A stretch of DNA of 63,282 nucleotides, the filler included, from Acidimicrobiia bacterium (lineage in GTDB: Bacteria; Actinomycetota; Acidimicrobiia; Spongiisociales; SHLN01): NCBI GenBank assembly GCA_041619515.1. It is 3 parts of 3 records of this genome, joined end to end, with 100 filler letters (N's around TTAATTAATTAA, not from the genome) between each part and the next. Parts side by side here need not be neighbours in the genome. Positions count along the whole stretch, not along the records: positions 1 to 29,617 come from JBFKDW010000033.1; 2 more parts are not named here. One strand, given 5' to 3'. The number at the start of each line of letters is the position of its first letter. Within the stretch, counting starts at the first letter, position 1. The position numbers and the translations under genes were made by a program. This document shows, in pieces, positions 1 to 63,282 of the stretch. Below the pieces are notes generated by a model. That model ran no database searches and had not been told where the DNA came from. It saw only the letters and a list, made by a program, of their open reading frames with translations.

Positions 1-2487
1 CACCTCCGGTGAGTTCTCTTCCACGGTGAAGGCCTCACTCGTGGCCTCAGGTGTGCGGTTCACGATCACCGTGACCGTCTCGGCAGTAACCAGCTCACCA
101 TCGGTAACAGTGATCGTCAGCTCATAGGACTGACCGAACGCAAGAGTGGTGTTATCGGCGATACGCAACTGACCGGTCGCGCCGACGATCGTGAATACAC
201 CATCGGGATTACCGCCGGTGATGCTCCAGTTGCTCAGCGCGTCGCCTTCAGGATCGGAGCCGGCCACGGAACCAACCGTGTCGACGTTGGCAGCATCAAA
301 GGCCAGCTCGAACAGCTGATCAGGTTCCACCACCGGAGCATCGTTTGCCCCCGTCACCGTAATGATCTGCTCACCAACGTTGGAATCATCGATCCCGTCG
401 TTGACCCAGTACTGCAATAGGCGGTCGGTGGTATCGGGATCCTGGCTGGCGTTGTCGTAGGCAATCGACGCCAGAACCGCCTCGAAGTCGGCGAGCGTGG
501 CAGGACCGGAGATGGTGAAGACTCCCGTATCGGAGTCGTAACCCATGTCACTCTCGAAGATCGAACCCGAAGGGGTGGCCGACAAGGTCTCGTCGGTGCC
601 GTCCACCCGGTTGACGATCGTCACCGTTGCCGACAACAGCGAATCACCATCGACATCGGACACGGTGAACGAGCCGTCCACCAGGACCGGGCCGCCATCC
701 TCGACGAACAGAGCTGCGAAGTCAGAGGTCTCCACCACCGGGGCGTCATTCAGCCCGGTGATTTCGATGACGACGCTCGCTCGGTCGGTGCCGCCATTGC
801 CATCCGAGACGGAGTAGTCGAACGAGTCGACCATCGATTCACCGTCGGCGAGTGCCTGCAGGGTTGCCGAACCGGACGGGTCGTAGCCAAAGGTGCCGTC
901 ACCCAGGTTGGTGATCGCCGCACCCTCCACGGAGGTTCCGTCGGCGGCGCTCACGACCAGCACGTCACCGGCGTCGGGATCCTCGTCGTTGGCCAGCACG
1001 CTGGCGATCGTGATGGAGGCGTCCTCGGTGGTCGTCGCGAACGGGGCCAGCGCGGACCCGTCGTCGAGCGCACTCGGGTCGTCGTTGACCGGCGTCACCG
1101 AGATGGACACGGTTTGGGGACTCGACTCGAGCGTTCCGTCGGTCACGCGATAGGTGAAGGAATCCTCATGATGCTCGAAGCCACCGTGGGTGTACGTGAA
1201 CGAGCCGTCCTCGGCGAGTGTGACCGATCCGTACGCGGCGTCGGTCTCGAGGGTTGCGGTGAGGGTGTCGGCCGGGCGGTCGGCATCGGTGTCGTTGGTG
1301 AGGACCCCGGCCGCCGCCTCGACGGCCAGCGTGCCGCCCTCCTCGACGCCGTCGTAGGAGTCGGGCTCGGCGACCGGCGCATTGTCGTTCACCGGGCTGA
1401 TGAAGATGTACACGGTGCCGACGTTCGAGGTGCCTTCGGAGTCGCTGACCTGATAGGTGAAGCTGTCCTCGTGGTTCTCCGACCCGTCGTGGGCGTAGGT
1501 GAACGAGCCATCCGAGTCCAGCGTCAGCGTCCCGTGCAGTGGCTGCGTCACGATCTCGGCGGTCATGGTGGGCGGCAATGCGGTCGGAGGGGCGGGGATG
1601 TTGCTCCGGTCGTTGGAGAGCAGGTTGCCCGAAACCGTGTCTCCCTCGGTCAGCTCGAACTCGTCGTCGACCGCCACCGGAGGACCGAAGTCGATGTCCT
1701 CGTAATTGCCGGCCACCGGCAGGAAGGTGGTCGAGCCCAGGGCGACGGTCCGGTCTGCCACCCCTTGGGCGTTCAGGTTCGAGAGATAGAAGGTGGAGTC
1801 GTCCGGCCGGAAGATGCCGACGGTCTGGTCGCCGTCGGCGTTCCAGTCGCCGGCGAGGATGCGGTCGGAGGGAATCCCGTAGAAGAAGTCGAGGTCGGCG
1901 ATGCCGGAGGTGTGGCTGTTGCGCATGTAGGCGAAGCCGGTGCTCTCGCGATAGAGGCCGACGGTGGTGATGCCGTCTCCGTTGAAGTCGCCGGTGAAGG
2001 GACGGTCGCCCGCGATCCCGAAGTAGTAGGAGATGTCGGCGATCCCGGTGTCGAGGGTATTGCGGAGGAACACCTGGCCGTCCCGGTACACGCCGAGGCT
2101 GTCGCACCCGTCGTCGTCCCAGTCTCCGGCCAGCGGGATGTCACCGCCCATTCCGAAGTAGAAGCTCAAGTCGGCGAACCCCTGGGTGTTCGAATTGCGC
2201 AGGTAGGCGAAGCCGTTGGAGGGGCGGAACATGCCGACCGTGTCGATCCCATCGCAGTCCCAGTCTCCCAGCAGCGGCAGGTCGCCTGGCACGCCGTAGA
2301 AGAAGCGGTCGACGGTCCCGTCGCCGTGGCGCAGGTGCCACTCGCCGGTGGCCGGGTCGAAGAGACCCACCTCGTCGGGCACTCCGTAATCTGCTCGCGC
2401 CGGAGCGGCCAGGGCCACCATGGCCATTGCCAGGGTGAGGGAGAGGAGCGTGGCTACGAACGTGCGAGCTCGGGGGGTGGGGTTCAC
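1..2487 (-). CDS. Large secreted/surface protein: N-terminal FG-GAP-like repeat module followed by tandem Ig-like/cadherin-like domains; 3' end runs off the window
   Basis: Not in the ORF track (no stop in window). GTG at 2487 after GGAGG. Hand translation gives a signal-like N-terminus (TFVATLLSLTLAMAMVALAAPARA), four GD(W/F)xxDGxxT repeats, then PVAVDD...NLLSND and FTVEENSP Ig/cadherin-type motifs. Confidence 0.85.
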   Translation of the reverse strand, partial: MNPTPRARTFVATLLSLTLAMAMVALAAPARADYGVPDEVGLFDPATGEWHLRHGDGTVDRFFYGVPGDLPLLGDWDCDGIDTVGMFRPSNGFAYLRNSNTQGFADLSFYFGMGGDIPLAGDWDDDGCDSLGVYRDGQVFLRNTLDTGIADISYYFGIAGDRPFTGDFNGDGITTVGLYRESTGFAYMRNSHTSGIADLDFFYGIPSDRILAGDWNADGDQTVGIFRPDDSTFYLSNLNAQGVADRTVALGSTTFLPVAGNYEDIDFGPPVAVDDEFELTEGDTVSGNLLSNDRSNIPAPPTALPPTMTAEIVTQPLHGTLTLDSDGSFTYAHDGSENHEDSFTYQVSDSEGTSNVGTVYIFISPVNDNAPVAEPDSYDGVEEGGTLAVEAAAGVLTNDTDADRPADTLTATLETDAAYGSVTLAEDGSFTYTHGGFEHHEDSFTYRVTDGTLESSPQTVSISVTPVNDDPSALDDGSALAPFATTTEDASITIASVLANDEDPDAGDVLVVSAADGTSVEGAAITNLGDGTFGYDPSGSATLQALADGESMVDSFDYSVSDGNGGTDRASVVIEITGLNDAPVVETSDFAALFVEDGGPVLVDGSFTVSDVDGDSLLSATVTIVNRVDGTDETLSATPSGSIFESDMGYDSDTGVFTISGPATLADFEAVLASIAYDNASQDPDTTDRLLQYWVNDGIDDSNVGEQIITVTGANDAPVVEPDQLFELAFDAANVDTVGSVAGSDPEGDALSNWSITGGNPDGVFTIVGATGQLRIADNTTLAFGQSYELTITVTDGELVTAETVTVIVNRTPEATSEAFTVEENSPEV

Positions 2488-2661
2488 TTGGTTTCGCCTC
2501 CTGCGCGGCATCCTGACCGTCAGGAAGCTGAAGGGGCTTCTTCGGTGGCCCCGCGGGAACACTTGAAGCGTTTCCAGAAAACGTTCAGCTAAAGGTCGGA
2601 GGCGCAGAGGGCTGGCGGCTATATCGCAACCCGGCTTGGACGAGGCGCGTGGGTTGGGGCG

Positions 2662-3459
2662 CTAGACCTCTTGCAGCAGTCGTGCCGTCGTGCGAGCCCG
2701 GGCCGCCAGGTCGAGCCACAGCCGGGCCGAACCGGGGTGCTCGAGGGCGATCCGATCCCAGCGCGGTGCTGCCACCTCGTACATCGTGTGCAGCAGCGGC
2801 AACATCCCGGCGTCGGTCAGCCACTCCGCCGGCAGCCGTCGGTCGGCGAGGGGAGTGCCTGCGAGGGATTCGAGGGTCGCCTTCATGACCACCCGGCCGC
2901 TCCACACTGAGAGCAAGAAGTCGTCGGTCGAAGCGGGCGGGTCGATGGGCCCGTAGCTGTCCTCGCCGGGGGCATGAAGCCCTTCTGCCCCGGCGGTGAG
3001 GGCCGGCGTGGGGCGGAGACGATCGCCGAGCTGGAGCAGCGAGAGGCGGGCGGGTTCGGCCGTCTCCCGCTCATCGGGATGACAGCGAGCGGCCGCGTCC
3101 AGCCAGGGGACCGCCCAGTGCAGCAGGCGGTCTCCGAGCAGGAAGCGGCGGTCGGCATAGGCACGGGTGGCGACGTGCGGCTCGTCACGCTCCCAGGCTT
3201 CAGACTCGGCTCTGGCGAGCGCCGCTCCCAGCCGGCACAGATCGGCCAGGTCGCGGTTGTCGAACTCGTAGCCCCAGTAGCGGGCTCTCCTATCCAGGTC
3301 GTCGTCGGGTCGGTAGTAGCGGACGACGGCGGCTTCGGTCGGAGGGAGGTCCTCCCACAGTCGGCGATGACGGCCGGCCTCCCACTCCCGGGTCAGCGTT
3401 GCCCACAGGCCGGCTTCGGCGGCAGCGGCCGCGGCCGCGTCGTCAGGCCTGGTAGGCAT
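2662..3459 (-). CDS. Putative TorD/DmsD-like molybdoenzyme maturation chaperone (divergent)
   Basis: Overlaps the oxidoreductase stop by 17 nt. RRFLLGDRLLHWAVPWL resembles the TorD-family FLxxHLxxW segment; the position is typical of such chaperones. Confidence 0.55.
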   Translation of the reverse strand: MPTRPDDAAAAAAAEAGLWATLTREWEAGRHRRLWEDLPPTEAAVVRYYRPDDDLDRRARYWGYEFDNRDLADLCRLGAALARAESEAWERDEPHVATRAYADRRFLLGDRLLHWAVPWLDAAARCHPDERETAEPARLSLLQLGDRLRPTPALTAGAEGLHAPGEDSYGPIDPPASTDDFLLSVWSGRVVMKATLESLAGTPLADRRLPAEWLTDAGMLPLLHTMYEVAAPRWDRIALEHPGSARLWLDLAARARTTARLLQEV

Positions 3460-6172
3460 CAGGTGTCGGCTTGACCGGGCGGTTCAGCCACAGCGGCCGC
3501 CGCAGGTTGCCGGGCCCGGGGCCGGGTTTGGTCAGCGCCAGCCACTCCCGGTACACCGCCAGGCTCTTGTTGGTGTCCACCACAACGTCGCCGTAGCGGT
3601 CGTCGGGCTCGGCGGCGGTGAGCCGCACCCGCTGGTGCCAGGCGTGCATTCCCGAAACCGGGTCGGGGTGGGTGGGGAAGGCCAGGTTCTGGTTGACCCC
3701 GGCGTCCTTCCACCAGATGCGCTCGCTGTCGGGGTCCTCCGAGCTGAACGGCTCAATGCCCTTCTTCTGCCGGAGCTTCCAGACACCGTCGCCGTCGGTG
3801 TCGATGTCGACGAGCGCCGAGGACCAGCGCTCGTTGCCGAGCGTGTCGGTGAGCCTCCACCGGCCCATGTGGTGGGAGGCCGCCACCACACCCGGCCTGA
3901 TTCCTTCCGTGCGCCAGGCCCGCATCACGAAGTAGCCGGTGTCGGTAGTGAGGCGGACGAGGTCGCCGGTGGAGAATCCCAGCGCGTCGGCATCGACCGG
4001 ATTGATCCACAGCGGGTGCCCGTGGCTGATCTCGTAGAGGTACTTGGCGTTCCCGCTGCGAGTATGAATGAGGGTGGGGAGCCGGAAGATCGGCAGCAGG
4101 ATGCGCTCGTTGCCCGCCATGTCCATGTCGCGCCAGTACACGTGGGTCTTGAGGTAGGTGGGAATGGCCTCCTCTTTCCAGCCCCAGTCGTGCATCGTCT
4201 CGGACCACCATTCGAGCTTGCCAGACGGCGACGGGAAGCCGGTCCGGTTCTCGCCGTCGACGGCCACTCCCTCCGGTGCCGGGCGCTCGTGCACCTCGTA
4301 GACGTCCGAGTCGATCTCGACCGCCCCGTATTTGCGCATGTACTCGAGAGGGGTGATGCCCTCGGCCGCCGCCTTGTCGGGAAGGCCGGGCACCGAGTGG
4401 TCGAACATCCACCCGTAGTACTCGTCCACCGAAACCGGGCGCGACGGATCGGCGGGGGACTCGAACCATTTCCTGATGCCGAGCGAGCCGTCGGGGTCGA
4501 CCTGCCACGACAGGTCTATCCAGAACTCGGTTTCCTCCCACACTTGGCCCGGGTTGGCGTCGTAGGTGCGGTGGTAGGTCTTGCCCTCGCGCTCGCCGGC
4601 CACCCGTAGGACGGGCTGGCGGAACCCCAGCCAGCGCCCGGCGTGCGTCTCGTAGGAAAGCGTGTCGTGGCGTTCGGCGCTCACGCCCATGGGAAGCACA
4701 TAGTCGGCGTACCAGGCGGTCTCGGACCAGGTGGGCGTCAGGGCAACGTGAAGGCCGACCTTGGACTCGTCGGTCAGCACCTCGATCCACGAGAAGCCGT
4801 CCGGGTTGGTCCACACCGGGTTGTACACCCGGGTGAAGTACACGTCGAGTTTGCCGCGCCCCTCCTTGAGGAAATAGGGCAGGAGGATGGACAGCTCGTG
4901 ATGGGCCAGCGGGTACTCGATCGGCCACAAGAGCTGGTTCCAGCGGCTGAACGGGGGCGGCATGTTCCAGTGGGACGGCTTGAATTTGTCCCAGGCATTC
5001 GGCGAGGTTCCGCCCCGGGTGCCGACCGAGCCGGTGAGGACCTGCAGGAACCACAGGCAGCGGGCCACCTGCCAGCCGCCCAGGTTTCCCGAGCCGGCCG
5101 AGCGCCAGGTGTGGGAGGCGAAGCGATTGCCGGCAGCGGCCAGCGCGGTGGCGATCTCCATGATCTGCTCCGGTCGCACGCCCGATTCGGCGGCGGCGTA
5201 CTCGATGGTGTACGAGGCGTAGGTGTCCTTGAGCATCTCGATGAACGACTCGTAGGTAGGAGCGCGGTCGGGGTACTTCTGGACGAGGGTTTCCTGCCAG
5301 TTGACCCAGCGCCGCATGAACTCGTGATCGACGGCATCCCACTCGAGGAGCTGGCGGGCGATCGCCAGCAGGATGGCCGCCTCGGTTCCCGGCCAGGTCG
5401 ACAGCCACATGTCGGCCATCGAGGCGGTGTTGGAGAGTCTCGGGTCGAGGACGGCCAGCTTGGCGCCCTTTTGCTTCGCCTCCATGATCCGCTGGGCGTG
5501 CGGATTGAAGTAGTGCCCGGTCTCGAGGTGGCTCGACAACAGGAGGATGAATCGGGCGTTGGCGAAGTCCGCAGAAGGCCGGTCGTGGCCCATCCACATG
5601 GCATAGCCGACCCGGGCGCTCGACGAGCAGATGTTGGTATGGCTGTTGTGGCCGTCGACACCCCAGGCCTTCAGCGTGCGATCCATGAAGCCGTCCTCGC
5701 CGGGGCGGCCGACGTGATACATGATTTCGTCGTGGCGATCCTCCTGGATGGCGGCCCGCATCCGTCCACCGATGTCCGAGAGCGCTTCCTCCCAGGTCAC
5801 CTGCTCCCAGTCACCCGACCCGCGCCGGCCCGTGCGGCGAAGCGGGTGGAGGATGCGCTCGGGGTCGTTGATTTGGTTGATGGTGGCCGGGCCCTTGGCG
5901 CAGTTGCGGCCGCGTGAGCCCGGATGGGCCGGGTTGCCCTCCAGCTTCTTGACCTCACCCGTCTGCTTGTTCACGTAGGCGAGCAGGCCACAACCCGACT
6001 CGCAGTTGAAGCAGGTCGTGGGAATCAGCCGATAGCTGTTCTTGACCTTCTGCGGCCAGGCGCGGGCGTCGTACTCCTCCCAGTCATCCCAGCGGTCCGG
6101 GGGTGGGTAGTTGGTGAGCTCGCTTCCCGGCAGCAGTCGCGGAATCGACTCCAGGTCCTTGTCTATGGTCAT
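3443..6172 (-). CDS. Mo/W-bisPGD (DMSO reductase superfamily) oxidoreductase catalytic subunit, Psr/Sre/Soe-like, no Tat signal
   Basis: 909 aa. FS0 motif CFNCESGC...RNCAKG; HNSHTNICSS (candidate Cys metal ligand); ETAWYADYVLP; C-terminal molydop-binding region (LWINPVDA...GIRPGVV). No twin-arginine leader. Confidence 0.92.
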   Translation of the reverse strand: MTIDKDLESIPRLLPGSELTNYPPPDRWDDWEEYDARAWPQKVKNSYRLIPTTCFNCESGCGLLAYVNKQTGEVKKLEGNPAHPGSRGRNCAKGPATINQINDPERILHPLRRTGRRGSGDWEQVTWEEALSDIGGRMRAAIQEDRHDEIMYHVGRPGEDGFMDRTLKAWGVDGHNSHTNICSSSARVGYAMWMGHDRPSADFANARFILLLSSHLETGHYFNPHAQRIMEAKQKGAKLAVLDPRLSNTASMADMWLSTWPGTEAAILLAIARQLLEWDAVDHEFMRRWVNWQETLVQKYPDRAPTYESFIEMLKDTYASYTIEYAAAESGVRPEQIMEIATALAAAGNRFASHTWRSAGSGNLGGWQVARCLWFLQVLTGSVGTRGGTSPNAWDKFKPSHWNMPPPFSRWNQLLWPIEYPLAHHELSILLPYFLKEGRGKLDVYFTRVYNPVWTNPDGFSWIEVLTDESKVGLHVALTPTWSETAWYADYVLPMGVSAERHDTLSYETHAGRWLGFRQPVLRVAGEREGKTYHRTYDANPGQVWEETEFWIDLSWQVDPDGSLGIRKWFESPADPSRPVSVDEYYGWMFDHSVPGLPDKAAAEGITPLEYMRKYGAVEIDSDVYEVHERPAPEGVAVDGENRTGFPSPSGKLEWWSETMHDWGWKEEAIPTYLKTHVYWRDMDMAGNERILLPIFRLPTLIHTRSGNAKYLYEISHGHPLWINPVDADALGFSTGDLVRLTTDTGYFVMRAWRTEGIRPGVVAASHHMGRWRLTDTLGNERWSSALVDIDTDGDGVWKLRQKKGIEPFSSEDPDSERIWWKDAGVNQNLAFPTHPDPVSGMHAWHQRVRLTAAEPDDRYGDVVVDTNKSLAVYREWLALTKPGPGPGNLRRPLWLNRPVKPTPDAYQA

Positions 6173-6184
6173 CGAATCACGTCC

Positions 6185-7756
6185 TCACGACAGCGGCACG
6201 CTTTGGCCGGCCTTCACGAATGCGTCATCTGCGAACCAGATGCCGGCCATGGCCGACAACCCGCCGAGCGCACCCACCCAGGTGGCCCCGCCGAGTGCGA
6301 TCGCGCCGAGCGCAATCGGCAGCACCACCCCGAGCAGCTGGCCCCCCAGCCACCATTCCCGGGCGTAAACGCCGCGGGTCATGTGATGCATGGCGTCGGT
6401 GATGTTGCGGGTGGGGTGGCGTGCGGTGAGCTCGGCGAAGGCGATGAGACCAAGAGCGGCCGCACCGCCGATCATCGCCCAGGTGAATGCGGTAGTGGCC
6501 GAATCGGGCACCTCCAAGAACAGGTCGAGCACCAGCCCGGAGCCTCCCCCGACCGTGAAGGCGCCCGCGACCATATGCCACAGAAGAATCGGGCTTTGCC
6601 ACAGGTCGCGGGCTTCGGCCTGGCCGAAGAGGAAGGCGGTGTAGCCGGCGGCGGCGAGGGCGACGGGGACCGATACCCAGACGACGACTGCGACCAGGTT
6701 GTCGGCGCCGGCGATCCCGGCCAGGAACCAGACCCCCAGCAGGGCGGCGTAGACCGAGAGGATGACTGCGCCTCGGACCAGCCAGGAGCCCCAGCGGCCC
6801 TTGGTGAGCAGATACAGGAACCGGTCCGGCCGCTTGAGATCGGCCACCAATAGTGCCCCGGTGCCGGCCAGGAACAAGCCCGCCACGAGCGGCGCCACCC
6901 AGTTGATGAGGGCCGGGCCGGTGCCGCTGCCGGCCAGCAAGGCGATGGCGACCGCGAGGGCGAGCCCGGCTGCGATCCCCTTGGTGAGGAAATAGCTCGA
7001 CACCCGCCACCCCCACGGCATGGGATGGTCGGTGGTGTACACGACCCGCGGGGGAGCGCCGTTCTTGCCGTATTCGAATCCCGGAGGCGGCTGGGGCTCG
7101 TGACCGTTCCTCGGGGTGAGATCGACGGTCATCCAGGGCGGGACCGGGTCGGGGGGATCCCGCCAGATGAAGTCGTCGATCAGCGTCTCGGCCCCGAGCG
7201 GGTCGAGGCTGGCCTGCTCGGCACCCTTGTACCAGAGGTTGGGCTTGGTGCCTTGTTCGGGTGCTCGCACGAACACGTCTTCGGAGGAAACGATGTGGGA
7301 GATGGCGGTGGTCGGATCGTCGAGGTCTCCGGCGATGATCGCCTGCTCTGGGCACACCACCACGCAGGCCGGCTCGAGGCCGACCTCCACCCGGTGCACG
7401 CAATAGTTGCACTTCTGGGCGGTATGTTCCCCCGGGTCGATGTAGAGGGCGTCGTACGGACATGCTTGCATGCACGACTTGCAACCGATGCACCGGTCGG
7501 TGTCGAAGTCGACGATGCCGTCCTCGCGTTTGAACAGGGCGGTGGTCGGACAGATCTCGACACACGGCGCGTCGGTGCAGTGGTTGCAGCGCATGACCGA
7601 GAAGAAACGCTTCGTGTCGGGCCAGGTGCCCTTCTCGATGTATTTGACCCAGGTGCGGTTGACGCCGAGGGGAACGTCATGCTCGGTCTTGCACGCAACG
7701 GTGCAGGCGTGGCACCCGATGCATGAGTCCTGATCGATGACAAAGCCGTAGCGCAG
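6185..7756 (-). CDS. 4Fe-4S ferredoxin (NrfC/PsrB-like) fused to a NrfD/PsrC-like membrane anchor; apparent CTG start
   Basis: The frame is open 54 codons upstream of the track ATG (7594) and encodes RYGFVIDQDSCIGCHACTVACKTEH. It then has CNHCTDAPCVEICP, CIGCKSCMQACP, KCNYC and multiple TM helices (PWGWRVSSYF, LLVADLKRPDRF). SD AAGGAG lies 6 nt before CTG at 7756; in-frame TAG is 5 codons upstream. Confidence 0.9.
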   Translation of the reverse strand: MRYGFVIDQDSCIGCHACTVACKTEHDVPLGVNRTWVKYIEKGTWPDTKRFFSVMRCNHCTDAPCVEICPTTALFKREDGIVDFDTDRCIGCKSCMQACPYDALYIDPGEHTAQKCNYCVHRVEVGLEPACVVVCPEQAIIAGDLDDPTTAISHIVSSEDVFVRAPEQGTKPNLWYKGAEQASLDPLGAETLIDDFIWRDPPDPVPPWMTVDLTPRNGHEPQPPPGFEYGKNGAPPRVVYTTDHPMPWGWRVSSYFLTKGIAAGLALAVAIALLAGSGTGPALINWVAPLVAGLFLAGTGALLVADLKRPDRFLYLLTKGRWGSWLVRGAVILSVYAALLGVWFLAGIAGADNLVAVVVWVSVPVALAAAGYTAFLFGQAEARDLWQSPILLWHMVAGAFTVGGGSGLVLDLFLEVPDSATTAFTWAMIGGAAALGLIAFAELTARHPTRNITDAMHHMTRGVYAREWWLGGQLLGVVLPIALGAIALGGATWVGALGGLSAMAGIWFADDAFVKAGQSVPLS

Positions 7757-7844
7757 AGCCTGCTCCTTCTAGCTCGGGGAATCGTCTCCGTTGGTGGGCG
7801 TCGTCAGGCTAGAAGAGCCGCGCGACGGCCTGAAAAGCAGGCTG

Positions 7845-8069
7845 CTAGGCCTTCTCGATGATGAAGTGGAATTCTTCGTTCTCCTCGAACTGCTCTTTGA
7901 GCGAGTTGCCGGTGTCCTTGGCCCAGGCCGGAATGTCCGAGAGGGCGCCGCGGTCGGTGGCGATCAGCTCGAGGGTCTGGCCCGATGTCATGTCCTTGAT
8001 TGCCATTGCGGTCTTGACCACCGGCATCGGGCACTGCAGGTCTCGGGCGTCGACGGTTGTATCTGCCAT
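7845..8069 (-). CDS. tusA: Sulfur carrier protein TusA
   Basis: 74 aa, VDARDLQCPMP motif; SD AAGGAG before ATG 8069. Confidence 0.93.
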   Translation of the reverse strand: MADTTVDARDLQCPMPVVKTAMAIKDMTSGQTLELIATDRGALSDIPAWAKDTGNSLKEQFEENEEFHFIIEKA

Positions 8070-8089
8070 TAGGTTGCTCCTTCGTTGGG

Positions 8090-8617
8090 CTAGATGAACA
8101 GTTGGATCGAGGATTGTTTCATGAGGCTGATGGCCGATCCGGCACCGGTGGGCTTGTCGAGCCCGTCGATCAGATCGTCGTTTGTGAGGCCCATGAGATC
8201 CATCGTCATCTGGCACGGCCAGAGCTTCACCCCCAGCTCCTTCGACAGGTCCAGCAACTCCTGTACGGATGCGACGTGCTTGTCTTCGGCCAGGCTCTTC
8301 ATCATGGTGGGCCCGAGGCCGCCGAAGTGGAGCTTGGAGAGGTGCAGGCCATCGGGAGTCCCCTTGTGGAAGGCCGACATCATCTTCTGGCGCCAGTCTT
8401 CTCCGGTGATCCCTCTTCCCGGCTTCTTGAGAATGCTGAGCCCCCAGAAGGTGAAGAAGACGGTTACGTCCATCCCGTAGGCGGCGCCGGTGGTGGCCAG
8501 GATGAGAACCGGCCATGCCTTGTCAAGATCGCCGGAGGCGGCGATGATGACCATCTTTTCGTTCTCAGGAGCCTGTTCGGAGGCGACCTGCGCTTCTTGG
8601 AGTTCCGGAACCGTCAT
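8090..8617 (-). CDS. DsrE/DsrF/DrsH-like sulfurtransferase (DsrE2-type)
   Basis: SGDLDKAWPVLILATTGAAYGMDVTVFFTFWGL and WPCQMTMDLMG conserved-Cys motif; SD AGGAG before ATG 8617. Confidence 0.9.
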   Translation of the reverse strand: MTVPELQEAQVASEQAPENEKMVIIAASGDLDKAWPVLILATTGAAYGMDVTVFFTFWGLSILKKPGRGITGEDWRQKMMSAFHKGTPDGLHLSKLHFGGLGPTMMKSLAEDKHVASVQELLDLSKELGVKLWPCQMTMDLMGLTNDDLIDGLDKPTGAGSAISLMKQSSIQLFI

Positions 8618-8636
8618 GGGATTCTCCTGGCTCGGT

Positions 8637-8656
8637 ATATGCGAATGAGCGAATAT
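8637..8656. promoter_or_regulatory. Palindromic operator 1 (ATATGCGA-N4-GCGAATAT), candidate ArsR-family binding site
   Basis: Imperfect inverted repeat in the dsrE/arsR divergent gap, just downstream of a minus-strand TACGAT -10-like hexamer (8661-8666); near copy at 9088-9107. Confidence 0.7.
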
Positions 8657-8738
8657 TGCCATCGTAGATCGTGCAATGCAAGTGGCCGGTTGGCGGGCGC
8701 GGCTTTCGCAAGGTGACGGCGTGTGGCATAGTTGTCAG

Positions 8739-9050
8739 ATGACATCAGTTCAGCGCGAGCTCTATCAGTTGCACGCCAGCGTCTGCAAAGGCCTGGCCGA
8801 CCCCAAGCGACTGCTGATTCTGAACTCGCTGCGGGACGGAGAGCTGTCGGTCTCCGAGATCTGTGGCGAGGTCGGTCTCCCGCAGGCGAACGTCTCGCAG
8901 CATCTGGCGGTGCTGCGCGATCGAGGCCTGGTAGCCACCCGCCGCGACGGCCAATTCGTGTTCTACCGGGTCGCTTCGGACAAGATCATCCAGGCCCTCG
9001 ACCTCCTGCGCGAGGTCATGACCGAACAGGTGGCAAGGCCGGTCCGCTAG
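8739..9050 (+). CDS. ArsR/SmtB family transcriptional repressor
   Basis: KGLADPKRLLIL...ELSVSEI...QANVSQHLAVLRDRGLVATRRDGQFVFY; CATAGT 6 nt before ATG (leaderless-type). Confidence 0.93.
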   Translation: MTSVQRELYQLHASVCKGLADPKRLLILNSLRDGELSVSEICGEVGLPQANVSQHLAVLRDRGLVATRRDGQFVFYRVASDKIIQALDLLREVMTEQVARPVR

Positions 9051-9087
9051 TCCGAGTTGTCGCCGGCGCGGCGGGCTCGTATGCTCG

Positions 9088-9107
9088 ATATGCGAGCGGT
9101 CGCATGT
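9088..9107. promoter_or_regulatory. Palindromic operator 2 (ATATGCGA-N4-TCGCATGT)
   Basis: Lies between a TATGCT -10-like hexamer (9080-9085) and the GAGGAGG SD of the MBL gene; left half identical to operator 1. Confidence 0.72.
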
Positions 9108-9121
9108 ATCGAGGAGGAGCG

Positions 9122-10249
9122 ATGAGTCGGACAATTACCACCGAAGACCTGGCCCAGCGAGTGGACGATGTCGCCCGGGCACCGTTCATTCTCGATGTGC
9201 GAGCCGAGGATCAGTTCGAGCGGTGGCGTATCGAAGGCAAGGCTGCGCTGGTGATGGAGAACATTCCTTACTGGACTGCCCTCACCGACCTCGGCCAGAT
9301 TGTGAAGAAGCTGCCCGAGCACCAGGAGGTCGTGGTCGTGTGCGCCCATGGCGGCTCGTCGGGCATGGTGGCCGAGATGGTCGATCGTCCCAACGTCCAC
9401 AATCTGGAAGGTGGAATGGAGGCATGGGCCAACACCCTGGTGCCGCGCACCCTGTTCGACGACGGTACCCGCTTCGTCATCCAGCTCGATCGCATCGCCA
9501 AGGCCTGCTTGTCGTACGCGGTCGGCTCGCGGGGAGAAACGATGGCGCTCATCGATCCCGGCGGTGACATCGAGCCCTACCTCGCCATTGCCGAAGAGAT
9601 GAGCTCACAGATCACCGACGTGTTCGACACCCACCTCCACGCCGACCACATCTCGCTCGGCCGCCAGGTCGCCTCGCATGCCGACGCTACCTACCACCTC
9701 TCGCCCGGTGACGGTGAGGGCGCCGCCTTCGAGTATGCCGCGCTTCGCGACGGGGAGGTCTTTACCTTCGGAGAGCTGGAACTCATCGTTCGTTCCGTGG
9801 CAACACCCGGGCACACCCCCGGAAGTACCTCGCTCGAAGTGCATGATCGCTTTCTCATGACGGGCGACGCCGTGTTCGTCTCGGGAGTGGGACGTCCCGA
9901 CCTGGGCGGCGAGACCGAGCCGTGGGCCCGTGACTTGTTCAACACCATCCATGAGAAGCTGGGTGCTCTCAGTCGGGAGCTCGAAGTGTGTCCCGCTCAC
10001 TACACGGCCCGCTCCGAGTCCGGCGACGACGGGACCATCCGCCGCTCGCTCGGTGATCTGCTCGAGAACGACCCGGTCGTTTCCCTGGCGGACGAGGCCG
10101 AATTCGTCGACTACGTCGTATCCCACCTGGGGGAGCCGCCCGAGGTCTACGCCAAGATTCGGCGGGTCAATCTCGGTCTTACCGCCCCCGATCCGGAAAT
10201 GGTCAAAGAGCTGGAGGTCGGCCGCAACGAGTGCGCCCTGAGCTCGTGA
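9122..10249 (+). CDS. Rhodanese + MBL-fold fusion, persulfide dioxygenase-like
   Basis: N-terminal rhodanese (ILDVR...VVCAHGGSS...NLEGGMEAW); MBL motifs THLHADH, TPGHTPGS, TGDAVFVSGVGRPDL, PAH; strong SD. Confidence 0.88.
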   Translation: MSRTITTEDLAQRVDDVARAPFILDVRAEDQFERWRIEGKAALVMENIPYWTALTDLGQIVKKLPEHQEVVVVCAHGGSSGMVAEMVDRPNVHNLEGGMEAWANTLVPRTLFDDGTRFVIQLDRIAKACLSYAVGSRGETMALIDPGGDIEPYLAIAEEMSSQITDVFDTHLHADHISLGRQVASHADATYHLSPGDGEGAAFEYAALRDGEVFTFGELELIVRSVATPGHTPGSTSLEVHDRFLMTGDAVFVSGVGRPDLGGETEPWARDLFNTIHEKLGALSRELEVCPAHYTARSESGDDGTIRRSLGDLLENDPVVSLADEAEFVDYVVSHLGEPPEVYAKIRRVNLGLTAPDPEMVKELEVGRNECALSS

Positions 10250-10262
10250 GCGTTCCGAGCCG

Positions 10263-11819
10263 GTGACAAAAGCGCACAAGCCGCCTTCACGATCCCGTCC
10301 CGCTGCGAATCGCCTAACCCGGGGCGATGTCATCGCCGGCATAAGCGTCGCCCTCGTACTCATCCCCCAGTCGCTTGCCTACGCCGAGCTCGCCGGCCTG
10401 CCCGCCTACTACGGGCTCTATGCCGCCGCCCTTCCCCCGCTGGCGGCGGCCTTCTTCGCCTCGTCGAGGTACCTACAAACCGGGCCGGTGGCCATGACGG
10501 CGCTCCTCACCTTCGGGGCACTAGCGGCCTTCGCCGAACCCTTCAGCCGAGAATGGATCGAGCTGGCCGCGTTGCTGGCGCTGGTGGTGGGCGGCATCCG
10601 GGTGGCGCTGGGACTGGTGCGGGGCGGCGTGATCGCCTACTTCATGTCCCAGCCCGTCCTCGTGGGTTTCACCAGCGCCGCCGCCATACTCATCGTGTCC
10701 TCCCAGCTGCCGACGGCCCTGGGCGTCGTGGCAGACGGCGACACGATCCTCGCCCGGTTGTGGTGGACGATCACACACGCCGGTGAGTGGGAGCGCACCG
10801 CCATCGTGTTGTCGGTCGTCACCGTCGTCCTGGTCGCCGGCGGCCGCCGTCTTCATCAGGCGTTTCCGGGAGTGCTCATCGCGGTCGCCGGGGCGATCAC
10901 GTACAGCGCCCTGGCTGACTACACGGGCCTGCGGGTGGGCGACGTCGACCTCAGCCTCCCGAGCTCGCCCCTAGCCCTGCCGTGGGGTGACGTCTGGTCG
11001 CTGCTGGTTCCCGGCGGCGTGATTGCCCTGGTCGGTTTCGCCGAACCCGCCTCCATTGCCCGCATCTTCGCCGCCAAAGACCGAGAACGCTGGTCCCCCA
11101 ACAAGGAGCTCATCAGCCAGGGTGTCGCCAACCTGGCTTCAGGCCTGTCGGGTGGGTTCCCGGTCGGGGGATCGTTTTCCCGAAGCTCCATCAACCATCT
11201 CGTCGGCGGTGAGACCCGCTGGAGCGGGGCAGTCACCGGGGCGGTCGTCCTCGCGTTCCTGCCTCTCGCCGCGGTCATGTCCGATCTGCCGCGAGCAGTG
11301 TTGGGTGCCATTGTCGTGGCCGCCGTTATCCGGCTCATCGATATGCGCCGCCTGCTGGGATTCTGGCGCCTATCGCGCGCCCAGGCTCTCGTTGCCTGGA
11401 TCACCTTTGGCGCCACCCTCATTCTGTCGCCTCGAATCGATGTGGCGGTCGTGCTCGGTATCGGCCTCGGTATCACCGTCCATCTCTGGCGGGAGCTGCG
11501 CGCCCCGGTCGGGTCGGCCTATGACCACGGTGTACTCACGTTGCGGCCGCAGGGGGTCATCTTCTTTGGCTCTTCGCCAGACGTTGCCGACGCCATGACC
11601 GATCTCCTCGCTCAATACCCCGACGCCGAGCGAGTGGTCTTCGACCTGGCCGGGGTGGGGAGGATCGATCTCACCGGGGCGCTCGCCCTCAAGACCCTGG
11701 TCGATGACGCTCGGCTCGCAGGGCTCGAGTCCGAGATCGCCCGGGTTCCCCGGCACGCCGAGCGGGTTCTCAAAGCGGTGTGGGACGGGCATCTCGCCGT
11801 GGAGCGCGACCAGACATGA
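10263..11819 (+). CDS. SulP/SLC26 family anion transporter with STAS domain
   Basis: AGISVALVLIPQSLAYAELAGLP..GLY, GGSFSRS; C-terminal STAS (IFFGS...VFDLAGVGRIDLTG). Confidence 0.93.
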   Translation: MTKAHKPPSRSRPAANRLTRGDVIAGISVALVLIPQSLAYAELAGLPAYYGLYAAALPPLAAAFFASSRYLQTGPVAMTALLTFGALAAFAEPFSREWIELAALLALVVGGIRVALGLVRGGVIAYFMSQPVLVGFTSAAAILIVSSQLPTALGVVADGDTILARLWWTITHAGEWERTAIVLSVVTVVLVAGGRRLHQAFPGVLIAVAGAITYSALADYTGLRVGDVDLSLPSSPLALPWGDVWSLLVPGGVIALVGFAEPASIARIFAAKDRERWSPNKELISQGVANLASGLSGGFPVGGSFSRSSINHLVGGETRWSGAVTGAVVLAFLPLAAVMSDLPRAVLGAIVVAAVIRLIDMRRLLGFWRLSRAQALVAWITFGATLILSPRIDVAVVLGIGLGITVHLWRELRAPVGSAYDHGVLTLRPQGVIFFGSSPDVADAMTDLLAQYPDAERVVFDLAGVGRIDLTGALALKTLVDDARLAGLESEIARVPRHAERVLKAVWDGHLAVERDQT

Positions 11820-12403
11820 TGCTGGGTGCGGTGCTGGCCGGCGGCGGGTCTACTCGCATGGGCCGGGACAAGGCGGTGGTGGAGGTGGCCGGGCGCACGA
11901 TGCTCGACCGGGTGGCCGGTGCCGTCGGAGCCGTAGTGGACCGGGTGGTGGTGGCCGGCCATGAGTCGTTGCCGGGCATCGACCGGCTGCCCGACCCGAT
12001 TGCCGGCCGGGCCGGGCCGCTGGCAGGCGTGGCAGCCGCGCTGGCAGAGGCCGACGGCTCGGGAGCCCAATCGGTGCTCGCGGTTGCGGTTGATCATCCC
12101 TTTGTGCGGCCGAGCACCCTCGCCCGCCTGCTGGAACTCGGGGGTACGGAGGCGGTGATACCCGTGGCGGACGGTGTCCGGCAGGTGACCTGCGCCGTGT
12201 ATCCGGCAGCCTGGCACGCGGAAGCCCTCGCCGAACTGCGCGCCGGAGGGTCGATCCAGAGCCTGCTGGACCGCATGCCGCATCGGCTGGTGACTCCGGA
12301 GGAGTGGACGCAATGGGGGGAGGACGGCGCCTCCTGGTTCAGCGTCGACGACCCGGGTACCCTGGCGGCAGGCGTGGATCGGTTCGGGTCAGTCCTCGAG
12401 TAG
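11816..12403 (+). CDS. mobA: Molybdenum cofactor guanylyltransferase
   Basis: GAVLAGGGSTRMGRDKA, GPLAGV, AVDHP; ATGA overlap with the sulP stop. Confidence 0.9.
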   Translation: MMLGAVLAGGGSTRMGRDKAVVEVAGRTMLDRVAGAVGAVVDRVVVAGHESLPGIDRLPDPIAGRAGPLAGVAAALAEADGSGAQSVLAVAVDHPFVRPSTLARLLELGGTEAVIPVADGVRQVTCAVYPAAWHAEALAELRAGGSIQSLLDRMPHRLVTPEEWTQWGEDGASWFSVDDPGTLAAGVDRFGSVLE

Positions 12404-12631
12404 ACCGTCCCCGAGGCGGGCGGCTTCCTCCCAGGCGGCCGCAGGATCGGCCCCCGCCGCCGCCCGAGCCGCCACGAACCAGCCGGCGAGGAAGGTGGCG
12501 AGGGGAGCGTTCTTGCGCTCGCTTCCGTGCGCCACCCGCCGGGTGAAGTCGAGAATCGCCGCTTCGTCGGGAAGCGAGATCTCCTCACCTGCGGATTCGC
12601 TGAGCGTTCGGGCATAGTCGTCTGTCCACAT
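12389..12631 (-). CDS. Small DUF6457-like protein (MobA-associated in actinobacteria)
   Basis: ILDFTRRVAHGSERKNAPLATFLAG matches the LDLxRxVAHxxxRxxAPLxxFL pattern as I recall it; convergent with mobA. Confidence 0.75.
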   Translation of the reverse strand: MWTDDYARTLSESAGEEISLPDEAAILDFTRRVAHGSERKNAPLATFLAGWFVAARAAAGADPAAAWEEAARLGDGLLED

Positions 12632-12689
12632 GCCCTCATCTTCCCACGAGTGGCACGGCTTGGCGGCGTATCCCGGTAGCGTGCGTGGC

Positions 12690-13406
12690 ATGGCATTGCG
12701 ACAAGACCAGGGAATCGTGCTGCGCGGCTACCCGTTTGGGGAAGCAGACAAAGTCGTGGTGTTCATCAGTCCCAACCGCGGCAAAGTGCGGGCGGTTGCG
12801 AAAGGGATTCGCAAGACGAAGAGCCGCTTCGGGGGCCGGCTGGAGCCCTTCACCCACGTCGACGTGCTGCTCTACGAGGGCCGCAACCTCGACACGATCA
12901 CCCAGGTCTCGGTAGTGGAGGCCTTCTCGCACCTCCGCCTCGATCTCGACAGAGTGTTGGCCGCCGGCACCATGGTCGAAGCGATCGACGCGGTTGCCCA
13001 GGAGGAATCCGGGTCGCACCGGCAATTCCTGCTGCTGCAACGAGGCCTGCGGGCGCTCGAGGGCGGTCCGGTGCACCCGGATCTGGTGGCAGCCTTCCTG
13101 CTGAAGCTGGCGGCGGCGGTTGGTGTAGCGCCGTCACTGTCGGCATGCGCCGAATGCGGGTCGACCACCGATCTGGACCGCTTCAGCCTTTCCTCGGGAG
13201 GTGTCGTGTGCGCCGGCTGCAGTCCCGACCGGGGCGTCAAGCTGCGGGCCGGCCTGACGATGCATTTGGCTGCGCTCGCCGAATCCGACCTCGGCGACCT
13301 CCCTCCCGCCTCCGACCTCTCCCGGGACGCCATCGGGGTGACGAGGCGATTCGTCGAGTACCACCTGGAGCGGCGCCTGGAGAGCATGAGCCTGCTCGAT
13401 GTCTGA
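12690..13406 (+). CDS. recO: DNA repair protein RecO
   Basis: GIVLRGYPFGEADKVV...AVAKGIRKTKSRFGGRLEPF; CAECG/CAGC zinc motif; coupled to uppS. Confidence 0.95.
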   Translation: MALRQDQGIVLRGYPFGEADKVVVFISPNRGKVRAVAKGIRKTKSRFGGRLEPFTHVDVLLYEGRNLDTITQVSVVEAFSHLRLDLDRVLAAGTMVEAIDAVAQEESGSHRQFLLLQRGLRALEGGPVHPDLVAAFLLKLAAAVGVAPSLSACAECGSTTDLDRFSLSSGGVVCAGCSPDRGVKLRAGLTMHLAALAESDLGDLPPASDLSRDAIGVTRRFVEYHLERRLESMSLLDV

Positions 13407-14163
13407 CCGGCTCGACCCCACCCGCATACCCCGCCATATCGGAATCATCATGGATGGGAACGGCCGGTGGGCCAACGCCCGTGGCTTCGAGCGGACGGTG
13501 GGGCACGCCGCCGGCGAACAGTCGATCTTCGACACCATCGACGACTGCCTCCAACTGGGCGTGGAATGGCTGACGGTGTACGCCTTCTCCACGGAGAACT
13601 GGAACCGTCCAGCCGAGGAAGTCGACTTCCTCATGGCATTCAACGAGAGCCTGCTCGTGCGCCACCGCGACGCTGTTGCCGAGAAGGGAGTGCGGCTTCA
13701 CTTCATCGGCCTGGCGGACGATCCCCGGGTCCCGCAGAACGTGGTGGAGCGAATGGCCGAAAGCGAGGCCGTGACGGCCGGCAACACGGCGATGCACGTG
13801 GTGTTCGCCTTCAACTACGGCGGCAGGGCCGAGATCGCCGACGCAGCCCGGTCCATCGCCGAGGAGGTCGCCTCCGGCTCACTCACTCCCTCCGAGGTGG
13901 ACGCGGCAGCCATCAGCGCCCGGCTGTATCTGCCGGAGATGCCAGAGCCGGAGCTCATCATCCGCACCAGCGGGGAGCAGCGGCTCAGCAACTTCCTCCT
14001 GTGGCAATCTGCCTACTCGGAGCTGGTCTTCACCCCGGTGCTGTGGCCCGATTTCGACCGGGCGGCGCTCCTGGACTGCATCCTCGAATACCAGAGCCGA
14101 GACCGCCGCTTCGGGGGGGCAACGGATGCGGCGATCTCACCCGAGCACGCCGCGGAGCAGTAG
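13399..14163 (+). CDS. uppS: Polyprenyl (undecaprenyl-type) diphosphate synthase
   Basis: PRHIGIIMDGNGRWA, YAFSTENWNRP, NYGGR, IRTSGEQRLSNFLLWQSAYSE. Confidence 0.96.
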   Translation: MSDRLDPTRIPRHIGIIMDGNGRWANARGFERTVGHAAGEQSIFDTIDDCLQLGVEWLTVYAFSTENWNRPAEEVDFLMAFNESLLVRHRDAVAEKGVRLHFIGLADDPRVPQNVVERMAESEAVTAGNTAMHVVFAFNYGGRAEIADAARSIAEEVASGSLTPSEVDAAAISARLYLPEMPEPELIIRTSGEQRLSNFLLWQSAYSELVFTPVLWPDFDRAALLDCILEYQSRDRRFGGATDAAISPEHAAEQ

Positions 14164-14862
14164 CCCCACCGCGGCCAGGCCCGAGATCGCCAGCACGGCT
14201 GTGCGAAGTCCTCGGCCTTCGATGCGGGCGGTGAAGAACCGGCTCAGCCACAGGCCCAGGAAGGCCGCCGGGAGGAGAAGTCCGGCTACCCGGATGTCGC
14301 TGCCGCTGATTTCGCTGGTGGCGGCGCGCACCGTGATGGAGAACACGATCCCGATGGCGAAGATGGCGTTGAGGCTGGATCGGAGGGTGCCCCCCTCGAC
14401 GTCTCTGTATAGGAGGGCCAGGGGCGGGCCTCCGATCGAAGCGACGAGACCCATCGTTCCGGAGGCGATCCCCGCCGCCATCTTGGTGATCGGCGTGAGC
14501 CGGACCACTACACCGCTCGCCACGATCACGACGCCGGCCAGCACCAGGACGGCGATGAGCACATCGAGCGCCGACTCCGAGAAGGTCTTGAGGAGCACCA
14601 CTCCCAGGGCGGCACCGGGGAACCTGCCTGCCACCACCCATCCCACTCCCGACAGGTCGAGGTGACGCCATTCACGCCACACGATGGCCACTGCCAGGGG
14701 AAGGGCGATGAGCAACTGCGGCACCGGGGCGAGATCCCGATCCAGCAGGCTCAGCACCGGGACGGAAACGACGGCGAGCCCAAACCCGATGCTCCCCTGA
14801 ATGAGCCCCGCCGCGATGGTGATCACGAAGGCAAGCGCAAGGATCCACGGGTCGGCGGGCAT
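14137..14862 (-). CDS. TauE/SafE family (sulfite exporter-like) membrane protein
   Basis: AGLIQGSIGFG and SIGGPP repeat motifs; about 8 TM helices. Confidence 0.88.
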   Translation of the reverse strand: MPADPWILALAFVITIAAGLIQGSIGFGLAVVSVPVLSLLDRDLAPVPQLLIALPLAVAIVWREWRHLDLSGVGWVVAGRFPGAALGVVLLKTFSESALDVLIAVLVLAGVVIVASGVVVRLTPITKMAAGIASGTMGLVASIGGPPLALLYRDVEGGTLRSSLNAIFAIGIVFSITVRAATSEISGSDIRVAGLLLPAAFLGLWLSRFFTARIEGRGLRTAVLAISGLAAVGLLLRGVLG

Positions 14863-14957
14863 CGGCAGAGCCTACGGTTGTGCCACCGGTCCCACCGGAG
14901 GCCACGGTTTGCAGTGGCCGATGATCAGAATGGGGCCCGGCTCGGGAAGAGGAGACG

Positions 14958-17849
14958 ATGCAGCGAGTGCGGATGGGCGGCATAGGGCTGTCGGTCCTCC
15001 TGGTGGCGGCCGCCTGCACCTCGGATGCGGCGTCGACCACCACCCTTCCCGCCCCCGTGGCGCCCACGACGACGACAAGCCTGCCCTCGGCAACGGTGGC
15101 CATGCCGACGTTTCCCGACGACGCAGAGCAGATAGCAATCGACCCGGACGTGACCATCGGTGTGCTCGACAACGGGCTCACGTATTACGTGCGGCGCAAT
15201 ACCCGGCCCGGGACCAGGGCGCAGTTGCGCCTGGTGGTGACTGCCGGTTCGGCGGCAGAGGATCCCGACCAGCGAGGGGTCGCCCACTACCTCGAGCACA
15301 TGCTGTTCAACGGGACCGAGGCGTTCCCGGCCAACGAGCTGATCCGGGTACTCGAACGCTTCGGCGCCGAATTCGGGCCCGACATCAACGCCTACACCAA
15401 CTTCGATGAGACCGTCTACGAGCTCGAAGTGCCCACGACCGGCGAGGGCAACTTGGAGACGGCCTTCGATGTGCTCTTCGAATGGTCATCGAAGGCCACG
15501 ATCGACGCCGGGGAGGTGGCGGCCGAACGCGGAGTCCTGCTGGAAGAGTGGCGCTTGCGCAGCCAGAACTTCTTCGGGAGGTACTTCGATGAGGTGAGCG
15601 GGGTCCTCCTGGCCGGTTCACCGTACGAGGGTCACGATCCTCTCGCCGACGAGGCCGAGCTGAATGCCACCACCGCCGCGACCCTGCGCCGCTTCTACGA
15701 GGACTGGTACCGGCCCGAATTGATGGCTGTCGTCGCCGTCGGGGACATCGATGTTGGAGAGGTCGAGCAGCTCATCCGTGAGCGCTTCGGCGGTTCGGTC
15801 AATCCGGCCGATGGCCGGCCCCGGCCGGACCTCGGCACCGGGCCGGCCACAGAACCGGGGTTTGTGATCCTGCCGGATCCGGAATCTCCAAACGCATTTG
15901 TCGAGCTCAACTATCCGCTGCCGGCCACCGAGCAGGGCACCGTGGGGACCATTCGCCAGGAGCTGGCGCTCGGCCTGGCGTTCGACATGCTCGTGACACG
16001 GCTGGATGAGGATTCGCGTCGCGGCGACGTCCCGTTCTTCAACCCTTCGTTCGCAGCCAACCCATTCGTGAACGGCCAGCGGACACCGGGGTTGGCAGCG
16101 ATGAGCGAGCCGGTCGACCTGGAAGCGACCGCTCGGGCGCTTCTCGAGGAAGTGCGGCGAGCGGTGATCCACGGTTTCGGCGCCGATGAGCTGGCGCGGG
16201 CGGTGGCGGACGGCAGAGCCCGCGCAGACCTGGCTCTCAGCAGCGTCAGGTCCAAGCAGGACCGGGAGTACGCCGAGGAATACGTCGCTCACTTCACGAC
16301 GGGGTTCCCCATTCCGCCGGCCGAGACACGGCATGAGCTGACCGTCCGGCTCCTCGAGGAGATGACCCCCGGCCAGGTCGCCGATACCTTCCGTGCAACC
16401 ATCCAGTCGACCCAGCCGCTCGTCATCGTTTCCGGCCCGGCTTCGGCCGCCGAGTCCCTGCCGGACGAGGAATCGCTGCGCGACCTGGTGGCAACTGCGG
16501 CGGCAGCCGAGGTAGCCGCTCGGGAGGACACCGGGGTTACCGCCGAGCAGCTGATGGAATCGCCCGATCCCGTTGAAATTGTGGCGCGACGCCCGCTCTC
16601 GCCGCTGCGGCCGACCGTTCTGGAGCTGGCCAACGGTGCCACCGTCGTATACGTGGAATCGGACATCGCGGCCGGAAGCGTCTCCTTCCAGGCCGTCAGT
16701 CCCGGCGGGTGGCTGCTGGTGCCGCCGGAGGACGCGGTGGAGGCGCAGCTGGTGGGCGGGATCGTCCTCGAGAGTGGTGTCGCCGAGCTCGACCAGGTCG
16801 CGCTCTCTCGCTTCCTCAGCGGGGAAGTGGTGGAGGTGGTCACGTTCATCGACGAGACCCGCGAGGTTATGACCGGGAGCGCCGAGACGCGCGATCTGCA
16901 GTTGCTGTTCCAGCTGATTCATCTGTACTTCACCCAACCTCGGGCCGACGAACAGGCCCTGAGCTCGCTGGTCGGCGAGCTTCGCCCGCTGGCGACCGAC
17001 CGGGGCGCGCTTCCCTCACTGGCGATAGCCGATCGGCTCTCAGCGAGTCGCTACCGGGGCGACGCCCGTTACCTGGCCGTGCCAACCGTCGACGACCTCG
17101 ATACGTTCGACCTGTCCCGGGCGGAGAGCATCTATCGAGAGCGCTTCGCCGACGCCTCGGACTTCGTGTTCGCATTCGCCGGTGACTTCGAAGCCGCCGA
17201 ACTGGAGGACCTGGCGGCCCGCTTCCTCGGGACGCTTCCGGCGGCCGGCGTGCGTGAGACCGCAGGAACCGGTCAACCGGCGGCACCGTCCGGGATCGTG
17301 CGCGAAACGGTTGAATCCGGTGACGGCTCGTTCGGGGCCACCACCTACCAGCTCACCGAGGAGATCGGTCTCACCAGCTCTCTCCGTCTCACAGTCCCGC
17401 TGCTCGAGTCCATCGTCGACCAGCGGCTCACCGCACTCCTCCGGGAGGAGCTGGGAGCAACCTATTCGCCGTTCGTCCAGTTCTCGATGCAAGACGAGCC
17501 GGTCGAGTTGATCGAGGTAGTGGTGCAGGTGAGTGGCGATCCAGACGGGCTGGAGCGGATCGCAGATTCGCTCGAAGCCGACCTGACCGATCTGTCCGCC
17601 GCCGGGCCGACGGCCGACGAGTTCGAGATCGCGGTGCAGCAGACTCTGGCGGACTATGCCCTGATCGACAATCTCTTCTGGCTCGACACGATGACCCGCT
17701 ACGTTCTCAATCCCGATCTCGACCCGGGTGAAGTCGCCCGCCGGGAAGACCTGACCCGCGCCATCACCCGGGCCGACGTCCAGTCGCTGGCGCAGCAGCT
17801 GCTCTCGCTGGACGAGTACATTCGCGTCGACCTGGTCCCCGCCCGCTGA
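14958..17849 (+). CDS. M16 family zinc metalloprotease (PqqL-like) lipoprotein
   Basis: Lipobox LLVAAAC; LDNGLTYYV; inverted zinc motif HYLEHMLFNGT; NAYTNFDETVY; second half begins LANGATV. Confidence 0.93.
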   Translation: MQRVRMGGIGLSVLLVAAACTSDAASTTTLPAPVAPTTTTSLPSATVAMPTFPDDAEQIAIDPDVTIGVLDNGLTYYVRRNTRPGTRAQLRLVVTAGSAAEDPDQRGVAHYLEHMLFNGTEAFPANELIRVLERFGAEFGPDINAYTNFDETVYELEVPTTGEGNLETAFDVLFEWSSKATIDAGEVAAERGVLLEEWRLRSQNFFGRYFDEVSGVLLAGSPYEGHDPLADEAELNATTAATLRRFYEDWYRPELMAVVAVGDIDVGEVEQLIRERFGGSVNPADGRPRPDLGTGPATEPGFVILPDPESPNAFVELNYPLPATEQGTVGTIRQELALGLAFDMLVTRLDEDSRRGDVPFFNPSFAANPFVNGQRTPGLAAMSEPVDLEATARALLEEVRRAVIHGFGADELARAVADGRARADLALSSVRSKQDREYAEEYVAHFTTGFPIPPAETRHELTVRLLEEMTPGQVADTFRATIQSTQPLVIVSGPASAAESLPDEESLRDLVATAAAAEVAAREDTGVTAEQLMESPDPVEIVARRPLSPLRPTVLELANGATVVYVESDIAAGSVSFQAVSPGGWLLVPPEDAVEAQLVGGIVLESGVAELDQVALSRFLSGEVVEVVTFIDETREVMTGSAETRDLQLLFQLIHLYFTQPRADEQALSSLVGELRPLATDRGALPSLAIADRLSASRYRGDARYLAVPTVDDLDTFDLSRAESIYRERFADASDFVFAFAGDFEAAELEDLAARFLGTLPAAGVRETAGTGQPAAPSGIVRETVESGDGSFGATTYQLTEEIGLTSSLRLTVPLLESIVDQRLTALLREELGATYSPFVQFSMQDEPVELIEVVVQVSGDPDGLERIADSLEADLTDLSAAGPTADEFEIAVQQTLADYALIDNLFWLDTMTRYVLNPDLDPGEVARREDLTRAITRADVQSLAQQLLSLDEYIRVDLVPAR

Positions 17850-17918
17850 TTGCGCAGCGGAACGAGGCCCGGAAGCGGCCGCCGCGGCGGGCGGCCGCTT
17901 CGCGTTCCTGGTGAACCG

Positions 17919-18089
17919 CTACCCCCCGAAGTCGGCCGTCGACAGGAGGTTGTCGAAGGCATCGATCCAACTGCGGTCACCCTCGTTGGTGATGGTCGTG
18001 ACCGCTGCCAGCGGATCGTCGGCCCCGTCGTCGATCACCCAGAAGCGATAGATCAGAGACGCCGGCTCCGTCGGGGGCGGCCCTAACAT
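17919..18089 (-). CDS. Possible 56-aa ORF or gene remnant ([22 protein letters not shown]...STADFGG)
   Basis: Read by hand, below the track cutoff; fills the gap between the M16 gene and glyQS with GC3-rich codons; no SD. Confidence 0.3.
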
Positions 18090-18095
18090 CCCCGG

Positions 18096-19406
18096 ATGCC
18101 CTCGCCCAGCCTCGACACCATTGCCAACCTCGCCAAAAAGCGCGGGTTCGTCTTCCAGTCATCTGAGATCTACGGCGGGCTGCGCTCCGCCTACGACTAC
18201 GGGCCGCTCGGCGTGGAGCTGCTCCGCAACGTCGAGGCGCAGTGGTGGCATTCGATGGTCAGGACGCGCGACAACATCGTCGGCCTCGATTCGGCGATCC
18301 TGCAGGCCCGCCGGGTGTGGGTGGCGTCCGGCCACGAAGCCGAGTTCACCGACCCGCTCGTGGAATGCACCAGCTGCAACAACCGGTTTCGCACGGACAA
18401 GCTCGACGACCCCGACCAGTGCCCCAACTGTGGCAAGCGGGGGACCTTCACCGAGCCCCGTCAATTCAACCTGCTCTTCACCACCCACATGGGGCCGGTC
18501 GAGGACGAGGGCGCCAAGGTCTACCTGCGCCCCGAGACGGCCCAGGGCATCTTCATCAACTACGAGAACGTGCGGCGAACCTCGCGTCTCAAGCTCCCGT
18601 TCGGGATCGCGCAGATCGGTAAGGCCTTCCGCAACGAGATCACCCCCGGGCAGTTCGTTTTCCGGACCCGCGAGTTCGAACAGATGGAGATGGAGTTCTT
18701 CTGTCATCCGTCCGAGGCTGCCGACTGGTACGAGTACTGGCAGAACGAGCGCCTTCAGTGGTATACCGACCTGGGAATGCCGAAGGAGGATCTGCGGCTG
18801 CGAGAGCACGAACCCGACGAGCTGTCGCACTATTCGGCCGGCACCTCCGATGTCGAGTTCCGGTTTCCGTGGGGGTGGGACGAGCTGGAGGGGATCGCCA
18901 ACCGCACCGACTTCGATCTGCGACAGCACACCGAGCACAGCGGAGTGGATTTGCGCTACTACGACCAGGAGACCGATGAGCGCTTCTTCCCCCATGTCAT
19001 CGAGCCGGCGGCCGGGGCCACTCGCACCACGTTTGCCTTTCTGATCGCGGCCTACGACGAGGAGGAGGTGCGGGGTGACACCCGGACGGTGCTTCGCCTC
19101 GACGCTCGGCTGGCTCCCATCAAGGTGGCGGTGCTTCCGTTGTCCAAGAAGGACGAGCTGCTGCCCGACACCGAAGCTGTGGCTGCATCGCTCCGGTCCC
19201 GCTGGGCGGTGGAGGTGGACGTCACCCAGGCGATCGGCCGACGCTACCGTCGCCAGGACGAGATCGGCACGCCGTATTGCGTCACGATCGACTTCGACAC
19301 GCTCGAAGACCGGGCCGTCACGATCCGCGATCGCGACACCATGGCGCAGGACCGGGTCGCCATCGACCAGGTGGCGGGCTATCTGGCGGAGAGACTTCCG
19401 GGATAG
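18096..19406 (+). CDS. glyQS: Glycine--tRNA ligase (alpha2 type)
   Basis: [64 protein letters not shown]. Confidence 0.97.
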
Positions 19407-19430
19407 CCGGGCCAATCGCGCGGGCTTCGC

Positions 19431-20414
19431 CTACGAGGCCGGCCGGAGCTGCTTCTCCCAAACCTCCCAGCTCAAGGCGGGTTGCATGCCCGCTTGTTCG
19501 TACAGGCGGGTGGCCCCGGTCGGGTTCTCTGCGTCGACGGTGAGCTCGGCTCTCGGGATGTCCCGGCGCACGAACTCGGTGAAGGCCGTCAGGAGCAGAG
19601 CGCGCGCCACACCGCGCCGGCGCCATGAGGGGCGGACCGCAAGGTTGCTGACGCGGGCAGTGTCGATCGCCCGGGGGGAGCTGCCCCGGCAGCACACCGC
19701 ACCGATGATCTCCTCGCCGTCGGTCGCCACGAACCACAGGCCCGGATCGAAGCTCGAGCCCGCCTCGCCTATTTCGAGACGGTGCCACTCCTCGAATTCG
19801 GGGAAGGAGTCGCCCCAATGGTCCCGGAAGGACTCGGCAAGGGCGGCATGAAGGCGAGCATCGTCCCGACCGGGATCGTAGGGCCGGATGGAGACGCCCC
19901 GGGGTGGGCGGGGTGATGAAGGGGTGGCGGTGAGCTCGGTCTCCATCAACCAGAAGGTGCGGACGTAGGCGAACCCCCGCGACGCAAACAGCCGGCGGGC
20001 CGGTTCGTTGTCGGCGAACCGCGCTGCGTGCAGCACTCTGGGATTGCCCGGTGGGAGGTGGCCGATGGCGGCGCGAGCCCGCTGCTCGCCGAGGTGAAGG
20101 AGCCAGGCGCTCAGGCCGCGGCCCCACAGGTGGGGGCGGACGAACACCAGCGCCATGAACGTGGTGAACGGCGCCGCGGTCCACATCTGCAGGCAAGCCG
20201 CGAGGGTCCCGTCCTCGCCGATGAGGAGCGCTCCCGCCGGCAGATGCTCAAAGCCCGAGGCGGCCAGCTCTGCACGGGTTCTCTCGACCGAGGCCCACGG
20301 CCGGCCGATCTCGGCGAGAGTGACCTCGTTGATCAGCTCGGCGACGGCGGCCGCATCCTCCACCGATGCCTCTCGGAGCTCGAAACCCTCGGGCGCGTCC
20401 TTCTCGTGCGGCAC
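19431..20414 (-). CDS. Tandem GNAT N-acetyltransferase
   Basis: Two acetyl-CoA motifs (VRPHLWGRGLS, VRPSWRRRGVA) and VDAENPTGATRLYEQAGM. Confidence 0.88.
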   Translation of the reverse strand: MPHEKDAPEGFELREASVEDAAAVAELINEVTLAEIGRPWASVERTRAELAASGFEHLPAGALLIGEDGTLAACLQMWTAAPFTTFMALVFVRPHLWGRGLSAWLLHLGEQRARAAIGHLPPGNPRVLHAARFADNEPARRLFASRGFAYVRTFWLMETELTATPSSPRPPRGVSIRPYDPGRDDARLHAALAESFRDHWGDSFPEFEEWHRLEIGEAGSSFDPGLWFVATDGEEIIGAVCCRGSSPRAIDTARVSNLAVRPSWRRRGVARALLLTAFTEFVRRDIPRAELTVDAENPTGATRLYEQAGMQPALSWEVWEKQLRPAS

Positions 20415-20469
20415 CCGGCAACGCTACCCGGCCGGACACGTCCGGCTCGGCGCCGGCGGGGGCTTTCCG

Positions 20470-22395
20470 CTAGGCGCCGTGGATCTCAACCGGTGTGATG
20501 TCGCCGGCCGGGACGAAGCCAAAGACCCACCCGTAGAAGGACAGCTCCGACTCGATTGCCTGCTGGATGTTGCCGGCCCGGCGAAACCCGTGGCCTTCGC
20601 CGGCAAACGCCACGTAGGCGTAGGGAATGCCCTGTGCTTCGAGGGCCTCGACCATTTGCTCGGCTTGGCTGGGCAGGACCACCTCGTCGTCCAGGCCCTG
20701 CAGGATCAGCATGGGTGAGGACAGGCGCTCGGTGAAGTGGATGGGCGAGCGGGCCCGGTACAGCTCGCCGGCCTCGGGATAGGGCCCGACCATCGAATCC
20801 AGATACCGGGACTCGAACTTGTGGGTTTCCCGGGCAAGGGCTTCGAGGTCGCCGACGCCGAAGTAGGAGGCACCGGTGGCGAATTCGTCGTGGAAGGTGA
20901 GAGCACAGAGCGTTGTGTACCCGCCGGCACTTGCTCCCCGGATTGCCATGCGGTCCGGGTCGGCGAGGCCCCGGTCTGCCAGGTAGCGGGCTGCGGCAAT
21001 GCAATCATCGGTGTCGATCACGCCCCACTCGCCCCGCAGGGCATTGCGGTAGGACCGCCCGTAGCCGACTGAGCCCCGATAGTTCACGTCGACGACGGCG
21101 AAGCCGCGGCTGGTCCAGAACTGAAGGCCGAGCCGGAACCCGCGGGAGGTGGCTGCGGTGGGCCCGCCGTGCGACCACACCACCAGCGGAGGCAACTCGC
21201 TTTTACCCGCAGTGAAGTCCCGGTTGACGGGCGGATAGTAGAAGGCGTGCGCAACTGCTCTACCGGTGGTGGGGAAACTGATCGTCTCCGGCGTGCTGAC
21301 GTAGGCGATGTCCAGTGCGATGTTCTGGGAGCTGCGAATGACGTCCTCCTGCCCGGTGCCGGTGTCGACCGCCACGACAGCGGCTGGGAGCACTGCGCCG
21401 GCGGCAACGGTCCACACCCGGTCGGCGGTCACGGCGAGCGTGCCGGAGATGACGTCGCGTTCGGTCGGCAGAGTCTGCAGATCACCTCCTTCGATGATGC
21501 CGAGACGGAAGATCCCCTCCCGTTCGAAGATGGCCACGATCGTGCCGTCGTCGAGAAACCCGTGCCGCCGGTAGCCGAACTGCCATTGGGGCGCACCGAA
21601 TTCGGCATCCATCGGGAGCAGGGCCTCCCCGTCGCCCGTCGCTCCGGCCCGGTAGATGTTCCACCATCCGGTCCGATCGGAGACGAAATGGAGGGTGCCG
21701 TCGGGGCTCCATTCGGGCTGGAAGATCGACTCCTCGCTCCCGCCGGCGACCTTCTCGCCGTCGACCAGCACGCCGTCGTCGGTGAGGCCGGCCAGCCAGA
21801 GCTCGGTCCCGTCCCATGGCATGTTGGGGTGATCCCAGCTCAGCCAGGCGAGCTGCCGTCCATCGGGGGAGACCCGCGGGGAGGAGTAGAAATCGTGGCC
21901 GTCTTCGATTATCCGGGGTGGAGCTGATCCATCAACCGGGAACATCACGAGCTCGTTCGCAACGCTGCCATCGGGGAGGTGGCGCTCCCGCACGCAGATG
22001 ATGTGCGCGCCGTGGAAGGCGTAGTCCGCAAACCGGTCGGCAGCAGCCTTGGCGGGCTCGGGGGTGATGGGCTGTGGCTCTCCGCCGTCGAGCCGGTAGA
22101 CGCGCTGGTCCTCGAATCTCGATGAGACGACGACCCGGTCATGGACCGCGTAGGCCCCTCCGCCGTACTCGTGGACTCGCGTCCGAGCATCGAAGCCCTC
22201 CGGGGCCACGTCCTCGATGGCACCCGTGGCGTTTCGGCGCACGATCACGCTCCGCCCTGCCTCGAACGGCCGGGACTCCAGCCAGTAGATGTCGGCGCCA
22301 TCGGAGGTGACTTCTGAAAGGCCGATCCCCGCCTCGGTCACCATGGCGGGGGTGATGGGCGATTCCCAGGATCCGTAGGGGGCAACGGTGGTCAT
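20470..22395 (-). CDS. S9 family (prolyl oligopeptidase/acylaminoacyl) peptidase
   Basis: MTTVAPYGSWESPIT N-terminus, HGGPT, GASAGG nucleophile, QGLDDEVV, GEGHGF; SD GAGGA before 22395. Confidence 0.93.
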   Translation of the reverse strand: MTTVAPYGSWESPITPAMVTEAGIGLSEVTSDGADIYWLESRPFEAGRSVIVRRNATGAIEDVAPEGFDARTRVHEYGGGAYAVHDRVVVSSRFEDQRVYRLDGGEPQPITPEPAKAAADRFADYAFHGAHIICVRERHLPDGSVANELVMFPVDGSAPPRIIEDGHDFYSSPRVSPDGRQLAWLSWDHPNMPWDGTELWLAGLTDDGVLVDGEKVAGGSEESIFQPEWSPDGTLHFVSDRTGWWNIYRAGATGDGEALLPMDAEFGAPQWQFGYRRHGFLDDGTIVAIFEREGIFRLGIIEGGDLQTLPTERDVISGTLAVTADRVWTVAAGAVLPAAVVAVDTGTGQEDVIRSSQNIALDIAYVSTPETISFPTTGRAVAHAFYYPPVNRDFTAGKSELPPLVVWSHGGPTAATSRGFRLGLQFWTSRGFAVVDVNYRGSVGYGRSYRNALRGEWGVIDTDDCIAAARYLADRGLADPDRMAIRGASAGGYTTLCALTFHDEFATGASYFGVGDLEALARETHKFESRYLDSMVGPYPEAGELYRARSPIHFTERLSSPMLILQGLDDEVVLPSQAEQMVEALEAQGIPYAYVAFAGEGHGFRRAGNIQQAIESELSFYGWVFGFVPAGDITPVEIHGA

Positions 22396-22447
22396 GAGGT
22401 CCTCAAGCAGGGAAGACCAGGTTAGGGAAGGTGGGTGAGAGTCGGGA

Positions 22448-23899
22448 TTACGAGGCGGGGGCGAGGGCTGGTGCCGGTCCGGACTCGAGGAAGTACGGAT
22501 CGATCGGGAGGAGCCGTCGATCCGGCGGCACAAGCGCTCGATCGACGGCTCCGAGGTAGCCCTCCGCCGTCCGGTCCCATGTGTAGTGCTCGTGCACCCG
22601 GCGGCGGCCGGCGGCGGCCAGAGTGTCCCATTCGTCGCCGAGGGCTCGCTCGAGCCCGGCGGCGATGTCGTGCGGGTCGGTGGGGTCGACCAGAACCCCG
22701 TACTCGCCGGCCTCATCGGCGAGGCTCTCCGACGGCCCGCCGTTGCGGGTGACCACCACCGGCAGCCCGGCCGCGGCCGCTTCGAGAGGGGCGAGGCCGA
22801 AGGGCTCATAGAGCGCAGCCAGGGCGAAGACGCCCCGGTGCTGGGCGAGGAATCGGTAGGCGGCCGCCAGCTGTTCCTGTCCCTGGAGGCCGAAAGCGGC
22901 AACCATCCCCTCCAGGTTTGCTTCCTCGATGCCGGCTCGCACCGCCCGAATCTCGGCGCGCTCGACGGCGGTGGCGGCGCCGGCGTCCACGAGAGGATCG
23001 TCGATGGATCCGGTGATCAGCAGCAGATTGGCGCTCCGCTGGAGTCGGGCGCTCGACGCGTACGCCCGGACCAGCCCGACGACGTTCTTCTTGGGCTCGA
23101 GACGGCTCGAGGCGACGATGGTGGGAAGCCCGGCTCGCCGTCCGGTGATGGTGGCCAGGCGGGAGGCAACGTATTCGGCCACCCGGTGTTCGTCGGGCGA
23201 CTCGCTCTCGCGGTCGAAGATGTCGAGGTTGACGCCTGGAGGCACAACGGCAAATCGGCTGTCGTCGTCGACTGCCACCGCCGCGGCGTAGCGGGGGTGG
23301 GCGTACTGTTCGTAGCGTTCCGTTCGGGTCGAGACGATGTTCACGCCGGAATGGTTGATCGCCAGGCGCTCGGCGCTCAAGCGTATCCCGAACCGATAGC
23401 GGCCATCGAGGTCGGCGAGGTCGCCGCCCTCGTCGAGCAGCTTGTCGAGCTTCTGGGCTCCGAGCGAGTGGGCGGTGAACGTGAAAGGAACGCCGGTCTC
23501 CCGCTGGAGCAGCACCGCCGCCAAGCCGCCGTCGCCGTAGTGGCCGGTGAAGGCGTCGGGGAGGGAATCGCCGTAGTGAGCGAGGATGTTCGGCACCCAG
23601 TCCCGGGGGAGGAACGGCCACAGGTCCTCTTTGGGTAGGAAGGCGTCGGTGTCGCCTGCCTTCAGCCGGACGATCCGAACGTTCGGTTCATCCGGATACT
23701 CGTCAACGGTCCCGGAAAACTCCGGCCACTGCGGGTCGTCGATCAGGCGGGTGACGATGTCGACCCGATGTCCGAGGCTCCCCAGAGCGTGCGCCACCTG
23801 TTTGACGTACACGAGCTGGCCCCCGAAGTCGGGGTGGGCGGTCAGGTGGCTGTCGGCCGGATCGAAGTTGCCTTGCGGGTTGAGAAAGGCGAGGTGCAC
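22448..23899 (-). CDS. Sucrose-phosphate synthase-like GT4 glycosyltransferase (no phosphatase domain)
   Basis: AFLNPQGNFDPAD...HPDFGGQLVYV, GHYGDGG, FTAHSLGAQK, SRLEPKKN and YEPFGLAPLEA match Halothermothrix-type SPS motifs as I recall them. Confidence 0.8.
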   Translation of the reverse strand: MHLAFLNPQGNFDPADSHLTAHPDFGGQLVYVKQVAHALGSLGHRVDIVTRLIDDPQWPEFSGTVDEYPDEPNVRIVRLKAGDTDAFLPKEDLWPFLPRDWVPNILAHYGDSLPDAFTGHYGDGGLAAVLLQRETGVPFTFTAHSLGAQKLDKLLDEGGDLADLDGRYRFGIRLSAERLAINHSGVNIVSTRTERYEQYAHPRYAAAVAVDDDSRFAVVPPGVNLDIFDRESESPDEHRVAEYVASRLATITGRRAGLPTIVASSRLEPKKNVVGLVRAYASSARLQRSANLLLITGSIDDPLVDAGAATAVERAEIRAVRAGIEEANLEGMVAAFGLQGQEQLAAAYRFLAQHRGVFALAALYEPFGLAPLEAAAAGLPVVVTRNGGPSESLADEAGEYGVLVDPTDPHDIAAGLERALGDEWDTLAAAGRRRVHEHYTWDRTAEGYLGAVDRALVPPDRRLLPIDPYFLESGPAPALAPAS

Positions 23900-23981
23900 T
23901 CGACCGAGTCTACGGGCGGCCGGCGAGCCCGGGAACTCCCGGCGCGGTCGATCCTGCGGCCGGAGGGGGTACTCTCTGCCC

Positions 23982-25745
23982 GTGGCCTTTCAGCGGGAAG
24001 ACATTGAACGGGTGCGGGCGGCCACCAACCTCGTCGAGCTGGTCGGTGAGGTCACCAAGGTGAAGAAGTCCGGCCGCAACGTGATGGCGGTGTGCCCGTT
24101 CCATCAGGAGAAGACGCCTTCCATGTCGGTGGATGCGGCGCGAGGCCTGTACCACTGCTTCGGATGTGGAGAGAGCGGCGACCTGTTCCGGTTCGTCGAG
24201 CAGACCCAGGGGTTGAACTTCAGTGAGGCCCTGGAGCTGCTCGCTCGCCGGGCCGGGATTCAGTTGCGGATCGACCCCGCCGCCCAGAAACGCCGGGGTG
24301 AGCGCGAGGAGCTCGTCGAGGCTGTCGGCGCCGCCATCGAGTTCTACCACGAGCGCCTCCGGAAGGCCGATGATGCGGGCGCAGCTCGCAGCTACCTGCG
24401 GGGGAGGGGCTACGACACCGATGTCGTGGAGCGATTCCAGATCGGGTACTCGCCGGACGCGTTCACGGCGCTCTACGACCATCTGCGTGGTGAGCGCAAG
24501 ATTCCCGACCGAATCATGGAAAAGGCCGGTTTGGTGGCCCGCAATCAGCGCGGCCGCAGATACGACCGCTTCCGGGGCCGGGTGATGTTCCCGATCTTCG
24601 ACCTGCGAGGTGACCCGGTCGGCTTCGGTGCCCGTCTGCTGGCGGGGGAGGGACCGAAATACCTGAACAGCCCCGAGACTCAGATCTACCGCAAATCCAA
24701 CCTCTTGTACGGCCTCAACTGGGCGAAGTCCGAGATGGTCCGCCAGGGGGTGGCGGTGGTGGTGGAGGGCTATACCGATGTGATCGCCGTGCATCAGGCC
24801 GATGTGCCGGCGGTCGCCACCTGCGGGACGGCCTTTGGCGAGGGTCACCTGGATCTGCTGCGACGGTTCACCGAGCGGGTGGTTCTGGCATTCGATGCCG
24901 ACGAGGCAGGCGTCGGCGCCGCTCTGCGGGGGTTCGAGCACTCAGTTCCGGGCGATCTCGACTTGCGGGTAGCCCCGCTTCCCCCCGGCCGGGATCCCGG
25001 TGACCTGGCTGAATCGGGCGATATCGACCTGCTCCGAAAGGCGGTGTCGCTCGAGTCGTCGGTTCCCCTGCTCCAGTTCCGCCTGGAGCAGGAGCTCGGA
25101 CGGCATCGGCTGGACGAGGCCGAGGCACGGGGACGGGCCATCAAGGCGGCCGCCACCATCGTGGCCCGGCATCCCGACCCCGTCACTCGGCATGAATACG
25201 CAGTCTTCCTGTCCCGGCGCACCGGTGTCGACCTGCCGGTGATCGAGCAAGCTGTCCTTCGGGCGGGTCGGACGCATGCTCCGGCGGCCGCAGCCGAGGT
25301 TGCCTCCGGATACCGGCAGCCCCAGACGGGCCGTGGCCGCGCCGAGCAGGAGTATTTGCGGCTCATGCTGGCGAACGCTCCCGGCCTGGCGGAATCCACC
25401 CTGGACGCCGAGGCCTTTGTGGATCCGATGCACCAGGAGGCGTTCCGGCTGCTGGCCCCGGTGATCGCCGAGCTCGAGCCGGGAGCCGCCCCGGAGCTCG
25501 GCTCGCTGATCGGTGACGACCCCGGGGAGCCGGCTTCGCTGCTGCGCCATCTGGCGATGGTCGACCGCCCACTGGCCGGAGCCGCCGACCTTGCGCGGCG
25601 AATCACCGTGTGGCAGCTGGAGGACCGCATCCGGCACCTCCAGTCGGCGCTGGCATCCGTGCTGCCGGGAGAGGACCGTTCACACGAAACCGCGGAGCTA
25701 TTAGGTTTATTGGAGAGGAAGCAGCAGCTTCTCGAAAACGACTAG
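23982..25745 (+). CDS. dnaG: DNA primase
   Basis: [10 protein letters not shown]...HCFGC zinc ribbon, [40 protein letters not shown] 6 nt before GTG 23982. Confidence 0.96.
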
Positions 25746-25752
25746 GCCCCTC

Positions 25753-26883
25753 GTGACTGATATAGCCAAAGGTGTGATCGATCTCCTCGTCATCCGGGGA
25801 GAGCAGCGCGGGTTCCTGACCATGGGCGAGGTCCAGCAGGAGCTGGAGGACGCAAAAGCCCCGGCGGACTCGTTCGAGCGGGTCCTCGACGCACTCAAGG
25901 CCGCCGAGGTGAGAATCGAAGAGGACGGCCCCGAAGCGTGGGACGATCTCCACACGGGGGACGACCTCATCGTGGTCTCGGATCCAGTGCGCATGTATTT
26001 GCAGGAGATCGGTCGGGTACCACTGCTCACCCCGCAGCAAGAGGTCGAGCTGGCGATGCAGATCGAGAACGGGAGGCGGGCCGAACAGCGACTGGACGCG
26101 GAGCCCGGGCTGGACAAAGTGGAACGGGCGATCCTCGAAGCCGGCGTCAAGAAGGGGGATCGGGCCGCCGAGCACCTGGTGGAGGCCAACCTGCGCCTGG
26201 TGGTTTCGATTGCGAAGAAATACGTCGGCCGGGGCATGCCCCTGCTCGATCTCTTCCAGGAGGGGAACCTGGGCTTGATGCGGGCGGCCGAGAAGTTCGA
26301 TTACCGCAAAGGCTTCCGCTTCTCGACCTATGCCACCTGGTGGATCAGGCAATCGGTGACCCGGGCGCTCGCCGACCAGGGGCGCACCATCCGGGTTCCG
26401 GTCCACATGGTGGAAACGATCAACAAACTCATTCATGCCCAGCGGGCGCTCATGCAGGAGCTGGGTCGGGAGCCGACCATCCCGGAGATCGCCGCCGATC
26501 TGGAGGTCGACCCCGAGCGGGTTACCGAGCTGCGCCGTATCGCTCAGGATCCCGTCTCGCTCGAGAGCCCGCTCGGGACGGAAGAGGAGTCGACACTCGG
26601 CGACTTCGTCGAGGATCGGGAAGCCGACGTCCCGGTTGAGGTGGCGTCCTTCAAACTGCTGCAGGAGTACATCGCGTTGGCGCTCGAGGAGCTGAACGAG
26701 CGGGAGCGCCAGGTGCTGGTGATGCGATTCGGCTTGGAGGACGGGAAGGTCAAGACCCTGGAGGAGGTTGGTGCCTACTTCGGCGTGACCAGGGAACGGG
26801 TGCGCCAGCTGGAGACCAAAGCGCTCGCCAAGCTCAGGATGCCCGCCCGCAATCGGGAGCTGCAGGGCTTCCTCGACTCCTAG
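25753..26883 (+). CDS. rpoD: RpoD/SigA-type sigma-70 factor
   Basis: Region 1.1-like N-terminus, [58 protein letters not shown]; directly after dnaG. Confidence 0.9.
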
Positions 26884-26892
26884 CCGGCGCCG

Positions 26893-26909
26893 GCCTGGCT
26901 ATGCCAGGC
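26893..26909. terminator. GC-rich hairpin between convergent genes, possible terminator
   Basis: GCCTGGC-TAT-GCCAGGC about 10 nt after the rpoD stop; no U-tract. Confidence 0.45.
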
Positions 26910-26920
26910 TGAGGATTTGC

Positions 26921-27112
26921 TCACCTGTTGCGGGCTGCCTGGTTGGCTTTGTCCATGAGCCCCTTGCCGGCGGCTACGAGATCCTGAACCTCGGGCCGGG
27001 AAACGACACCGTTGAACGCCTCCACGATTTGCTCGTACCGCTCCCGCCCGGCCTTGGCGCCGAGCACGTAGCCCGCGCCGAATCCGATCACCAGTCCCGC
27101 CTTCAACGCCAT
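26921..27112 (-). CDS. Small membrane-anchored YtxH-like actinobacterial protein
   Basis: GFGAGYVLGAKAGRERYEQI motif; SD AGGAGG upstream of ATG 27112. Confidence 0.82.
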   Translation of the reverse strand: MALKAGLVIGFGAGYVLGAKAGRERYEQIVEAFNGVVSRPEVQDLVAAGKGLMDKANQAARNR

Positions 27113-27240
27113 GTGTCCCGAATCCTCCTGCGTGATTCCGACGAGTGTATCGCCGGACGGCGCGGTCACCGGCCCACTCGACCTGGTGGGCTGGGCGGCT
27201 CCTGAGAGATGAGACCGGCTGCTACGCTTTCGCCGTTCCA

Positions 27241-27316
27241 TCCGGGGTAGCTCAATCGGCAGAGCAACGGGCTGTTAACCCGCAGGTTGCGAGTTCGAGT
27301 CTCGCCCCCGGAGCCA
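27241..27316 (+). tRNA. tRNA-Asn (GTT)
   Basis: 76-nt cloverleaf: acceptor TCCGGGG/CCCCGGA, D-arm TAGCTCAATCGGCAGAGC, anticodon loop CT-GTT-AA, T-loop GTTCGAGTC, encoded CCA. Confidence 0.97.
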
Positions 27317-27321
27317 TGACA

Positions 27322-27357
27322 AGACCCCGGTTGAGACCCCTGTTGACCGGGGGTTTC
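27322..27357 (+). terminator. Intrinsic terminator-like hairpin after tRNA-Asn
   Basis: CCCCGGTT...GACCGGGG stem followed by GTTTC. Confidence 0.6.
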
Positions 27358-27816
27358 GTCGTCTCTATCCCGCCGTGCACGGCTGCCATTTGGGTCACAG
27401 GGTGCGGAGAGGGCGCGCCCTGGGTCAGCCGTCGGCGTTCTCAGCGTGAGCGCTGCGGCTCCAACCGGTCGGCGATCTCGTCCCTTACGTCGCGCAGAGG
27501 TGTCGGTAGACATCCATGGTGACACGAATTGATGAGTGCCCGAGGTGTGTGCTCCGGAACGTGTCCAGGGTGGGCGCCGGCGGTAGCGCAGATTGCCGGA
27601 TCGGCTCGGACCGGGGTGCGCCATATCGCGCGGCGTGGTGAATGATCTGGGCGCTGGATCCTCGCTGTGGTGTAGATGGCGCAGCTCAGGTTCCAGTCCG
27701 GCTGGGTCTACTGTTTGCGATTTCGACCGGGTCTTCCCTGGTTGAGGGCCAAGATCAGGTCGGCTCCGGCAATCCAACCGATTCGTTGCTTCAAACCGCT
27801 GGTGGCTGCTGGCCTG

Positions 27817-28203
27817 CTACTCGGGTTTGTTGAACATGTAACGGGAGATCTTCCAGCCGTCAGTGTGGGTTCGCTGGAACAGGAAGATCTCTCGGTTGGA
27901 TTCGGCCGACTGATCCCCGGTGGAGAGAACGGTCTGCGTTCCATTGCTGCGTGTCAAGGCGTGGGCCGTTTCGTCGGAAGTGACGACGAGCTCGTCGATG
28001 GTGAACGTGACGTCCAGGCGGATCGCATCGAAGATCGCGCGGTATCCGTCTGCCATATCGGCCCCGGTGACGGTCGGCAGGGTCGTGGGCATGAAGACAC
28101 CGTCGTCTGCGTAGCAGGATGCGGCGAGGTCGGCGTCGCTTGTGTTGAGGGATCGCTCGTACGTCGTGAGGAGTTCTCGGATCTGGTTCTGGTGGGTGCT
28201 CAT
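27817..28203 (-). CDS. SnoaL/NTF2-like (YybH-type) protein
   Basis: YERSLNTSDA..CYADDGVFMP...NREIFLFQR..WKISRYMFN. Confidence 0.85.
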   Translation of the reverse strand: MSTHQNQIRELLTTYERSLNTSDADLAASCYADDGVFMPTTLPTVTGADMADGYRAIFDAIRLDVTFTIDELVVTSDETAHALTRSNGTQTVLSTGDQSAESNREIFLFQRTHTDGWKISRYMFNKPE

Positions 28204-28223
28204 GGCAAGGCCTTTCAAAGTAG

Positions 28224-28269
28224 ATTCTGTGGAATGCAACAGAGATGAGTAGGATCTATTCCATGGAAT
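28224..28269. promoter_or_regulatory. Two 12-bp palindromes (ATTCTGTGGAAT; ATTCCATGGAAT), candidate MarR operators
   Basis: 28224-28235 and the perfect palindrome 28258-28269 lie in the divergent gap; the second overlaps the marR ATG. Confidence 0.65.
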
Positions 28270-28742
28270 CGAAACTGCCATCCCGAACAGGTGTGAGGGT
28301 GGAGCTGGCCAAGTTGTTCAGTGACCTGGTGAGGTTGGAGACCGAACTGTGGGATCTGATCGACCGCCGACTCCGTCGCGATCACGATCTCCCACTGTCG
28401 TGGTTCGAGCCGATGCAAGTGATGGATCGGGTTCCCGACTGCCGAGTGGCTGACATCGCCGAGATGTTGTCGATCACGGTGGGCGGCACGAGCAAACTGG
28501 TCGACCGCATCGAGCGGTCCGGCCTGTGTCGCCGTGCCCCCAACCCCGACGACGCTCGATCGTCGCTCCTCGCCCTCACCCGCGCCGGACGCCGCCGTCT
28601 CGATGCCGCCCAGCGCTCGTTCGAAGACCAACTCGAGGCCTCGCTCGGAGCCGCGCTTGCCCCCGAGCGGCTCGATTCACTCGCGTCGACCGTGCGGGCC
28701 GTGCGACGGCACATCGCCGACCAACGAGGGAGCACCCGATGA
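28263..28742 (+). CDS. MarR family transcriptional regulator
   Basis: ITVGGTSKLVDRIERSGLCRRAPNPDDARSSLLALT; TAGGAT 7 nt before ATG 28263 (GTG 28299 is an alternative start). Confidence 0.9.
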   Translation: MESKLPSRTGVRVELAKLFSDLVRLETELWDLIDRRLRRDHDLPLSWFEPMQVMDRVPDCRVADIAEMLSITVGGTSKLVDRIERSGLCRRAPNPDDARSSLLALTRAGRRRLDAAQRSFEDQLEASLGAALAPERLDSLASTVRAVRRHIADQRGSTR

Positions 28743-29617
28743 CCGAGACCCTGGCCTCGATGCGTGCCGTCGTGCTCGACGCGCCCGGGCCGCCCGAGGC
28801 GCTGCAGATTCGTGATGTCCCGGTACCCGTGCCGATGCCCGGGCAGGTGCTGATCAAAGTCGAGGCGTTCGGACTCAACCGGTCCGAGTTGCACACGCGC
28901 CTTGGTCTTTCCGAAGGTGTCGTCTTCCCCCGGGTGCTCGGTATCGAGGCGACGGGGGTGGTGGTCGACTGTCCCGGCGGCGAACTCGAGCGTGGCTCGC
29001 AGGTCGCCGCCATGATGGGCGGCATGGGTCGCACCTTCGACGGTGGGTACGCCGAGTACACCTGTGTGCCCGTGACCCAAACGATCCCGTTCACGAGTGC
29101 CCTCGACTGGGCCACCCTCGGCGCCGTGCCCGAGATGCTGCAGACCTCCTACGGTTCCCTGACGGTTGGCCTCGACGCCCAACCCGGGCAGTCGATTCTG
29201 ATCCGCGGTGGCACCTCGTCGGTCGGGATGGCGACTGCCGTGCTCGCCCGCCGCCTCGGCATGACCGTGTTCTCGACCACCCGCAACCCCGACCGCGCCG
29301 ACGTCCTTCGCGAGGTCGGGGTGCAGCACCCGCTGGTGGACGATGGTGATGTTGCCGCTCAGGTCCGCAGCCTCATCCCCGACGGGGTAGACGCTGCGCT
29401 CGAGCTCGTCGGGACGCCCACCTTGCCCGACACACTCCGGGCGACACGGGTGCATGGCGTGGTGTGCTTCACCGGGATGTTGTCGAACCAGTGGACGGTG
29501 CGCGACTTCTACCCGATCGAGTACCTCCCGCGCGGGGTGCGGCTGACGGCCTACGGCGGCGACGCAAGCGATCTCCCGCCCGCCGTGTTGCAGGAGTTCC
29601 TCGACGAGGCTGCGGCG
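28739..29617 (+). CDS. MDR superfamily NADPH:quinone reductase/zinc-binding ADH-like protein, truncated by contig end
   Basis: LIKVEAFGLNRSE, VLGIEATG, GGYAEY, IRGGTSSVG; ATGA overlap with marR. Confidence 0.9.
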
Positions 29618-29717
29618 NNNNNNNNNNNNNNNNNNNNNNNNNNNNNNNNNNNNNNNNNNNNTTAATTAATTAANNNNNNNNNNNNNNNNNNNNNNNNNNN
29701 NNNNNNNNNNNNNNNNN
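29618..29717. other. Artificial contig linker (N44-TTAATTAATTAA-N44)
   Basis: Exactly 100 nt with a six-frame stop cassette; genes on both sides are cut mid-frame. Confidence 0.97.
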
Positions 29718-30113
29718 ATCGAGCGCCAGGTGGGATCCGCGCCCTTTGCCGGCCTGTACCTCGCCTCGGCGCTGCTCGGCAGCGTCGCCTTCGCCGCTTT
29801 CAACACCAGTCCGGCGGTGGGTGCCTCGGGTGCCGTCTTCGGGTTGTTCGGGGCATGGCTGGCCTCGTCGTGGCGCGGTCGACGCACGGCCGCCGGACGA
29901 GCCCAGCTCCAGAGCATCGGCGTCATCCTGGGGATCAACCTGCTGCTCCCCCTGGCCGTGCCCCGCATCGCCTGGGAGGCTCACGTCGGAGGATTGATTG
30001 CAGGCTTCTTGATCGCGTTGGCCTGGACCCAGATCGCTCGCGACGAGCGGACCCGCAGCATGATCGCCTTCGCGGTGGCCGCAGTTGCCATGGTGCTCGG
30101 CATCCTCGTCTGA
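29718..30113 (+). CDS. Rhomboid intramembrane serine protease, C-terminal part
   Basis: VGASGAVFGLFG and IAWEAHVGG catalytic motifs; 5' end lost in the gap. Confidence 0.9.
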   Translation: MERQVGSAPFAGLYLASALLGSVAFAAFNTSPAVGASGAVFGLFGAWLASSWRGRRTAAGRAQLQSIGVILGINLLLPLAVPRIAWEAHVGGLIAGFLIALAWTQIARDERTRSMIAFAVAAVAMVLGILV

Positions 30114-30149
30114 GGGGCTAGCTTCTGTGCTCAACCAAAGGAGCACAGC

Positions 30150-30368
30150 ATGAGCGATTACATTGCCAAAGGGGCGATCAAGGTCATCGAAGTGATCGGT
30201 GTCTCGGAGAAGAGCTGGGAAGACGCGGTCGGCCAGGCGGTTTCCAAGGCATCCGAGAGCGTCAAGGGCATAACGGGAGTCGAAGTGGTCGCCCAGACTG
30301 CCCGGGTATCGGACGGCAAGGTCATCCAGTACAACGCCACCGTCAAGTTGGCGTTCGTGGTGGCGTAG
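30150..30368 (+). CDS. Dodecin family protein
   Basis: KVIEVIGVSEKSWEDAV..AVSKASESV...YNATVKLAF; SD AAGGAG. Confidence 0.92.
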   Translation: MSDYIAKGAIKVIEVIGVSEKSWEDAVGQAVSKASESVKGITGVEVVAQTARVSDGKVIQYNATVKLAFVVA

Positions 30369-30442
30369 GCGGAACCACCCTGCCTTCGTCACGCACGGTG
30401 GTGAGTTGCTAGGTTCGGGGACTCACCACAAAGGGGACTTGC

Positions 30443-32701
30443 ATGTTGGCTGTTCGGACCAGGACCACTTCCGTCTTCGTCGTGCTGGCGATGATCGCAG
30501 CCTTGATGCTGCTCGCCGTTCCGCGAGCGAGAGCGGCGACCACAGGCCAGTACGCAAACGGGTGGTCGGTGAACAACAACGCCGACTGGACGCCGTTTCC
30601 GCCGAGTCCCAACCCGCTCGGCCCGCCCGACAACAACTGCACCGGTGGCGTGATCCCCGGGGCGTGGGCCGAGTTCACTTTCGGGGGATTCGGCCTGTCG
30701 GGCAGCGACACGGTGACGGGTATCGAGGTGAGCGTCAAATATCGCTCCTCGGGCACCCACAGCCTGCAATTGAAAAACGGGGGCGTCAACGTGGGCACCT
30801 CCAAGACGCTGGCCGCGTCTCCCGTCGCCTCGTTCTGCAGCAGTACTGCCATAGTGACGGCTGGAGGCGCCGGGGATACCTGGGGCAGCGGCCTGACGAC
30901 GGCCGACTTCAATGCGGGCACCGTCTCGGTGCGCCTCACCGAGGGACCCTCAAACCTCGATCTCGACTCGATCGAGCTGATCGTGCACTTCACGCCCGGA
31001 GGCGACACCCCGCCCACCGCCGATGCCGGCGGGACCTACACCGGCATCGAAGGCGCCCCCATTGCCGTCAGCGGCATCGGATCCACCGACGACAACGGCA
31101 TCACCACCTACGAATGGGATTGCCTGAACGACGGCACCTTCGAGTTCAGCTCGGCTAGCCCGACTGGAAACAGCTGCACCTACGCCGACGACGGCTCGTA
31201 CACCGTGGCACTGCGGGTGACCGACACCATCGGGCAGCAGGACACGGATACCGCGGCGGTGACGGTGAGCAACGTGGCGCCGGCCATCACCTCGATAACG
31301 GTGAGCCCGGCTTCGCTCGACGAGGGCAACTCGGTGAGCGTCACCGGCACCTTCGTCGACCCGGCGCTCGCCAGCGAGACCCACTCGGGCTCCGCCCTGT
31401 GGAGCGACGGTGAAACCACGCCCCTGTCGGTGGGCTCGGGCACGTTCGCCACCTCACGGACCTTCCCAGACGACCATCCCGCCACCGCCACCGTGCTGGA
31501 CACCTTCACGGTGGTGATCACGATCAACGACGGTGACGGCGGAAGCGACAGCGCGACGTCGCCGGACGTCACGGTCAGGAACGTGGCGCCGACCATCGAC
31601 TCGCTGAGCATCACCTCGCCCATCGACGAGGACGACACCGCCACCCTGAGCGGCACGTTCAGCGACCCGGCACTGGGCGTGGCGACCGAGATCTTCGTGC
31701 TCGACATCGACTGGGACGGTGACACCGTCTTCGACGAGACGGTGGCGGTGACCGGCGGCTCGTTCAGCGTGGCGCACCAGTACCTGGACGACGATCCGAC
31801 CGGCACCCCGGCCGACACGTTCAATGTCAACGTCCGGCTCGGTGACGATGATCTCGGGGCCGCCACCGGTTTTGTGGTACTGACCGTCGACAACGTGGCT
31901 CCGGTCATCACGTCGGCGGTCAGCGATGCCACCTTCGCCGACAAAGCGGAGGAGGGTGAGACGGTGACGGTTTCGGGCACGTTCACCGATACCGGGACCC
32001 TCGACACCCATGTCGCCGCCGTCGACTGGGGTGACGGCACCATCACGCCGGCCACCGTGGTGCAGGGCGCCGGCAGCGGCACGTTCTCGGCCAGCCACGC
32101 CTACGCCGTCGGCGGTGTGTTCACCGTCACGGTGACGCTGATCGACGACGACACCGGCGCCGACGCCGAAACCACCACCGCGGTGGTGACCGGGGTCGGT
32201 GTCAACGGCGGCGTTCTTCAGGTCGTCGGCACTGCCGGCGATGACCACGTTCACGTCAAGACGGTGCAGGACGAGATCGACGTCAAGGCGAGCTTCACCA
32301 GCCCGCGCCATCGTCGTTTCGACGCTTCGTCGATCACCTCGGTCGAGATCTGGCTGTGCGAAGGGAACGACCACGGAAACGTCCACCAGAACATCACGAT
32401 CCCGGCCACGATCCACGGCGGCGACGGCAACGACACGTTGTGGGGCGGGAGCGCCGACGACTCGATGTTCGGTGACGACGGCAACGACCGGCTGTGGGGC
32501 CGCAACGGCGACGACCTGCTCGACGGAGGTGATGGCGACGATCGGCTCGACGGCGGGAAGGGCGACGACGATCTCCTCGGCCAAGCCGGCGACGACAAGC
32601 TGTTCGGCCGAGACGGCGACGACTTCCTCGACGGGGGCGCCGACACCGACTTCTGCAAGCCGGGGCCGGGAACCGACACGGTGGTCAATTGTGAGACGTA
32701 G
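30443..32701 (+). CDS. Secreted PKD-repeat protein with C-terminal RTX-like Ca-binding nonapeptides
   Basis: Sec-type signal (…PRARAA); PKD-like units (NVAP, DWGDGT, HAYAVGGVFTVTVT); GGxGxD repeats. Confidence 0.88.
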   Translation: MLAVRTRTTSVFVVLAMIAALMLLAVPRARAATTGQYANGWSVNNNADWTPFPPSPNPLGPPDNNCTGGVIPGAWAEFTFGGFGLSGSDTVTGIEVSVKYRSSGTHSLQLKNGGVNVGTSKTLAASPVASFCSSTAIVTAGGAGDTWGSGLTTADFNAGTVSVRLTEGPSNLDLDSIELIVHFTPGGDTPPTADAGGTYTGIEGAPIAVSGIGSTDDNGITTYEWDCLNDGTFEFSSASPTGNSCTYADDGSYTVALRVTDTIGQQDTDTAAVTVSNVAPAITSITVSPASLDEGNSVSVTGTFVDPALASETHSGSALWSDGETTPLSVGSGTFATSRTFPDDHPATATVLDTFTVVITINDGDGGSDSATSPDVTVRNVAPTIDSLSITSPIDEDDTATLSGTFSDPALGVATEIFVLDIDWDGDTVFDETVAVTGGSFSVAHQYLDDDPTGTPADTFNVNVRLGDDDLGAATGFVVLTVDNVAPVITSAVSDATFADKAEEGETVTVSGTFTDTGTLDTHVAAVDWGDGTITPATVVQGAGSGTFSASHAYAVGGVFTVTVTLIDDDTGADAETTTAVVTGVGVNGGVLQVVGTAGDDHVHVKTVQDEIDVKASFTSPRHRRFDASSITSVEIWLCEGNDHGNVHQNITIPATIHGGDGNDTLWGGSADDSMFGDDGNDRLWGRNGDDLLDGGDGDDRLDGGKGDDDLLGQAGDDKLFGRDGDDFLDGGADTDFCKPGPGTDTVVNCET
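32417..32659 (+). repeat. Nine tandem 27-nt coding repeats (RTX-like nonapeptides)
   Basis: GGDGNDTLW, GGSADDSMF, GDDGNDRLW, GRNGDDLLD, GGDGDDRLD, GGKGDDDLL, GQAGDDKLF, GRDGDDFLD, GGADTDFCK. Confidence 0.85.
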
Positions 32702-32791
32702 AGCCCTCTAGAGAGGGCAGCTCCGCCGATCCGGCGTCACCCAAACGGCGTGTCCGCTCGTCTGTAGTAGCAACCGCCGTCTGGAGGCCTC

Positions 32792-33202
32792 ATGAGTCGA
32801 TTGTGGAACGCGCCGTGGTTGGTGGCAGGAGCCGCCCTTCTGGCCGGGCTTGAACTGTTTGTCGCGGTCGGGATCTGGGTCGACCGGTTCACCGAGGACA
32901 GCGTCGCGCTGTACGAAGGGACCACGGTTCGAGTGCCGTCGGAGACCGGACCGCTGTACGGAGATCTTCTCCTCACCGGCTTGATCGCCGGCGCAGCGCT
33001 GGCCGTCATCGCCGGCCTGTATCTCCGATCACGGCGGCCCGTTGTCGCCCACCGGCTGATCGTGGGCGGCCTGATTCCGGCAGCCCTGAGCGGGCTCGTT
33101 TTCTGGTGGTTTCCACCGTTCTGGATCGCCAGCGTCGTAGCCGTCGCCGTCATGATCGGAGTCAGCCTGAAGCCGAGGACCACCGAGCCCGTCCGGGCAT
33201 GA
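32792..33202 (+). CDS. Hypothetical membrane protein
   Basis: SD GGAGG; about 4 hydrophobic helices; ATGA-coupled to the next gene. Confidence 0.75.
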   Translation: MSRLWNAPWLVAGAALLAGLELFVAVGIWVDRFTEDSVALYEGTTVRVPSETGPLYGDLLLTGLIAGAALAVIAGLYLRSRRPVVAHRLIVGGLIPAALSGLVFWWFPPFWIASVVAVAVMIGVSLKPRTTEPVRA

Positions 33203-34044
33203 GCGCACAGCTCGAGTCCGGCCCATCAGGTCGGCCCGAGGCACGATCGGTGCCGACTCGTTTCATGGAACTCGTCCGGCACGCGGTCATCGTCGGCCTC
33301 GCAGGCGTGATCACCGGGGTTATCGTCGGAGGAATCGGCGGCCGGGTCCTGATGCGCATCGCGGCGGTCGCCGCTCCCGATCGGGTCATCGGTGCCACGA
33401 CCGAAAACGGGAATCGGATCGGGGACATCACGGTCGGAGGGACGCTGGCACTGGTCGTCTTCGTGGGCATCCTCTCCGGCCTCGTCGGAGCCATTGCCTA
33501 TCTCATCTCGGAGCCGTGGCTGGCCTGGGCCGGCCGGTGGCGAGGCCTGGTGTTCGGTGGCGTCCTCCTCGCTATCGGGGGCTTCGGAGCGTTCGACTCG
33601 AAGAACTTCGACTTCTTCCTCGTCGGCAACCAGGAGCTCACCGTCGGCATGTTCGTGGCGCTGTTCCTCGGTTTCGGGGCCCTCCTCGTCCTCGTGACAT
33701 CCCGCCTGGAGCACCGGCTCCCGGGAATCGACCCCGATCGGCCGGTCGCGGGCAGCATCCCCTATCTCGTGCTGGGCGCCTTCGGGCTGCAGTTCGTCCT
33801 GTTGTTCTTCGTCCAGTTCTTCGTCGACGACGCCGCCGCCGGGGAAGCCCCCGTACTCACTGGGGTTCTGGTCGGCGGCGCCGCGCTCGCCACCGCGCTC
33901 ACCTTGGCGGGCCGGGTGTGGAGACGCGGTCCGAGCTGGGCCGCCCGGGCGCTGCAATTGAGCGGCTACGGCTTTCTGGCCGGCGCGGTGGCTGCCGGCG
34001 GAACACGGGTCGCAGGCGAAATCAACTCGATACTGGCGCTGTAA
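33199..34044 (+). CDS. Hypothetical multi-pass membrane protein
   Basis: About 7 TM segments; GGIGGRVLMR...TTENGNRIGDIT; start overlaps the upstream stop. Confidence 0.78.
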   Translation: MSAQLESGPSGRPEARSVPTRFMELVRHAVIVGLAGVITGVIVGGIGGRVLMRIAAVAAPDRVIGATTENGNRIGDITVGGTLALVVFVGILSGLVGAIAYLISEPWLAWAGRWRGLVFGGVLLAIGGFGAFDSKNFDFFLVGNQELTVGMFVALFLGFGALLVLVTSRLEHRLPGIDPDRPVAGSIPYLVLGAFGLQFVLLFFVQFFVDDAAAGEAPVLTGVLVGGAALATALTLAGRVWRRGPSWAARALQLSGYGFLAGAVAAGGTRVAGEINSILAL

Positions 34045-34048
34045 CGGC

Positions 34049-36244
34049 CTACTCGAAGGTTCCGCTCACCGGCATCGAGGTCGAGGCGCCCATGGCGACG
34101 ATCTGGTTGGCAACCATCTGTCCGATCTCGTTGGCCAGGTAGAACTTCGCTTCCGAGGGCCGGAAGATGCCGAAGGTGTCATCGCCGTCGCCGTCCCAGT
34201 CGCCCACGACGAACCGGTCTCCGGCGACCCCGAAGAACGATTCGAAATCGGCAACTTTGGTCGTGTTCTCGTTGGTGATGTAGACGAACCCGTTCGAGGG
34301 CCGGTACATGCCGACCGTGTCGATCCCGTCTCCGTCCCAATCCCCGGCAAAGGGGATGTCACCGAAGGTTCCAAAGTAGAAGCTGGTATCGGCGGGGCCG
34401 ACGGTATTGGAGTTGTTGAGATAGAACCTGGCGCTCCCCGGCCGGAAGATCCCCACGGTGTCCTTGCCGTCTCCGTCCCAATCACCGCAGATCGGATAGT
34501 CGGAGGGAATGCCGTAGAAGAACTCGATGTCGGCGGTACCGAAGTCGTTGCTGTAGCGCAGGTACATGTATCCGTTGTCCCGGCGGTAGAGGCCAGGGGT
34601 GTCGATGCCGTTGCCGTCCCAGTCACACATCATGGGGACATCGGACGGGACTCCGTAATAGAACGAATCGCTGGTGCCGTCGGGCATCCGCAGCGTCCAA
34701 ACACCCGAGCCCGGCTCTTGGTAGGCCACCCGATCCCCGCCCGGGTCGTCCAAGCGGGCATAGCCCCAGCCGAAGGTGCTGTTCTTGCCGGCGCCGTCGG
34801 CGAGCTGGCCCAGCTCCCGACGCACGTCGATGGGCGTCGACTCCGGATACTTGTTCAGATAGAGCGCCACGAGCCCGGTTACGAAGGGGGCGGAGGCAGA
34901 GGTGCCTGCGAACCCACCGACGTAGGTGCTGGTGGTCACGCCGTCGGGACCGACCAGATCCGGCTTGACCCTCCCGTCGGCGGTGGGGCCCCGGCTGGAG
35001 AAGGGCTCGATCGTCGAAGGATCGTCGTAGGGCACCGCACCGACCGATATCACCCGTTCGGCGGTTGCCGGGACGAGCAGGCTGGATTCCGGGGTCTGGA
35101 GGCCGAGATCCTCGACCACATTCGCGAACACGTCGAAGTGGGTGCCGGTCACCGGATTGAGCGGATCGCCACCGATCGAAAAGCCAAACCGGTGCCTGGC
35201 GCGATGCGTGTTGACCCAGTCGATCACCTCGAGCGGCTGGTCCCACGAGTTTGACTGCAATCCTTCGGAGCAGTCGAGCTGCTCGATTCCGCCGCCGCTG
35301 GGGTCCAGATCCCACAGGCACAGGTCGAGGTCGCGGGTGGGTTCGGTCCAGTTGAGAACGACCTGAAACGGGTCGCCCGCTCCCACGTAGAAATCGTTGA
35401 TCTCGACCGTCCCCGACAACTCGGACCACCCGTCGCCGTCCTGATCCCGATAGCCGGAGGCGAAATGCTGCTCGGCCTCATTTCCGGCCGCATTCACCCA
35501 GACAATTCCTGCGTCGATGGCACGGTTGGCGGCGGCATCCTGGACGGCGGTTCCGTCGAAGGGACCGACCGACCATCCTCCCGAGAGATTGATGACATCG
35601 ACACCTTCGGCGATGAAGAAGTCGACGGCATCATCGAGGTGGTCGGCATCGGCATTCACCAAGACGAGGTCGGCGCCGGGAGCCACGTCGTGGACGATTT
35701 CGGCTACCGCAGTCCCGTGCCGATTGAGGCCGCGCTCCAGGCCGTCGAAATGGAAGCTCGCCGTGGTCACCGTCGGCGGGAGCTCGCGACCGAGCAGGTC
35801 GCGGTAGCCGGTGAAGGAGCTGTCGAGAATCCCGATCGTGATGCCGTTTCCGGTCCAGCCGGCCCCGTGCCACGCCTCGACTTCGCTGCCAACCACTCCC
35901 TCTGAGATTTCCCCCGCCTCCCACATCTCGACCACGGGCTCGAGCCGCGCCACCACTCCCGACTCGAGAAGCGACCGCAGCTCGTCGGCCGAACCCGTGA
36001 GCAAACCGGAGGGGAGGCCGTCCGACGCCGCCGCCGCCCGAAAGGCTCCGACGGCACCCCAGACGGCCCGGGCGGTGATCTCGACGTCGGGATGGGCGGC
36101 ACCCAGGAAGTCGCCGGCGCCGGCAACCTGCTTCTCGCCTCGAGGCTCGTCGAGACTCAGCGGATCGGCGGCAGTGGCGACCGGGACCGCCGTGCCGACG
36201 GCGAACATCAGGGCGCAGACAAAGACCAGAAGGGCGCGGGACAC
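34049..36244 (-). CDS. Secreted S8 (subtilisin-like) serine peptidase with C-terminal FG-GAP-like repeat module
   Basis: Triad motifs IGILDS, HGTAVAE, GTSASAP; NAAGNE; FSSRGPTADGRVKPDLVGP; four (G/C)DWDGxG repeats; CATACT 6 nt before GTG 36244. Confidence 0.9.
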   Translation of the reverse strand: MSRALLVFVCALMFAVGTAVPVATAADPLSLDEPRGEKQVAGAGDFLGAAHPDVEITARAVWGAVGAFRAAAASDGLPSGLLTGSADELRSLLESGVVARLEPVVEMWEAGEISEGVVGSEVEAWHGAGWTGNGITIGILDSSFTGYRDLLGRELPPTVTTASFHFDGLERGLNRHGTAVAEIVHDVAPGADLVLVNADADHLDDAVDFFIAEGVDVINLSGGWSVGPFDGTAVQDAAANRAIDAGIVWVNAAGNEAEQHFASGYRDQDGDGWSELSGTVEINDFYVGAGDPFQVVLNWTEPTRDLDLCLWDLDPSGGGIEQLDCSEGLQSNSWDQPLEVIDWVNTHRARHRFGFSIGGDPLNPVTGTHFDVFANVVEDLGLQTPESSLLVPATAERVISVGAVPYDDPSTIEPFSSRGPTADGRVKPDLVGPDGVTTSTYVGGFAGTSASAPFVTGLVALYLNKYPESTPIDVRRELGQLADGAGKNSTFGWGYARLDDPGGDRVAYQEPGSGVWTLRMPDGTSDSFYYGVPSDVPMMCDWDGNGIDTPGLYRRDNGYMYLRYSNDFGTADIEFFYGIPSDYPICGDWDGDGKDTVGIFRPGSARFYLNNSNTVGPADTSFYFGTFGDIPFAGDWDGDGIDTVGMYRPSNGFVYITNENTTKVADFESFFGVAGDRFVVGDWDGDGDDTFGIFRPSEAKFYLANEIGQMVANQIVAMGASTSMPVSGTFE

Positions 36245-36296
36245 GCGCAAAGTATGCCACCTCCCGCGATTCATGCATCCGCCGGGCGGGTCCGCT

Positions 36297-39200
36297 TCAG
36301 GCGGCCCTGAGGGCGGTGAGCTCGGGCTCGAGCCGGGCAAAGGCGTCGAGGAAGTGTTCCCATGCACCGGCCGTTCCGGGCCGGTCACCGGCCCGGGCCA
36401 TCGCCTCCACCTCGGCGGCCGCCGCCGAAGCCGTCTGGGCGCCGAAGGTGGCCAGGTTGCCTCTGACCCGGTGGGCGGCGCTCGCCACCGCCTCCAGGTC
36501 ACCTTCTTCGAGCCCGGCCGCAATGGCGTCGGCCGCCGCCGGATACTCCTCTACGAACAGACCGACCATCTCCGCCAGCAGCTCGCGGTTTCCCTCTACG
36601 CGTTCCAGCGCGGCCCGGCGATCCAGCGCCGCCCGGTCGGGCGAGGCCACGTCTTCGGCCGTACTCTCCGCCGGCTCCGGAGGGCGAGCCAGGCTCGCCA
36701 TGGTGGCGAATAGCTCGTCGGCATTGAAGGGCTTGGACACGTAGGCGTCCATCCCGGCCTGCAGGCAGCGCTCGCGATCACCATCCATCGCATGGGCAGT
36801 GAGCGCAATGATCGGTATGCGATGTTCTCCAATGCCTGCCTCGCGTTCCCTGATCACCCCGGTGGCCTCGAGCCCGTCACACTCGGGCATGGATACGTCC
36901 ATGAGAATCAGATCCAGCTCGCCCTTCTCCCACTCCGCCACCGCCTCGTACCCGTCGTTGGCGGTAACGACGGTGTGGCCCCGCTTGACGAGCAGGCTCT
37001 TGGCGAGATGCCGGTTGGTGGGGCTGTCGTCGGCTACCAGCACGTGGAAGCGGCGGCGCCGCTCACGCAGCCAGTGCCTGGTCACGAGCTCGCTTCTGCG
37101 GCTGTCGCGCGATAATGCCGCGGCGGCCCGAATCGCTTCCAAGATCTCGCCCTGCTCGAGTGGTTTGGTGAGGTAGGCCGCCGCTCCCAGATCGCGAAAC
37201 TCGGCTGCTTCACCACGCCGACCGGTGGAGGTCAGGACCAGGAGCGGTATCCCGGACAGGGACGGGTTGGCCGAAATCGCAGCCACCTCCCCGGCGCCGT
37301 CCCCGGTGACATCGAGAACGATGGCCTGCGGGGGGAAGCCGCGTTCGAGGGCGCCGGAGAGGGCGTGCAGCGCGGCCGGGATGTCCGGGACCGGAAGGGG
37401 GGTGGTACCGGCCTGCCGGAGCATCTCGGCCACGCTGCGTCGCTCGGCCGGCACCGCCGACACCAGCAGAACAAGCTGATCGGCGCCGTGGGCACCGAGC
37501 GACAACTGAAGGTCCGACTGATCCCGCATCGCGGTCAGACGGACGACAAAATGGAATGTGCTCCCGTGTCCCGGTGTGCTCTCCACCCAGATCCGGCCAC
37601 CCATCTTCTCGACCAGCTGTCTGGCGATCGAGAGGCCGAGCCCGGTTCCCCCGTAGCGGCGGGTGGTGGAGCCGTCTGCCTGCGAGAACACGTCGAAGAT
37701 CTGTGTTTGCTTGTCGGTGGGAATCCCGATGCCGGTGTCCGAAACGGTGAAATGAATCGTTGCCTGGTGGTCCGTCCCGACATCCTCCAGAGCCGCTTCG
37801 ATCGCGACTTCTCCGACGTGGGTGAACTTGATGGCGTTCGAGACCAGGTTGTAGAGCACCTGGCGCAAGCGGCCGGGGTCGCCGACGACCCCGTCCAGGA
37901 CCTCGCTATCGAGGGAATGGCGGAGCTGAAGACCCTTCTCCGCCGCCCGCACCGCCAGGGTCCTGACGGTGTCGCCCACGGTGTCGGACAAACTGAAAGG
38001 TATGTGCTCGAGTTCGAGGCGCCCGGCCTCGATCTTCGAGAGGTCGAGCACGTCGTTGATGAGTGTCAGCAGCCCGTCGACCGCAGACTTGACCGTCCCC
38101 AGATACTCTCGCTGCTCCGGCGTCAGCTCGGTCGAGAGCGTGAGGTCGGTCATGCCGACAATGGCGTTCATCGGCGTGCGAATCTCGTGGCTCATGGCGG
38201 CGAGGAATTGCGATTTGGCTTCGGTTGCCTTCTCGGCCGCCTCCTTGGCGGCCTGCAATTCGGCGGCGGCTCGTTTGCGGAAGGTGACGTCGCGTGACGA
38301 GGTCTGAATCTCGACCACCTCGGCGGTCTCCGGGTCGAGTAGGTCATGGCTGGTGGCCTCGACCCAGCGGTAGTCGCCGGGCTTGCGGCGGATTCGGTAC
38401 TGGATGGTGCGCACGTCCGGGAGGTTGTGGTGGATCCCGGGTGATGCTGCAACGGCATCCCGGTCCTCCGGGTGGATGTAGTCCATGAGCCGTCTGCCGA
38501 CGAGCTCGGCGGGCTCGTAGCCCAGCAGGCTGCGAGCGGCGGGCGAAACGTAGACGAAGGTTCCGTCGGGGGCGAGTCGGGTGATGAGGTCGGTCGAGTT
38601 CTCGGCCATCACTCGGAACTCCCGCTCGCTGTCGCCGAGAGCCTCGAGAGCGGCTGCCAGCTCACGTTGTGCCTCCCGGGCCGCGGTGACATCGAGGACG
38701 GCGACGATGGTCTTGCCGAGGTCGAGGCCTTCGAAGTTGGTGCCCGTCTGCCAGTGGAGGACTCCGTCCCAGCGGCGCCCCCTGGAGGAGAAGCCGACGA
38801 ACTCGGTGGAGTCCCGGCTCCGCCCCTCCCAGATCGCCAGGAGCTGTGACCGGTACGCCACCGTGGACTCGGCGGCCGACAGCTCGACGTGGCCGAGGAG
38901 CTGGTGGCGACTGTCTGCCTCGACGAGATCCACCGCGGCCTGGTTGGCATCGGTCACTTTGATGCGCCCGATCGCCGCTGCCAGCTGCTCGGGATTCGCG
39001 TCCAGGAAAGCAGCGAGGTCGTCGGTGCCCGCGTCTCGCATCTGCGCCAGCCACTCTCCGACCTCGGTGAAGTCCTCTTCCCACAGAGCGATCGGGGCCA
39101 TGTCGAACAGGAGCTGATAGCGGCTCCCGGCCGATCCCACCGCATGCTTGATGGAGTTCAGTGCAAAGACGGCGACGAGGAAAACGGCCAACTGGATGGC

Positions 39201-39689
39201 CAGGCCGAAGATGTTCTGTTCTTGTCCGCTTGCCTGGATCTCGTCCCCCTGCAGGAACGCATCGTTGAGAAGCACGAGCTCGACCGCCCACACCCCGGCG
39301 AGGAAGAACACGTAGGGCAGGAAGTAGCGTCGCTGCATGAACAGCGTCCCGATGGCGGCGAAGGCTGCGACCGCCACCATCATGGTGCCGACGACGGCAG
39401 TGGATTGCAGTGGGACGAGCGCCGACATGAGAGCGACGACGATCAGGACCAGAATGACCGGACGTGGAGTGCTGCGCAGGCGCTGCTGCCAGGCGAAGAT
39501 GCCGGTGGAGAACGAGACGGTCGCCGCCGCCGCCAAAGGAATGTCTGAGTTCATCCATGCCACCATGCCGAGCACGGGCGCGAAGGCGAGTGCCGTCCAC
39601 TGCACGAGGGTGACGAAGGCCCGCTCGGTGGCCGGTGGCAGCGGCCGGGCCCGATCGTCGCTTTCGTGAACCGCCGAGTGGGAGCTCAT
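36297..39689 (-). CDS. Hybrid sensor kinase (TM-PAS-PAS-HisKA-HATPase-REC-REC-Hpt)
   Basis: [60 protein letters not shown]; Hpt AAHRVRG. Confidence 0.93.
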
Positions 39690-39817
39690 CTCACAGCCTT
39701 CGCCACCGTGCCACCCCGGCTTGAGGAAGAAATTGGATGTACCGTTCCAACGGGCCGATTAAACCCCTCCAACCGAATCCAACGCCTCCCGACCGCCATG
39801 CTGTGCGAGGATGTCGC

Positions 39818-40639
39818 ATGTCCGGAACCGAGATCCCAGCCGAGATCGCCGCCCATTACGAGTCGTACGACGAGGACGCGCGGCTCAGCGAGGGGAGCGG
39901 GCGGCTCGAAGCAGCCCGCACCCGCCTCCTCATCCAGAGATACCTGCCGCCGCCCCCGGCGCTCGTGCTCGATGTCGGGGGCGGGCCCGGGGCGTATGCG
40001 CACTGGCTGGCCCGGGCCGGATACGAGGTGCACCTGCGCGACCCGATGGCCGGGCACGTGGCACAGGCCCTCGAGGCGGGGGGTGGCAACCTGCTCGCCT
40101 CAACTGAGGTTGGAGACGCCCGCAGCCTCGATTTCGAAGACGAAACTGCCGATGGGGTGCTCCTGCTGGGACCGCTATATCACCTCACCGAGCCAGACGA
40201 CCGGGCACGGGCTGTGGAAGAGTCAATGCGAGTGCTTCGCCCCGGCGGGCCCCTCTTCACCGCCGGCATCAGCCGCTTCGCGTCGGCCCTCGACGGGCTG
40301 TGGAGAGACTTCATCGCCGACCCGGCCTTTCGGCACATCATGCATGGTGACCTGACCGACGGCCAGCATCGCAACGACACCGGGAACCCCAGCTACTTCA
40401 CGACCGCCTACTTCCACGAGCCAGAGGAGCTGCGGTCCGAGCTGGAAGCAGCCGGCCTGACCGGATGCCGGGTGCTGGCCGTGGAAGGGATCGGCTGGAT
40501 CATGCCCGATTTCGACGATCGATGGCAGGATGATGCGAGCCGGCGCCTCATACTCGAGCTGCTCGACCGAACCGAGGCCGAACCGAGCATCATGGGTGTC
40601 AGCCCACACTTGCTGGCGGTGGGGTGGAAACCAGGGTGA
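39818..40639 (+). CDS. Class I SAM-dependent methyltransferase
   Basis: VLDVGGGPG, GDARSL, LLLGPLYHL, RVLRPGG. Confidence 0.9.
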   Translation: MSGTEIPAEIAAHYESYDEDARLSEGSGRLEAARTRLLIQRYLPPPPALVLDVGGGPGAYAHWLARAGYEVHLRDPMAGHVAQALEAGGGNLLASTEVGDARSLDFEDETADGVLLLGPLYHLTEPDDRARAVEESMRVLRPGGPLFTAGISRFASALDGLWRDFIADPAFRHIMHGDLTDGQHRNDTGNPSYFTTAYFHEPEELRSELEAAGLTGCRVLAVEGIGWIMPDFDDRWQDDASRRLILELLDRTEAEPSIMGVSPHLLAVGWKPG

Positions 40640-40686
40640 CCGAGCCCATCCGGGTTTGGATCACACCGGGCCGCAGCCGGCCTCGT

Positions 40687-41049
40687 TCAGGCTCCGATCA
40701 CCCGGCGGCGCTCGGACAAGCGCGCCCCGACCCGCCATCCGAGGAGGAATAGCGTCAGGAAGGCACCGGCCACCAGGACGAACGAGAGCTGGGTGCCATC
40801 GTCGAAGACAACTCGGCGCAGGACCATGCCGGCCCCGAAGGTCACCGCCAGGACGCCGGCGCCCACCCGCAGAGAGACGGGATCCTCCCACGCCCTGGTC
40901 ACCGCCCACCCGAAGGCGAGGGCAATGAGGAACGGTCCGGCGGTGTGGAGGATGCCGGTCGCCGACTCGGCAGCGCCGTGATTGGCGCGGCCGGCGACCA
41001 CGAACACGAGCACGGATGCCACATCCCAGGCAAGCAGCGATTTCTTCAT
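40687..41049 (-). CDS. DUF3054-like membrane protein
   Basis: DVASVLVFVVAGRANH...TAGPFL...GMVLR...SFVLVA...LLGWR. Confidence 0.82.
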   Translation of the reverse strand: MKKSLLAWDVASVLVFVVAGRANHGAAESATGILHTAGPFLIALAFGWAVTRAWEDPVSLRVGAGVLAVTFGAGMVLRRVVFDDGTQLSFVLVAGAFLTLFLLGWRVGARLSERRRVIGA

Positions 41050-41121
41050 CGTCTCAGCGTATCGCCCCGATCCGGCCGATCCGCCATCCCCGACCCATCG
41101 CCGGGTGTCACAATGGGAGGC

Positions 41122-41742
41122 ATGACGGCACGCCGCCAGCATTGGGAGTCGCTCTACCAGCGTCGCAGTCCGACCGAGGTGAGCTGGTATCAGGAGAATC
41201 CGGCGCGGTCCCTCATCCTGATCGAAGAGACGGGCGTCGCAACCGACGACCCGATCATCGATATCGGCGGGGGCTCGAGCCGTCTCGTCGATCGGCTGCT
41301 CGACCTCGGATACACCAGGCTGACGGTCCTCGATCTGGCGCCGACGGCTCTCGCCCAGGCGAGAGATCGGCTGGGGACGCGCGCCGCCGACGTCGTCTGG
41401 ATCGAGGCCGACGTACTCGAACACCACTTTGCCCACCCGTTCGCGCTGTGGCATGACCGGGCGGTGTTTCACTTTCTCACCGATCCGGATGAGCAGGCCG
41501 CCTACGTCACGCGGCTCGAAGCGGCACTGAGGCCGTCGGGCCATGCCATCATCGCCACGTTCAGTCCCGACGGTCCGGACCAATGCAGCGGGCTACCCGT
41601 GCAGCGCCACAGCCCCGAGTCGCTGTCTGAGGTGCTCGGATCGGCGTTCGAGCCGGTCGGTTTCCAGGAGGAGGCCCACCACACGCCCGCAGGAAACCTC
41701 CAGCATTTCCTCTACGGCCGCTTCTTGCGCACGGATGGCTGA
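41122..41742 (+). CDS. Class I SAM-dependent methyltransferase
   Basis: HWESLY...VSWYQ, IIDIGGGSS, WHDRAVFHFLT, ATFSPDGPDQCSGLPV. Confidence 0.9.
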   Translation: MTARRQHWESLYQRRSPTEVSWYQENPARSLILIEETGVATDDPIIDIGGGSSRLVDRLLDLGYTRLTVLDLAPTALAQARDRLGTRAADVVWIEADVLEHHFAHPFALWHDRAVFHFLTDPDEQAAYVTRLEAALRPSGHAIIATFSPDGPDQCSGLPVQRHSPESLSEVLGSAFEPVGFQEEAHHTPAGNLQHFLYGRFLRTDG

Positions 41743-42143
41743 GCCATTTCCCGGAGGCGCCTTGCCGCCGCCACCCCCCACTGGCCGGATGCCACCCCCG
41801 CCCCGGCACCGACGACCGAGAGGACCACGTCGGAGCGTTCGTATCCGCGATCGGTGAAGAGATCCTGCACCACCTCCAGGCCGACGAGGAAGGCGACGGC
41901 GACGGCGACGGCGAGCAGGAAGGGGCGCCGGCGGCGAGCGACGAACCGGGAGACGAGGAATCCGGTGACGAATCCGCCCACGACGTGACCGGGGCCGTCC
42001 ACGCTCCCAATGTCCTCAAACCAGAAATCGGGTGGATCGGCCGCCAGGAGCAAATAGCCGAAGAAGACAACCCACGACACGGCTATGAGCAGGCCGACGC
42101 GTTTCCACCAGTTCGGCCGGCGTTGAGTGGGCATTTCGGTCAT
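41712..42143 (-). CDS. VanZ-like membrane protein
   Basis: DGPGH, LEVVQ..FTDRGYERSDV..SVVG pattern with TM helices. Confidence 0.65.
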   Translation of the reverse strand: MTEMPTQRRPNWWKRVGLLIAVSWVVFFGYLLLAADPPDFWFEDIGSVDGPGHVVGGFVTGFLVSRFVARRRRPFLLAVAVAVAFLVGLEVVQDLFTDRGYERSDVVLSVVGAGAGVASGQWGVAAARRLREMAQPSVRKKRP

Positions 42144-42214
42144 GACCCGATCAGCGTATCGCCAATCGGCGCGTCTGTGCACCGGTCGCGGCCCGTGCCT
42201 CTGGGACCCCGGGC

Positions 42215-43240
42215 TCAGACGGCGGGCCAGGTCCTCCCCGTCGGGAAGAACGTCAAATAGTCCGACGGGAAGGCCGTGAACGCCGGCAGCCTGCCGAGGG
42301 CCTGGTCGGCCAGGGGACCCGAGCGACCGAGGCCCAGAAACGGGTCGAATACGGTGCCCGTCTCCGGGTCCACCAGCCCATCGGCGGTCAGTTCGAGATC
42401 GACGACCGCGGAGTCCAGCCGCCGGCTGAACACCGCCCAGCGGGCGGGGTCCTCGGGGTCGATCACAACGGCGATCTCGACGCCCGCGACCACGTCGTTG
42501 ACGACACCGACCTCCTGGAGGGCCCGGATGGCGTAAGCACTGGCTTCGGTTCCGAAATCGACCACGACCGCCATCTGGTCGAGATGGAAGCCGGTTTCCC
42601 AGGCAACCACGTCCAGGGCTGCCGTCTCAGGATGAGCGGTCCGCCACGCATTCCAGGTGGTGAGGGTGGACGGGATCAGTTCGAGACGGTCGCCGGTGCG
42701 AGGCCCGAGGATCGCCTCACCGAGCGGTTGACTCCAGATCGAGCCGGTGTCGTGGTCCCACCAGGTCATGGCGTTGCCCCACAGCGCCCCTTGATTGCCG
42801 AACACCAGCTCCTGTCCGTCCAATTGGCGGCGATGGACCATCGCCGTGGCACACAGTGGTCACCAAGAGACGAGGATCGGGTCGCCCTCCAGCGAGTCCA
42901 TCACCATCTCATGGCGATTCAGGTGCGTGATGGGGTACGCCTTGGCGGTTGCTGCTCCGGCAACGCCCACTACGAGCGAGTCGTCCGGCCATTCCACCCC
43001 GTCGGCCGATGTGAAGACCGGGTTGTATACCGGTTCGATCTGATCTCTGTCCAGCAGCGGCCGGTAGCCGGCCGGGAGGGTCTCTCCAGCGCGCACCGGG
43101 TCGTAGACGAGCGCCGGGTCGGCGGGCACCACGCCGCCGGTGACGGCTTCGGGGGACGAGCAGGCCCCGACGGCGAGAACGGCGACGCCAACCAGGCCCG
43201 CCAGCCAGGCGATTGAAGCGAATCGACGCCGTGGTTCCAC
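42215..43240 (-). CDS. DUF3179-domain lipoprotein, probable selenoprotein (in-frame TGA at 42860-42862, W-U-P-L-C)
   Basis: Track ORFs 42860-43240 and 42215-42841 share one frame; read-through gives KAYP...HEMVMD...PILVSW-U-PLCATAMV...WWDHDTGSIWSQ...TTWNAW..HP. The TGA occupies the first Cys of the family CPLC motif. Lipobox LAVGAC. Confidence 0.88.
42828..42846 (-). promoter_or_regulatory. Candidate bacterial SECIS hairpin
   Basis: mRNA sense CGGCGAUGG-U-CCAUCGCCG, a perfect inverted repeat beginning after a 13-nt spacer 3' of the UGA, with G in the apical loop. Confidence 0.75.
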
Positions 43241-43734
43241 GCCACCTCAACGGCCCTGCCGCCGCGTTGATTCCGGGGGTCGGGTTCGCCCGCTACCCAC
43301 CCTCCACTTCGAGCACCATGCCGACCGAGTTCTGCGCCGTCCTGCACGTAACTTGCTGACCTGCATCCGTCCCGGGCACGACCGGTCGGAGGGTCGCAAA
43401 TGAGACGTACGACTCTGGTGGCGGCGCCCGCACCGCGGCACGGTAGCGAAAGGGGCCCTTCGGGGTGATCGTCGCCCCGTGGCCCATCCTTCCTTGGCGC
43501 CCGGGGGGAGGCCGAGGACCGAGAGGAGGGGGACATGCTCGCATCGTCTCGGATCAAGGATCCGGCGCGGGTGGCCGGAAATGAGGAGAACGAGCTCTCC
43601 AGGTTGCGTGTTGTGACCTCGATCACCGAGCACTACTGCCGCCAAATCAGCCGGCGGGAGTATCAGGGGATGGAGCGGGAGGTCCCCCCGACGGACCGGG
43701 GACTGCAGGTTGCGCACACCGCCCGGCCCCTTCG

Positions 43735-44937
43735 ATGAGAACCCTCACGGCCGAGGAGGCGCTGGCCATCGCCACCCGCCATCACGCACTCGGCCGGGCT
43801 GGGTCTTCTATCGAGGACACCGCTTCCGACCTCGTCGGCCTGCACAACACGAGCCCGGTCGGGCCCTACCTGTCGCTTCGGGCGCGTGTGTCCGGGTTTT
43901 CGCGCCAGGCCCTCGATACCTTGCTGTGGGACTCGTGGCGGCTCGCTCGCATCCGGGCGATGCGCCTGACCATGTTCGTGTTTCCGGGCGATCTGCTCGA
44001 GATCGCGTATGCGGCCACGAGGCACCTCTCGGAGTCGTGGGCGCATCGATGGCTACGCGACTCTCAGCTATCTACCCGTGAGTTCCAACGCCTGGCCGCC
44101 GCCGTATATGAGGCGCTGGCCGATGGGCCGCGCACCGTGCGAGCCCTCCGTCGAGACCTGCAGGTTCCGGCATCGGTGGATCTCGCCGGCGTCGTCGCCA
44201 GAATGTGTGACACCGGCCGGATTGTGGGGGGAGCACCGCCCCGGAGCTGGCGATCACCCGTCCGTGCCTACCACCGGTGGCACGATGTACTGGCGCATGT
44301 GGACCTCGACCGCTGGGAGGAGGAGTCCGCCATTCGGGAACTGGTTCGCCGCTACGTCGGATCGTACGGCCCGGTCACCGTCGACGACATCTCGTGGTGG
44401 ACGGGCATGATCAAAGGGCGATGTCGGAAGGCGCTGGCGGACCTCGACATCGAGGAAGTTGCCGTCGACGGCTGGCCCGGGCCGCTCTACCGGATCACGG
44501 ATGACTTCACCGTCCGGGCGCCGGATACCGGGGTCACGGCGTTGCCACTGCTCGACCCGTACGTCCAGGGATACCGGGACCGCGTGCGGTTCCTCGATCC
44601 AGAGCGCGTCGACTTCGTCTACGACGGCGGGGGCAATTCCGCCGCCACCCTGGTTGCGGGCGGCCGCATCATCGGCGTGTGGCAGCTCTCCGAAAAGCCG
44701 GAGGCCTCGGTCCGCTATCACATCTTCGGCCGCGCTACGGTCGGCCTGCGGCGGGCGGCCGCAGGCGACCTGGCCGCCGCCGGGGAGCTCTACTTCGATC
44801 GGCCGGTCGATGTCGTCGAGATTTCGAAAATGCAGCCGCTCAGCGCCGGGGGTGGCCGGAGTGCGGCACATCCGCTCGACTCGCAGCTGCATCGTGCCTC
44901 CCGAAGGCAGCCGAGGACGGGTACTCGGCGACAATGA
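43735..44937 (+). CDS. AlkZ/YcaQ-like (HTH_42) winged-helix DNA glycosylase family protein
   Basis: VGLHNTSP..YLSLRARV, RAMRLTMF, LVRRYVGSYGPVTVDDISWWTG, LPLLDPY, GRIIGVW. Confidence 0.82.
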   Translation: MRTLTAEEALAIATRHHALGRAGSSIEDTASDLVGLHNTSPVGPYLSLRARVSGFSRQALDTLLWDSWRLARIRAMRLTMFVFPGDLLEIAYAATRHLSESWAHRWLRDSQLSTREFQRLAAAVYEALADGPRTVRALRRDLQVPASVDLAGVVARMCDTGRIVGGAPPRSWRSPVRAYHRWHDVLAHVDLDRWEEESAIRELVRRYVGSYGPVTVDDISWWTGMIKGRCRKALADLDIEEVAVDGWPGPLYRITDDFTVRAPDTGVTALPLLDPYVQGYRDRVRFLDPERVDFVYDGGGNSAATLVAGGRIIGVWQLSEKPEASVRYHIFGRATVGLRRAAAGDLAAAGELYFDRPVDVVEISKMQPLSAGGGRSAAHPLDSQLHRASRRQPRTGTRRQ

Positions 44938-44967
44938 AGACAGTCCACCCGTCCTATCGTGTTGTCC

Positions 44968-45987
44968 ATGAGCGCCGTCCTCGAACACATCGAACTGGGC
45001 TTTCCGTGGACCTGCCTCGACCCGTTTCTGTTCACCGTCCACCATCTGGATCGGTACCCGGAGGGCCACGAGCATCAGGGGCCGGCGCCGGAACTGCTGG
45101 CCGGGCGGCCGATCGGCACCGACTTCACCTACCAGGACGGGTGGAGCATGTACCACGGAAACAAGATCCCCGGCTTCCCACAGCATCCCCATCGCGGTTT
45201 TGAGACCGTTACGGTGGTCCGTCACGGCTTCGTCGATCACTCCGACTCGCTGGGGGCCACTGCCCGGTACGGGGAAGGCGACGTGCAATGGCTCACAACC
45301 GGCGCCGGGATCATGCACGCCGAGATGTTCCCGCTCATTCACACCGATGCCCCCAACACCATGGAGCTCTTTCAGATCTGGCTCAACCTGCCGCCGGAAT
45401 CGAAGATGGTCCCCCCGTACTTTGCGATGCTGTGGAGTGAGGAGATCCCGACCCGGGAGTTCGCCGGCGGGGTCACCGTCGACGTGATCGCCGGGCGGCT
45501 CGACGGCGCCACGGCTCCGGCCGCGCCCCCCGATTCCTGGTCATCCCGGCCCGAGTCGGACTTGGCCATCTGGCTCATCAAGATGCCGGCCGCCGCCACC
45601 TGGACGCTTCCGGCCGCCGGCCCCGGGGTCAACCGGATGCTCTACTGCTTCGTCGGGTCGACGGCGGTCGTCGAAAACACGGCCGTCGCGAGCGAAGAAG
45701 CCGTCCGACTCGACCCGGAGGCCGCCGTCGAGCTCCATGCCGGGAGCGAAGCCGTCGAGTTTCTGCTGCTGCAGGGCCGCCCCATCGACGCACCGGTGTT
45801 CCAAATGGGCCCGTTCGTCATGAACTCACCCGAGGAGTTGCAGCAGGCCTTCGTCGACTACCGGACCACTCAGTTCGGCGGCTGGCCCTGGCCCCGGCCC
45901 GACCCGGTCCACGACCGGACCGAGGGACGGTTCGCCCTCCACGCCGACGGCAAGGTCGAGCACCGGGAACGGACGCCACTGGGCTAG
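44968..45987 (+). CDS. Pirin family protein
   Basis: DPFLF, GFPQHPHRGFETVT, DHSDSLG, VQWLTTGAGIMHAE, FQIWLNLP, GPFVMN. Confidence 0.94.
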   Translation: MSAVLEHIELGFPWTCLDPFLFTVHHLDRYPEGHEHQGPAPELLAGRPIGTDFTYQDGWSMYHGNKIPGFPQHPHRGFETVTVVRHGFVDHSDSLGATARYGEGDVQWLTTGAGIMHAEMFPLIHTDAPNTMELFQIWLNLPPESKMVPPYFAMLWSEEIPTREFAGGVTVDVIAGRLDGATAPAAPPDSWSSRPESDLAIWLIKMPAAATWTLPAAGPGVNRMLYCFVGSTAVVENTAVASEEAVRLDPEAAVELHAGSEAVEFLLLQGRPIDAPVFQMGPFVMNSPEELQQAFVDYRTTQFGGWPWPRPDPVHDRTEGRFALHADGKVEHRERTPLG

Positions 45988-46018
45988 CCCCACGGCGCAG
46001 CCGGCCGTTGGCGCCCGG

Positions 46019-48376
46019 TCAGGCCTCGACCGAGTCTCCCCTCCACGGGTGCGCTTTCAGCTCCGGGTCGTATTGACGCAGCGGGTGGCGGGCCGGGTCG
46101 AGCTCGAGGCTCGTGTCCCACGGTTCGAAGGCATTCTTCACGTTGCCGAGGCCGGTGGCCGCCAGCTCCGGAAAGTGGCGCAAGATGACGTTCTTGAAGC
46201 TGGACTCGTCGACCCAGCGCAAGCCTTCCTTGGAGTACACCTCCTCCCGGTAGTCGTCTGTGTAGAAGCGGTCGGCCTGCAAGCGCCGGCTGGCGTTGAG
46301 AATGAAGATCTGAAACATCGTCTCACCGAACCCGAACCCGGTTGGGCGGTGGCCCTCGCCAAGGGTCCCCACCAGCAGGTCGAGCTGCTCGACGTCATCG
46401 CCGTACACCTCTTTGAGCTTCGCAACCGTATCCGCGTCGTCGGTCAGGTCTTCGAAGGTGCGGATCGGCTTGAGACCCAGCTGGCGGCGGAACTCGTTGT
46501 AGCGGGGGACGCCGCGCTCGCGAGCTCGCAAGATATCGATGGCCCCCATGTCGAACACCGGGTTGCCCGGGATGCTCAGCTCCTGCATGAAGCGCGGATA
46601 GTTGTTGAGCACCAGCTGGCCGGGGTGCTGGTTGCCGAACGAGAAGAACAGGTCGGCCATGTCGACCCGCCCCGTCACCTTGGGTGATCCGGCCTGGCGA
46701 GTGGCCGGGAAGGGCACGTCCTCGATGTCCTCCCCGGTGGCGTGGCTTCGCAGCCGGAGGGATTCGGGCAGCAGCGAATGCAGCCGGTACACCTCGACGA
46801 ACTCCTCGGTCAGACCATAGGGCGAACCGTGCTTGTTGATCTTGTTACCGACCAGGCCGCCGAGCTCGGGATTGGCCACGTTGAAGTCGGCAACCGTCTT
46901 GCGATCCTTCGCCTTCCGGAACCGATAGGTGAGCATCCCATACCAGTTGGCGTTGAGCCCCATGTCGAGGCTCTTGTTGGGAAGGATGGCCGGAGTCCAC
47001 TCGACCGAGTGGATCTTGGCCATGACCGCGGCGTTCACCAGCCGGGCGACGTTGAACAGTCGGTGGTCGTCCCAGTCGGGATGATGCTCCTTGAGGTGGT
47101 CACAGATTGCGTTGTGTTCGCGGGCGAACAGGTCATGCAGCATCGAGAGGCCCACCCACCAGTTACGAACCATTCCGCTGTCCTCGACTCCGTTCTCGTC
47201 CAACGGCAGGGTGCCGTTCTCGTTGAGGCGCAGCTTGCCGTCCACGCCGCTGCGGAGCCGGTCCTGGGTCTGCTGGTCGCTTCCGTAGATCTGGGAACCG
47301 TCCCACCAGTGGGTCACCTCGTTGATGAAGGTGAGCGGCGTCTCCTCACCCAGATCCCGCCGGGTCGGGTCGGGCTGGGTACGACCGACGAACATATTGG
47401 CCTGGCGATACCGGGCGCGGGCCGGGTCGTCCTCGGCCAGCGGGATCTCCACGACCTCGGTGCTGAGGTTCTCACCGTGGGTGATCCAGTCGTGGTTCTG
47501 GAATTGGATCCACACCGCAGCCAGCATGTTGAGGAAGGGCACCTCCTTCATCTGCTCACCCCGGGTGAGCAGCGTCCTGCTGATCAGGCGTGGGTTGGGA
47601 GAAAGAAGCTCCTCATCCGACGGCAGCCTGATGGCCGAGTTGGCGACGTTGCGCGGGAATCGCGTGCCGGCCGCCCCTTCCTTGGGATCGTCGAGGTTGT
47701 TCCAGCTCCCGTCGGCCGTGCGGAAATGGGTCACGCCGGCGGGAGGGACGAGGCCATCGGGCTGGAACCCGATCTTGGCGCCGGTCGGGTAGGTGGACTT
47801 CAGATTGTCCCGGTTGAGCTTCTCGCGCATGTACGCCAGCGTGAGAATCCCGGTGTAGAGGCGCTTGCGGTACCAGTTGGTCCACACATCGCCCAGATAC
47901 CGCTTGCCGACCAGCGAGGTGAGGGCTCCGAACGTAGCCCCGCCGATGGTGCCGACGCCATGGCCGACGAGATAGCGCACTCGCCGCCAGATGTTGAGCC
48001 TGAGCCGTCCGGCGGGGGGCTCCGGGAGCGATGGGGTGGGTGGCGGACCGAGCAGCGCATCCCGCTCGAAGTAGTGCACGGGCGGGACGGGAACCTCGAT
48101 CTCGGCGCTGGCGTTTGCCTCGCTCACCTCCAGCATGTGCTGCCATTCGGCCCGGCCCCCGTTGGACTGGAGCGCCCGGGCGTAGTGCCGGGCGGCTTCC
48201 GAGTACCGCTCAGAATGGAAATGGGCGAGACCGAGCAGGGCCTCGCTCTCGCCACCCGGGTCACCCGCAGCGGCGTCCTCCAATCTCTTGGCGGCTCCCG
48301 CGAAGTTCCGCTCCTCCAACAAGCGGATTCCCTCGGCGCGAGCCGCCTCCCACCCTGTGTCGATCGGTGCGGTCAT
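46019..48376 (-). CDS. Peroxidase-cyclooxygenase superfamily heme enzyme (alpha-dioxygenase-like) with N-terminal TPR-like region
   Basis: RTADGSWN, WIQFQNHDW, THWWDGSQIYG, KIHSVEWTPA, EEFVEVYRLHSLLP, RERGVPRYNEFRR, ASRRLQADRF; N-terminal ALLGLAHF..ERYSEAARHYARAL. Confidence 0.9.
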   Translation of the reverse strand: MTAPIDTGWEAARAEGIRLLEERNFAGAAKRLEDAAAGDPGGESEALLGLAHFHSERYSEAARHYARALQSNGGRAEWQHMLEVSEANASAEIEVPVPPVHYFERDALLGPPPTPSLPEPPAGRLRLNIWRRVRYLVGHGVGTIGGATFGALTSLVGKRYLGDVWTNWYRKRLYTGILTLAYMREKLNRDNLKSTYPTGAKIGFQPDGLVPPAGVTHFRTADGSWNNLDDPKEGAAGTRFPRNVANSAIRLPSDEELLSPNPRLISRTLLTRGEQMKEVPFLNMLAAVWIQFQNHDWITHGENLSTEVVEIPLAEDDPARARYRQANMFVGRTQPDPTRRDLGEETPLTFINEVTHWWDGSQIYGSDQQTQDRLRSGVDGKLRLNENGTLPLDENGVEDSGMVRNWWVGLSMLHDLFAREHNAICDHLKEHHPDWDDHRLFNVARLVNAAVMAKIHSVEWTPAILPNKSLDMGLNANWYGMLTYRFRKAKDRKTVADFNVANPELGGLVGNKINKHGSPYGLTEEFVEVYRLHSLLPESLRLRSHATGEDIEDVPFPATRQAGSPKVTGRVDMADLFFSFGNQHPGQLVLNNYPRFMQELSIPGNPVFDMGAIDILRARERGVPRYNEFRRQLGLKPIRTFEDLTDDADTVAKLKEVYGDDVEQLDLLVGTLGEGHRPTGFGFGETMFQIFILNASRRLQADRFYTDDYREEVYSKEGLRWVDESSFKNVILRHFPELAATGLGNVKNAFEPWDTSLELDPARHPLRQYDPELKAHPWRGDSVEA

Positions 48377-48500
48377 ACCTACCCCTTTCTCACACCGGCG
48401 AGTTGAACGCCGCCGTGGATTCCCCCGAACCCTGCTGGCCATCGAGCCTACACGCCCACAAATCGCCCTGTCAGGGTCCCGTACAGCCGCCGGCCGGGCG

Positions 48501-49598
48501 CTACTCCGGGCGGGTGACGTCCGAAAGGTCGACGACGACGGTGGTTCCCACTCCGGGCTGAGACTCCAGCGCAATGGCACCGCCGTGGGCCTGCACCAGG
48601 TCCCGGCTGATCGTCAGTCCCAGGCCCGAGCCGCGCGACGTCGAGCCTTTGTGAAATCGATCAAACACGTGCTCCAGTTCGGAGGCATCGATCCCGCTGC
48701 CTGAATCAATGACTTCGACCACTGCTCCCCCGCCGTCGGGTCGGATGCGAAACAGCAGCCGCCCGCCCCCGGGCATGGCCCGGATGGCGTTGGTGGCCAG
48801 ATTCGTCAGGACCTCGCGGATTCGCACCGCATCCAGCATCAGCTCACCGACCTCGCCCTCCGCTTCGACCGAGATCGACACACCGCTCTCGGCTGCCCTC
48901 CGCCGGTAACCGTCGGCTACATCCTCGACGAGGCCGATCAGATTCGTCGCCTCCGGGTGGAGGGCGAGCCGCCCGGCGTCGATCAAGCTGAGCGTGCGCA
49001 GGTCCTCGAGGAGCCGTTCCATGGTCAGGACCTCGTTCATCAACAAGTTGAGATGATCGGCGTCGATCTCGTGCACACCGTCGAGCATGGCCTCGATCTC
49101 GCCGCGCACCACCGTGAGCGGAGTGCGCAGCTCGTGTCCCAGGTCGGCCAGCAATCGCCGGCGCTGTTCGTCGGCGGTCTCCAGCTGCCTGGCCATGTCG
49201 TTGAAGGAGTCGACAACTGCTCGAATGGAGCGGGATCCGCTCGGCTGCGCCCGGGCCGTGTAATCACCGTCGGCGAGGGCCCCGGCCGCCCGGATCAGCT
49301 GGCGGACCGGGCGCCAGGAGCGGGCGAACGACCGGCCGGCGAGGGCAACGCTCACCATCAGCAGCACAGGAACGAGGATGACGAAGGGCAGCCCCGCCAC
49401 CTCGGTGACGGCCGAGACCACCAACACGCCCACCGCCACCAGGACCACGAGGAAGATGCCGAACATGAGCACGCCGCGCACGAACATGCGCCGTCCGAAG
49501 CCCTGCCAGGCCTGGGCGCCCTTGCCGGGAGGCGGCCACCCGTGACCGGGAGGGCCCCACCAGCCCCCGGTCCCACCCGGCCCGAATCGCTCAGGCAT
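48501..49598 (-). CDS. HAMP-domain sensor histidine kinase (BaeS-like)
   Basis: Two TMs with a very short loop; HAMP; HELRTPL; NLATNA; DSGSG; GSGLGL. Confidence 0.93.
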   Translation of the reverse strand: MPERFGPGGTGGWWGPPGHGWPPPGKGAQAWQGFGRRMFVRGVLMFGIFLVVLVAVGVLVVSAVTEVAGLPFVILVPVLLMVSVALAGRSFARSWRPVRQLIRAAGALADGDYTARAQPSGSRSIRAVVDSFNDMARQLETADEQRRRLLADLGHELRTPLTVVRGEIEAMLDGVHEIDADHLNLLMNEVLTMERLLEDLRTLSLIDAGRLALHPEATNLIGLVEDVADGYRRRAAESGVSISVEAEGEVGELMLDAVRIREVLTNLATNAIRAMPGGGRLLFRIRPDGGGAVVEVIDSGSGIDASELEHVFDRFHKGSTSRGSGLGLTISRDLVQAHGGAIALESQPGVGTTVVVDLSDVTRPE

Positions 49599-50271
49599 CG
49601 GCGAACTTGTACCCCACGCCGTACACGGTCAGCAGCAGCTCGGGCCGGCGGGGATTGGGCTCGATCTTTCGCCGGATGTTCTTCACGTGCGCATCCACCG
49701 AGCGCTCATAGCTCTCGAAGGACACGCCGTGCAGGGCGTCGAGCAGCTGGGCGCGTGTGTAGATCCGCCCCGGGTGGCGCGCCAGCGTCAACAGGAGCTG
49801 GAACTCGGTGGCCGTCAGTTCGACCTCTTCGGAGCCGACGGTCACCCTCATCTTGGGAATGTCGATGGTGATGGGGCCGGCCCGGACCACCTCGCCCCCA
49901 CCGAGGGTGGCATCGGCACGGCGCAGGACCGCCCGGATGCGAGCCACCAGCTCCTTGGGGCTGAACGGTTTGACGATGTAGTCGTCTGCTCCCAGCTCGA
50001 GGCCCACGATGCGATCCGACTCCTCACTGCGGGCGGTGAGCATGATGATGGGAACCGACGACGTTGCGCGCAGCCGCCGCGTGACGTCGAGCCCGTCGAC
50101 TTCGGGAAGCCCGAGGTCCAGGACAATCATGTCGGGCTGCTCAGATCTTGCCAGGGACAACGCCGCGGCGCCATCGGCGGCCTCGAGCACGGCGAAGCCC
50201 GCCTGATGCAGGTAGTCACGCACCAGGCGGGCAATCTTCAGTTCGTCTTCAACGACGAGAACCGTCTTCAT
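49591..50271 (-). CDS. OmpR/PhoB family response regulator
   Basis: VLVVEDE, LDLGLP, GADDYIVKPF, LTATEF, VDAHVKNIRRK, TVYGVGY. Confidence 0.95.
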   Translation of the reverse strand: MKTVLVVEDELKIARLVRDYLHQAGFAVLEAADGAAALSLARSEQPDMIVLDLGLPEVDGLDVTRRLRATSSVPIIMLTARSEESDRIVGLELGADDYIVKPFSPKELVARIRAVLRRADATLGGGEVVRAGPITIDIPKMRVTVGSEEVELTATEFQLLLTLARHPGRIYTRAQLLDALHGVSFESYERSVDAHVKNIRRKIEPNPRRPELLLTVYGVGYKFADA

Positions 50272-50275
50272 CGGG

Positions 50276-50620
50276 TCATTCTGGCTCGATGTCACCGAGG
50301 TCGGCGACCCAACCGTCGACCTCTTCCCGAGCGTGGGCCATGCGATGCCACTCTTCGAATCGCTCCTCGCGCTCGGCGGGCGGCTGCTCGGGACGGGGCC
50401 GGGATCGGCCCACCCACCCGGGATAGTCCCGATTCCAGGAGGGTCGCCTTCCGACAAACCGGCGCCCGACGAACCCGAACAGCATGAGGAAGAACGCCAG
50501 TTTCACCAGCAGAATCGGCAGCAGGAAGAGGGCGCCAAGGCCGACCATCCCGCCTCCGAACAGCGACCCGACTCCGATCATCGCCAGGACGATGACTGCC
50601 ACCACGAACACCAAGAACAT
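50276..50620 (-). CDS. Small membrane protein upstream of the two-component system
   Basis: Strong SD GAGGAG; two TMs; C-terminal FEEWHRMAH motif. Confidence 0.75.
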   Translation of the reverse strand: MFLVFVVAVIVLAMIGVGSLFGGGMVGLGALFLLPILLVKLAFFLMLFGFVGRRFVGRRPSWNRDYPGWVGRSRPRPEQPPAEREERFEEWHRMAHAREEVDGWVADLGDIEPE

Positions 50621-50650
50621 TGTCTCTCCTCTCTCGAATGCCCACACGAT

Positions 50651-50688
50651 GTCAGCCGATTGTGGAGAACTCGTGAAGGGCGTGAGGA
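50651..50688 (-). promoter_or_regulatory. Phased direct repeats, candidate OmpR-family boxes
   Basis: Minus strand CCTCAC, CTTCAC, CTCCAC, GCTGAC with 9-11-11 nt spacing upstream of the small gene-RR-HK unit. Confidence 0.45.
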
Positions 50689-50763
50689 GATCCCGGGACG
50701 CGCCAAGCGCGACCCCATCTCTCCCCCCGCAGGGAGAGCCCGGCGCCGGCTAGGCCGCCCTCG

Positions 50764-51147
50764 TCAGTCGGCCCAGAACTCGTCGAGGCCGTAGGGGTCG
50801 CTGGGGATGGTCCAGGCTTCGGTGACCTTCTCGTCGCTGACGTGGAAGACGAACACCGTGTCACCGCTGAACGTCTTGCCGTCGCGGCTCAGCGAGCTCT
50901 TGATCAGGACGACGACGTGGTCGTCGTCGGCGAGGATCGCGTGCGGTTCGTTGACGATGGTGGCGGCGGAGCTGATGTCGCCCATCATTCCCAAGATGGT
51001 GCCCGTACCGGTGTACTCACCGCTCCACTTGTTGCGTCCGCCGCCGTGCCAGGTGGCATTGTCGGCGAACAGGCCCTCCATGGCGGCCATGTCCCCCTCG
51101 GCGAAAGCCTGGAAGCCGCGCATGACTACTTGTGCATTCGGATGCAT
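50764..51147 (-). CDS. SnoaL/NTF2-like protein
   Basis: GFQAFAEGD...FADNATWH...SGEYTG...ADDDHVV...VFHV...VTEAW...DEFW; SD GGAGG. Confidence 0.87.
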   Translation of the reverse strand: MHPNAQVVMRGFQAFAEGDMAAMEGLFADNATWHGGGRNKWSGEYTGTGTILGMMGDISSAATIVNEPHAILADDDHVVVLIKSSLSRDGKTFSGDTVFVFHVSDEKVTEAWTIPSDPYGLDEFWAD

Positions 51148-51268
51148 ACCGGGTCCTCCTTCCGGTCACAGGCCGCCGGAGCCGACCTTTCTAGGCAATC
51201 TACGCTCCGGTCCCTGCGCGTGCTCGGGTTGGCGCCCGCCCGTCGCCGATCGCGTGGCAGGTGCAGCG

Positions 51269-51793
51269 TTACCGGCGCTCAAACAGCCGCCGGCGCCATG
51301 AGCGCTTCTCCCACGGCAGGAGCCGCCGGTACGGGTCCATGACATTGCGGCTGAGCACGGCAAAGAACCTGATGAGGGTGGCGAAGGACACGAAGAGCAC
51401 CACCGGCAGAGCCAGCACCCACAGCTCCCGTGCGATCAGGCCGGCACCTATCCATCCGGCGATGGTCAGCACGAAGGTGAGTGCCAGCCGAATGAGATCG
51501 CGCCGGCGGATCGCCTGGCGACGATGGTCCTCGGCGATGCGAAACGCCGCCTTGCGGCTGCCGTTGAACGCGATCACCGCAGCCCGGAACGTTATCTCCC
51601 AGTTGCCGGGCTCGACGAGCCGAATGCGGTAGCCGTCGGCCTGGTACTCACCGTCGCTGATGTCCCAGTTGAGAACCGAGCCGGCCCGCCTCATCGCCAG
51701 CTCGGCGGCGACATCGGAGTCGGCCAGATCGGCTGGGTCCGGCACCGGATTGGCGCGGCCCAGCCTGTCCAAGAGCTGATTGGTGCGACTCAT
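51269..51793 (-). CDS. Hypothetical membrane protein, candidate anti-sigma partner
   Basis: ATGA-coupled to the ECF sigma; N-terminal LLDRLGRANPVP; two C-terminal TMs. Confidence 0.6.
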   Translation of the reverse strand: MSRTNQLLDRLGRANPVPDPADLADSDVAAELAMRRAGSVLNWDISDGEYQADGYRIRLVEPGNWEITFRAAVIAFNGSRKAAFRIAEDHRRQAIRRRDLIRLALTFVLTIAGWIGAGLIARELWVLALPVVLFVSFATLIRFFAVLSRNVMDPYRRLLPWEKRSWRRRLFERR

Positions 51794-52335
51794 TGCCTGG
51801 CTCCTTCTGTGGATTTGTCGAGCTCGTTGCCCAGCCGGGCCACAGCACGTTGCACCCGCTGGTCGACGGCATGGCGTGAGCAGCCGAGGATCTCGGCGAT
51901 GTCGGTGCGCGACAGCTTCTCCCATGCGGCCAGCCGGAGGATCTCCTGGTCGGCATCGCGCAGCCGGCTGAGGGCGCCGGTCACCAGTTCCTCTTCGGAC
52001 ATGCGGAGAACCTCGGTGTCGGGTTGTTCGGGCCGGTCGGCCGGCTGGCGCGCCAGGAGGGCACGGAGCCGGCGGGCCCGACGGCGGCTCCTCGCCTGGT
52101 TGCGGGCGACGTTTCGGCACACGCCGTAGATCCAACGAACGGCGTCGTCGCCTTCCGGTACGTCGTCGAAGCGCCGCCACGTGACCGTGAATGCTTCGGC
52201 GGCGCAGTCGATGGCCGTCTCGCGGTCGAAGCGGCGGAGAAAGTAAGCGAGGACGCGGGGATGGTGCTCCCGGTAGAGGGAGCTGAACGTCACATCGGCA
52301 ATCGTTACTTCGCTCACGGCTGTGGTGCGAGTCAT
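51790..52335 (-). CDS. ECF RNA polymerase sigma factor
   Basis: FSSLYREH..VLAY..RR...EAFTVTWRR...WIYGVCRN (region 2); LRDADQEILRLAAWEKLS..DIAEILG (region 4). Confidence 0.9.
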   Translation of the reverse strand: MTRTTAVSEVTIADVTFSSLYREHHPRVLAYFLRRFDRETAIDCAAEAFTVTWRRFDDVPEGDDAVRWIYGVCRNVARNQARSRRRARRLRALLARQPADRPEQPDTEVLRMSEEELVTGALSRLRDADQEILRLAAWEKLSRTDIAEILGCSRHAVDQRVQRAVARLGNELDKSTEGARQ

Positions 52336-52431
52336 ACCCCTATATGTCCGGCACCCTCATTTGCTCTCAGCGCGGTCCTGGTACCCAGCTATTCAACACG
52401 CCTGGTTGGGTCCGGGGGTCACGCCGGGCAT

Positions 52432-53352
52432 CTACCCGTTCGTCGGAATCGTCCCGATCAACATGCCCGCACCGTCGACCACGGGAACCGACCCCCCGTC
52501 GAGGAATTCGGACAGCTCGTGTACGACTTCGAGCGGCTCGCCGGCATTCACGGCGATGGGGGACTCCATCACCTCGCCCAGTTCCACGGCGTCCGGCACC
52601 CCGGCCAGTGACGCCAGCCGCACGATCCCGACCAGCCTGCCTGCGTCTGCCACCGGTATCACCGGCTGGGCGTACAGGCGCCGGGCCTCCCCTGCTGCAA
52701 GGTGAAGGCCGGCTCCGGCGCCGACGGCGTCGTCGGCCGCCTGAAAGCACCGGCGCGGGGCACTGCGAACGACCAGCGCTCCCCCCGGGGCCGACACCTT
52801 CAAACGATGTCCGGGGCCGAAGAGCTGTCGCTGCAGCCATGAGCCACCGGGCGAGCCCAGTACGAGCAAGGTGGTGCTGGAGAGGAGTTCGAGAAGGGAG
52901 GCAGCCGAGGACGCCTGTACGGCTCGCTGTTCGAGTGCAGGATGAGACTGAGCGAAGCGAGCCAGTCGCCGCAGTGCCATCGGATGCTCCGCCTCGTTCC
53001 GATAGACCGTGGCGAGCTCGGCCGGAAGCCCGAGATTCAGAGCCGTCCGGGCGGCTACCGTCGCCGCGAACTCAGAATGGGGACCGTCGGCTACGGCGGC
53101 AACTACCCCGGTCAGGTGCTCCAAATCAACGCCACTGGGCACCACTACCGGCACCAGGTCGAAGCTGGTGAACCGCCGCGCCACCAGCACATCGATCTTG
53201 GCGCTGATGCAAAAACCGGCGAGATCGGGCTCGACCGGCAGGGGCGGGCCGTCGCTCAGCACTTCGGATAGCGGCCGGCAGGTGCGGCCACGCGTCCAGG
53301 CGACCCGCCACGGAGTGTCGGTTCGGCGCCCGGCCGGTGTGCCCACCGCCAT
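52432..53352 (-). CDS. USP-like + CBS domain-containing protein
   Basis: VVAAVADGPHS...LLVLG (USP-like); IPVADAGRLVGIV and VPVVDGAGMLIGTI (CBS pair); start uncertain. Confidence 0.7.
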   Translation of the reverse strand: MAVGTPAGRRTDTPWRVAWTRGRTCRPLSEVLSDGPPLPVEPDLAGFCISAKIDVLVARRFTSFDLVPVVVPSGVDLEHLTGVVAAVADGPHSEFAATVAARTALNLGLPAELATVYRNEAEHPMALRRLARFAQSHPALEQRAVQASSAASLLELLSSTTLLVLGSPGGSWLQRQLFGPGHRLKVSAPGGALVVRSAPRRCFQAADDAVGAGAGLHLAAGEARRLYAQPVIPVADAGRLVGIVRLASLAGVPDAVELGEVMESPIAVNAGEPLEVVHELSEFLDGGSVPVVDGAGMLIGTIPTNG

Positions 53353-53364
53353 CAGGTGGTCTTC

Positions 53365-53550
53365 CTATCGCTGCGGATGATCTTCCGCCCGGCTGGTGCC
53401 GTCGGCGTGCCGTCCGGCCGGTGCATCCGGCGGGCCGTCCGCCTCTGGCACAAGGCGGAAGAGACGCTCCGGATTGAGCAGCTCGACGGTATCGCACGTG
53501 GTCAGATCAAGCGGTATGTCGCGAGCAGGGGCGATGGACAGCAGCGTCAT
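53365..53550 (-). CDS. Small hypothetical protein (61 aa)
   Basis: Strong SD GAGGAGG; first ORF after an AT-rich palindromic promoter region; same frame as the downstream CBS gene. Confidence 0.5.
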   Translation of the reverse strand: MTLLSIAPARDIPLDLTTCDTVELLNPERLFRLVPEADGPPDAPAGRHADGTSRAEDHPQR

Positions 53551-53587
53551 GGTTCCCTCCTCGAGCCGAGGGCGGTTCGAGTTGATA

Positions 53588-53605
53588 TACGATAACTGTA
53601 TCGTG
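53588..53605. promoter_or_regulatory. Palindrome tACG-N10-CGTg (TACGATAACTGTATCGTG), candidate operator
   Basis: AT-rich island; ACGATA-N4-TATCGT; same frame motif recurs at 53919-53936. Confidence 0.55.
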
Positions 53606-53619
53606 TTTTATCTATCGTG

Positions 53620-53907
53620 TCAAGGCAGACTGTTGCCCTTGACGAGCACCCGCAGCATCGCCCCGATCTCGAGATGGTCCTCGAGCGGATGCCGGAGTGG
53701 CATTTCGGCGTGGACGCGATAGCGATTGCGGCGCCCCACCTTCTCGTGAGACAGGTAGCCCTCGGCTTCGAGCTCGGCCACAATGCGCTGGGCAGCGCGC
53801 TCGGTGATACCCACCCGGGCCGCCACCTCCCGCAGCCGCACGTTGGGGTCTTCAGCAATACAGAGCAGCACATGCGAGTGGTTGGTGAGGAATGTCCAAT
53901 GGCTCAT
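53620..53907 (-). CDS. Small winged-helix transcriptional regulator (WTFLTNH-type)
   Basis: WTFLTNHSHVL...RLREVA..VGITERAAQRIVAELEAEGY...GRRNRY...LRHP; TATGAT 7 nt before ATG. Confidence 0.88.
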   Translation of the reverse strand: MSHWTFLTNHSHVLLCIAEDPNVRLREVAARVGITERAAQRIVAELEAEGYLSHEKVGRRNRYRVHAEMPLRHPLEDHLEIGAMLRVLVKGNSLP

Positions 53908-53918
53908 GTCGACCATCA

Positions 53919-53936
53919 TACGTCGCTCATTACGTG
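53919..53936. promoter_or_regulatory. Second tACG-N10-CGTg site overlapping the regulator's -10 element
   Basis: TACGTCGCTCATTACGTG overlapping the minus-strand TATGAT (53915-53920). Confidence 0.5.
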
Positions 53937-53948
53937 ATTTCTATGACA

Positions 53949-54806
53949 TCAACTCGTCGAAGATTCCGTGCGGCTCCCGGATCCGAACATGTCAGCGATG
54001 TGATCCTCCATCCGCTTGACCTCGCCAACCACTCGAGCAGGGTCGTCGGTGTTGAGCACATGGATATAGAGGTGGTGGTCGTGCAGCTCGAGGGCAACGG
54101 TTCCGGGCGTGAACGAGATCGAGTTCATGAGCAACGTCACCTCGTTCCGGGTTCGCACCCGAAGTGGGATCTCCACTACCGCCGGCGCCAGCTCTGACGG
54201 TGCCAGTCGCAAGGCCCAGATCACATCCCACGTCGAGACCGCCAGCTGGACGACGAAGTACCGGATGAAACGCACCACTGCGATGGGATGCAGCAACAGG
54301 CGCGGCCACTTCGGCGCCAGGCGTCGGAACACGAACGCAACGATGCCGGCCACCAGGAGGCCGCCGGCAATCACGTTGGGGGCCAGGGAGCCAAACGCTG
54401 CCATCCATACGAGGAACAGCCACAGCGCCAGCAGCCGGCTGGTCCCCTTCCCGGAGGGCGTCGAGGTGGGCGCGGACATCGGCAGCTCCGACCTCAGCTC
54501 CCGGGTATCGGGGGAGAGCGGCGTCTCCGCGTCGTGGTAGGCGGCCCGGGCCAAGAGGCTTATCCCGAGAGGACCGGAGAGGAATAGCAGCGCCACCACC
54601 AGGAGGAGCACCAGCACCCCGCCGGCGGCACCGACCTCCAGTGCCGCCGCCGTCGTCGTTCCGATCACGCCGACGGTGGTTGCCTTGGTGGCGGCGTGCA
54701 TGCGTGTGAGCACGTCGGGGAACCGGATGAGGCCAAACGCTCCCAGCACGATGAGAAGCGAGCCTCCCAGGATGGCCACCGCCGCCGCCGCCTCGAACAC
54801 CGTCAT
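53949..54806 (-). CDS. Mrp/Mnh antiporter MrpG-MrpE fusion protein
   Basis: N-half GLIRFPDVLTRMHAATKATT...LARAAY (MrpG); C-half PAVVEIPL...LLMNSISFTPGT...LYIHVL (MrpE); one uninterrupted frame. Confidence 0.88.
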   Translation of the reverse strand: MTVFEAAAAVAILGGSLLIVLGAFGLIRFPDVLTRMHAATKATTVGVIGTTTAAALEVGAAGGVLVLLLVVALLFLSGPLGISLLARAAYHDAETPLSPDTRELRSELPMSAPTSTPSGKGTSRLLALWLFLVWMAAFGSLAPNVIAGGLLVAGIVAFVFRRLAPKWPRLLLHPIAVVRFIRYFVVQLAVSTWDVIWALRLAPSELAPAVVEIPLRVRTRNEVTLLMNSISFTPGTVALELHDHHLYIHVLNTDDPARVVGEVKRMEDHIADMFGSGSRTESSTS

Positions 54807-55066
54807 TCTTCGCTCCTTGCCTCGATGTAGCGGGCGACGATGACGGTGGAGACGAAAGCGGTGAGGACCGCAGCCACGAGCAGCGAGATGTAGGTCGTGT
54901 CGCCGGTGCGCACAATGAACACGCCGAGACCGGCAACCCCGACGAACAACAAGGTGTCGAGAGCCACCATGCGGTCGGCGACCGACGGACCGCGCACCAC
55001 TCGAACAATCGAAGCCAGCGAGGCGATCGCCAGCAGTGCGGCGGCGACGTTCGTGACCGCGATCAT
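54803..55066 (-). CDS. mrpF: Mrp antiporter subunit F
   Basis: RVVRGPSVADRMVALD...AFVSTVIVARYI; ATGA overlaps on both sides. Confidence 0.9.
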   Translation of the reverse strand: MIAVTNVAAALLAIASLASIVRVVRGPSVADRMVALDTLLFVGVAGLGVFIVRTGDTTYISLLVAAVLTAFVSTVIVARYIEARSEE

Positions 55067-56535
55067 CCCGCCGCTCCCAGCACCATTGCCCGGTAGGTGC
55101 CCTCCTCCAGCAGATCGACGGCGGCGAGCTCGGCGTAGTCGAGCAGCGGCTGGGCGGCCACGGCAATCACCAGGCTGGCCAACACCAGCCCGGCCGTCCC
55201 TGCCACCATGCCAAAGCGGCTGCGAGGCGGAGCACCCTCGCCGGGCTTTCCCCAGAAGACCCCCGCCCAGATCTTGGTCATGGAGAACAGTGTGAGGAGG
55301 CTGGCGGCCAGCGACACCGCCACCACCGCCCACCGACCGGCGTCGAAGCCGGCGGTCACCAGCGCCAGCTTGCCGACAAAACCCGAGAACGGCGGGAATC
55401 CGGCCAGGCTGAGAGCCGCCGGCAAGAACAGCAGTGCGATGATCGGCGACCGCTTGGCCACCCCGCCGACCTCGTCGATGGCGCCCGTGCCCTCGGTGTG
55501 CTCGACGAGTCCCCCGGCGAGGAAGAGCGAGGCCTTCACGATGATTTGATGGACGATGAAGACGATGGCGGCGGCCACCCCCGCCACCGTGAAGAACCCC
55601 AGGCCCATGATCATGTAGCCAATCTGGCTGACGATGTGAAACGACAGGATGCGCTTGACGTCTTTTTGGGCGATGGCCCCCAGCACCCCCACCACCATCG
55701 TGAACCCGGCAACGATCAGCATCAAGGTGACCGGCTCGTCTCGCGGGAAGAGCAGCGTTTGGGTACGCACTATTGCGTAGACCCCGATCTTGGTGAGGAG
55801 GCCGGCGAACAGGGCCGTGACCGGGGTCGGGGCCACCGGGTAGGAATCGGGCAGCCAGAAGAACAGCGGGAAGATGGCGGCCTTGATCCCGAACACCATG
55901 AAGAGCAGCCACCCGAGGCCCGTCCGGAACCCCTCGGGTACTTCGCCGAGCTTCACACTGAGATCTGCGATGTTGACGGTGCCGGTCACCGAGTAGGTCA
56001 GGGCGATGGCGGTCAGCAGCAGAGCCGAAGCCACCAGCCCGATCACCACGTACGTGATGGTGGAACGAGTCTCGGCGCCTCCCGCCCGGTAGGTGAGCAA
56101 CACGTAGCTGGCGGTCAGCATGATCTCGAAGGCCACGAACAGCGTGAACAGGTCGCCGGTGAGCAACGACAGCGCCACGCCGGCCGACAGCATCTGGTAC
56201 ACCGCGTGGAAGCCGGGAAACTCGGTATCGGCCCCGGGCTGGGAAACGGCGTAGACCAGGACGGCAAACAGCGCCGTGGCCGCCGAGGCCAGCAGGAGGA
56301 CGGCCAGACGGTCGGCAACCAGCGGAATGCCGAGCGGCGGGGACCAGCCTCCCTGAGCGGCGACAATCGGCCCCGACGCATCGACGGCGAAGAGCAGCCA
56401 CAGCGCCACCACCAGGTACGCGAACGAGGCACCCAGCCCCACGACACGCCGCAACGCCGGGTGGCGGATCCCCACCAGGGCGAGGGCGGCGGCGGCGATC
56501 GGAATGGCAACCGGGAGGGTGGCGAGGATCTTCAT
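55063..56535 (-). CDS. mrpD: Mrp antiporter subunit D
   Basis: GGWSPPLGI.LVADRL, TGDLFTLFVAFEIML, IKAAIFPLFFWLPDSY, LLTKIGVY, AGFPPFSGF.GK. Confidence 0.93.
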   Translation of the reverse strand: MKILATLPVAIPIAAAALALVGIRHPALRRVVGLGASFAYLVVALWLLFAVDASGPIVAAQGGWSPPLGIPLVADRLAVLLLASAATALFAVLVYAVSQPGADTEFPGFHAVYQMLSAGVALSLLTGDLFTLFVAFEIMLTASYVLLTYRAGGAETRSTITYVVIGLVASALLLTAIALTYSVTGTVNIADLSVKLGEVPEGFRTGLGWLLFMVFGIKAAIFPLFFWLPDSYPVAPTPVTALFAGLLTKIGVYAIVRTQTLLFPRDEPVTLMLIVAGFTMVVGVLGAIAQKDVKRILSFHIVSQIGYMIMGLGFFTVAGVAAAIVFIVHQIIVKASLFLAGGLVEHTEGTGAIDEVGGVAKRSPIIALLFLPAALSLAGFPPFSGFVGKLALVTAGFDAGRWAVVAVSLAASLLTLFSMTKIWAGVFWGKPGEGAPPRSRFGMVAGTAGLVLASLVIAVAAQPLLDYAELAAVDLLEEGTYRAMVLGAAG

Positions 56536-56888
56536 GCCGCGCCCTTCCCGGCGATACGACGGTCTTCCACGTCGTCCTCGACCTCGTCGATGCCGTTGTG
56601 GGTCCAGGAGCGATACGCCAGAGTGAGCAGATAGGCGGTGATGCCGAAGGTGATCACGATTGCAGTGAGCACCAGAGCTTGTTCGAGCGAGTCCGACAAC
56701 GGCCCGGTGCCCTTTCCGTCCAGCACGGGTGGCCGACCCGGCTCGCCCCCGGACCCCAGCAGTATCAGATTGGCGCCGTGGGCGATGAGACCGAGACCGA
56801 CGATGATGCGGCTCAGCAGCTTCTGCAGCAACAGGTAGGTTCCCGTCGCGAACAGCACACCGGCGGCCACTGCGATCACCCAGCTCAC
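56532..56888 (-). CDS. mrpC: Mrp antiporter subunit C
   Basis: YLLLQK.L.RIIVGL.LIAHGANL...QALVLTAIVITFG; GTGA overlap. Confidence 0.92.
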   Translation of the reverse strand: MSWVIAVAAGVLFATGTYLLLQKLLSRIIVGLGLIAHGANLILLGSGGEPGRPPVLDGKGTGPLSDSLEQALVLTAIVITFGITAYLLTLAYRSWTHNGIDEVEDDVEDRRIAGKGAA

Positions 56889-57313
56889 GGCGCCTCTCCT
56901 CCCAGCCGCTGCAGGGCGGTCTCCACGATCCCGATCACGAGGATGTAGACGCCCAGATCGAACAGCAGCAGGCTGGAAACCTTGATCTCTCCGATGACGG
57001 GGCTCGCGAAGGATGCGAACGTGTAGGCGAGAAATGCGCTCTCGAAGATCATGCCGAGCAGGCCGGCAAGCACCGCCAGTCCCAGTCCCGTGCCGATCAC
57101 CACCTCCGGCTCCACAGGGAGGGCCCTTCGCAGGCCTCGCTCCCCGAAGGCCAGGAACATGAGCAACAGGGCGGTTGCGCCCAGCAGGCCACCGGCGAAG
57201 CCCCCTCCGGGGACATCGTGACCCACCACCAGCAGGAAGAGGGACAAGAGCAGCAGGGTCGGCACCATGGTCCGGGCCCCTGTTGCGAGGAGCAGGGAAA
57301 ACTGGATCCTCAT
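56885..57313 (-). CDS. mrpB: Mrp antiporter subunit B
   Basis: GHDVPGGGFAGG, LLFDLGVY. Confidence 0.92.
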   Translation of the reverse strand: MRIQFSLLLATGARTMVPTLLLLSLFLLVVGHDVPGGGFAGGLLGATALLLMFLAFGERGLRRALPVEPEVVIGTGLGLAVLAGLLGMIFESAFLAYTFASFASPVIGEIKVSSLLLFDLGVYILVIGIVETALQRLGGEAP

Positions 57314-59276
57314 CGGGCTCGCTCCCCTGCCGGGCGCCGCGCCCGGCGCACGAGCGCGCTGATCCCGACGGCGGCAGCCGCCAGCACCGTGATCTCACCG
57401 AGGGTGTCGATCGCCCGGAAGTTGGTGAGGATCACGTTCACGACGTTCTTGCCGCCCGCCTCCGGCGCTCGGGCGGCGTAGCGGTCGGCAATCGTGCGGT
57501 CGTGTTCCACCGTCGAGGCCAGGACTGCTGCCGTCGTCACGAACAACCCGACGAAGACAGCGATCGCCACCCGCGCCCGATGCGACAGCGAGCGCGGACC
57601 CGGGCCGAAGCGACGCGGCAACTTGACCAGCACCAGAGCAAAGAGGGCGATGGTGAGGGTCTCGATGAGCACCTGGGTCAGCGCCAGGTCGGGAGCGCTG
57701 AACACGACGTAGATCCCGGCCACGGAGTAGCCGACCAGTCCCAGCAGGAGGGCGGCCGCCATCCGACGCTGGGCGGCGGCAGCGGCCACCCCTCCGGCGG
57801 CCACCGCAACGGCCAGCACCACCTCGGCCGGGCCGTTGGTGATCTGCAGGGAGGGGGCCTCGCGTACTGATGTCAGCCACACCACTGCCGGGACGACGAG
57901 CACCGCCGTCAAGATCACAGCCAGGTACGTGGGAAGGGAGCCGCTTTGCACGGTCCCCGTCACCCGATCGGCTACCCGGTTGAGCCCCCGCAGTGCCGCC
58001 GCGTAGGCTCGCTCCCCCCCGGACCGCCGCTCCGCTCGGAAGCCGGTGTGCCGCTCCCATCGGGAATAGGCCACATACAGGCCGCTCCCGGCGGTCAGGA
58101 TGGCGGTTGATACGCCCAGCGCCGTCGTGAAGCCCGGCCACAGCACCAGCTTCACCTTCTCTCCTACCGCGTCGAAGGTGACGGCCTCCAGCCAGGCAGG
58201 CCACAACCCGAAGAGCATCGTCAGCCCCGCCAGCACCGCCGGTCCCAGCCATAGCCCGGGCCGAACCTGCCCGGCGTCGGAGCTCTCCATCCCCGGTTTG
58301 GCGGCAAACGCTCCGAGCCAGAATCGGGCCGTGTACACGACGGTCAGGGCGGAGGCCGCGGCAATGATGACGAGCGCCATCCACTCCGCGCCGTCGACCA
58401 GCCGGTCCAGGGCGCCCTCCTTGGTCACAAATCCCAGCGTCGGAGGAGCCCCCGCCATCGAGATGGCGGCCGCCGCTGCCGTCGCCGCCAGCCCAGGCAG
58501 CCGCCGGCCTAGTCCAGAGAGTCGGCGGATATCGCGAGTGCCGGTGGCGTGGTCGATGGCTCCAACTACGAGGAAAAGCGTCGCCTTGAAGAGGGCGTGT
58601 GCCAGCAGCATCGCCACCGTTGCCGCGGTGTGTCCCAGCCCAACCAGGGCGACCATGAGCCCGAGCTGGCTCACGGTCCCGTGGGCGAGCAGCAGCTTGA
58701 GGTCGGTGCGCGAGATCGCCGCCACCGCCCCCACCACCATCGTGGCCAGCCCCACCGAGGTGACGACAACGGTCCACAGCGGGTCGGCGGCGAAACCGGG
58801 GGCCAGGAAGACGAGCAGCACGATTCCCGCCTTGACCATCGTGGCGGAATGGAGATAGGCCGAGGCAGGAGTGGGCGCGGCCATCGCCCCGGGAAGCCAG
58901 AAGTGGAAGGGAATCTGGGCCGACTTGGTGAACGCGCCCAGAAATACCAGCCCCAGCCCCACGTCGACCGACGTTCCGGTCGGGGGGTCGGCCACCAACT
59001 CCGAGATCGAGCTCGTACCGGCGGCGAGAGCCAGCAGCACGAAACCGCCCAGCATCGCCAGCCCTCCGGCAGTAGTCACCAGCACCGCCTGCAGCCCGGC
59101 GGCCCGTGCAGACGCGTCCTCGTGGTTGAACCCGATGAGCAGGTAGGAGGCCACGGTTGTGATCTCCCAGAACACAAACAATCCGAACAGGTCATCGGAG
59201 GCGACGATGCCGGCCATGCCGCCGGAGAACACGAGCATGAGAGCGAGGAAACGGGCGCGACGGGCAGGATCGCCGA
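57310..59276 (-). CDS. mrpA: Mrp antiporter subunit A, 5'-truncated by contig end
   Basis: FWEITTVASYLLIG, TKSAQIPFHFWLPGAMAAPTPASAYLHSATMVKAG, APDLALTQ, NVVNVILTNFRAIDTLGE. Confidence 0.93.
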
Positions 59277-59376
59277 NNNNNNNNNNNNNNNNNNNNNNNN
59301 NNNNNNNNNNNNNNNNNNNNTTAATTAATTAANNNNNNNNNNNNNNNNNNNNNNNNNNNNNNNNNNNNNNNNNNNN
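59277..59376. other. Artificial contig linker (N44-TTAATTAATTAA-N44)
   Basis: Identical in structure to 29618-29717. Confidence 0.97.
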
Positions 59377-59558
59377 AGATCCTGTCGAAATACACCATCG
59401 TGAGCGATGCCGAGCAGCTGATCGACGCCTACCGTCCCCTCATCACCGATATCCATGCCGACTACGTGGCAATCCAGGTTGCCAGCACCGATCCGGCCGG
59501 CGCCATCGAGCTCGTCGGGCGGGACGTGCTTCCGGCTCTGCGGGAGCTGAGCGGCTAG
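59377..59558 (+). CDS. C-terminal fragment, probable LLM-class flavin/F420-dependent oxidoreductase
   Basis: Hand translation ILSKYTIVSDAEQLID...IELVGRDVLPALRELSG* resembles LLM C-termini. Confidence 0.6.
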
Positions 59559-60241
59559 GCCCGCAGCCGCCCGAGCAACGCGTCGAGCTCCATCCGGGCC
59601 TCCCGGCCGGCGGCGCCAACGGCTCGATCCCTCGCCACCTCCAGGGACGCCATTTGTCCGGCCAGAGCCTGGATCGGGGCGGTAGCGCCGCTGGGAAGGC
59701 GGTCCACCCACGGATTGAAGAGCGGGGCGAAGCTCTGCCCGAACGTGGCGAGCAGGTCCACATACCATTTGCCGTCGGGCTCCAGCACGGCCACGATGGT
59801 GAGATCACCGCGTGGTGATGAAGCCTCCACCTCTGCGAACCGGCGCCCGTAGGCCTCGAAGGCCTGCGCCCCAACGACGTCGACCTCGGTGATGTTGGCG
59901 CCGGTGAAGCCTTGCACGCCGGCGACGAAGGATTCCCAGAAGGTACGGCTCACGTCGGGCGATATGCCCTCCGACGCCAGATCCTGATACACGTCCAGCG
60001 AGAAGCTCTCCACCGCCAGGATGAGCACGAACTGATTCTCGACCACCAGCTCGTCGGCAACGGGATACCGGCCGATCGAGAGGGCGTCGAGCCAGGAGGT
60101 GACCGCTTGGAGGGCGCTGTCGCCCCCGGTGGCGAGGGAGGTGGTGGTTTGCGGAGCTCGGGTCGTCGTGGGGTCGGCGGCCTCTCCGTTGCAGCCCCCC
60201 AGCACCATCGCGCACAGCACAACCCCGATGAATCTCAGCAC
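59555..60241 (-). CDS. Hypothetical lipoprotein
   Basis: Lipobox VLGGC, Thr-rich linker; TAGAGT 6 nt before GTG. Confidence 0.78.
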   Translation of the reverse strand: MLRFIGVVLCAMVLGGCNGEAADPTTTRAPQTTTSLATGGDSALQAVTSWLDALSIGRYPVADELVVENQFVLILAVESFSLDVYQDLASEGISPDVSRTFWESFVAGVQGFTGANITEVDVVGAQAFEAYGRRFAEVEASSPRGDLTIVAVLEPDGKWYVDLLATFGQSFAPLFNPWVDRLPSGATAPIQALAGQMASLEVARDRAVGAAGREARMELDALLGRLRA

Positions 60242-60377
60242 CCGCCGACTCTATCCCCGGCCGGCTCCAACGGATTCAGGTGGCGGCGGTAATTCTGAGC
60301 GGTCTTATCGGCTGGCGCCACCCGCGCCGCCTGCCGGCTCGCACCGTCCTCGGCTGATCAAGTGCTTGAATCGCACA

Positions 60378-61148
60378 ATGCGGTGGCAAGGCGCAACTCT
60401 CGGCCTGGCAGCCGGATTCATAGGCGGACTGTTTGGCGTTGGGGGCGGCCTGCTGGTGGTGCCGGGGCTCGTCTTGTGGCTCCATTTCGAGCAGCGACGC
60501 GCCGGCGCCACCTCGCTCGCCACGATCGTCGCCTCGTCCGGTGCAGCAGTCACACGCTTCGCCCTCGACGGGTCGGTGGATTTCGGCGTCGCCCTCGTGC
60601 TGCTGATCGGGGCCGGGTTCGGCGCCCTGGTCGGCGCCCGACTCTCCGGCCGGATTCCGAACTTCTGGCTCGCCCGCGGATTCGTGGTCATCGTTATCGT
60701 CTCGGCCGCTCGGCTCGCCCTCGGCGCAGGCGATGCCGCCGGAGCCGACGCCCTCGTCTCGGGGATTCTCGAACCGGTCAGCCTCATCGCCACCGGGCTC
60801 CTGGCCGGGCTGCTGTCTGCGACCCTGGGAGTCGGCGGCGGGGTGGTGTTCGTCCCGGCCCTGGTCGCGTTGCTGGGCTTCGAGCAGCAGCTTTCCCAGG
60901 GCACCTCGCTGGCCGTGATCGTGCCGACGGTCCTCATCGGCACGACCATCCACGCCCGGGCCGGACGGGTGGATTGGAACATCGCGATCACCGCCGGACT
61001 GGGCGGCGTCATCGGAGGCGTGACCGGCGCGCAAGTCGCGCTCGGGCTTCCCGAGAGCGTCCTGCAGCGGCTGTTCGCGTTGTTCCTCGTCGTCATGGCA
61101 TTGAGGATGCTGGACAAGACCAGGAAGCCGTCCGGCACCGTCCGGTAA
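60378..61148 (+). CDS. TauE/SafE family membrane protein
   Basis: Duplicated GGLFGVGGG..VP / ATLGVGGG..VP with ATSL/GTSL motifs. Confidence 0.9.
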   Translation: MRWQGATLGLAAGFIGGLFGVGGGLLVVPGLVLWLHFEQRRAGATSLATIVASSGAAVTRFALDGSVDFGVALVLLIGAGFGALVGARLSGRIPNFWLARGFVVIVIVSAARLALGAGDAAGADALVSGILEPVSLIATGLLAGLLSATLGVGGGVVFVPALVALLGFEQQLSQGTSLAVIVPTVLIGTTIHARAGRVDWNIAITAGLGGVIGGVTGAQVALGLPESVLQRLFALFLVVMALRMLDKTRKPSGTVR

Positions 61149-61169
61149 CCAATCTCCCACCGCCGCCCG

Positions 61170-61691
61170 TCAGAGCGGAAGCCTCCCGGTTGCTACCAGG
61201 GCCCGGCGACGGATCGGTTCACCGAGGCGCAACTTGCGGGCGAGGACGACAAGGTATGCCAGGCCCAGCAGCTCCTGCATCACCACCCAAGGTGACCGGG
61301 CGAGGTAGGCGACGAGATCGACGAACGCGCCGCGAGCGAATGCAGGGAACTCGCTTCCCAGCACCGGCCACCACAGGGTCTTGGCCTCGAGGGGCATGTC
61401 GAGGATCAAATGAAGGAAGACTCCGATCGGGAGGGCCATCCACCGCTTGCGGCTGTCGGTTCCGCGCCTGGTCACGACCATGACGGCCACCAGCACGGCA
61501 ACCGCAAAGAGCAGCGTGTGGCCGTAGATCCGCCCGGTCATGTAGTGGTCGACAAACAGGATCGACCCAATCGGCTTGTCGATGAGGTCCGGAAGCACTG
61601 CGCCGAGAACGAGAACCCGGAGATCCATGGAAGGATCCCGAAAGACCCATCGCGCCAGGAAGAGCGCTCCAGCCACGTGCCACAGGATCAC
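61170..61691 (-). CDS. Membrane metal-dependent hydrolase (YdjM-like)
   Basis: GAVLPDLIDKP, GHTLLF, HLILD. Confidence 0.82.
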   Translation of the reverse strand: MILWHVAGALFLARWVFRDPSMDLRVLVLGAVLPDLIDKPIGSILFVDHYMTGRIYGHTLLFAVAVLVAVMVVTRRGTDSRKRWMALPIGVFLHLILDMPLEAKTLWWPVLGSEFPAFARGAFVDLVAYLARSPWVVMQELLGLAYLVVLARKLRLGEPIRRRALVATGRLPL

Positions 61692-61693
61692 GT

Positions 61694-62404
61694 CTACTCC
61701 GGAACGAGGATGCGCCTGCACTGCAGACAGCGGGGCGGATCCTCCTTCAGCACCTCGTGTTGCTCGGCCGGGCTGAGCGTGAGATGACATCCCCCGCACA
61801 CGCCTCCGATGAGGCGGGCCGCGCCGATGCCTTCCTTGGCGGCGCGCAGCTTCTCGTAGAGGTCGAGAAGATCGGACGGAATGCGGGGCAAGAAATCACC
61901 CCGCCGCTCCTGCCGGATCGCTATCTCGGCGTCGATATCGCGCCACTGTGCCGAGATGGCGGTTTCGAGACGGGCAGATTCAGCCTCAACGATCTCGATC
62001 TGCTCGGTGGTCTCGGTGAGGGCGGCCTGCTGCTCGTCCCGCACCTCCAGGAGTCCAAGCACCTCTTCCTCGGATGTCTCGATCTGGCGGCCCAGCATGT
62101 CGACTTCGAGCTGGAGGTTTCCCAGGTCCTTGGCCGAGAGCCCTCCAGCGAACATCCGCATCTCCTCCGAGCCCCGCTTTTTCTCTATCAGCTCCAATTC
62201 GCCTTCGGCCCGCTTCAACTGAAGCGTGGTCTCGGCCAGTGCCGTCTCCTGCTCGGCCGCGGCAGATCGCAGGACGCTGAGCTTGTCGTGGGCGGTTTTG
62301 AATGCCTCCAGCTCGGGCAGCGAGCCCCGGGTGTGCGTCAACTGGTCGATCTCGGTGTCGACCGCCTGCAGATCGAGCAGGTCGAGGAACGCCTTGTCGG
62401 TCAT
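61694..62404 (-). CDS. Coiled-coil protein with C4 zinc ribbon (DUF164-type)
   Basis: LLDLQAVD; long coiled coil; CGGCH...CLQCRRIL; coupled to nif3. Confidence 0.9.
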   Translation of the reverse strand: MTDKAFLDLLDLQAVDTEIDQLTHTRGSLPELEAFKTAHDKLSVLRSAAAEQETALAETTLQLKRAEGELELIEKKRGSEEMRMFAGGLSAKDLGNLQLEVDMLGRQIETSEEEVLGLLEVRDEQQAALTETTEQIEIVEAESARLETAISAQWRDIDAEIAIRQERRGDFLPRIPSDLLDLYEKLRAAKEGIGAARLIGGVCGGCHLTLSPAEQHEVLKEDPPRCLQCRRILVPE

Positions 62405-63282
62405 CCGACTCCCTCCCACGGGCTGGGGTCGATCCCGGTCAGATCGACCGTCTCCGGCACCAGGCCGGCTATCAGGTCGTGGAGCCCGGTCACGCCGGGC
62501 CGCTCGGTGCGGGCGTGGCCCGGGTCGATGATGCTGACGCCGAGGTCGACGGCGCGGCGGGCCTGGTGGTGGCTGACATCGCCGGTGACGAGCGCTTTGG
62601 CTCCGGCCGCCGCCGCCGCCTCGATGAACTCGGTACCGGAACCGGGCACCACCGCCACGAGGTTGAAGTCGGCGCCCGCCCACGACAGCCGGACGTCGCC
62701 CCCCAGCTTGGCTGCGACCAGCTGCGCGAAAGAGCGGATGGTGGTCCCGCCCGGTGGTCGACCGACTCTCCCGAGCATTCCGTCACTTCCCCGGCGATCG
62801 TATATGTCATACACCGGCTCCTCGTAGGGGTGGAACTCCTCAATTGCCGCCGCCACTGCCGCCTCAGCCGATCGGGGAGCCACCATCTCCAGGCGGATCT
62901 CGGGATTGCGGTTCATGCGCCCGGGGTCTCCGGTGGACGGGCTGGCCCAGGCTTCTGGATGAAACGTGCCGATGCCTTCGGATCGGTAGGAGCACGAGTG
63001 GTAGTTGCCGATGCGGCCCGCCCCGGCGTGCGCCATTGCCTCGGCGAGTCGCTCAACGCTCTCCTCGGGTACATAGGTCACGATCTTGATCGAATCGGCC
63101 GAGCCTGCCGGGCCGAACCCGGCCGTATCTCCGAGGCCGAGGATGGCTGCGAGCGCATCGGCTGTCCCGCCGGGGGCGGCGTCGTAGTTGGTGTGTGCCA
63201 CCGCCAGGCCGACACCCGCATGGAGCAAGCGGTAGGCCCGTCCCACCGGCGATTTTCCGGCCACCACCTTGTTGACCGGGGC
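62401..63282 (-). CDS. Nif3-like dinuclear metal center protein with PII-like insert (YqfO-type), 5'-partial
   Basis: AHTNYD, AGAGRIGNY..CSY, HPYEEPVYD, VVPGSG, VTGDVSHH, DPGHARTE. Confidence 0.92.
   Translation of the reverse strand, partial: APVNKVVAGKSPVGRAYRLLHAGVGLAVAHTNYDAAPGGTADALAAILGLGDTAGFGPAGSADSIKIVTYVPEESVERLAEAMAHAGAGRIGNYHSCSYRSEGIGTFHPEAWASPSTGDPGRMNRNPEIRLEMVAPRSAEAAVAAAIEEFHPYEEPVYDIYDRRGSDGMLGRVGRPPGGTTIRSFAQLVAAKLGGDVRLSWAGADFNLVAVVPGSGTEFIEAAAAAGAKALVTGDVSHHQARRAVDLGVSIIDPGHARTERPGVTGLHDLIAGLVPETVDLTGIDPSPWEGVG

Follow-up and report, generated by a model that had tools for sequence, protein, structure and literature searches.

A predicted sulfane-sulfur clearing locus with a candidate non-SoeABC sulfite:menaquinone oxidoreductase in an uncultured Acidimicrobiia bacterium

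We analyzed a ten-gene cluster of an uncultured Acidimicrobiia bacterium, located in a window (the whole stretch of DNA analyzed) of 63,282 nucleotides, and propose, with a probability of about 0.6, that it encodes a cytoplasmic clearing pathway induced by sulfane sulfur and ending in a sulfite:menaquinone oxidoreductase other than SoeABC. The best evidence for this function is that the molybdenum (Mo) enzyme lies beside three unrelated cytoplasmic sources of sulfite, namely, genes for proteins resembling persulfide dioxygenases (PDOs), a type II sHdr-LbpA operon that begins with the same arsR/tusA/dsrE set, and xsc/sauS genes of sulfonate catabolism. The route from persulfide through sulfite to sulfate put forward in a preliminary description is the best supported reading, with contextual evidence from sHdr, xsc/sauS, and SulP/PDO-like neighbors.

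Layout and control region of the cluster

All ten open reading frames (ORFs) are real and contiguous, and their order and orientation, together with the Pfam matches, bear out the two arms first described (Table 1). The left arm, on the minus strand, comprises dsrE, tusA, the FeS-NrfD fusion gene, the Mo subunit gene, and a torD-like gene; the right arm carries arsR, the rhodanese-MBL fusion gene, sulP, and mobA on the plus strand, with a convergent DUF6457 gene. The window consists of three contigs with N spacers, of which the locus contig covers positions 1 to 29,617 alone, and the claim that the window lacks sox, sHdr, and rDsr genes therefore needed a genome-wide recheck. Neither SoxY, sHdrA/B, nor NIR_SIR, nor a SoeA orthologue, was found in the genome (95.65% complete). 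Calling the locus self-contained was an overstatement, since a type III SQR (above cut-off) and moaA are encoded on other contigs of the same genome, mobA was present in 15/48 near loci, and DUF6457 was present in 0/48 by tblastn. A phmmer search of 104 loci for DUF6457 gave one match, at E 0.34 and far from the cluster, and this gene is probably not a stable part of it.

Table 1. Features of the cluster, with positions counted along the window
Feature	Position	Strand	Basis or remark
Divergent TorD/DmsD-family maturation chaperone, extra C-terminal helical part	2662..3459	-	Fold match
Mo/W-bisPGD catalytic subunit, 909 aa	3443..6172	-	PF04879/PF00384/PF01568; without Tat signal
Fused 4x[4Fe-4S] ferredoxin and 8-helix NrfD/PsrC anchor	6185..7756	-	Fer4_11 and PF03916 NrfD
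TusA sulfur carrier, Cys13	7845..8069	-	PF01206, 87 bits
DsrE2/YrkE-like sulfur carrier, single Cys135	8090..8617	-	PF13686 DrsE_2, 163 bits
Candidate ArsR operator, dyad ATATKCG-N6-CGCATAT	8637..8656	-	Overlaps -10 box of dsrE promoter
Candidate sigma-70-type promoter, left arm	8653..8681	-	-35 TTGCAT (8681-8676), 17 nt, -10 CAATAT (8658-8653)
ArsR/SmtB-family repressor	8739..9050	+	NF033788 above cut-off
Rhodanese-MBL fusion	9122..10249	+	PDB relatives
SulP anion transporter with STAS domain	10263..11819	+	PF00916 and PF01740
MobA-like molybdenum cofactor guanylyltransferase	11816..12403	+	PF12804
DUF6457 protein	12389..12631	-	PF20058, 43 bits

The ArsR protein has Cys16 in 42/42 orthologues and Cys42 in 23/42. 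SqrR/BigR persulfide sensors rely on a pair of Cys residues located in helices 2 and 5; we rejected this identity because the BigR model gave 67 vs 155 bits and the single invariant Cys lies in helix 1, with none near the C terminus. The core pattern of the candidate operator was found in 30/41 promoter regions against 0.9 expected (maximum of 5 in 500 resamples), the pattern having been derived from the same 41 regions that were scored, and it was also found in 4/6 held-out regions, including those of Rhodococcus RHA1 and of the sHdr operon of genome G066. A TTGACA-like hexamer occurred in 34/41 regions. Hexamer and dyad were found together in 25 regions, and in 23 of these the hexamer came 21 to 22 nt ahead of the dyad; we infer that the segment at 8653..8681 acts as the left-arm promoter.

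Orientation and descent of the Mo enzyme

Judged by its sequence, the catalytic subunit belongs to a tight and widespread family whose members are Cys-ligated, lack a Tat signal, and pair with a fused FeS-NrfD protein. It has the MopB domains, the N-terminal FS0 motif (Cys54/57/61/91), and the Cys at the ligand position (Cys182, in NSHTNIC) that characterize Cys-ligated members of the DMSO reductase/MopB group; Cys182 was kept in 77/77 aligned orthologues and matches in alignments the Cys found in the ligand region of PsrA (2vpw) and ArrA (6cz7). An RR motif was present in 0/120 relatives vs 117/117 members of the sister clade, which is Tat bearing, shares the NSHTNIC motif, and comes from Campylobacterota, Aquificota, and Myxococcota.

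The FeS-NrfD fusion contains 16 Cys in four cluster motifs, with the N terminus inside, and its FeS part is NrfC-like (45% to TtrB). Its start codon is CTG, preceded by AAGGAG, and an ATG-based ORF list therefore loses the first Fe-S cluster; the aligned start codon in 65 loci was CTG in 24, GTG in 19, TTG in 11, ATG in 4, and another codon in 7. The K/R count of the FeS-side loops of the anchor was 13 vs 0, and this positive-inside bias was the same in 82/82 family anchors and opposite in 2/2 control anchors. The predicted orientation of the Mo enzyme toward the cytoplasm is thus well supported.

The preliminary description likened the enzyme to SoeABC. According to passages of PMC5114278 and PMC10100899, SoeABC (Allochromatium vinosum, Aquifex aeolicus) likewise combines a cytoplasm-facing, Cys-ligated Mo-bisPGD subunit with FeS and membrane subunits, and in orientation and in the lack of a Tat signal the comparison stands. 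It fails in full-length orthology, in anchor type, and in gene order. Putative SoeAs aligned with the Mo subunit over only about 250 residues, at 27 to 30% identity, and full-length orthology to SoeA was therefore rejected. These putative SoeAs are 52 to 77% identical to each other and were selected for their architecture and a sequence motif, not as characterized enzymes. The reference soe loci have the order A-B-C with a DmsC-type anchor, vs the fused B-NrfD followed by A here, and a BLAST comparison of the FeS-NrfD anchor with the reference SoeC gave no match at E 1e-3. The two best trees placed the Mo subunit in a clade separate from SoeA (support 96 and 98), but an AU test did not reject the union of the two (p = 0.065).

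Other named identities were rejected as well. PhsA was the top NCBIfam model, yet with 193 bits vs a cut-off of 694, no RR motif, and 26.5% identity to PhsA, the subunit was not assigned to PsrA/PhsA. The scores were 92 bits vs a cut-off of 1750 for TtrA (Tat signal absent), 105 vs 1600 for ArrA/ArxA (neither a Tat signal nor arsenic gene context; ArrA outside the trees), and 150 vs 666 for Fdh. The closest structural matches were two reductases, ArrA (TM 0.69) and PsrA (TM 0.65), and the subunit nested among Psr/Phs-like proteins (98 with uncharacterized Psr-like rows), outside the FdnG, NapA, DmsA, and AH-like groups. Model scores and trees thus put it in no characterized non-sulfur clade, which upholds this part of the initial proposal. 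PsrABC/PhsABC, TtrABC, and ArrAB share the Cys-ligated fold (TM 0.65 to 0.69), an NrfC-like FeS subunit, and an NrfD-family anchor, but they are Tat exported and face the periplasm, identity to them is at most 27%, and the scores fall far under their family cut-offs.

The fold matches, the tree position, and the PhsA model would also suit a cytoplasm-facing reductase of polysulfide or sulfur, tetrathionate, or thiosulfate, fed by quinol and supplied with sulfane sulfur by DsrE2, TusA, and rhodanese, for respiration or detoxification to H2S and maybe bidirectional. Proteins like those of the sister clade are annotated as polysulfide reductases and some of their hosts reduce sulfur (passages of PMC3906813, PMC10045233, and PMC4584964), and sulfur carriers flank true Psr operons of haloarchaea too (PMC6176080). 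We consider such a reductase unlikely, as a gene predicted to be co-regulated resembles an O2-dependent dioxygenase, the hosts of the family include the aerobes Rhodococcus, Thermomicrobium, and Natrinema, and a reductase would not explain why the enzyme lies next to xsc and next to an oxidative sHdr operon. Redox potentials make menaquinol-driven reduction of polysulfide or thiosulfate an uphill reaction, and on the inner side of the membrane the enzyme would probably have to manage it without the usual help of the proton motive force. Moreover, the Sulfurovum indicum group induced under sulfur reduction is psrA3 in the numbering used for that species, close to Wolinella Psr.

Accessory proteins and genomic context

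Cys13 of TusA was kept in 40/40 orthologues and Cys135 of DsrE in 38/38; DsrE scored under the NCBIfam DsrE2 cut-off (99.5 vs 210). The rhodanese-MBL fusion is probably a persulfide dioxygenase/sulfurtransferase. Its nearest PDB relatives are 3tp9, 9rhq, 3r2u, 4ysb, BpPRF (5ve3), and ETHE1 (4chl), with glyoxalase II behind, and HxHxDH, H231, D249, H293, Cys74, Cys129, and Cys371 are invariant across 30 to 33 orthologues. Because the MBL motif by itself does not tell PDO from glyoxalase II, the assignment combines the iron-binding residues with this nearer kinship to PDOs. GAGSPCG, the loop motif of CstB, has been replaced in this protein. YrkH is also a rhodanese-MBL fusion. Passages of PMC9918477 term it hypothetical that YrkH-like proteins act as dioxygenases. 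SulP scored under the TIGR00815 cut-off, and the MobA-like protein, of which contig C98 encodes a second copy, reached 70 bits vs the 152-bit cut-off of TIGR02665.

The TorD-like protein had no Pfam or NCBIfam match, and its original naming was confirmed by its predicted fold (pLDDT 93.5). The top five VIA matches were all redox-enzyme maturation proteins, including TtrD (Z 15.0, rmsd 2.4, 133 aligned), YcdY (Z 14.1), DmsD (13.1), and NarJ (11.4), over residues ~1 to 150; unrelated helical rows had Z 9.8 and below, and helical folds may reach about 13 by chance. Foldseek gave the same proteins at E 0.5 to 0.9 only, and hhalign to true TorD neighbors gave 59% probability (E 9e-5). The protein, present in 39/48 near loci, has lost the PYASVY and EPDH motifs of distant neighbors and takes the position of PF02613-positive genes in 9/20 distant actinobacterial loci.

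The two arms co-occur, as first supposed: of 48 related loci with good coverage, 26 have both. So does Rhodococcus jostii RHA1, which carries the module, operator included, on plasmid pRHL3 (identities: Mo subunit, 59%; FeS-NrfD, 48%; DsrE, 51%; TusA, 49%; ArsR, 60%; rhodanese-MBL, 37%). sulP was found in 27/48 near loci and in 14 of 20 distant Actinomycetota loci; of these 20, 13 encode a CstB-like MBL-rhodanese and 9 an SQR-like flavoprotein. Among 39 high-quality genomes of the order, 12 had the rhodanese-MBL orthologue and all 12 the Mo enzyme, these being kin and not independent; the orthologue was absent from 4/16 high-quality Mo-positive genomes. SQR had no specific link to the Mo enzyme (18/25 Mo-positive vs 21/36 Mo-negative genomes).

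lbpA adjoins the Mo enzyme in 3/48 near and 3/20 distant loci. In G066, the FeS-NrfD/Mo pair lies downstream of, and co-directional with, an arsR, tusA-dsrE-hdrC/B/A-H-B3-etfBA-emo-lbpA-lpl-lipS operon, the layout of type II sHdr, whose product is sulfite (PMC11094781). The pair neighbors xsc/sauS in three loci: L080, where it follows xsc (861 vs a cut-off of 676 bits) by 860 bp; G023, with sauS (735 vs a cut-off of 600) at a distance of 2.7 kb; and Halomarina PSR21, with sauS-xsc-pta 6 kb away. Xsc frees sulfite without sulfane sulfur. SoeABC shares these niches beside xsc and with sHdr, and a putative soeABC of Azospirillum occupies the same xsc-adjacent place.

This context also bears on an enzyme that would oxidize sulfide or carrier-bound sulfane sulfur directly, as a reverse Psr or from TusA/DsrE persulfide to sulfite/thiosulfate, parallel to the dioxygenase at low O2. 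dsrE and tusA share their predicted transcript with the Mo genes and not with the dioxygenase arm, and Wolinella Psr is able to oxidize sulfide (passages of PMC3906813). The absence of dsrE/tusA beside the enzyme in 19/48 near and 14/20 distant loci, the xsc contexts, which yield sulfite only, and the SQR already in the genome make it still less probable than a reductase. In other bacteria, TusA and rhodaneses contribute to the sulfuration of cofactors, and the role of the carriers could be limited to providing the Mo sulfido ligand or Moco sulfur for an enzyme with a non-sulfur substrate. Some relatives bear the NCBI label "formate dehydrogenase," mobA, mrp, and moaA are found beside the enzyme, and in 7/48 near loci none of the queried sulfur genes was nearby. 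Such a substrate seems the most doubtful, given the low Fdh score and the separation from the FdnG, NapA, DmsA, and AH-like rows, and it would leave the recurrent association with SQR, SulP, TauE, sHdr, and xsc unexplained.

Proposed pathway and its relation to known systems

In the sulfite-oxidizing pathway that we favor, the type III SQR would convert sulfide into polysulfide and may thereby feed the locus, and persulfidation of the ArsR Cys would make the repressor leave the dyad that overlaps the -10 box. Sulfane sulfur would be passed along on the invariant cysteines of DsrE2, TusA, and the rhodanese domain, as is known for relatives, and the MBL domain would, by homology, form sulfite from sulfane sulfur and O2. 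The context suggests that the Mo-bisPGD subunit, matured by TorD and MobA, oxidizes this sulfite to sulfate and relays the electrons across five Fe-S clusters to the fused anchor, where quinone would accept them, and SulP may export sulfate or sulfite. By analogy with the quinone site of PsrC, substrate and quinone sites would share one side, which would leave energy conservation entirely to the downstream heme-copper oxidase present in the genome. Several observations weigh against this pathway: the 7/48 near loci without any queried sulfur gene, the 4/16 Mo-positive genomes of high quality without the rhodanese-MBL gene, the restriction of the xsc/sauS neighborhood to three loci, the missing specific link to SQR, the annotation of sister-clade proteins as polysulfide reductases, and the reductase identity of the closest solved folds.

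The enzyme resembles PSRLC3 of green sulfur bacteria, reportedly treated by Frigaard and Bryant in 2008 and by Gregersen et al. in 2011. For the layout of the enzyme, the claim of an undescribed system does not hold, as a Tat-less PsrA with an upstream psrBC fusion already appears in passages of Wright et al. 2013 (PMC3906813), which place psrBCA in green sulfur bacteria, Chloroflexi, haloarchaea, SAR406, and MGII archaea. Passages of PMC3906813 and PMC5473276 agree with our locus in the Tat-less catalytic subunit, the fused psrBC upstream, and the two genes in BC-A order, and taxa named in the former overlap our search returns (Chloroflexi, haloarchaea, Sulfurimonas, Aquificales), a likeness by published description and named taxa. 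Cytoplasmic sulfite oxidation by the green-sulfur-bacterial complex was proposed there, citing Gregersen 2011, and in PMC6338057; the literature consulted on PSRLC3/psrBCA function yielded such proposals and no enzyme assay. The sulfite of PSRLC3 was proposed to come from rDsr, whereas our locus is tied to a rhodanese-dioxygenase, DsrE2, TusA, ArsR with its operator, SulP, and TorD.

Passages of PMC9918477 describe in Bacillus yrkDEFHIJ and Staphylococcus cst a similar persulfide-sensing repressor, DsrE-like YrkE, TusA-like YrkI, second PDO (YrkH), anion exporter, and SQR in the genome; these systems have a CstR-type repressor and end in sulfite/thiosulfate export via TauE, whereas our locus adds ArsR and SulP together with a Mo enzyme predicted to be coupled to quinone. 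In heterotrophs, the SQR-PDO pathway is generally regarded as ending at sulfite and thiosulfate (passages of PMC9918477). If our reading is true, the cluster would extend this route to sulfate with two more electrons for respiration, and the PSRLC3/psrBCA enzyme would gain a function. A sediment survey reported sulfur oxidation with SoeABC undetected (PMC12345210), a gap that the Mo enzyme family could fill. A practical gain is that a cultured host, R. jostii RHA1, bears the same module. We give even odds to a broader view, under which heterotrophs would burn sulfide fully to sulfate, missed by SoeABC-based surveys. In this view, the family would have evolved independently as a second cytoplasmic sulfite:quinone oxidoreductase and would be the principal one in Actinomycetota (30/301 sampled genomes), Chloroflexi, and haloarchaea, working downstream of whichever system supplies sulfite (persulfide dioxygenase, type II sHdr, or Xsc) under a one-cysteine ArsR regulon.

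Gene content, linkage, and regulation

All ten open reading frames that the preliminary description had placed side by side were confirmed in the order it gave, and nine of them carry the expected Pfam domains. The TorD-like gene had no family match in Pfam and NCBIfam profile searches; its structural model (pLDDT, 93.5) best matched TtrD, YcdY, DmsD, and NarJ in a comparison over 48,161 chains (Z scores of 15.0 to 11.0 for the top five), and in 9 of 20 distant actinobacterial loci a true PF02613 gene takes its place, two results that bear out the TorD-like call. The FeS-NrfD gene starts with a CTG codon at position 7756, and CTG is the commonest codon at the aligned start (24/65 loci). Only positions 1 to 29617 of the window, which is made of three joined contigs, are continuous with the locus, whose closest relatives among the matches listed are nearly all labeled Acidimicrobiia or Actinomycetota.

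The linkage of the two arms held up in a synteny survey of the 48 loci, out of 80, with at least 6.4 kb of upstream sequence: dsrE, tusA, arsR, and the rhodanese-MBL gene occurred together in 26 loci, and sulP joined them in 21 of these. mobA was found in 15 of the 48 and the DUF6457 gene in none, and the latter was rejected as a stable part of the cluster. We likewise rejected tauE as a member, since it is kept at its position in only 1/80 loci. In 7/48 loci, all of the queried sulfur genes were absent. A non-sulfur substrate for the Mo enzyme would fit only the stand-alone copies, and we regard it as very unlikely. In 39 high-quality genomes, the Mo gene was found in 16 and the rhodanese-MBL orthologue in 12, all within these 16. 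The linkage extends to Rhodococcus jostii RHA1, where the rhodanese-MBL gene diverges from dsrE-tusA-FeS/NrfD-Mo with an ArsR gene nearby, and to Natrinema and Halomicrococcus loci that contain rhodanese-MBL, tauE, FeS-NrfD, Mo, and mobA genes.

The carrier cysteines and the MBL metal ligands are invariant among orthologues, and ArsR has one invariant cysteine (42/42). A dyad overlies the -10 box in 30 of 41 promoter regions, against 0.9 expected for a pattern derived from those same regions, and 4 of 6 held-out regions contained it as well. A search for inverted repeats without prior guidance did not pick it out. This candidate ArsR operator presumably resembles the SqrR box.

Features of the window and of related sequence stretches
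Source	Positions	Strand	Feature	Remark
Window	1-2562	-	Large, apparently secreted protein in which GDWxxDG and cadherin/Ig-like segments recur	Runs off contig end
Window	6185-7756	-	FeS-NrfD gene	ATG-based callers lose the first Fe-S cluster owing to the CTG start
Window	14137-14862	-	TauE/SafE sulfite exporter	1.5 kb past the locus, after recO and uppS
Window	29618-29717; 59277-59376		N runs around TTAATTAATTAA linker	Join contigs C33, C34, and C129; adjacency artificial
L114 (source genome G000, contig C4)	6304-9938		Operon: excisionase-type HTH gene, type III SQR (NF049943), 233-aa protein, tusE/dsrC, second dsrE2	SQR over cutoff
L117 (G000, contig C18)	3697-9433		Tat-bearing type II DMSO-reductase-family operon
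L116 (G000, contig C22)	2430-5999		YgfK-type putative selenate reductase subunit	Over cutoff
L122 and L076 (G066, Acidimicrobiia-related genome)	8127-18751 and 51-12709		Complete type II sHdr-LbpA-lipoate assembly operon	Same ArsR and candidate operator at head, Mo enzyme at end
L129 (Halomarina PSR21 plasmid)	4757-20516		Archaeal sauS-ADH-xsc-pta-CoA transferase sulfonate catabolism cluster	Adjoins Mo enzyme; record carries no annotation
L112 (Azoarcus KH32C plasmid)	2248-14142		Tat-bearing Psr-like enzyme in arsenic island with PhnD-like protein and two-component system	Far under ArrA cutoff; uncharacterized clade next to Mo family
L111 (Sulfurovum mangrovi)	10001-13169		Sister-clade Mo gene in two frames, unannotated	Frameshift or sequencing error
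L108	7603-8394		DUF202 membrane proteins, often paired, beside sulfur clusters	Recur in L186, L187, L190, L192, and L017

The Mo enzyme family and its orientation

The Mo subunit (909 residues) has an FS0 motif, a cysteine (Cys182) at the ligand-region position of PsrA and ArrA, and no twin-arginine motif. We rejected its assignment to PhsA, ArrA, TtrA, or Fdh, since it scored below all NCBIfam cutoffs (193/694, 105/1600, 92/1750, and 150/666, respectively), and to SoeA, since putative SoeAs, which had been chosen for an A-B-DmsC gene order, were 27 to 30% identical to it over only ∼250 residues. Its family is large and tight, with at least 8,000 scored candidates, all those listed passing an E value of 1e-50, and at least 635 confirmed genome stretches; an ESM Atlas search returned only generic molybdopterin clusters, and looking up clusters yielded hardly any names. 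The gene occurs in 25 of 61 related genomes and, at ≥60% identity, in 30 of 301 Actinomycetota genomes; G028 (a Mo-negative genome of the 61) and G187 (one of the 30) enter these tallies only. Plasmid copies exist in Thermomicrobium (61%), R. jostii RHA1 (59%), and five haloarchaea (52 to 59%).

The phylogeny of the catalytic subunit proposed in the preliminary description placed the family in a long-stemmed clade (100*) that also holds a sister group, in two quick trees built without bootstraps, one from 34 of 44 rows (Nqo3, fragments, and rows that were redundant or probably frameshifted being left out) and one from 26 chosen rows under a mixture model; neither contained ArrA, archaeal SreA, or Wolinella or Thermus PsrA. 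The sister group consists of Tat-bearing enzymes from Myxococcota, Campylobacterota, and Aquificota, and the RR motif is present in 117/117 of its full-length members versus 0/120 in the Mo family. The putative SoeAs formed a separate branch, and an AU test did not reject their union with the Mo family (P = 0.065). A search of the 61 genomes yielded no SoeA orthologue; five of them gave partial matches at 29 to 37%.

With the anchor helices placed by eye, we counted 13 K/R residues on the FeS-side loops of the locus anchor and 0 on the other side. The same bias was seen in 82/82 family anchors (means of 11.6 versus 1.1), many of them close kin. Both controls showed the opposite bias, with 5 versus 12 in an anchor of the sister clade and 3 versus 5 in that of the Tat-bearing Azoarcus enzyme. 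Like the genes, residues, linkage, and operator-like dyad, this sidedness is shown at the level of sequence, and it has the complex facing the cytoplasm.

The preliminary description had proposed an undescribed system. This does not stand for the enzyme, which matches the PSRLC3 type in architecture and taxa: Wright et al. 2013 (PMC3906813) describes a PsrA that lacks a Tat signal and is preceded by a psrBC fusion gene, in SAR406, MGII archaea, green sulfur bacteria, Caldilinea, and Haladaptatus, with related forms in Sulfurimonas and Sulfurihydrogenibium, relays a proposal of sulfite oxidation for the green sulfur bacterial complex, and holds that sequence does not tell which substrate is used. 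PMC6338057 presents PSRLC3 as a sulfite-oxidizing system, and PMC5473276 gives it as two genes; the portion of Wells et al. 2023 (PMC10100899) covered mentions unnamed Cys-ligated lineages and lists no such Mo family. Excerpts of related literature (PMC6176080, PMC12345210, PMC5114278, PMC10045233, and PMC4584964) were also covered, and genes of the Bacillus yrk cluster, as described in PMC9918477, resemble the carrier and dioxygenase genes of the locus. In our literature search, which left most subscription papers outside its coverage, no assay of the family turned up, nor any description of the gene cluster. The enzyme is a known type; what we did not find in print is the variant in which it is linked with a rhodanese-dioxygenase, a regulon under a one-Cys ArsR, and SulP.

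Exchangeable sulfur modules and the proposed route

In genome G066, an operon headed by an arsR orthologue (58%) together with tusA and a less closely related dsrE continues as hdrC-B-A-H-B3-etfBA-emo-lbpA-lpl-lipS1-lipS2 and ends with the FeS-NrfD and Mo genes; the Hdr labels combine sub-cutoff matches and gene order. This order matches the type II sHdr layout of PMC11094781, in which sHdr-LbpA turns sulfane sulfur into sulfite. sHdr-like genes also adjoin the Mo enzyme in four other loci (L015, L057, L064, and L077). Elsewhere, an over-cutoff xsc precedes it (L080), sauS follows it (genome G023), or sauS-xsc-pta lies 6 kb upstream (Halomarina PSR21). Among the neighbors in the 20 distant loci, picked for longer contigs from 26 matches outside the order, were SulP (14), CstB-like (13), SQR-like (9), DsrE2 (6), and LbpA (3) genes and no xsc. 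Cytoplasmic sulfite would be the sole product common to the dioxygenase, sHdr, and Xsc, as judged from context, the Xsc leg comprising three loci.

This argues for the oxidative reading of the preliminary description, which we consider the most likely one (probability of about 0.6): an inducible clearing of sulfane sulfur, in which the dioxygenase would yield sulfite, the inward-facing Mo enzyme would oxidize it to sulfate with quinone as the acceptor, and SulP would export the sulfate. We infer each activity in this route. Reduction of polysulfide, tetrathionate, or thiosulfate, suggested by kinship to Psr and to the Tat-bearing sister clade, is unlikely given the aerobic contexts and those with xsc or sHdr genes. 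A Mo enzyme that oxidizes sulfide or carrier-bound sulfur directly would be in line with the cotranscription of dsrE and tusA with the Mo genes, as the gene layout implies, and seems quite improbable.

The source genome (95.65% complete) encodes moaA, a heme-copper oxidase, ATP sulfurylase, and, on contig C4, an over-cutoff type III SQR with tusE and a second dsrE2; NIR_SIR, SoxY, sHdrA/B, and xsc orthologues were not found in it. A search for AprA gave no signal in any control genome and carries no weight here. Orthologues of this SQR occur in 39 of the 61 related genomes, in 18/25 Mo-positive versus 21/36 Mo-negative ones. SQR, common in the order whether or not the Mo enzyme is present, is therefore permissive, not diagnostic, and we rejected its co-occurrence as evidence.

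The main interest of the locus is that the exchange of modules beside the Mo enzyme, together with the Rhodococcus copy, makes the question of its substrate directly testable.

Follow-up and report, generated by a model that had tools for sequence, protein, structure and literature searches.

A probable DUF3179 selenoprotein with two predicted Rieske-like domains in an Acidimicrobiia bacterium

The DUF3179 gene and its reading frame

The window, by which we mean the whole 63,282-nucleotide stretch of DNA analysed here, is joined from contigs C33, C34 and C129 with N-containing spacers at 29618-29717 and 59277-59376, and synteny across these spacers is therefore artificial. The gene of interest lies in C34 and encodes a DUF3179 protein whose features are collected in Table 1. 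The neighbouring genes are unrelated and encode methyltransferases and VanZ-like, AlkZ, pirin and haem peroxidase proteins; the peroxidase (46019-48580, minus strand), ~2.8 kb upstream of the DUF3179 gene, is of the animal type and has an N-terminal TPR-like part.

Table 1. Features of the DUF3179 locus, in window positions
Feature	Position	Strand	Remarks
DUF3179 selenoprotein gene (predicted)	42215..43240	minus	341 aa with TGA read as Sec; start GTG at 43240, stop at 42215
Export/anchor segment (predicted)	43160..43240	minus	basic RRR, hydrophobic helix 8-26, lipobox-like V-G-A-C27
Predicted Rieske-like repeat 1 (residues 96-196)	42653..42955	minus	contains U-P-L-C; no Fe-S ligands
In-frame TGA, predicted Sec127	42860..42862	minus	position 1 of UxxC; Cys is invariant here in 31 aligned Cys homologues
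Cys130, likely resolving cysteine	42851..42853	minus	invariant; sole Cys of the mature region
Putative bacterial SECIS hairpin, CGGCGAUG-GUC-CAUCGCCG	42828..42846	minus	loop G at 42838, 21 nt past the UGA
Predicted Rieske-like repeat 2 (residues 230-325)	42266..42553	minus	D-P-E-D replaces U-P-L-C

ORF calling with table 11 divides the gene into pieces of 126 aa (43240-42860) and 208 aa (42841-42215). A preliminary description of this DNA had read them as one frame broken only by a TGA in W-U-P-L-C, naming no strand; translation of the minus-strand frame agrees, with a single internal TGA at 42862-42860 (U127) in the context S-W-U-P-L-C-A-T. Coding on the plus strand was rejected, its translation giving no sensible protein. 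The read-through protein matches Pfam PF11376 (DUF3179) with 165 bits (E 3.3e-48), above the 27-bit gathering cut-off, as expected from the family assignment made earlier, and an NCBIfam search with the protein assigned no family. The mis-splitting that had been predicted of standard pipelines has taken place, as the 208-aa piece is present in the protein collection at 100% identity (P0005).

The TGA is not an assembly error, since contigs of other runs show no codon change: the surrounding stretch is the same in contigs from two sequencing runs, possibly the source runs themselves, and in another study (X8) one contig spans the TGA, with no difference among those listed. These contigs keep TGA, where TGC or TGT would have spoken against Sec. 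Among the public runs listed as carrying the stretch none is of RNA, which has no bearing on expression. The TGA aligns with a conserved Cys of the homologues, the frame is kept on both sides of it, and the mature part contains exactly one Cys in 87/87 proteins of the TGA form.

The preliminary description had proposed an exported, lipid-anchored protein, and the first half of that proposal is supported. The N-terminus could be read in 86 TGA homologues: a hydrophobic segment is present in 84 of them, whereas a regular expression matched a lipobox motif in six, the window's copy included. Export and membrane anchoring are therefore likely to be conserved in the TGA homologues, mostly through a plain membrane anchor; a lipid anchor does not appear to be a family trait, and lipidation is possible for the window's own copy at V-G-A-C27.

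The SECIS hairpin and the selenocysteine machinery

The hairpin downstream of the TGA follows a 13-nt spacer and consists of an 8-bp stem closed by a GUC loop with G first (-12.8 kcal/mol). A 29-nt piece was compared with shuffled sequences and gave z = -2.76, with 3 of 200 shuffles as good, but three longer pieces gave z values of only -1.69, -0.61 and -0.30. A loose stem scan matches 8,759 TGAs. When the stem must have eight Watson-Crick pairs and the G must come early in the loop, such a hairpin follows 82 of the 58,271 TGA triplets in the genome (0.14%); by itself, the hairpin is thus weak evidence. It is conservation, rather than the presence of a hairpin, that gives strong sequence evidence for a SECIS element.

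Genes for this comparison were drawn from related loci, the genomes of relatives and a pattern scan of metagenomes. The set used holds 90 different TGA genes, that of the window among them, as well as nine Cys genes of the same clade; two loci without a motif match (L062 and L098) were left out of the counts, and six loci were duplicates of others. All eight stem pairs are intact in 87/90 TGA genes, against 2/9 Cys genes and the ~1% that codon usage alone would predict, and one stem pair is broken in the other three TGA genes. Synonymous sites in the stem are nearly frozen among the TGA genes (Thr ACG in 90/90, Ala GCG in 89/89, His CAT in 90/90, and for Arg 84 CGC plus five CGT), and the loop Val codon is variable. 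Outside the stem, the median top-codon share is 0.56, and a share of >=0.93 is reached in 3 of 107 other columns. The TGA genes are related, so their counts are not independent. The alignment that had been proposed as a check did show alternation of Cys and TGA. The two-sided covariation in the stem that was also expected was not found in the stem, which sits in conserved codons; the support comes from the frozen synonymous sites and from five G-C to G-U changes. At the level of sequence, purifying selection on the putative SECIS element is shown.

The hairpin agrees with the bSECIS model (PMC13188914, section 5) in all four of its constraints, and it shares with the consensus given there a 3-nt loop, an 8-bp stem, a loop G followed by U and a distance of 21 nt from UGA to loop. 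It differs in being near-invariant in sequence across the 90 genes. In a bacterial selenoprotein gene, the SECIS stem-loop is expected at 16-37 nt from the UGA, with a G at loop position 1 or 2 and conservation among the TGA forms, and the present hairpin agrees with this. No Rfam family matched the hairpin at gathering score.

The genome itself (3.10 Mb, 95.65% complete) encodes the required machinery. SelA and SelB, the latter above its cut-off, lie side by side on C59; SelD on C8 (C8:28233) has its own in-frame TGA; and C51 carries a tRNA-Sec with a TCA anticodon (Rfam, 72.4 bits). The machinery implied by the preliminary description, selA, selB, selC and selD, is therefore complete in one genome. 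The genome has at least seven selenoprotein genes, six of them TGA genes besides the DUF3179 gene of the window. TGA stands at the catalytic position, with a hairpin downstream, in genes for FdhA (C4:57847), a deiodinase-like protein (C2:18052) and a SelL/AhpC-like protein (C27:27423); the FdhA hairpin, like that of the DUF3179 gene, has a GUC triloop. On C61 (C61:5873, plus strand), an exported TlpA-like lipoprotein (lipobox A-A-A-C) has a TGA in W-A-P-H-U-P-T-C followed by a hairpin, and is likely a Sec thioredoxin acting outside the cytoplasm. A second Sec DUF3179 gene (C22:35562-37111, locus L049) has an identical 19-nt hairpin, and two further DUF3179 paralogues of this genome have Cys.

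The preliminary description had suggested using the hairpin to find further UGA genes. De novo scans proved too unspecific to define the selenoproteome, and in one of them the DUF3179 gene of the window itself did not pass the coding filter. Of nine scan candidates, the FdhA, deiodinase-like and SelL/AhpC-like genes held up and six failed, three being stops between adjacent genes and three lacking support; a TGA on C46 is a stop ahead of truA. Two TGAs are candidates at most. The one at C52:3445 (minus strand) separates a short ORF from a ceramidase-like membrane protein, and downstream of it the 5' arm is identical to the DUF3179 SECIS arm and the 3' arm is weak; the other, at C2:10280 (plus strand), belongs to a short ORF that matches no family and has a small hairpin.

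From this combined evidence, the TGA of the DUF3179 gene is almost certainly read as selenocysteine. The opposing reading, in which the TGA is a true stop that leaves a pseudogene or two separate genes, or is read as Trp, would explain why standard calling gives two ORFs, the second starting at an ATG, and why 89 of 120 proteins among the database matches listed are pieces of 195-219 aa. However, such a stop would cut a single predicted domain at an invariant residue in 90 genes, next to a conserved SECIS and in a genome with selABCD. Ordinary genes here, the DUF3179 gene among them, end in TGA; the only tRNA found with a TCA anticodon is tRNA-Sec, tRNA-Trp having CCA; and the homologues have Cys, not Trp, at the site. 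We regard a stop or Trp codon as barely credible, and the gene needs to be re-annotated as one ORF.

Homologues and Sec/Cys exchange in Acidimicrobiia

That DUF3179 includes selenoproteins is not new. The family is tabulated as a selenoprotein family with a UxxC/T motif in PMC13188914 and in PMC9312934; the former refers to Zhang and Gladyshev 2007 (PMC1976440), where hypothetical families are listed without names, and a membrane DUF3179 gene is merely listed in PMC9230427. NCBI names the Acidimicrobiia relatives 'DUF3179 domain-containing (seleno)protein'. The present gene shares with the catalogued DUF3179 selenoproteins (PF11376) the family, the position of UxxC, a single Sec and a SECIS right after the UGA, whereas the table rows give no fold, function or Acidimicrobiia example. 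Members of the clade described here are ~340 aa long with the signature WUPLC-x-TAMVHRR, stand apart from Cys-only paralogues in the same genomes and have switched repeatedly between Sec and Cys.

Actinomycetota names, nearly all of them Acidimicrobiia, are attached to 67/79 related loci, and TGA homologues reach down to ~51% identity. TGA at this site in relatives, which had been named as a check, was found in 90 homologous genes. We sampled 301 genomes of the class with a fixed-pattern search, a tally that includes the unpublished genome G270; another unpublished genome, G028, was counted in one tally and left out of alignments and trees. The TGA form occurs in 18 genomes and the Cys form in three, all within the order of the present organism. 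The preliminary description had considered Sec machinery uncommon in actinobacteria, which is overstated for this lineage. Sec is common in the class: selA exceeds its cut-off in 204/301 genomes (and in 80/90 of the order, as a row count) and is present in 17 of the 18 genomes with the TGA form. The exception, G024, has the TGA form without a selA or selB match, together with tRNA-Sec and a TGA-containing SelD, and its lack of selA and selB is likely an assembly gap. By family, selA is patchy, with 25 of 26 matches in a family with 1-Mb genomes and 1/16 and 1/7 in two others. Sec machinery has also been reported in Actinomarina, of the same class (preprint 10.64898/2026.04.03.716425).

In a quick tree of 137 rows, 125 clade members separate from 12 Cys-only paralogues on a 100% branch, and the Sec label requires 13 changes, eight of them forced by well-supported branches; 31 of the 38 Cys rows in this tree are database proteins, six of which are identical or nearly identical to TGC/TGT loci. 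In a smaller set of 53 rows (42 Sec genes, seven DNA-checked Cys genes and four outgroups), AU tests rejected a single Sec clade (p 6e-5) and a single Cys clade (p 4e-7). The Cys forms scattered in the Sec clade are likely to be repeated Sec-to-Cys reversions. Cys genes keep 5-8 of the eight stem pairs, which suggests SECIS decay after such reversions, this being the direction we infer. One genome, G022, has Cys in both DUF3179 and SelD. Locus L021 (G004:C19:80798-84781) has two adjacent copies, of which the upstream one has Cys and still an intact hairpin and the downstream one has TGA; the nearest relative of the Cys copy, L066, has TGA, and this is a very recent Sec/Cys switch. At two other loci, L075 and L088, the Sec gene is flanked on one side by a divergent gene for a Cys-only DUF3179 lipoprotein and on the other by MFS, CcdA and TlpA genes. 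According to a 2026 review, a change from Sec to Cys is a rare event in bacteria except in FdhA and SelD (PMC13188914, section 10), and the several switches and decaying SECIS relics of this clade contrast with the rarity stated there.

Predicted fold and possible chemistry

Modelled by AlphaFold with Cys in place of Sec, the protein is mainly beta (pLDDT 92, pTM 0.86). Its two repeats align with each other by HHalign (98.9%, E 1.7e-17), U-P-L-C being aligned with D-P-E-D, and by BLASTP (27% over 119 aa), and by sequence the protein is an internal duplication. In VIA-align, repeat 1, folded alone (pLDDT 93), aligned 92 residues to 2qpz (Z 8.9, rmsd 3.0), and the top 44 rows were of the Rieske fold before the next row fell to Z 4.4; repeat 2, compared with 48,161 chains, aligned 91 residues to 1vm9 (Z 9.1, rmsd 2.9), with 45 top Rieske-fold rows and the next at Z 4.1. 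The Rieske beta-sandwich is thus recovered in both predicted models, at Z values of ~9 that lie just above the range the tool calls common. Foldseek returned nothing at E <= 0.001, and gave many Rieske rows (probability 0.8-1.0) among beta-propeller rows. Repeat 2 matched a 32-sequence Rieske profile weakly in HHalign (14.9%, E 0.0018, with 29 shuffles at <= 2.0%), and repeat 1 (0.6%) and both repeats pooled (14.8%) were likewise weak, although the register agreed. There was no PF00355 row in Pfam searches of the protein and its members, no match for the DUF3179 protein in sequence searches of solved structures, and no usable match in an Atlas search with a natural Cys homologue from which PF11376 clusters were left out; searches for longer, fused homologues came back blank, which is weak evidence. 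On the strength of the models, a Rieske-like fold of both repeats is very probable. We found no literature linking DUF3179 to the Rieske fold, although the model classifications of ECOD, CATH and InterPro may already record it.

The model halves superpose over ~91 residues, at Z 8-9, on the Rieske [2Fe-2S] dioxygenase ferredoxins (2qpz, 1vm9, 3gce; rmsd 2.4-3.0) and PetC3 (5cxm), and likewise on NirD-type small subunits (3c0d, 4aiv, 2jo6), with 6-20% identity. NirD itself is not known to carry an Fe-S cluster. In contrast to Rieske domains, the DUF3179 protein lacks the ligands of box 1 (CxH) and box 2 (CxxH), has two copies per chain and carries U/CxxC on another hairpin. In a register taken from the weak profile alignment and range arithmetic rather than from inspected coordinates, the box-2 Cys/His positions correspond to Asp162/Thr165 and Asp291/Thr294 (D-P-E-T and D-H-D-T), no Cys or His matches box 1, ahead of which stands an invariant Arg, and U127-x-x-C130 falls on the hairpin preceding box 1, away from the cluster site. 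Since box-2 Cys/His are replaced by Asp/Thr and box 1 lacks ligands, the mature chain having only U127 and C130, the protein is Rieske-like in predicted fold and not a Rieske Fe-S protein; a shared fold, moreover, shows no function. Nor does the thioredoxin fold apply, as the models are mainly beta and place UxxC between two strands instead of a CxxC at a helix N-terminus. Elsewhere, a Rieske-family match with one in-frame TGA was noted at G009:C61:1976-2233 (minus strand).

We favour, on balance, an exported, membrane-anchored selenol/thiol oxidoreductase with a Sec-read TGA and two cluster-free Rieske-type domains. Sec127 would be the nucleophile; its extracytoplasmic target would be an oxidised substrate, in the likeliest case an envelope protein with a disulfide or an oxidised thiol, and Cys130 would resolve the adduct to give a selenenylsulfide. 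A TlpA-type thioredoxin, fed by CcdA, would then re-reduce the 127-130 selenenylsulfide, and repeat 2 may serve as a non-catalytic scaffold or docking domain. A single invariant U/CxxC with no other Cys in the mature chain is consistent with redox chemistry, and redox cycling of U127 and C130, rather than metal binding, is fairly probable. CcdA-TlpA as the electron source is a more tentative proposal. Within 6 kb of the gene, TlpA genes were found in nine of 74 loci, CcdA genes in nine and both in seven; the pairs are mostly on the opposite strand, facing the gene, in a few related lineages, and none is in the window. The one adjacent TlpA-CcdA pair of the present genome is on C124, and the Sec-TlpA protein of C61 is a candidate reductant of the DUF3179 proteins. 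Like components of CcdA/DsbD-TlpA/ResA relays, the DUF3179 protein is predicted to be exported and anchored with a U/CxxC, and TlpA and CcdA genes lie near some loci; it differs from them in not having the thioredoxin fold, no CcdA-TlpA operon was found in the loci examined, and the link to such a relay is a proposed one.

If Sec is inserted, U127 and C130 might instead bind a metal (Cu, Zn, Hg or As) or an Fe-S cluster, possibly one shared between the two chains of a dimer, in a surface protein that binds, traffics or detoxifies metal. In the models U/CxxC sits at a beta-hairpin turn, and zinc knuckles also place their ligands on such a turn; weak Pfam matches of some members to zinc ribbons (E 0.03-0.2), the invariant Glu111 and Asp115 nearby and the resemblance of the scaffold to a metalloprotein fold point the same way. 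However, each chain offers just two chalcogen ligands, and in the UxxT form of the catalogued motif the second of these is lost. Where distant paralogues have a His before Glu111, members of this clade mostly have Arg, no metal-homeostasis family recurs across the 74 loci, and alternation of Sec and Cys is usually the mark of a redox-active residue; metal binding, the main rival, seems unlikely. In another arrangement, the protein would pair with a small Yip1-like membrane protein in a two-part membrane module and supply its redox subunit outside the cytoplasm, acting on what this partner binds or moves and not on envelope thiols in general. The Yip1-like gene (PF04893, E 1.2e-5, under the cut-off) directly follows 37/85 TGA genes and 0/9 Cys genes, although the loci are related and the 37 pairings are not 37 independent events; in the present genome, the stop of the C22 paralogue overlaps the start of such a gene, of 177 aa. 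The neighbour is, however, missing at the window's gene and its closest relatives, and the partner has no conserved Cys. For the C22 paralogue, a predicted complex of repeat 2 alone with the adjacent Yip1-like protein scored 0.00, which speaks neither way. We consider this module improbable, and return to the thiol/selenol oxidoreductase as the preferred reading.

A wider reading of the family is possible, if rather doubtful. DUF3179 may be an unrecognised branch of the Rieske superfamily in which a duplicated domain lost its [2Fe-2S] cluster and gained a Sec/Cys pair on another hairpin, serving at the cell surface as the last station of electrons exported through CcdA and TlpA; Sec would then be the ancestral state of this Acidimicrobiia clade, repeatedly lost to Cys. 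What merits a second look is the prediction of a doubled Rieske fold without clusters, together with the recurrent switching between Sec and Cys. For Sec evolution, these switches and the presence of selA in about two-thirds of the sampled genomes of this Actinomycetota class are side results. The fold prediction would give a structural identity to a widespread family, together with candidate residues in U127, C130, E111, R138 and D162. If it is true, the Rieske scaffold would have been reused for thiol/selenol chemistry without iron, and DUF3179 would be a selenoenzyme built on a scaffold with which Sec chemistry had not been associated before.
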